Shown here: one piece after another, positions 1 through 23,976 of the stretch
Layout: each line of letters starts with the position of its first letter
Position numbering within the stretch: the stretch's first letter is position 1
Assembly (NCBI GenBank): GCA_016744475.1
Contig: JADGEH010000073.1
Span: 1-23,976 of the forward strand
Length of the DNA: 23,976 nucleotides
Direction of reading: 5' to 3'
DNA from: Thiotrichales bacterium
Lineage (GTDB): Bacteria; Pseudomonadota; Gammaproteobacteria; Beggiatoales; Beggiatoaceae
Translations under genes and position numbers: made by a program
Notes under the pieces: model-generated
Database searches by the model: none
What the model was told of the DNA's origin: nothing
The model's input: the letters and a program-made list of their open reading frames with translations, nothing else

Positions 1-7047: not shown

Positions 7048-7320
7048 ACACTGGATAAACTTATCCCCCCTTCTCTGCACCAAAGATAAAGTGTGGGATA
7101 ACTCCGTGGATAAGTCTGTAGATAACTATGTGGATAAGTTGTGGGATAACCGTGGTAAAACTTAGCGGCTCATCTGCTCACTCAAGATAGGCTTTTTAAC
7201 AGTGAACATCTTTGCGTCTTAAACAACAGATATATACATAATATACATACATGTGTGATTTCTTAATGATTGATTTATAAATAGTAAACAAGCTTATCCC
7301 ACAACTTATCCCCTCTAATA
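7048..7320 (+). promoter_or_regulatory. Origin-like region. A divergent box pair sits at 7052-7069 (TGGATAAAC / TTATCCCCC). A 12-bp-phased direct array of 6-7 DnaA-box-like units spans 7080-7163; its GATAA cores fall at 7085, 7097, 7109, 7121, 7133 and 7145, and it includes an exact TGTGGATAA at 7129-7137 and TGTGGGATAA at 7092-7101 and 7140-7149. An AT-rich tract at 7200-7290 has tandem atatacata repeats. Inverted boxes TTATCCCACA and TTATCCCCT sit at 7295-7315.
   Basis: E. coli DnaA box consensus TTATCCACA / TGTGGATAA; the exact 12-bp periodicity was counted by hand. The AT-rich tract adjoins the array. The whole 362-bp segment lies between two inverted copies of MITE family 1. Confidence 0.55.
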
Positions 7321-7386
7321 AACATAACAATAATTTTATATATAAGATTTAACTAACACCTTATTGAAGCTTTATACTGCGCTTTG

Positions 7387-7548
7387 AGAGCCTATACAAA
7401 AATGGGATAATCGGCTGCAAACCCGCCCTTTTGGTCAGATTTTCCGCTTTTTCTCAACAAATAGCCTGCTATTCGCCTTCAAAAAACCGAAAAATCTGCC
7501 TCAAAATGGCGGATTTTCGCTTCGATTCCCCATCTTCGTATAGGCTCT
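7387..7548 (-). mobile_element. MITE family 1, full copy in inverted orientation.
   Basis: Its ends, agagcctatacaaaaatgggataatcggctgcaaacccgcc... and ...cgcttcgattccccatcttcgtataggctct, are the reverse complement of the 6865-7024 copy. Confidence 0.8.
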
Positions 7549-7638
7549 TAATCTCTAAAAATAGACAAGTCTATTTATTTCACACATCCTTATCCTTCAA
7601 ATCACTGGGTATGACACCCAAACAGCAAAATTTAGCGT

Positions 7639-8130
7639 ATGAATTTAGATCATCATCAAGGCGGTTGGGTTATTTTTGCCAGTTTCATATTGGCGATATT
7701 ATTAATGCTCATCCCGTTACCCCTATGGGCTGGTTTTTGGCGACCGGATTGGGTCGCTATGGTGTTAATTTACTGGTGTATGGCGCTGCCACAGCGTGTG
7801 GGCGTGTTTTCCGGGTGGTTGGTAGGCTTAGTGCTGGATGTACTGCTAGGCAGCTTATTAGGCCAGCACGCTTTAGTCTTAGCATTGGTGGCTTACTTAA
7901 GCGGTAAAGTGCATCGACGTTTAAGGGTTTATCCCCTACGTCAGCAAGTTTTTGTGGTGTTTTCTTTAGTCGCTATGGTGCATGTATTTAATGCCTGGAT
8001 GCGCCATTTGCAGGGTTATCCCACCGCTTCACAATTGGAGTTTTTATATCCTGCGATGACTAGCTTTTTTCTGTGGCCTTGGGTGTTTATCAGTTTACGT
8101 ATGCTGCGCCGTGGTTTACATGTGCGTTAA
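7639..8130 (+). CDS. mreD: Rod-shape-determining protein MreD, 163 aa.
   Basis: MNLDHHQGGWVIFASFILAILLMLIP...RPDWVAMVLIYWCMALPQRVGVFSGW... against E. coli MreD [26 protein letters not shown]...[26 protein letters not shown].... Polytopic membrane protein. Confidence 0.8.
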   Translation: MNLDHHQGGWVIFASFILAILLMLIPLPLWAGFWRPDWVAMVLIYWCMALPQRVGVFSGWLVGLVLDVLLGSLLGQHALVLALVAYLSGKVHRRLRVYPLRQQVFVVFSLVAMVHVFNAWMRHLQGYPTASQLEFLYPAMTSFFLWPWVFISLRMLRRGLHVR

Positions 8131-8162
8131 GGTATCGACCTTAAGGTGCTTTTGCTGACCTA

Positions 8163-8177
8163 CTTCGTATAGACTCT
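8163..8177 (-). repeat. Solo terminal inverted repeat of MITE family 1 (cttcgtatagactct). A 7-bp palindrome (ggctcat...atgagcc) follows at 8181-8201.
   Basis: Matches the right-end repeat ttcgtataggctct with one mismatch. Confidence 0.4.
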
Positions 8178-8227
8178 AAGGCTCATATTGTTCATGAGCC
8201 TTTTTGCCACTGACGGAGAACCCTTTC

Positions 8228-8953
8228 ATGAAGTTTTTATTATTATTCAGCGTGTTGCTGAGTCATTCCTTGTTAGCCACCGAAACCCCTGTGACCCCTC
8301 CGAATCATCCGCCTAAAGCGGCGGGCGCACATGGCAAAAACGTGCACCCGCATACACCACTGCCCCCTGAAAAACGCATTCTCGCAGCTTTGCAGCATAA
8401 AGCTGAAGGCCGTTTACCTGAAGCCATTGAAGAATTGACGATGGCTTTGGCACAACAAGGGCCTCATGCGCAATTATTAGCCATTCGAGGCAGTTTGTAT
8501 TTAGAACAGGGCAAGGTGAGTCCGGCCTTAAAAGACTTGGAAGCCTCGCTACACATTGAACCTAAAAACGCGGATGCTTTAACCAATCGCGCTCAAGCCT
8601 ATCGTCGTTTTGGACGTAATAAAGAAGCGCTAGAAGATTTGCATCAAGCGGTGGTGATTAATCCTGATTTAGCGGCTGCGCGTTTTAATCGCGGTGTGAT
8701 GTTATTTAACCAAGGAGATGTGACGGCTGCACAAGTCGATTTTGAATATTGCATGGCACTTGATCCACATATGCCCGCACCGTATTTTAATCGGGCGATG
8801 ATTCTTGATGGACAAGGAGAACGTGATAAAGCTATCGCTGATTTACAACATTTTTTAAGCTTAGAGAAAAATCCGCAATGGCGTAAAACAGCAGAGGAAC
8901 AACTTCAGCAATGGACAAAAGCAACACCTGATACTTCTAAAGAGGAAAAATAA
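8228..8953 (+). CDS. Secreted TPR-repeat protein. Signal peptide MKFLLLFSVLLSHSLLA, then five or more TPR-like units.
   Basis: The start is set at the second Met, which has GGAG about 10 nt upstream. There are repeating 34-aa helical motifs (ALTNRAQAYRRFGRNKEALEDLHQAVVINPDLAAARFNRG...). Confidence 0.7.
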   Translation: MKFLLLFSVLLSHSLLATETPVTPPNHPPKAAGAHGKNVHPHTPLPPEKRILAALQHKAEGRLPEAIEELTMALAQQGPHAQLLAIRGSLYLEQGKVSPALKDLEASLHIEPKNADALTNRAQAYRRFGRNKEALEDLHQAVVINPDLAAARFNRGVMLFNQGDVTAAQVDFEYCMALDPHMPAPYFNRAMILDGQGERDKAIADLQHFLSLEKNPQWRKTAEEQLQQWTKATPDTSKEEK

Positions 8954-8955
8954 TC

Positions 8956-9534
8956 ATGAGGTATTGGAAAATACTATGGATAGGCTTCAGTGTGTTGCTC
9001 TCTTTGAGTATTCAAGCACAAGAATCTGTAGATTTATTTACAGATTTGTTGGCAGAAGCTCAATTGAAATGGACTGCGCCTAAAGATTTTAAGCCTACGC
9101 CCATTAAAGACAATGCTTTATTACCTTATGAACAAGCGCTACTGAATAAGGATGGCAGTTTGGAAATTCGTTATGCTGTGCGCCCGTTAAAGCGTTTGGA
9201 AATTGAGTATAACGATCCCCATAATGCGGCTCCCGAACCGAATCATATTTTTCCTTTATTGTTTGATACTTTAACGGGGAATTTATCCGGCGGACGGCAT
9301 AGCCCTTCGCGTGAATATCCACCGGATCAAACTAAAAAATATTTTAATGCGGACTGGGCGGCGGCTTCGGTGTTTGATGTATTGCCTGATTTTAAGACGG
9401 ATCATTCACAGGTATTGTTAATCGCACTGCATAAAAACGCGGTGGCTGATGCGTATGTGCTGTATTTGTTTAACGACTATTCGCAAGTGAAAGCGGTGAT
9501 TAACACCCACTTATCTACTTTGCAGTTTCGATAA
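8956..9534 (+). CDS. Hypothetical secreted protein of 192 aa with signal peptide MRYWKILWIGFSVLLSLSIQA. It is 2 nt downstream of the TPR gene.
   Basis: ORF with an N-terminal signal sequence. Its position suggests an operon with the TPR gene. Confidence 0.55.
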   Translation: MRYWKILWIGFSVLLSLSIQAQESVDLFTDLLAEAQLKWTAPKDFKPTPIKDNALLPYEQALLNKDGSLEIRYAVRPLKRLEIEYNDPHNAAPEPNHIFPLLFDTLTGNLSGGRHSPSREYPPDQTKKYFNADWAAASVFDVLPDFKTDHSQVLLIALHKNAVADAYVLYLFNDYSQVKAVINTHLSTLQFR

Positions 9535-9633
9535 GTCACTGACGTTAGGCAAAGGCTAGTTTTTTATGCTTAAAAACAGATTCAAGCGCTAAAAAACCAC
9601 CATTGCACCACTAAAATTGAAAAGGAGAATAGG

Positions 9634-10554
9634 ATGGGCATTAAACGTCTGATTTTTGCTGGAACGCCGGATTTTGCAGTACCAAGTTTGGTGGCTTTGA
9701 TTGAAGCGGGTTTTGATATTTGTGGGGTTTACACACAGCCTGATCGTCCGGCAGGGCGTGGGCGGCAATTGCAGCCCAGTCCGGTGAAAAAGATCGCCTT
9801 AGAGCATGAACTCCCGGTGTTTCAACCCAGCAGCTTAAAAACCCCAGAAGCACAAGCTGAACTCATCGCTTTACAAGCCGATATGATGATTGTGGCGGCG
9901 TATGGCTTGATTTTGCCGCCAGCGGTATTGGAGGCTCCCGTTCACGGCTGCGTGAATGTTCATGCGTCTTTGTTGCCCCGCTGGCGTGGGGCTGCGCCTA
10001 TTCATCGGGCTTTGTTAGCGGGAGATGAAAAAACCGGGATTACGATTATGCAGATGGATGTCGGCTTGGATACGGGAGATATGTTGCTCAAAGCAGAGAT
10101 GCCCATTCAAGCCGATGATAACGGACAAAGCCTCCATGATCGCTTAGCCCAACAAGGCGCGGAGGCTTTACAACAAGCCTTATCTAAATGGGATGAACTC
10201 AAGCCTCAAACGCAAGACGAAGCTTTAGTCACGTATGCCCATAAACTCGAAAAAGCGGAAGCACAATTGGATTGGAATCAATCGGCTATCGCTTTAGAGC
10301 GCCAAGTACGGGCTTTCAATCCTTGGCCTGTGGCGCAAACGGAATTGCGAGAAGTGAAATTGCGCGTGTGGGATGCTAAAGCCTTAGAAGAGAGCACTGA
10401 ACAAGCCCCTGGCACCTTATTGCGTGGTCATAAACAAGGCTTAGAGGTTGCCACAGGAGAAGGTGTTTTGCGCTTATTACAGGTGCAACAAGCGAGTAAG
10501 CGCGTGTTGCCGGTGGCGGATTTTCTCAATGCTCAGCCTAGTTTTAAAAGTTAA
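9634..10554 (+). CDS. fmt: Methionyl-tRNA formyltransferase.
   Basis: IFAGTPDFAVPSL...VYTQPDRPAGRGRQLQPSPVK...NVHASLLPRWRGAAPIHRALLAGDEKTGITIMQMDVGLDTGDM aligns along its full length with E. coli Fmt. GGAG-type RBS (aaaggagaatagg). Confidence 0.9.
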   Translation: MGIKRLIFAGTPDFAVPSLVALIEAGFDICGVYTQPDRPAGRGRQLQPSPVKKIALEHELPVFQPSSLKTPEAQAELIALQADMMIVAAYGLILPPAVLEAPVHGCVNVHASLLPRWRGAAPIHRALLAGDEKTGITIMQMDVGLDTGDMLLKAEMPIQADDNGQSLHDRLAQQGAEALQQALSKWDELKPQTQDEALVTYAHKLEKAEAQLDWNQSAIALERQVRAFNPWPVAQTELREVKLRVWDAKALEESTEQAPGTLLRGHKQGLEVATGEGVLRLLQVQQASKRVLPVADFLNAQPSFKS

Positions 10555-10557
10555 TGC

Positions 10558-11049
10558 TTAGCTTCGTGATTTAGGTGGTTTAGGCGGCAACTTCACCAGT
10601 TGGGTGTGAGACAGCTTGTCATGCCAAGTCAGGCGTTGCGGATCAAATAAGCTCCAGAAAAAGCCTAAACCTAAACACGCCCAGGAGAGTGCAGAGATGA
10701 AAAAACGTATCAACAAGCGTCGATGCGTCAGAGGTTGATCATTGCTACTGATGAGTTTAACTCGCCATACTTGTAAACCTAATGTTTGTCCGCCGCGCAT
10801 CCAAGGCCAAGCAAAATAGAAATAACTTACGGCTAATAAATACAGTTGAAAGGCCAATTGTACCAATAGGTGATGCTCGCCAATCTTTTCTACGTTCATT
10901 AAACCTGTCATTGATAACAAAGGCGATACGATCACCCCGGCAAAAAACAAGACGGCTATCAGTAGTAAAGCATCGTAAAAAATAGCCACTAAACGTAAGA
11001 AAAGATGAATGGAGGGTGTTGTAGGAGAAGAGATATCTGGGTTTGACAT
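10558..11049 (-). CDS. RDD-family membrane protein.
   Basis: Three hydrophobic segments. The start is chosen at MSNPD, which lies 15 nt inside the track ORF start. Confidence 0.55.
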   Translation of the reverse strand: MSNPDISSPTTPSIHLFLRLVAIFYDALLLIAVLFFAGVIVSPLLSMTGLMNVEKIGEHHLLVQLAFQLYLLAVSYFYFAWPWMRGGQTLGLQVWRVKLISSNDQPLTHRRLLIRFFISALSWACLGLGFFWSLFDPQRLTWHDKLSHTQLVKLPPKPPKSRS

Positions 11050-11108
11050 AATCGTTCTAATCAATAAAGAAAAAGGGGGAGATGTAATACATATACAGCC
11101 ATGATGAT

Positions 11109-11390
11109 TTACAACACCATTCTAACGCTGGGATGAGCACTCAGTTCGCGGTATAAATTATCCAGTTGTTCTCGGCTATGCGCTCGCAAAGTGACAGTCA
11201 CCGAGGTGTATTTACCATTGCTACTTAAGCGAGATTTAACCGCGTTTTCGGGTAATTCATCAGAGCAATGGCGGCGTACAATAGACACCACCAAGGCATC
11301 AAAATCAGCTTGAGTTTCTCCCATGACTTTTAAAGGAAAGTCACAGGGGAAATCAAATAAATCATCGTTGGGTTCTGGAGGATTGTGCAT
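11109..11390 (-). CDS. ybeD: YbeD/UPF0250 (DUF493) family small protein.
   Basis: FDFPCDFPLKVMGETQADFDALVVSIVRRH...SSNGKYTSVTVTLRAHSREQLDNLYRELSAHPSVRMVL is typical of YbeD. The start is set at the internal Met (MHNPPE). Confidence 0.65.
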   Translation of the reverse strand: MHNPPEPNDDLFDFPCDFPLKVMGETQADFDALVVSIVRRHCSDELPENAVKSRLSSNGKYTSVTVTLRAHSREQLDNLYRELSAHPSVRMVL

Positions 11391-11803
11391 AGTAATAATG
11401 TTTAGCTTCAAAAAAGGAGTCGATTCATCAGTGAATATCATCACCCACCTTATGCGCACCACATGAAGTGAATAAAAATGTCACGCTTTTCCTGGTCTAG
11501 GAAAACTTAAAGTGCAGGGGTAGAGGTGATTACAGTCACTCAACATGATGAGGTGTTTGTATCAGATTCAGCGCATTAAACATAGCTAAAACTGAGTCAG
11601 AGCGAGGCTGATGACATTAAACCTTTGTTTATTCAGGAAAACCTCGTGTAGACAGCTTTAACTCATTCCCATGCCGCGCATCACTGTCATTCAGTGAAGG
11701 GTTTTTAGCTCCAACGGGGCGGCATCCCTATAGCCCAGGGCAACGCCCTGGGTTCGATCTCTTCATAGTTGACAGTATTTTATATTTAGATGATTATATA
11801 AAT

Positions 11804-12121
11804 ATGAAAGTAAATGAAGCCGCAGAGCTATTATCTGCATTAGCACAAGAACACCGTTTGGAAATTTACCGCTATTTGGTGCAGGCCGGCGCAGACGGCT
11901 TGGCGGCGGGACTCATCAGCGAGCATTTCGATCTTAGTGGTGCCACCGTGTCGTTTCATTTGAAAACACTTAAGCACACGGGCTTGATCGAATGCACCCG
12001 CCAGGGACGTTCGCTGATTTATTCGGCTAACTACACCGTGATGAATCATTTATTGGATTACCTCACTGAAAATTGCTGCGGCGGCAATATTTGTCGTAGC
12101 CCCTCTTGTGAGGAAGATTGA
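11804..12121 (+). CDS. ArsR/SmtB-family metalloregulator with a Cys-rich C-terminus (ENCCGGNICRSPSCEED).
   Basis: HTH region EHRLEIYRYLV...GLISEHFDLSGATVSFHLKTLKHTGLI. TTGACA at 11769-11774 and an AT-rich -10 lie only a few nt from the ATG, with no SD, so the mRNA may be leaderless. Confidence 0.8.
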   Translation: MKVNEAAELLSALAQEHRLEIYRYLVQAGADGLAAGLISEHFDLSGATVSFHLKTLKHTGLIECTRQGRSLIYSANYTVMNHLLDYLTENCCGGNICRSPSCEED

Positions 12122-12126
12122 TTATC

Positions 12127-12243
12127 CACTGCCATTCACTTAAGCCCAGTAGCATTACAAGTAGTTGATTTTATTCCCCCTCCTTCAAGGAGGGGAAGCG
12201 AGTGCTTTGAATGCTCAGCTTTTTCCTTAAGTGAATGGCAGTG
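12127..12243. repeat. Nested palindromic element. An outer 18-bp perfect inverted repeat (cactgccattcacttaag / cttaagtgaatggcagtg) encloses an inner GC hairpin (ccctcct tcaa ggaggg at 12176-12195).
   Basis: Read directly from the sequence. It fills the arsR-to-permease intergenic region. Confidence 0.6.
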
Positions 12244-12273
12244 ATTTTTCCCCTGTTACAAAAGTGAATACTC

Positions 12274-13236
12274 ATGTTTGAATTGTTGGCTAATACTTTG
12301 GTGTTTACCTGGATGGGCTTAACACCTGATTCTCAGGCGGGAGCGGCATTACATTTTTTTGTGATGGACAGCGCTAAAATTTTTTTCCTGCTGATCATTA
12401 TTATTTATGTCATGGGCTTATTACGCGCCCTGCTGTCACCTGAAAAAGTGCGGGATTACGTGCGCGGCAAACCTGTTTGGCTGGCGCGTAGCAGCGCTAT
12501 TACTTTGGGGGCTGTGACACCGTTTTGCTCCTGTTCTTCAGTGCCTTTGTTTATTGGCTTTGTCGAAGCGGGCATCCCTTTAGGCGTGACTTTTTCATTT
12601 TTAATTGCCAGCCCGATGATTAACGAAGTCGCGGCGGTGCTGTTGGTCAGCCTGTTAGGTTGGAAAATCGCTGCTTTGTATGTGTTCGCGGGGTTGCTGG
12701 TGGCTTATGTGGGCGGGGCTTTGATGGAACGTTTTAAGCCTGAGCGTTGGGTTGAATCCTATGTATGGAAGATTCAAATGGGCGAGGCTCAATGGTCAGA
12801 AGAAGATACCTCTTTGGCAGGTCGCCATCATTTTGCACTGAACGAAGTAAAAAACATTGTTGGGCGAATTTGGAAATGGGTTTTTTTAGGCATTGGTGTG
12901 GGCGCTTTATTTCATGGCTACGTGCCCGAAGCTTGGGTGGTTGAACATTTAGGCGGGAAAGATAATTGGCTGGCGGTGCCTGCCGCCGTATTGTTGGGTA
13001 TTCCCTTGTATTCTAACGCCACAGGTGTGATTCCAGTGGCAGAGGCGATGCTGGGGAAAGGCGTGGCATTGGGCACCACTTTGGCGTTAATGATGAGCAT
13101 TGCGGCTTTGTCATTGCCAGAAATGCTGATTCTGCGCAAAGTCATTCGTTGGCCTGCATTAGCGCTATATGCCAGCATTTTAGCCGTGGCTTTTATGCTG
13201 GTGGGCTGGAGCTTTAATATTTTAGAAGCGTTCTAA
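12274..13236 (+). CDS. DUF318/COG0701-type permease, 320 aa and polytopic, with a CSC motif (TPFCSCSSVPL). This family is commonly paired with ArsR and a thioredoxin-like protein.
   Basis: Hydrophobicity pattern and family signature. The gene-neighbourhood logic is from memory. Confidence 0.7.
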   Translation: MFELLANTLVFTWMGLTPDSQAGAALHFFVMDSAKIFFLLIIIIYVMGLLRALLSPEKVRDYVRGKPVWLARSSAITLGAVTPFCSCSSVPLFIGFVEAGIPLGVTFSFLIASPMINEVAAVLLVSLLGWKIAALYVFAGLLVAYVGGALMERFKPERWVESYVWKIQMGEAQWSEEDTSLAGRHHFALNEVKNIVGRIWKWVFLGIGVGALFHGYVPEAWVVEHLGGKDNWLAVPAAVLLGIPLYSNATGVIPVAEAMLGKGVALGTTLALMMSIAALSLPEMLILRKVIRWPALALYASILAVAFMLVGWSFNILEAF

Positions 13237-13243
13237 GGGACAT

Positions 13244-13404
13244 TAGACTTGTCCAGGCTTAAGACACCGACTGCAAAACAGCGGATATTGGCGGTTTTCC
13301 CCGTTCATTTTCGTTAAATAGAATGACTATTCGCCTCAAATGAACGAAAAAAACCGCTCAATCCCGCTGCTTTTCGCTACGGCGCTTAAGCCTGGATAAG
13401 TCTA
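13244..13404 (+). mobile_element. MITE family 2, full copy of 161 bp with terminal inverted repeats tagacttgtccaggcttaag / cttaagcctggataagtcta. It is inserted between the permease gene and the thioredoxin-like gene.
   Basis: Terminal repeats read directly. A partial inverted copy lies at 6646-6718. The repeat contains CTGGATAAGTCT, which shares an 11-mer with unit 3 of the DnaA-box array. Confidence 0.75.
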
Positions 13405-13516
13405 TTTTTTACCACAGAGACACAAAGGACAGGGAGTTGTATTTTAAAGATTTTCTTTATTCTCTGTGCCTCCGTGGTGAGAAACATAATGAAGGTCATT
13501 TAAACAGGAGAAAACG

Positions 13517-13783
13517 ATGTTTGACGTTAAAGTATTGGGGAGTGGTTGTCGCAATTGTGAAACCACGCACAAGATGATTGAGGAAGTGTGCTCAGAGAAT
13601 GCCATTCCCATCACCTTAGATAAAGTGGAAGACATGGCGCAAATCATGTCCTACGGCATTATGTCAACGCCCGGTGTGGTGGTTGACGGCAAAATAGCCC
13701 ATGCGGGTGGAGTGCCGGATAAAAAAACCGTGTTGTCTTGGTTTCAAGCGAAATGCTGCCCCGGCAACGATAATTGCTGCTAA
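13517..13783 (+). CDS. Thioredoxin-fold redox-active disulfide protein (TM0983 / redox-active disulfide protein 2 type) of 88 aa, with a GSGCRNCE CxxC motif and a C-terminal CCPGNDNCC.
   Basis: Motifs, size, and an AGGAG RBS. Confidence 0.75.
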   Translation: MFDVKVLGSGCRNCETTHKMIEEVCSENAIPITLDKVEDMAQIMSYGIMSTPGVVVDGKIAHAGGVPDKKTVLSWFQAKCCPGNDNCC

Positions 13784-13796
13784 AACAGTGGTTTAA

Positions 13797-13830
13797 GAGT
13801 CTATGCTGAGTTTCCTCTGGCATAGACTCT
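13797..13830. other. 11-bp perfect inverted repeat (agagtctatgc / gcatagactct) with a 12-nt loop, between the convergent thioredoxin-like and cbbQ genes. It has no clear U-tract.
   Basis: Read directly. It may be a weak terminator or a structural element. Confidence 0.4.
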
Positions 13831-13861
13831 GATGGGCGAAAAAGGACAAGGAACACCGCTT

Positions 13862-14674
13862 CTAAAACAGCGAGGCACTCAATTCGTCGATAGCGGCGAG
13901 CATTTCTGGGTCGTCCGTCAAGGCTTGAGCTATCGCGCTGTGACACGCGGTAACGGGTTTGACTCCCGTATGAATCAATTTACCAGCATGAACTAATAAG
14001 CGCGTGCTGGCCCCTTCATCTAAACCATTACCTTTCAAATTACGGGTCATCTGCGCAAACTTCACCAAGTTATCCGCCATGGGGCGGTCAATCTGGCTTT
14101 CATTCATGACAATTTTGCTTTCTAAGGCCGACTTGGGATAGTCAAATTCTAAGGCCACAAAACGCTGGCGTGTGCTTTGTTTTAAATCCTTCAAAACACT
14201 TTGATAACCAGGGTTGTAGGACATGGTGAGACAAAAGGCGGGCGTGGCTTCTAATAATTCGCCAATTTTTTCCATCGGCAACACCCGTCTATCATCGGCT
14301 AAAGGATGAATCACCACGGTAGTATCTTTACGGGCTTCGACCACTTCATCCAGATAACAAATGCCACCATGTCGCACGGCTCGTGCTAATGGGCCATCTA
14401 CCCATACGGTTTCGCCACCACTGATTAAAAAACGCCCGACCAGATCAGAGGCGGTTAAATCATCATGACAAGAGACCGTGAGTAACGGACGCTTCAAGCG
14501 CCAAGCCATGTGCTCAATAAAACGGGTTTTGCCACAGCCCGTAGGGCCTTTTAATAACAGCGGTAATTGATTCGCATAGGCCGCTTCAAATAATTCGATT
14601 TCGCTGCCTATCGCTTCATAATAAGGCTCGTTTTCAATAATATAACTTTCAGGTTTAAGTACTCGCGCTTCCAT
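13862..14674 (-). CDS. cbbQ: CbbQ/NirQ/NorQ-type MoxR AAA+ ATPase.
   Basis: [43 protein letters not shown], Walker [19 protein letters not shown]. Confidence 0.85.
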
Positions 14675-14924
14675 AGCGGTATCCTTGTAGTGAGACGGGT
14701 AAAGGCTTGCTGATGACTCGATTAAACTTTTTTAACGGGAAAAAAAGCGGTTATTGCCCCATACTGACTTTAATAAGCCTCATCGGGAATATGGCTCTTG
14801 ATAAGGGTCAAAAACACCAAAACAAAGGCGTATCTATCAAGATGTGTATTCAGATAGCAGAATTTATCCCGCATTTACGGTAAAGTACGCACCACCTTTT
14901 CATAAAAATACATTAATCAACGCC

Positions 14925-15884
14925 ATGAATTTGAATTTTCTCGATTTTGAACAACCGATTGCTGAACTCGAAGCGAAAATCGACGAGTTACGCTATGTCA
15001 GTAATGACAACGAAATTAACATCAATGATGAGATCGCACGCTTACAAAGCAAAAGCCGTGAACTCACTGAATCCATTTTTTCCAATCTGAGCTCTTGGCA
15101 AATTTCCCAATTGGCTCGCCATCCACAACGGCCTTACACCCAAGATTACATTGATCGCCTGTTCCCAGATTTTGAGGAATTACACGGTGATCGTGCGTTT
15201 GCCGATGATAAAGCGATGATTGGCGGTTTGGCGCGTTTGCAAGGCCAACCTGTGATGGTCATTGGGCATCAAAAAGGACGTGATACCAAAGAAAAAATCT
15301 CACGTAATTTTGGTATGCCACGTCCAGAAGGCTATCGCAAAGCCTTGCGCTTAATGAAAATGGCTGAAACCTTCAAGGTGCCAGTGTTGACTTTTATCGA
15401 CACACCGGGCGCTTATCCCGGCGTGGATGCAGAAGAACGCGGACAAAGTGAAGCCATTGCACGCAATTTATTTGAAATGATGCGCTTAAAAACACCCGTG
15501 ATTTGTACTGTTATCGGCGAAGGTGGCTCCGGCGGCGCACTGGCGATTGGTGTCGGGGATGCGGTGAATATGTTGCAATACAGCACGTATTCGGTGATCT
15601 CTCCCGAAGGCTGCGCCTCGATTTTGTGGAAAAGCGCTGAAAAAGCGCCCGAAGCGGCTGAAGCTATGGGCTTGACCGCTCATCGTTTGCATGAATTAGG
15701 GCTGATTGAGCAGATCATTTCTGAACCTCTAGGTGGTGCGCACCGGGATTTAGACGGCATGGCACAGAATTTAAGCAACGCTTTGTTAGAGCATTTGAAA
15801 GTCTTACAAGAGCAACCATTAGATGTGTTATTAGAAAACCGCTACCAGCGTTTTATGACATTTGGTATCGGTGAAACGGAATAA
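14925..15884 (+). CDS. accA: Acetyl-CoA carboxylase carboxyltransferase alpha subunit.
   Basis: [23 protein letters not shown]... is near-identical in layout to E. coli Acc[23 protein letters not shown]. The start is set at this Met, not the track extension from 14844. Confidence 0.9.
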
Positions 15885-15995
15885 CAGATTGAAAACCGCG
15901 ATGACTACATCGTGCCTGACTCGTTATTTTGCTGTATTTACCCCTCTCACATAAGCTGAGTGATATATCTTAACCCTTTGAAATAAGAGGAACTT

Positions 15996-16646
15996 ATGAA
16001 AACCCGCTATTCTCAATTTTTAGCCAGCCTATTCACTTTGGCCTTTATTTGCACCTTGTCGGTACAAGCCGCGCCCAAAGACCCACCTTATGAAAAAATC
16101 TCTCCGGCAGTGCCTGTAGCCCATGCTGATAAGCTCGAAGTGGTTGAAATATTTTGGTACACCTGCCCACATTGCTACTATTTTGAAGATTATTTGAATA
16201 CCTGGAAAAAAACCATACCGGTTGATGTAGCATTTATACATATGCCCGCCGTATTTGCTTCAGGTCGTGGCTATGAATTCGCGCAAATTTTTTACACCGC
16301 AGAAACGCTGGGTGTGTTAGAAAAAGTGCATAAACCCTTGTTTGAGAGCATTCATCGGGACAAAAAACCACCGCGTACCATGGATGATTTTTATGGCATT
16401 TTCAAACAAAACACCGACGTGACTAAAGAAGCTTTTGATAAAGCCTTAAAATCTTTTGCGGTCGATATGAAAGTGCGTAATGCGCAACGCCTGACCGCAA
16501 AATATGGTCTCACTGCGGTGCCTAGCATCGTGGTTCAAGGTAAATACCGCATGACCAGCGACATGACCGATGGTTATGACAACATGCTCAAAATTGTCAA
16601 TGAATTATTGGCAGACGAACGTCAGGCGAAAGCGCCTAAGAAATGA
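15996..16646 (+). CDS. dsbA: Periplasmic thiol:disulfide oxidoreductase, DsbA-like, with a signal peptide and a CPHC active site.
   Basis: EIFWYTCPHCYYFEDY. Thioredoxin fold, 216 aa. GAGG RBS. Confidence 0.8.
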   Translation: MKTRYSQFLASLFTLAFICTLSVQAAPKDPPYEKISPAVPVAHADKLEVVEIFWYTCPHCYYFEDYLNTWKKTIPVDVAFIHMPAVFASGRGYEFAQIFYTAETLGVLEKVHKPLFESIHRDKKPPRTMDDFYGIFKQNTDVTKEAFDKALKSFAVDMKVRNAQRLTAKYGLTAVPSIVVQGKYRMTSDMTDGYDNMLKIVNELLADERQAKAPKK

Positions 16647-17353
16647 GCATCATTGAGTGCGAGCAAGTCAGCATTTGCTACGGACGCAAAGCCGCACTCA
16701 AAAACTTAGATTTCACCCTCCATCCTGGCGAATGCTTGGGCTTGGTGGGACTAAATGGCGCTGGCAAAACCAGCCTGCTTAAAGCCCTGTTAGATTTTAC
16801 TGAAATCCAAGCAGGGCAGATTAAACTGTTTGGACAAGATCATACCCAACCCGCCGCTCGTGCGGAACTAGCCTACCTTCCTGAACAATTTTTACCTGCT
16901 GAGTATTTGCGCGGCGAAGATTTTTTGCATTATTTACTGGATTTATACCAAGCCAAACAGCCACGCACACAAATAGATGCGATGTGTTCAGCACTGGATT
17001 TGGATAAACAACAACTCAAACAGGCAGTGAGCACCTATTCCAAAGGCACACGCCAAAAATTAGGCTTATTGGCTTGTTTTCTCAGCAACAAATCTTTGCT
17101 GATTCTTGATGAACCCATGAGTGGTTTAGACCCCAAAGCCCGCGCTTTGACCTTTGAACGCATCAAACAGCATCAACAAAACGGCAAATCTTTGCTTTTA
17201 AGTGCGCATTATTTAGAAGATGTGGGACAACTCTGTGATCGTTTATTGGTGTTGCACGAAGGTCAAAATATCTTTTTAGGCACGCCCGCCGCCTTTTTAA
17301 AACAATTTGCCAGCGATCACCTAGAACAGGCTTTTTTGCGTTGTATTGAATGA
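16643..17353 (+). CDS. ABC transporter ATP-binding protein of 236 aa, a single NBD, with a 4-nt overlap onto dsbA.
   Basis: Walker A GLNGAGKTS, signature YSKGTRQKLGLL, Walker B LLILDEPMSGLD. Confidence 0.8.
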   Translation: MSIIECEQVSICYGRKAALKNLDFTLHPGECLGLVGLNGAGKTSLLKALLDFTEIQAGQIKLFGQDHTQPAARAELAYLPEQFLPAEYLRGEDFLHYLLDLYQAKQPRTQIDAMCSALDLDKQQLKQAVSTYSKGTRQKLGLLACFLSNKSLLILDEPMSGLDPKARALTFERIKQHQQNGKSLLLSAHYLEDVGQLCDRLLVLHEGQNIFLGTPAAFLKQFASDHLEQAFLRCIE

Positions 17354-17410
17354 TCCACATCTAAGGGCTGTTGATAGCCTTCCTCCCCCATCCCCAACAC
17401 GAGTGACTTT

Positions 17411-18466
17411 GTGAGCATTGAAACCGACCGCCTGATTGCCCCCGATAGCCAACGCGAAGACCAGGTGATTGATCGCGCTATCCGCCCGAAATCTTTACAA
17501 GATTATGTGGGACAACCGCATGTGCGAGAACAAATGGAAGTGTTTATTCCAGCGGCTAAAGGCCGCAATGAAGCGCTGGATCATGTGCTGATTTTTGGTC
17601 CGCCGGGACTGGGCAAAACCACTTTATCGCACATTATTGCTTTAGAAATGGGCGTTCATCTGCGCCAAACTTCCGGCCCTGTGCTGGAAAAAGCCGGTGA
17701 TTTAGCCGCCTTATTAACCAATTTAGAACCCAATGATGTGTTGTTTATTGATGAAATTCATCGTTTAAGCCCGGTGGTGGAAGAAGTGTTGTATCCCGCT
17801 ATGGAAGATTATCAGCTCGACATCATGATCGGTGAGGGCCCTGCCGCACGTTCCATTAAGCTCGATTTACCGCCTTTTACGCTGGTCGGAGCGACCACCC
17901 GTAGCGGTTTATTGACCTCGCCTTTACGGGATCGCTTTGGCATTGTGCAGCGTTTAGAGTTTTACAACACCGATGACCTGACTCACATCGTCACCCGTTC
18001 AGCCAACATTCTTAACGTGGGCATTGACGCACAGGGTGCATCTGAAATTGCTTGTCGTTCACGCGGCACGCCACGCATTGCCAATCGTTTGTTACGCCGC
18101 GTGCGGGATTATGCGCAAATCAAAGCCAATGGCGCGATTAGTTTGGACGTGGCGCAAAAAGCCTTGAATATGTTGGATGTGGATACTTACGGCCTAGACA
18201 TGCTGGATCGCAAACTACTCACCAGCTTGATGCAGAAATTCGATGGTGGTCCAGTCGGCGTGGATACGTTAGCTGCCGCCATTGGCGATGAGCGCGGCAC
18301 GATTGAAGAAGTGATTGAGCCGTATTTATTGCAGCAAGGTTTTTTGATGCGCACCCCGCGTGGGCGTGTCGCCACCCGCTTGGCTTGGGAGCATTTCAAC
18401 TTAAAGCCCCCCAGTGCCGTACAGGATTTGTTTGCTCAAGAAGAAGATAAAAACAGCGTTTTATAG
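17411..18466 (+). CDS. ruvB: Holliday junction branch-migration ATPase RuvB, with a GTG start.
   Basis: Collinear with E. coli RuvB: [82 protein letters not shown]. Confidence 0.9.
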
Positions 18467-18470
18467 ACTT

Positions 18471-19103
18471 TTAAGCTACATTCTCATCTCTCTTTACTTT
18501 GCTGAGATCGGCATTGGTGAAGTCGGTATCCGTCACATTGGCATTGATGAGAGAGGCTCCCGTCAAATCCGCACCGGTGAAATTGGCTTTGAAGAGATCG
18601 GCGTTGGTTAAATAGACTTCAATGAGATTGGCATCGGTGAAATTGGCCTTAAACAGATTAGCGCCTGTCATGTTGGCGCGAAACATGTCGGATTCAAATA
18701 GATTGGCGCGAAATAAGTTGGCTTCCGTTAAATTGACACCGGAGAGAAAACAACGGATGAGATAAGCTTTGGAGAGATTGGCTTCGCTGAGTGTGGCATC
18801 TGTCAGCGTGGTGTCTGACATGTAGGCTTCGCTGAGATTGGATTCGTTGAGATTAGCTTTGGATAAATTGGCTTTGGACAGATTAGCTTCAGTGAGATTA
18901 GCGCCATTGAGATTGGCTCCGCTCAAATTGGCTTGGGTTAAATCAACGCGAGAAAGGTTGGCTCGAAAAAACTCACCTTTAGAGAGGTTCATTCCAGTGA
19001 GATCACTACCTGATAAATCTGCCCAGGTTGAGGCATTTTCCCGCCAAGCATTCCAGGCTTTGATACCTTGTTGGAGCACTGCCAAATGTTCTGGGTTCGC
19101 CAT
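18471..19103 (-). CDS. Pentapeptide-repeat protein, 210 aa, with a MANPEHLAVLQQGIKAWNAWR N-terminal cap followed by about 30 A(N/D)LSxANL-type pentapeptides.
   Basis: Pervasive pentapeptide periodicity. The stop lies 4 bp from the ruvB stop in convergent orientation. Confidence 0.75.
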   Translation of the reverse strand: MANPEHLAVLQQGIKAWNAWRENASTWADLSGSDLTGMNLSKGEFFRANLSRVDLTQANLSGANLNGANLTEANLSKANLSKANLNESNLSEAYMSDTTLTDATLSEANLSKAYLIRCFLSGVNLTEANLFRANLFESDMFRANMTGANLFKANFTDANLIEVYLTNADLFKANFTGADLTGASLINANVTDTDFTNADLSKVKRDENVA

Positions 19104-19390
19104 ATTCTAAGTGATTGTTTGTAAGTGGCTGGGTTGCACAATGAGTGGGTTTGGTGTTTGTACATCCTAAAGCCTAGAATCCATCTCTCATTCTTGGTGT
19201 TTTTGTTTAATGAATGAGCCATATCTCACCTGAATCGATGAGTGCAGAGGGCACGCTTTGGAGGCTGTCCGAGGCTCTAAACCTCTGCATTAGAATCTGT
19301 ATATTAAAAGGCCGATAGCATAGCAGAAAGTGTTTGCTCGGTGATTTTTTTTATATTTTAGTTTAACTATATCGCCTAACCAATTTTTTT

Positions 19391-19422
19391 TATTGACAAA
19401 GTGTTTGATGTTTTTGTCAATA
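19391..19422. promoter_or_regulatory. Perfect 10-bp inverted repeat, tattgacaaa N12 tttgtcaata, carrying TTGACA on each strand. It sits between the sbcB stop and the pentapeptide gene start, with a T8 run upstream.
   Basis: Read directly. The flanking tracts have the wrong polarity for an intrinsic terminator of either gene, so an operator or promoter is more likely. Confidence 0.35.
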
Positions 19423-19443
19423 AAACCTCACTCACAGTCCCTC

Positions 19444-20883
19444 TTAGAACAATTGTTGAGCGTAGGCTCTTAATTGCTGCAATATCTGCTGTTGCCCAGC
19501 AGTGAGTGTGTTTTTTGATTGTAAATCATCCAGTTGAGCGTGATAAGCGGTTAAGGTTAAACTGCCGCCGCCTTCGGTATCGGTTAAGCGTTGATGACGA
19601 TACTGTTCCCAACGAGTGTGTTCTTCGGCGCTTAAACTGTTCGGATAATTACGTGCGCGATAGCGAAATAGCATTTCTGCTAAACGCTCATCCTCAAAAT
19701 TCTGCTTGAAGTGGCCTAATGTCTCTGGTGTTTGGCTGCGAATATTGTGCATTCTGCGTTTATCCCCGTCACTGAAAAAACCACCGCTGTAGAGCTGATG
19801 ATCCGGATCATGGCGTTCAGCAAAGGTGTGCTCGCTAAAGACTGTTTGTAATTTTGTGCTCAAGGTACTCCCGAAACGTTTGATCTGTTCTTGATGGCGT
19901 TGGCATTGTTCTATATCTAATTCAATGCGTTGTGCATCTTCTGGGCGAATAGTCTTGAGCGGGGCTAACACCGGGCATTTGTTGATATGCACAGTTTTTA
20001 ACGGGATGCGCTCAACGTCTTCAGGTAAGTCGGCAGCAGGGGTGAAAATACGTTCTCGAATGTGTTCGGCATCTAGTGTGAGCAGGGGTTCTGGATCGCT
20101 GCGCAAATCATAAACAATGATGCCGTTTTTATTTTTCGGGTCTTGTGCCAGTGGCATGATGAGGCTGGTGCAACCCCAATGTGCAGGGTACATGCGCGAG
20201 GTGTGTACGAGTATGGGGCGACTCAGAAGGTCTAATTGTTCTGCCACTGCGTGTTTATTTTTGTGCTGATAGAGATAATCGTATAAACGCGGTTGGCGCT
20301 GTTTTATCAAGCGTGCCAGATGTATGGTGGCATATACGTCGGCTAATGCATCATGTGCGCCTTTATGTTCTATGCCATTGGCGACGGTTAAGTCTTCGAG
20401 CTTAAAGCTTGGACTGCCATCATCATGCATCGGCCATTGAATCCCTTCGGGGCGAAGGGCATAGCACACACGCACCATGTCGATAATGTCCCAGCGACTA
20501 TTGCCTTGTTTCCATTCGCGTTCATAGGGATCAAAAAAGTTGCGATACAAGGTATAGCGGGTGAATTCATCGTCAAAACGCAGGCTGTTATAGCCTAGCG
20601 TGCAGGTTTTTGGACGTGCCATTTCGGTGTGAATGCGTTGAATAAAATCAGCTTCACAAACGCCGTGTTCTAGTGCTAATTGTGGTGTGATGCCCGTTAA
20701 TAAGCAGGCTTCGGGTTCGGGCAAAACATCGTTGGCAGGTCGGCAATACAGTTGTAATGGTTCGCCGATAATGTTGAGTGCTTCGTCAGTACGCACACCA
20801 GCAAACTGTGAAATGCGATCCTGTGCGGGATGACGACCGAAGGTTTCGTAGTCGTACCAATAGAGTGAAGGAGATGCAGGCAT
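19444..20883 (-). CDS. sbcB: Exodeoxyribonuclease I.
   Basis: YDYETFGRHPAQDRISQFAGVRTD...CLLTGITPQ...FDDEFTRYTLYRNFFDPYEREW...VHINKCPVLAP is collinear with E. coli SbcB. Confidence 0.9.
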   Translation of the reverse strand: MPASPSLYWYDYETFGRHPAQDRISQFAGVRTDEALNIIGEPLQLYCRPANDVLPEPEACLLTGITPQLALEHGVCEADFIQRIHTEMARPKTCTLGYNSLRFDDEFTRYTLYRNFFDPYEREWKQGNSRWDIIDMVRVCYALRPEGIQWPMHDDGSPSFKLEDLTVANGIEHKGAHDALADVYATIHLARLIKQRQPRLYDYLYQHKNKHAVAEQLDLLSRPILVHTSRMYPAHWGCTSLIMPLAQDPKNKNGIIVYDLRSDPEPLLTLDAEHIRERIFTPAADLPEDVERIPLKTVHINKCPVLAPLKTIRPEDAQRIELDIEQCQRHQEQIKRFGSTLSTKLQTVFSEHTFAERHDPDHQLYSGGFFSDGDKRRMHNIRSQTPETLGHFKQNFEDERLAEMLFRYRARNYPNSLSAEEHTRWEQYRHQRLTDTEGGGSLTLTAYHAQLDDLQSKNTLTAGQQQILQQLRAYAQQLF

Positions 20884-20936
20884 AGATTTTATAGGGCCGT
20901 GAGCGGAAAGCTCGCAACTCTATAACATAATGGGCT

Positions 20937-23276
20937 TTATGCCAAATCAGGAACAACAGGTGCAGGCGTGAATAAAGCGTCGCTGCTGGGGAAGGGGGCG
21001 TAAGCAGTGGTGAGATTTTCAGTCGCAGCATCGCTATCGTCGAGGATTAAAGTGCTGTCGCCAGGGGTATCTTCAATGCTTGAATCCGTTGTTAAAACAG
21101 TAGGTTCAGCATCACTGACTAATAACGCATCTGCGGGTTGAAGGCTTAATATATCATTTAAGGCTAAGATTTCATTCGGTGTCGAAGTGCTTAAAGTCTC
21201 TGTGTCTGTCATCGTGGATTCTGTAGCCGAATCGTTGGGTAATTCAGCACTCTCAGCGGAGTTTATCTCATCAAGAGCGGTATGGCTGAGCAGTGGTGCA
21301 TCTGTTGATATTGCGTCCACTGCGTCATCATTGCTTGTAGAGTGGGCTAGATTAACGGGTTCATTTTCAACCAAGGGTTCTACGTCTAATAGAGAACTCT
21401 TATCAGAAGATGATTCATCCAAAGGCGGTTCTAATGCGTCTGTATCATTATCAGTGTTTTCATCTAATTCATAAATCACCGGGGTCTCTGCCTCAAGCTG
21501 TTGTTCCGACGGTGTATCTTCTGAAGAGGTTTCTACTTCTATGATGACGCGCAAACGTGCTGTATAGGCAGGCGTGGTGAGTTCATAATCAAAGCCAGCG
21601 GTGCCTACAAAATTTTCTTCTGGAACAAACATAATGGCATTGTCATCTAAGATGACTTGACCATGTTCTTCATTGCCGACTTCCATTTTCAGTTCATCGC
21701 TACTGAATTCAGTATTGGCTAACAAATCTACCATTGAGACTTCTAATGTTTGATTGACAGCAATACTAATGTTGGTTTCAAGGTTGAACACTTGACTAGG
21801 TTCAACGGGTAAAGCCGTATCCGTCGGTTCTAATTCACCATTCAATAAGTGATTTAAGTGCTCGTCTTCTTTGCTGGCATCGTCTGTTGTTATCGTAGGG
21901 TCATCATTGTTAAAAGTATTATTAGAGGATTCAGAGGTATTGTCGCGGTTAAGGTTTGCGCCTGAACGACGATTGGATGGGATTAATATCGCCTCTGTCT
22001 CATCCAGTAAGGCCACACTGATAACATCAGACACCTCTTCTGTTTCAATGACTTCAGCAGGGTTGGATGCTGCTTCTGTTTGACTGTCTATTTCGCTGCT
22101 GGTGTTATTGTTTTCTGCCGTTTGTATGGGCGTATCAGAGGCAATGCTGTCTGCTGGGCTAATGGTTTCAGGTGCTGGTGAGGCCAGAGGTTCGATATTC
22201 AGTGGTGATGTTGGTGTGCTTTCTATAGTTGGACTGGGTGCTTGAACAATAGAAGCTGGAGGCGTTGCTTCCGTGGGAGGGGGAGCGGCTTCGGCTTCAG
22301 CTTGCGCAGCTTCAGGAGTTGCTAGGGTGTCCTGATGATTCATCGCTATCACCGCATCCACTGGGGCTTCCATCTCAACGACTGGCGGTGTGGAGGCTGC
22401 TTGGGGAGAAGAATAATCGGTGCTAGAGACGGTATTTAATGGCGCTAATTGCGTCTGAAAGGCGATGACATCTGTTTCTGAAGCGGTTTGAATCTGTGGT
22501 TCCATGGCAGAAATATGCAACATAGAACCCGCCTGTTCTGGGGGCAAGTGACTACTTTGATGCAACGTGCTCACATCGACAAAACCAGCGGTGTGCAACA
22601 AGGTGGTGGAACCATCTTCATCTACCCAACCATCCACTTCGCTGCTGTGCAGGTTTAATGTCGCTGAAGGAGTATAAATGGTGGTGTGTTGCAAACCGCT
22701 ATCCGATTGAGCCTCTTGGATAAAACGGAAAGAACCATTATGCACACTGGCTTCAAATTCTGCGACTAAGTGGCTGGAATCATGATTTAAACTAAACATT
22801 TCCAGCGTAGCGCGAGAATAAGGGCCTAATTGAAAGACCGTGCCATCTTGCAAGGTGATTTTGACGTGGCTGCCCGCACCCGTCATGATCGTGTCATTGA
22901 TGTGGATGGGCGCGCCTTTAAACAAAGCACGTACACTGTCACCGTTTTGAGCGACCGCAGGGCCTTTGACCAGCATCGAGACAAAGCCAATTTGTGGGCT
23001 GCTAATGTTGGCGGCTGATGTCGTATTGATGGAGGGCAGCTGAGTGACTTGGTGAGCAGCGACGAGTTGCGATGTTCCAGAGGCCAATAAATCTCCATCT
23101 ATCCCTAGCAACACGCCATTACTCACCAATAATAACGCTTCAGAAGCCGATGAAGTAGGCTCTTGTGGCATGGCAGCCACCGCCTGTGCTTCTTTCAACG
23201 GCAATTCTAGCAAGACATGCTTAGAATTTAGCGTGCCGGCTGTCATGATTTGAGATGCAACGGAAGCAGTGTGCAT
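20937..23276 (-). CDS. Large acidic low-complexity protein of 779 aa. It has an N-terminal FecR-like domain (GDSVRALFKGAPIHINDTIMTGAGSHVKITLQDGTVFQLGPYSRATLEM), a long S/T/E/D/P-rich region, and a cadherin-like/VCBS-type segment (VDLLANTEFSSDELKMEVGNEEHGQVILDDNAIMFVPEENFVGTAGFDYELT). There is no N-terminal signal peptide, so it may be a type I secretion substrate or a surface protein.
   Basis: Domain motifs recognised by eye. pI is clearly acidic. The internal ORFs on the other strand are artefacts of the low-complexity region. Confidence 0.6.
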   Translation of the reverse strand: MHTASVASQIMTAGTLNSKHVLLELPLKEAQAVAAMPQEPTSSASEALLLVSNGVLLGIDGDLLASGTSQLVAAHQVTQLPSINTTSAANISSPQIGFVSMLVKGPAVAQNGDSVRALFKGAPIHINDTIMTGAGSHVKITLQDGTVFQLGPYSRATLEMFSLNHDSSHLVAEFEASVHNGSFRFIQEAQSDSGLQHTTIYTPSATLNLHSSEVDGWVDEDGSTTLLHTAGFVDVSTLHQSSHLPPEQAGSMLHISAMEPQIQTASETDVIAFQTQLAPLNTVSSTDYSSPQAASTPPVVEMEAPVDAVIAMNHQDTLATPEAAQAEAEAAPPPTEATPPASIVQAPSPTIESTPTSPLNIEPLASPAPETISPADSIASDTPIQTAENNNTSSEIDSQTEAASNPAEVIETEEVSDVISVALLDETEAILIPSNRRSGANLNRDNTSESSNNTFNNDDPTITTDDASKEDEHLNHLLNGELEPTDTALPVEPSQVFNLETNISIAVNQTLEVSMVDLLANTEFSSDELKMEVGNEEHGQVILDDNAIMFVPEENFVGTAGFDYELTTPAYTARLRVIIEVETSSEDTPSEQQLEAETPVIYELDENTDNDTDALEPPLDESSSDKSSLLDVEPLVENEPVNLAHSTSNDDAVDAISTDAPLLSHTALDEINSAESAELPNDSATESTMTDTETLSTSTPNEILALNDILSLQPADALLVSDAEPTVLTTDSSIEDTPGDSTLILDDSDAATENLTTAYAPFPSSDALFTPAPVVPDLA

Positions 23277-23694
23277 AGAATTAAAACCTTAGCTGATATA
23301 GATACTGAGCTGAAACCAAAAGGCGTATTGCCTGACTTCAAACCGTCATGGGAATATCAGGACATTCTGTTGTGCGCAATTAACGTGAGATGAGATGTGC
23401 TGAAGTACACCCGCCAAACACAACGTAAAGATAGAGTGTTTTGAGGCATTAAATGCCACCCAATATTATGACACATATAAGCTTAGACACTCATTTAACA
23501 GTGTTATAAAACCTGAATACAATGAAGTGCTTATTCTGACTAATGGCGATCAAGGCAAGATTAACGGTGAAGCCTACTATGGCTTTAAATAACTCACCTC
23601 ACGCACACAGCTTGAAATGAGGGGAAATGTCATACTTTTCCTACGCCTGTAAACTCAAGTGGTGGAGCTAGAGCCATCCATCTAAGAGCCTATA

Positions 23695-23844
23695 CGAAGA
23701 TGGGGAATCGAAGCGAAAATGCGCCATTTTGAGGCAGGTTTTTCGGCTTTTTAAGGCGAATAGCGGGCGTGTAACGAAAAAAAGCGGAAAACCGGGCCAA
23801 AAGGGCGGGTTTGCAGCCGATTATCCCGTTTTCGTATAGGCTCT
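23695..23844 (+). mobile_element. MITE family 1, full copy of about 150 bp, upstream of the large acidic protein gene.
   Basis: Terminal repeats agagcctatacgaa...ttcgtataggctct. About 90% identical to the 6865-7024 copy. Confidence 0.8.
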
Positions 23845-23976
23845 AAAGCAAAGGTGACAAAGCTTGCAAAAAAGACACCTTTATAGAACCCATTTGAAAT
23901 CTCAAGAGGCATGAGCCGCGAGACGCTTCACCATAAGACGAATAAAGCAAAGTTTGAGTTTCTGATTGGCATTTTC

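Follow-up and report, generated by a model that had tools for sequence, protein, structure and literature searches.

Does a short non-coding segment in the genome of a large sulfur bacterium contain a replication origin? The DNA is read as that of a marine Thiomargarita-like member of the Beggiatoaceae. Large sulfur bacteria are extremely polyploid, and their genomes are heavily rearranged and repeat-ridden. We found no description in the literature of a replication origin in these organisms (Beggiatoaceae, Thiomargarita), for which a 360-bp candidate with a clear box architecture represents a testable target. The window, meaning the whole stretch of DNA that was analyzed (23,976 nt, a 24-kb contig), includes housekeeping genes of a chromosomal kind (fmt, accA, ruvB, sbcB, and tRNAs). 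Within an intergenic region of ∼1 kb lies the core (7027–7386), a non-coding segment of ∼360 bp with ∼10 DnaA-box-like motifs inside 260 bp; the module sequence of the locus is GGATAAGTTGTGGGATAA. Judged from these letters, the locus resembles known types of replication origin or DnaA-control site. Our leading interpretation, to which we assign a probability of roughly 0.38, is a DnaA-dependent origin module, most likely the chromosomal oriC or one oriC.

A coding reading of the core was dropped, as its ORFs span only 20–44 amino acids. An RNA reading was also dropped; a scan of the whole window at gathering thresholds returned only two tRNAs (3241–3389). A permissive RNA-family scan of 6600–7700 gave only sub-threshold matches to microRNA precursors, all on the MITE hairpins, and the single-strand fold is unexceptional (z = −1.4).

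Box Cluster and AT-Rich Tract

The core contains an array of six to seven head-to-tail 12-bp units (7078–7161), with the consensus TTATCCACA on the minus strand, which is a candidate DnaA-oligomerizing region. The units read CACCAAAGATAA, AGTGTGGGATAA, CTCCGTGGATAA, GTCTGTAGATAA, CTATGTGGATAA, and GTTGTGGGATAA, followed by a degenerate CCGTGGTAAAAC. Their GATAA cores, read on the plus strand, lie at 7085, 7097, 7109, 7121, 7133, and 7145 in an exact 12-bp phase, the six positions given for a DnaA-box-like array in the first-pass annotation of this DNA. Tandem Repeats Finder reports periods of 12 and 24 for 7085–7150, and the base 3′ of GATAA alternates between C and G, which gives the array a 24-bp super-period. 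The pattern GATAA-N7-GATAA-N7-GATAA-N7-GATAA has three matches in the window, all in the array, and none in 100 shuffles. The array includes the sole perfect E. coli-type DnaA box (7129–7137, minus strand; TGTGGATAA on the plus strand, zero mismatches), again as previously claimed. One-mismatch boxes are found at 7105 and 7117, so that the perfect and one-mismatch boxes all fall within 33 bp. The motif noted earlier in two copies, TGTGGGATAA, lies at 7092–7101 and 7140–7149. Three units carry an extra G, which amounts to three mismatches when they are scored as 9-mers.

Two further sets of boxes accompany the array. To its left, a head-to-head box-like pair (7050–7069) is made up of ACTGGATAA (with GGATAA at 7053–7058), AC, and TTATCCCCC (7061–7069); the divergent pair noted earlier, with GGATAA at 7053 and TTATCC at 7061, is thus present. 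To its right, two tandem boxes run in the opposite direction to the array (7294–7314, plus strand): TTATCCCACA (7294–7303), AC, and TTATCCCCT (7306–7314). These opposed boxes had also been described, with starts one base too far to the right; they begin at 7294 and 7306. Positions 7294–7311 are an exact 18-nt inverted copy of array units 5–6 (7132–7149), and the inverted repeat that joins the array to the opposed boxes has 23-nt arms that are 91% complementary. A direct repeat, AACTTATCCCC(C/T)CT, occurs at 7058 and 7303.

The boxes are clustered far more densely than chance predicts. Eight GGATAA/TTATCC hexamers are present in 7027–7386, against 0.37 expected (Poisson P = 6 × 10⁻⁹), and the window as a whole contains 19 sites with at most one mismatch to TTATCCACA, against 6.1 expected. 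The rest of the window has no second comparable box cluster. When we searched ∼1.3–1.35 Mb for three or more boxes per 150 bp, one other weak cluster was detected, two phage hits aside. This comparison set (∼1.35 Mb) consisted of fetched sequence, almost all of it gammaproteobacterial genome fragments, and the phased pattern of four GATAA was absent from the other fetched loci. A metagenome scan for four GATAA at 12-bp phase used an overly general pattern, and the matches listed were coding or simple repeats (GATAAT, DK/DN).

Between the array and the AT-rich DNA is a spacer of ordinary composition (7155–7227), with no ORF and no IHF consensus site. The AT-rich tract itself (7228–7377, 77% AT) is a candidate unwinding element that is interrupted by the opposed boxes. 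In a nearest-neighbor calculation, its duplex is less stable than any other 150-bp window of the contig (3.6 SD above the mean). It contains ATATACATA twice in tandem (7232–7249); an AT-rich tract with tandem repeats had been recognized before, and it proves to be longer than was stated.

Directly 3′ of the tandem boxes is a trio-like run on the plus strand (7315–7338; CTA ATA AAC ATA ACA ATA ATT TTA). The bottom strand reads 3′-GAT TAT TTG TAT TGT TAT TAA AAT-5′, with a central A in six of the eight triplets; the first triplet is the consensus and lies 11 bp past the upstream box. The criteria for a basal unwinding system (BUS) are one or more boxes, a spacer of at most 16 bp, and at least three DnaA-trios, and 85% of predicted origins satisfy these search rules (PMC8287927). 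The run formally conforms to the rules (11-bp spacer, six of eight trios), and 4.9% of the AT-rich 24-mers of the contig score as well. The trio match is only suggestive.

Genomic Setting

The left flank is a YcjF-like (DUF697) gene (5455–6636, plus strand), which is paired with a YcjX-like gene (4054–5445); both have a low G+C content (35%–38%). A perfect 16-bp hairpin downstream of the ycjF-like gene (6787–6819) resembles a terminator, lacks a T run, and was not called by terminator prediction. The right flank is mreD (7639–8130, plus strand), which has neither mreB nor mreC with it. Synteny breaks at both flanks with respect to relatives, in which mreD is found within mreB-mreC-mreD-PBP2-rodA or behind exbD and ycjXF continues straight into other genes. 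Homologs of MreD, the YcjF-like protein, and SPFH were traced in relatives, and no box cluster was found beside the orthologous flanking genes. Because the neighbors differ in every relative and lack the box cluster, the ancestral location of the cluster cannot be traced. Synteny is broken everywhere in the lineage among the relatives compared.

The core abuts MITEs directly at both edges and is itself free of them. MITE-A copy 1 forms the left edge (6863–7026, plus strand; 95% identical to 23683–23846), and an inverted copy 2 forms the right edge (7387–7548, minus strand; identical sequence in the independent assembly described below). This agrees with the inverted pair, ∼360 nt (362) apart, that had been noted. 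A special meaning for the bracket, as had been suggested, is not borne out. Further MITE-A copies at 3865–3918 (partial) and 23683–23846 bring the total to four in 24 kb. All four lie between genes, and at that density a pair within a 1-kb spacer is unremarkable. The outer flanks of the pair (..AGCTTA and TAATCT..) do not match as a target-site duplication would, and the window has no second copy of the MITE-core-MITE unit. Given the density of MITE-A and the lack of a duplication flanking the pair, the bracket is probably incidental. The left half of a second element, MITE-B, lies at 6644–6719 (plus strand; full copy at 13244–13404), and a remnant of 12–18 nt resembling a MITE-B terminus is found at 7556–7573. 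The 11-mer TGGATAAGTCT, which had been reported to recur in MITE-B, does so at 13393–13403. It is one of four such recurrences in the window, all of which contain the GATAA core, and for this reason it does not tie the array to MITE-B. Searches with the MITE-A terminus of viral contigs and of the two Thiomargarita loci closest to this one gave no copy of the whole element.

The only independent assembly that we found (L001, same sample) keeps 7228–7638 in the same orientation relative to mreD and joins 7228–7386 to MITE-A copy 2 and mreD. It breaks at 7228, away from the MITE edge where an inversion bubble would put the break, and the join at 6914–7228, which holds the array, falls outside its coverage. 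The small ORFs of 6914–7228, used as probes for independent contigs, gave none on record.

A GC-skew switch at the site, the check that had been suggested, was not seen on the 24-kb contig, as the plus strand is G-rich on both sides. The skew is 0.046 on the left and 0.071 on the right, with no sign change, and the third-codon-position (GC3) skew of the two genes directly to the left is +0.11 and +0.19, where an origin predicts negative values; these figures carry limited weight, since the skew is patchy along the whole contig and only 7 kb lie to the left. None of dnaA, dnaN, gidA/mnmG, rpmH, mioC, parAB, or parS is present on the contig (7 kb left, 17 kb right), in keeping with the earlier remark that dnaA, dnaN, gidA, and rep genes are not nearby. 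A tblastn search with E. coli DnaA found no dnaA in 388 sequences (387 loci and the window). Such neighbors (dnaA, dnaN, rpmH, gidA, mioC, and par genes) are typical of origins and not obligatory. The contig has no phage, plasmid, integrase, or Rep genes, and the region has no parS consensus. The IHF consensus WATCAANNNNTTR is absent from 7027–7386; the window matches it just twice, at 1874 and 12158.

A Proposed Origin Module and Its Rivals

The preferred reading, an origin module, draws on three features expected of an oriC that are present in the core: a DnaA-box cluster matching TTATCCACA; a directional, close-packed array fit for a head-to-tail DnaA oligomer (six units, 12 bp); and an adjacent AT-rich element, which no other 150-bp stretch of the contig matches for low duplex stability. 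The topology, the housekeeping genes of the contig, and the lack of MITEs inside the core also speak for this reading. Two other features, a skew or leading-strand switch and the usual neighbor genes, were not found on the contig; the single perfect box and the lack of a second assembly across the array count against it too. The origin or DnaA-titration element proposed by the first-pass annotation stands as a non-random, non-coding cluster with an origin-like anatomy, and it falls short where a skew switch and flank synteny are concerned. Binding of DnaA, its cooperativity, and unwinding at the core are what we infer. DnaA would first occupy the perfect box (7129–7137) and the one-mismatch boxes. 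ATP-DnaA would then spread cooperatively, head to tail, across the six 12-bp-phased units, each of which would serve as a 9-mer plus a 3-bp gap, most being weak box matches. A second, opposite DnaA complex would assemble on the tandem boxes (7294–7314). As these are an exact inverted copy of units 5–6, we propose that the two DnaA complexes face each other, and they may be likened to the left and right sub-complexes of E. coli oriC (PMC10316083, PMC5742627). The oligomer would extend from the tandem boxes onto the trio-like run that starts 11 bp downstream, and very AT-rich DNA (7315–7377 and/or 7228–7290) would be opened for helicase loading. The MITE-A copies and MITE-B pieces would be later insertions in dispensable intergenic parts, leaving the functional core intact. 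Should the locus be the origin, oriC in this lineage would have parted from dnaA and become enclosed by MITEs; otherwise the locus would exemplify a secondary cluster of DnaA boxes.

A DnaA reservoir and an acquired or relic origin are serious rivals to a chromosomal oriC. The reservoir, a tentative alternative that we rate below the origin module, would be a non-origin DnaA-box cluster that regulates initiation as a DnaA sink or a modulator of its nucleotide state, like datA, DARS, and the Bacillus clusters; a DnaA oligomer would assemble on the phased array and no initiation would follow. Such clusters can sit anywhere on the chromosome, and the lack of a skew switch, a replication gene, and a conserved position suits one. 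The array shares the orientation logic of datA (PMC5742627). In cells as polyploid as those of large sulfur bacteria, additional capacity to titrate DnaA is plausible. However, datA and DARS2 require an IHF site between their boxes, and the locus has the same-direction boxes of a datA-type site with no WATCAANNNNTTR match in 7027–7386. datA and DARS also lack an unwinding element, whereas the boxes here are embedded in the DNA of lowest stability on the contig, with trio-like triplets next to them. By blastn, the array (7078–7165) has no similarity to E. coli genomes. Less likely again is an acquired or relic origin, either a fragment of a phage or plasmid origin or a former oriC out of its original place; the rearrangements of this scrambled genome would have left it between MITEs, where it would now be decaying or idle. 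Head-to-tail arrays of DnaA boxes at 12 and 11 bp are common in viral contigs, so the phasing of the array is not in itself unusual. In IMG/VR, three boxes at 12-bp phase occur in at least 120 stretches of viral DNA, and four boxes occur in 28 stretches when the phase is 12 bp and in 38 when it is 11 bp. In database searches the core matched nothing but such arrays, one in Escherichia phage P483 and one in a microvirus, the latter right after its replication-initiator gene; two replication-initiator-like genes flank the array of one viral contig. The boxes of the window are degenerate relative to the near-perfect phage boxes, and the breakpoints at both flanks and the foreign-looking G+C content of the left flank (35%–38%) point the same way. 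Yet the contig carries no phage, plasmid, integrase, or Rep gene. Neither the two-box unit nor the 24-bp dimer of the window has a counterpart in viral contigs, where the motifs specific to the window gave one chance match, in a coding region, and the core has no plasmid match by blastn. Long neutral decay is hard to square with an inverted copy that is exact over 18 nt and with a strict 12-bp register.

The remaining explanations are improbable to varying degrees. DnaA is an established transcription factor at several promoters, and the cluster lies upstream of mreD with no gene between, so the boxes might repress or activate mreD and the downstream genes, or a divergent transcript. We consider this improbable: promoter-like sites number 3, against 3.2 expected in shuffles, a 160-bp MITE separates the cluster from mreD, and known DnaA operators use far fewer sites than the ten counted here, which come with an inverted module and an AT tract. 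It is more improbable still that the MITE-bracketed core is a portable or invertible origin cassette and that mobile elements relocated or multiplied origins in a highly polyploid giant sulfur bacterium; were it so, there would be chromosomes with an origin uncoupled from dnaA, or with more than one origin. The proposal that MITE-core-MITE is itself the functional entity, a composite, mobilizable or invertible cassette with DnaA-binding cargo, appears very unlikely. Two inverted copies of the same MITE lie 362 nt apart, the independent assembly breaks inside the region, and cargo-moving composites flanked by MITEs are known in other bacteria. Against it, bracketing copies are present in a contig with four intergenic MITE-A copies in 24 kb, the unit has neither a matching target-site duplication at its outer flanks nor further copies in the window, and L001 preserves the orientation to mreD and breaks at 7228 rather than at a MITE edge. 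We give just as little credence to iterons for a non-DnaA protein or a simple satellite. Three units and an opposed box read TTATCCCAC(A) rather than TTATCCACA, and TTATCCCC occurs at both ends in direct orientation; the invariant GTGG-ATAA part is nevertheless that of a DnaA box, and the locus is single in the window. An iteron-type plasmid or phage origin has an adjacent cognate Rep- or O-like gene, and no Rep-like gene is near, nor was similarity to plasmids found. DnaA arrays normally include weak sites with three to four mismatches (PMC5742627).

Comparison with Known Systems

Phage arrays (P483, the microvirus, and well over a hundred IMG/VR contigs) share the 12- or 11-bp head-to-tail arrangement and the TGTGGATAA(C/G) unit. 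Iteron-like or AT-rich DNA often comes next to these arrays, and some of them lie beside replication-initiator genes. Their boxes are near-perfect, unlike those of the window, which has no phage genes, and viral contigs lack the TGTGGGATAA variants and the 24-bp dimer of the window. The scans show that DnaA-box arrays in tight phase are widespread as a module of phage genomes, which is relevant when such arrays are read in bacterial contigs.

MITE-flanked composites, for example the MITE-bracketed integrons of Acinetobacter and integron mobilization units, resemble the locus in that a short cargo is enclosed by a pair of copies of a single MITE. They differ in that no target-site duplication of the pair and no second copy are known here, and MITE density alone explains the geometry. 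Like datA, DARS, and the Bacillus clusters, the locus is a non-coding DnaA-box cluster away from dnaA, and the essential boxes of those sites share a direction. The known clusters differ in having no unwinding element, and datA and DARS2 depend on IHF. In the DARS core, the spacing of the three boxes is fixed and box I faces the other way from II and III; the locus has an opposite-orientation pair at 7053/7061.

Among origins, that of Thermotoga maritima has about five boxes on which DnaA forms a compact head-to-tail oligomer, similar to what the array would accommodate. The core appears to share with the BUS of Bacillus subtilis and other bacteria tandem boxes with the upstream one nearer to consensus, an 11-bp distance, central-A trinucleotides beginning with 3′-GAT-5′, and AT-rich DNA. 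The tandem boxes of the core (TTATCCCACA and TTATCCCCT) are off consensus, however, and the trio run is statistically weak. The E. coli oriC sequence that we used for comparison was confirmed at 100% identity in real genomes. The core differs from it in phase (12 bp, as opposed to 11 bp), in lacking an IHF consensus, a GATC cluster, and 13-mer repeats, in its position away from gidA/mioC, and in the ∼140 bp of partly AT-rich DNA between its two box sets; the two have no sequence similarity. They are alike in their same-orientation boxes of mixed affinity with few base pairs between the 9-mers, in two opposed box sets that face each other, and in an AT-rich unwinding element beside the set that reads TTATCC toward it. 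In topology, the core corresponds to a flipped E. coli oriC: an AT-rich element, boxes pointing one way, and an array pointing the other.

A phased DnaA-box array beside an unwinding-prone tract

The spacer between the ycjF-like gene and mreD contains a 362-bp core (7027–7386) in which 12-bp DnaA-box-like units are arranged head-to-tail (7078–7161). Their GATAA cores lie at 7085, 7097, 7109, 7121, 7133, and 7145, the six positions reported in the first-pass annotation. Tandem Repeats Finder returned periods of 12 and 24 bp, and four GATAA cores in 12-bp phase were never seen in shuffled sequence. Box quality is mixed. The perfect TGTGGATAA box expected at 7129–7137 is present with no mismatch, and one-mismatch boxes occur at 7105 and 7117; both of the anticipated TGTGGGATAA units were also found, each with an additional G, and the units at the two ends of the array are weak. 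To the left, the divergent pair that had been described is head-to-head (GGATAA at 7053, TTATCC at 7061). The opposed boxes on the right (TTATCCCACAACTTATCC, 7294–7311) are an exact inverted copy of units 5 and 6 (7132–7149); their presence agrees with the earlier reading, but they start at 7294 rather than 7295. GGATAA/TTATCC hexamers are enriched approximately 22-fold in 7027–7386 (P = 6e-9). The array and its opposed boxes are predicted, with good confidence, to be a DnaA-binding element built for cooperative oligomerization.

Elsewhere in approximately 1.35 Mb of comparison sequence, almost entirely gammaproteobacterial genome fragments, clusters of at least three boxes per 150 bp were limited to one weak triple and two phage arrays. 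The units are most improbably non-DnaA iterons or a satellite. The triple, in a groundwater genome bin (L024, 12240–12273), consists of three DnaA-box-like sites with one mismatch each, approximately 1.8 kb downstream of mreD, and is the sole other such cluster among the gammaproteobacterial loci compared.

The AT-rich tract noted beside the array was borne out: among the contig's 150-bp duplexes, 7228–7377 ranks as the least stable, at 3.6 SD above the mean and with 77% AT. ORF inspection indicated that the core is non-coding. An RNA-family search of the region gave no credible match, its single-strand fold was unexceptional, and a search of the core (7027–7386) for the IHF consensus found no site.

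Four array 11-mers recur in the window, versus 0.56 expected, and all four contain the GATAA core. These isolated 11–12-mers (2167–2178, 5142–5152, 8014–8024, and 13393–13403) are identical to parts of the array and look like scattered single boxes. The recurrence of TGGATAAGTCT in the end of a MITE-B element, noted earlier, is real, but it is one of these four and does not appear to tie the array to the MITE. Among the isolated matches are a perfect DnaA box, located in the ycjX-like gene, and GGTTATCCCAC, located in mreD.

MITE patchwork and source contig

MITE-A is a 160-bp repeat with termini AGAGCCTATACGAAG...CGTATAGGCTCT. It brackets the core as an inverted pair (6863–7026 and 7387–7548), and further copies at 3865–3918 (partial) and 23683–23846 bring the total to four in 24 kb. 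Neither of the two closest Thiomargarita loci carries MITE-A; a related organism in this sample has a diverged copy (69% identical) on a 229-kb scaffold (L385, 17851–18011). MITE-B, with termini TAGACTTGTCCAGG...CCTGGATAAGTCTA, has a full copy at 13244–13404, a half copy at 6644–6719, and a short terminus-like remnant at 7556–7573; the latter two flank the entire 930-bp MITE/DnaA-box patchwork. Between ycjF and mreD, the 1-kb spacer thus consists of a unique 362-bp core surrounded by a patchwork of MITE insertions.

The inverted bracket is real, but the suggestion that it could mobilize or invert the core was not supported. Besides the four MITE-A copies in 24 kb, no matching target-site duplication was read around the pair. 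The ENA assembly, made independently from the same sample, breaks at 6914, within MITE-A, and resumes on the next scaffold at 7228, within the AT-rich tract (L202, L001); these are not the positions expected of an inversion bubble. From 7228 it is identical through the second MITE-A copy into mreD, which establishes how the right part of the core is oriented. A Logan contig (L203) stops at approximately 6810, in a hairpin; given these breaks, the array stretch 6914–7228 is covered by the contig alone, and no independent assembly of it was found. The bracket is best explained by the density of MITEs, and it is highly unlikely that the locus is primarily a composite or invertible cassette.

Proteins identical to those of the window were found in assemblies of BioSample SAMN14087006 (run SRR11072027). 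The sample is a marine bone-degrading biofilm, and five Beggiatoales genome bins were reported from it (PMC7883544). Judged by MreD, the nearest genomes are those of Thiomargarita sp. bins (82% and 74% identity). The gene set is that of an ordinary chromosome: an SPFH/slipin gene, two tRNAs, ycjX-like, ycjF-like, mreD, a TPR gene, fmt, an RDD-family gene, ybeD-like, arsR-like, a permease, cbbQ-like, accA, dsbA-like, an ABC ATPase, ruvB, a pentapeptide protein, sbcB, and a large FecR-domain protein. As had been noted, dnaA, dnaN, gidA, and rep are absent, and neither par, integrase, nor phage genes occur on the 23,976-bp contig, which the window spans in full; a parS search of the window was negative.

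The abutting tRNAs (3241–3389, minus strand) look non-canonical; CCA is encoded in both. Serine tRNAs normally have a long variable arm, whereas the first (76 nt, anticodon AGA, called Ser) has a short one; the second, tRNA-Lys(CUU), carries C rather than U at position 33. The ycjX/ycjF-like pair and its surroundings (3500–7000) have 35–38% G+C versus 45–50% elsewhere, with MITE copies at the borders, and may be a transferred block. Homologues of the pair in relatives occupy unrelated gene contexts.

Skew, gene order, and alternative readings

The first-pass annotation proposed asking whether the GC-skew minimum of the full replicon falls here; on this contig, GC skew does not change sign at the site. 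The plus strand is G-rich on both sides of the site (skew 0.046 left, 0.071 right), and third-codon-position (GC3) skew is above zero both in the two genes directly left (+0.11, +0.19) and in the four directly right (+0.23 to +0.45). Whatever the gene strand, GC3 skew falls into blocks (7.6–10.6 kb, +0.23 to +0.45; 14.8–18.5 kb, −0.05 to −0.25; 18.5–23.3 kb, +0.22 to +0.48), which suggests that 7639–23276 is a mosaic of segments once replicated in different directions. All genes examined for context (mreD, ycjF-like, SPFH) are differently flanked in relatives. Other genes directly adjoin ycjXF there, and mreD lies in mreB-mreC-mreD-PBP2-rodA in one Thiomargarita bin and behind exbD in another (loci compared: window, 7639–8130; L002, 7911–13512; L003, 9534–12415). 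In the window mreD stands alone, followed by the TPR gene, an unknown gene, and fmt; this points either to repeated breakage at the junction upstream of mreD or to a second mreD copy. Patchy skew and changed neighbors indicate a heavily rearranged lineage, which makes both skew and synteny weak witnesses.

All readings considered are known kinds of element. Our tentative preference is for a chromosomal oriC (probability roughly 0.4). The oriC-like layout claimed earlier stood as far as the order of boxes, AT-rich tract, and opposed boxes is concerned, and this topology and the unwinding-prone tract favor an origin; skew and neighbors disagree, and no box cluster was found beside orthologues of either flanking gene in the relatives examined. 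A DnaA reservoir or regulator without origin function is a less likely but serious alternative. A DnaA-controlled promoter seems very unlikely.

An acquired or relic origin is an unlikely but real alternative, as phased arrays are widespread in phages. The core's only database similarity is to such arrays in two phages: a non-coding one between a gene 0.3 homologue and a packaging gene in Escherichia phage P483 (L204, 1500–1625), and four TGTGGATAAGTC units at the end of a microvirus replication-initiator gene, followed by AT-rich DNA (L205, 1500–1547). Scanning viral contigs for three GTGGATAA boxes at 12-bp phase yielded at least 120 matches; with four boxes, 28 stretches matched at 12-bp phase and 38 at 11-bp phase. 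The IMG/VR arrays (L211–L377) comprise near-perfect TGTGGATAA boxes, head-to-tail, often followed by iteron-like repeats or AT-rich DNA; one (L246) lies between two replication-initiator-like genes, and some appear, judged by sequence alone, to be coding, where CCTGTGGATAAC would translate as PVDN repeats. This abundance marks the 12-bp register as standard DnaA-box packing, not peculiar to this locus. Against mobile-element descent, no mobile-element gene lies on the contig, and neither the viral contigs nor the plasmids searched contain the window's own unit variants.

Comparison with known origins

In the basal unwinding system (BUS), the search rule is a DnaA box, a spacer of up to 16 bp (peak 10–13 bp), and at least three NAN trios, GAT first (PMC8287927). 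Eleven base pairs after the upstream one of the tandem boxes (7294–7314), the bottom strand reads 3'-GAT TAT TTG TAT TGT TAT TAA AAT-5', in formal agreement with this rule. The putative trio match from 7315 onward is only suggestive, and 4.9% of the contig's AT-rich 24-mers score equally.

In E. coli oriC (comparison sequence 100% identical to real genomes), the unwinding element precedes TGTGGATAA-oriented boxes (left sub-complex), which face TTATCCACA-oriented boxes (right sub-complex). The sub-complexes are described as two head-to-tail DnaA pentamers, face to face (PMC10316083, PMC5742627). The opposite strand of the window has the same order: AT-rich DNA (7377–7315), two boxes, a gap of 144 bp (7150–7293) that is AT-rich in part, and six boxes of opposite orientation.
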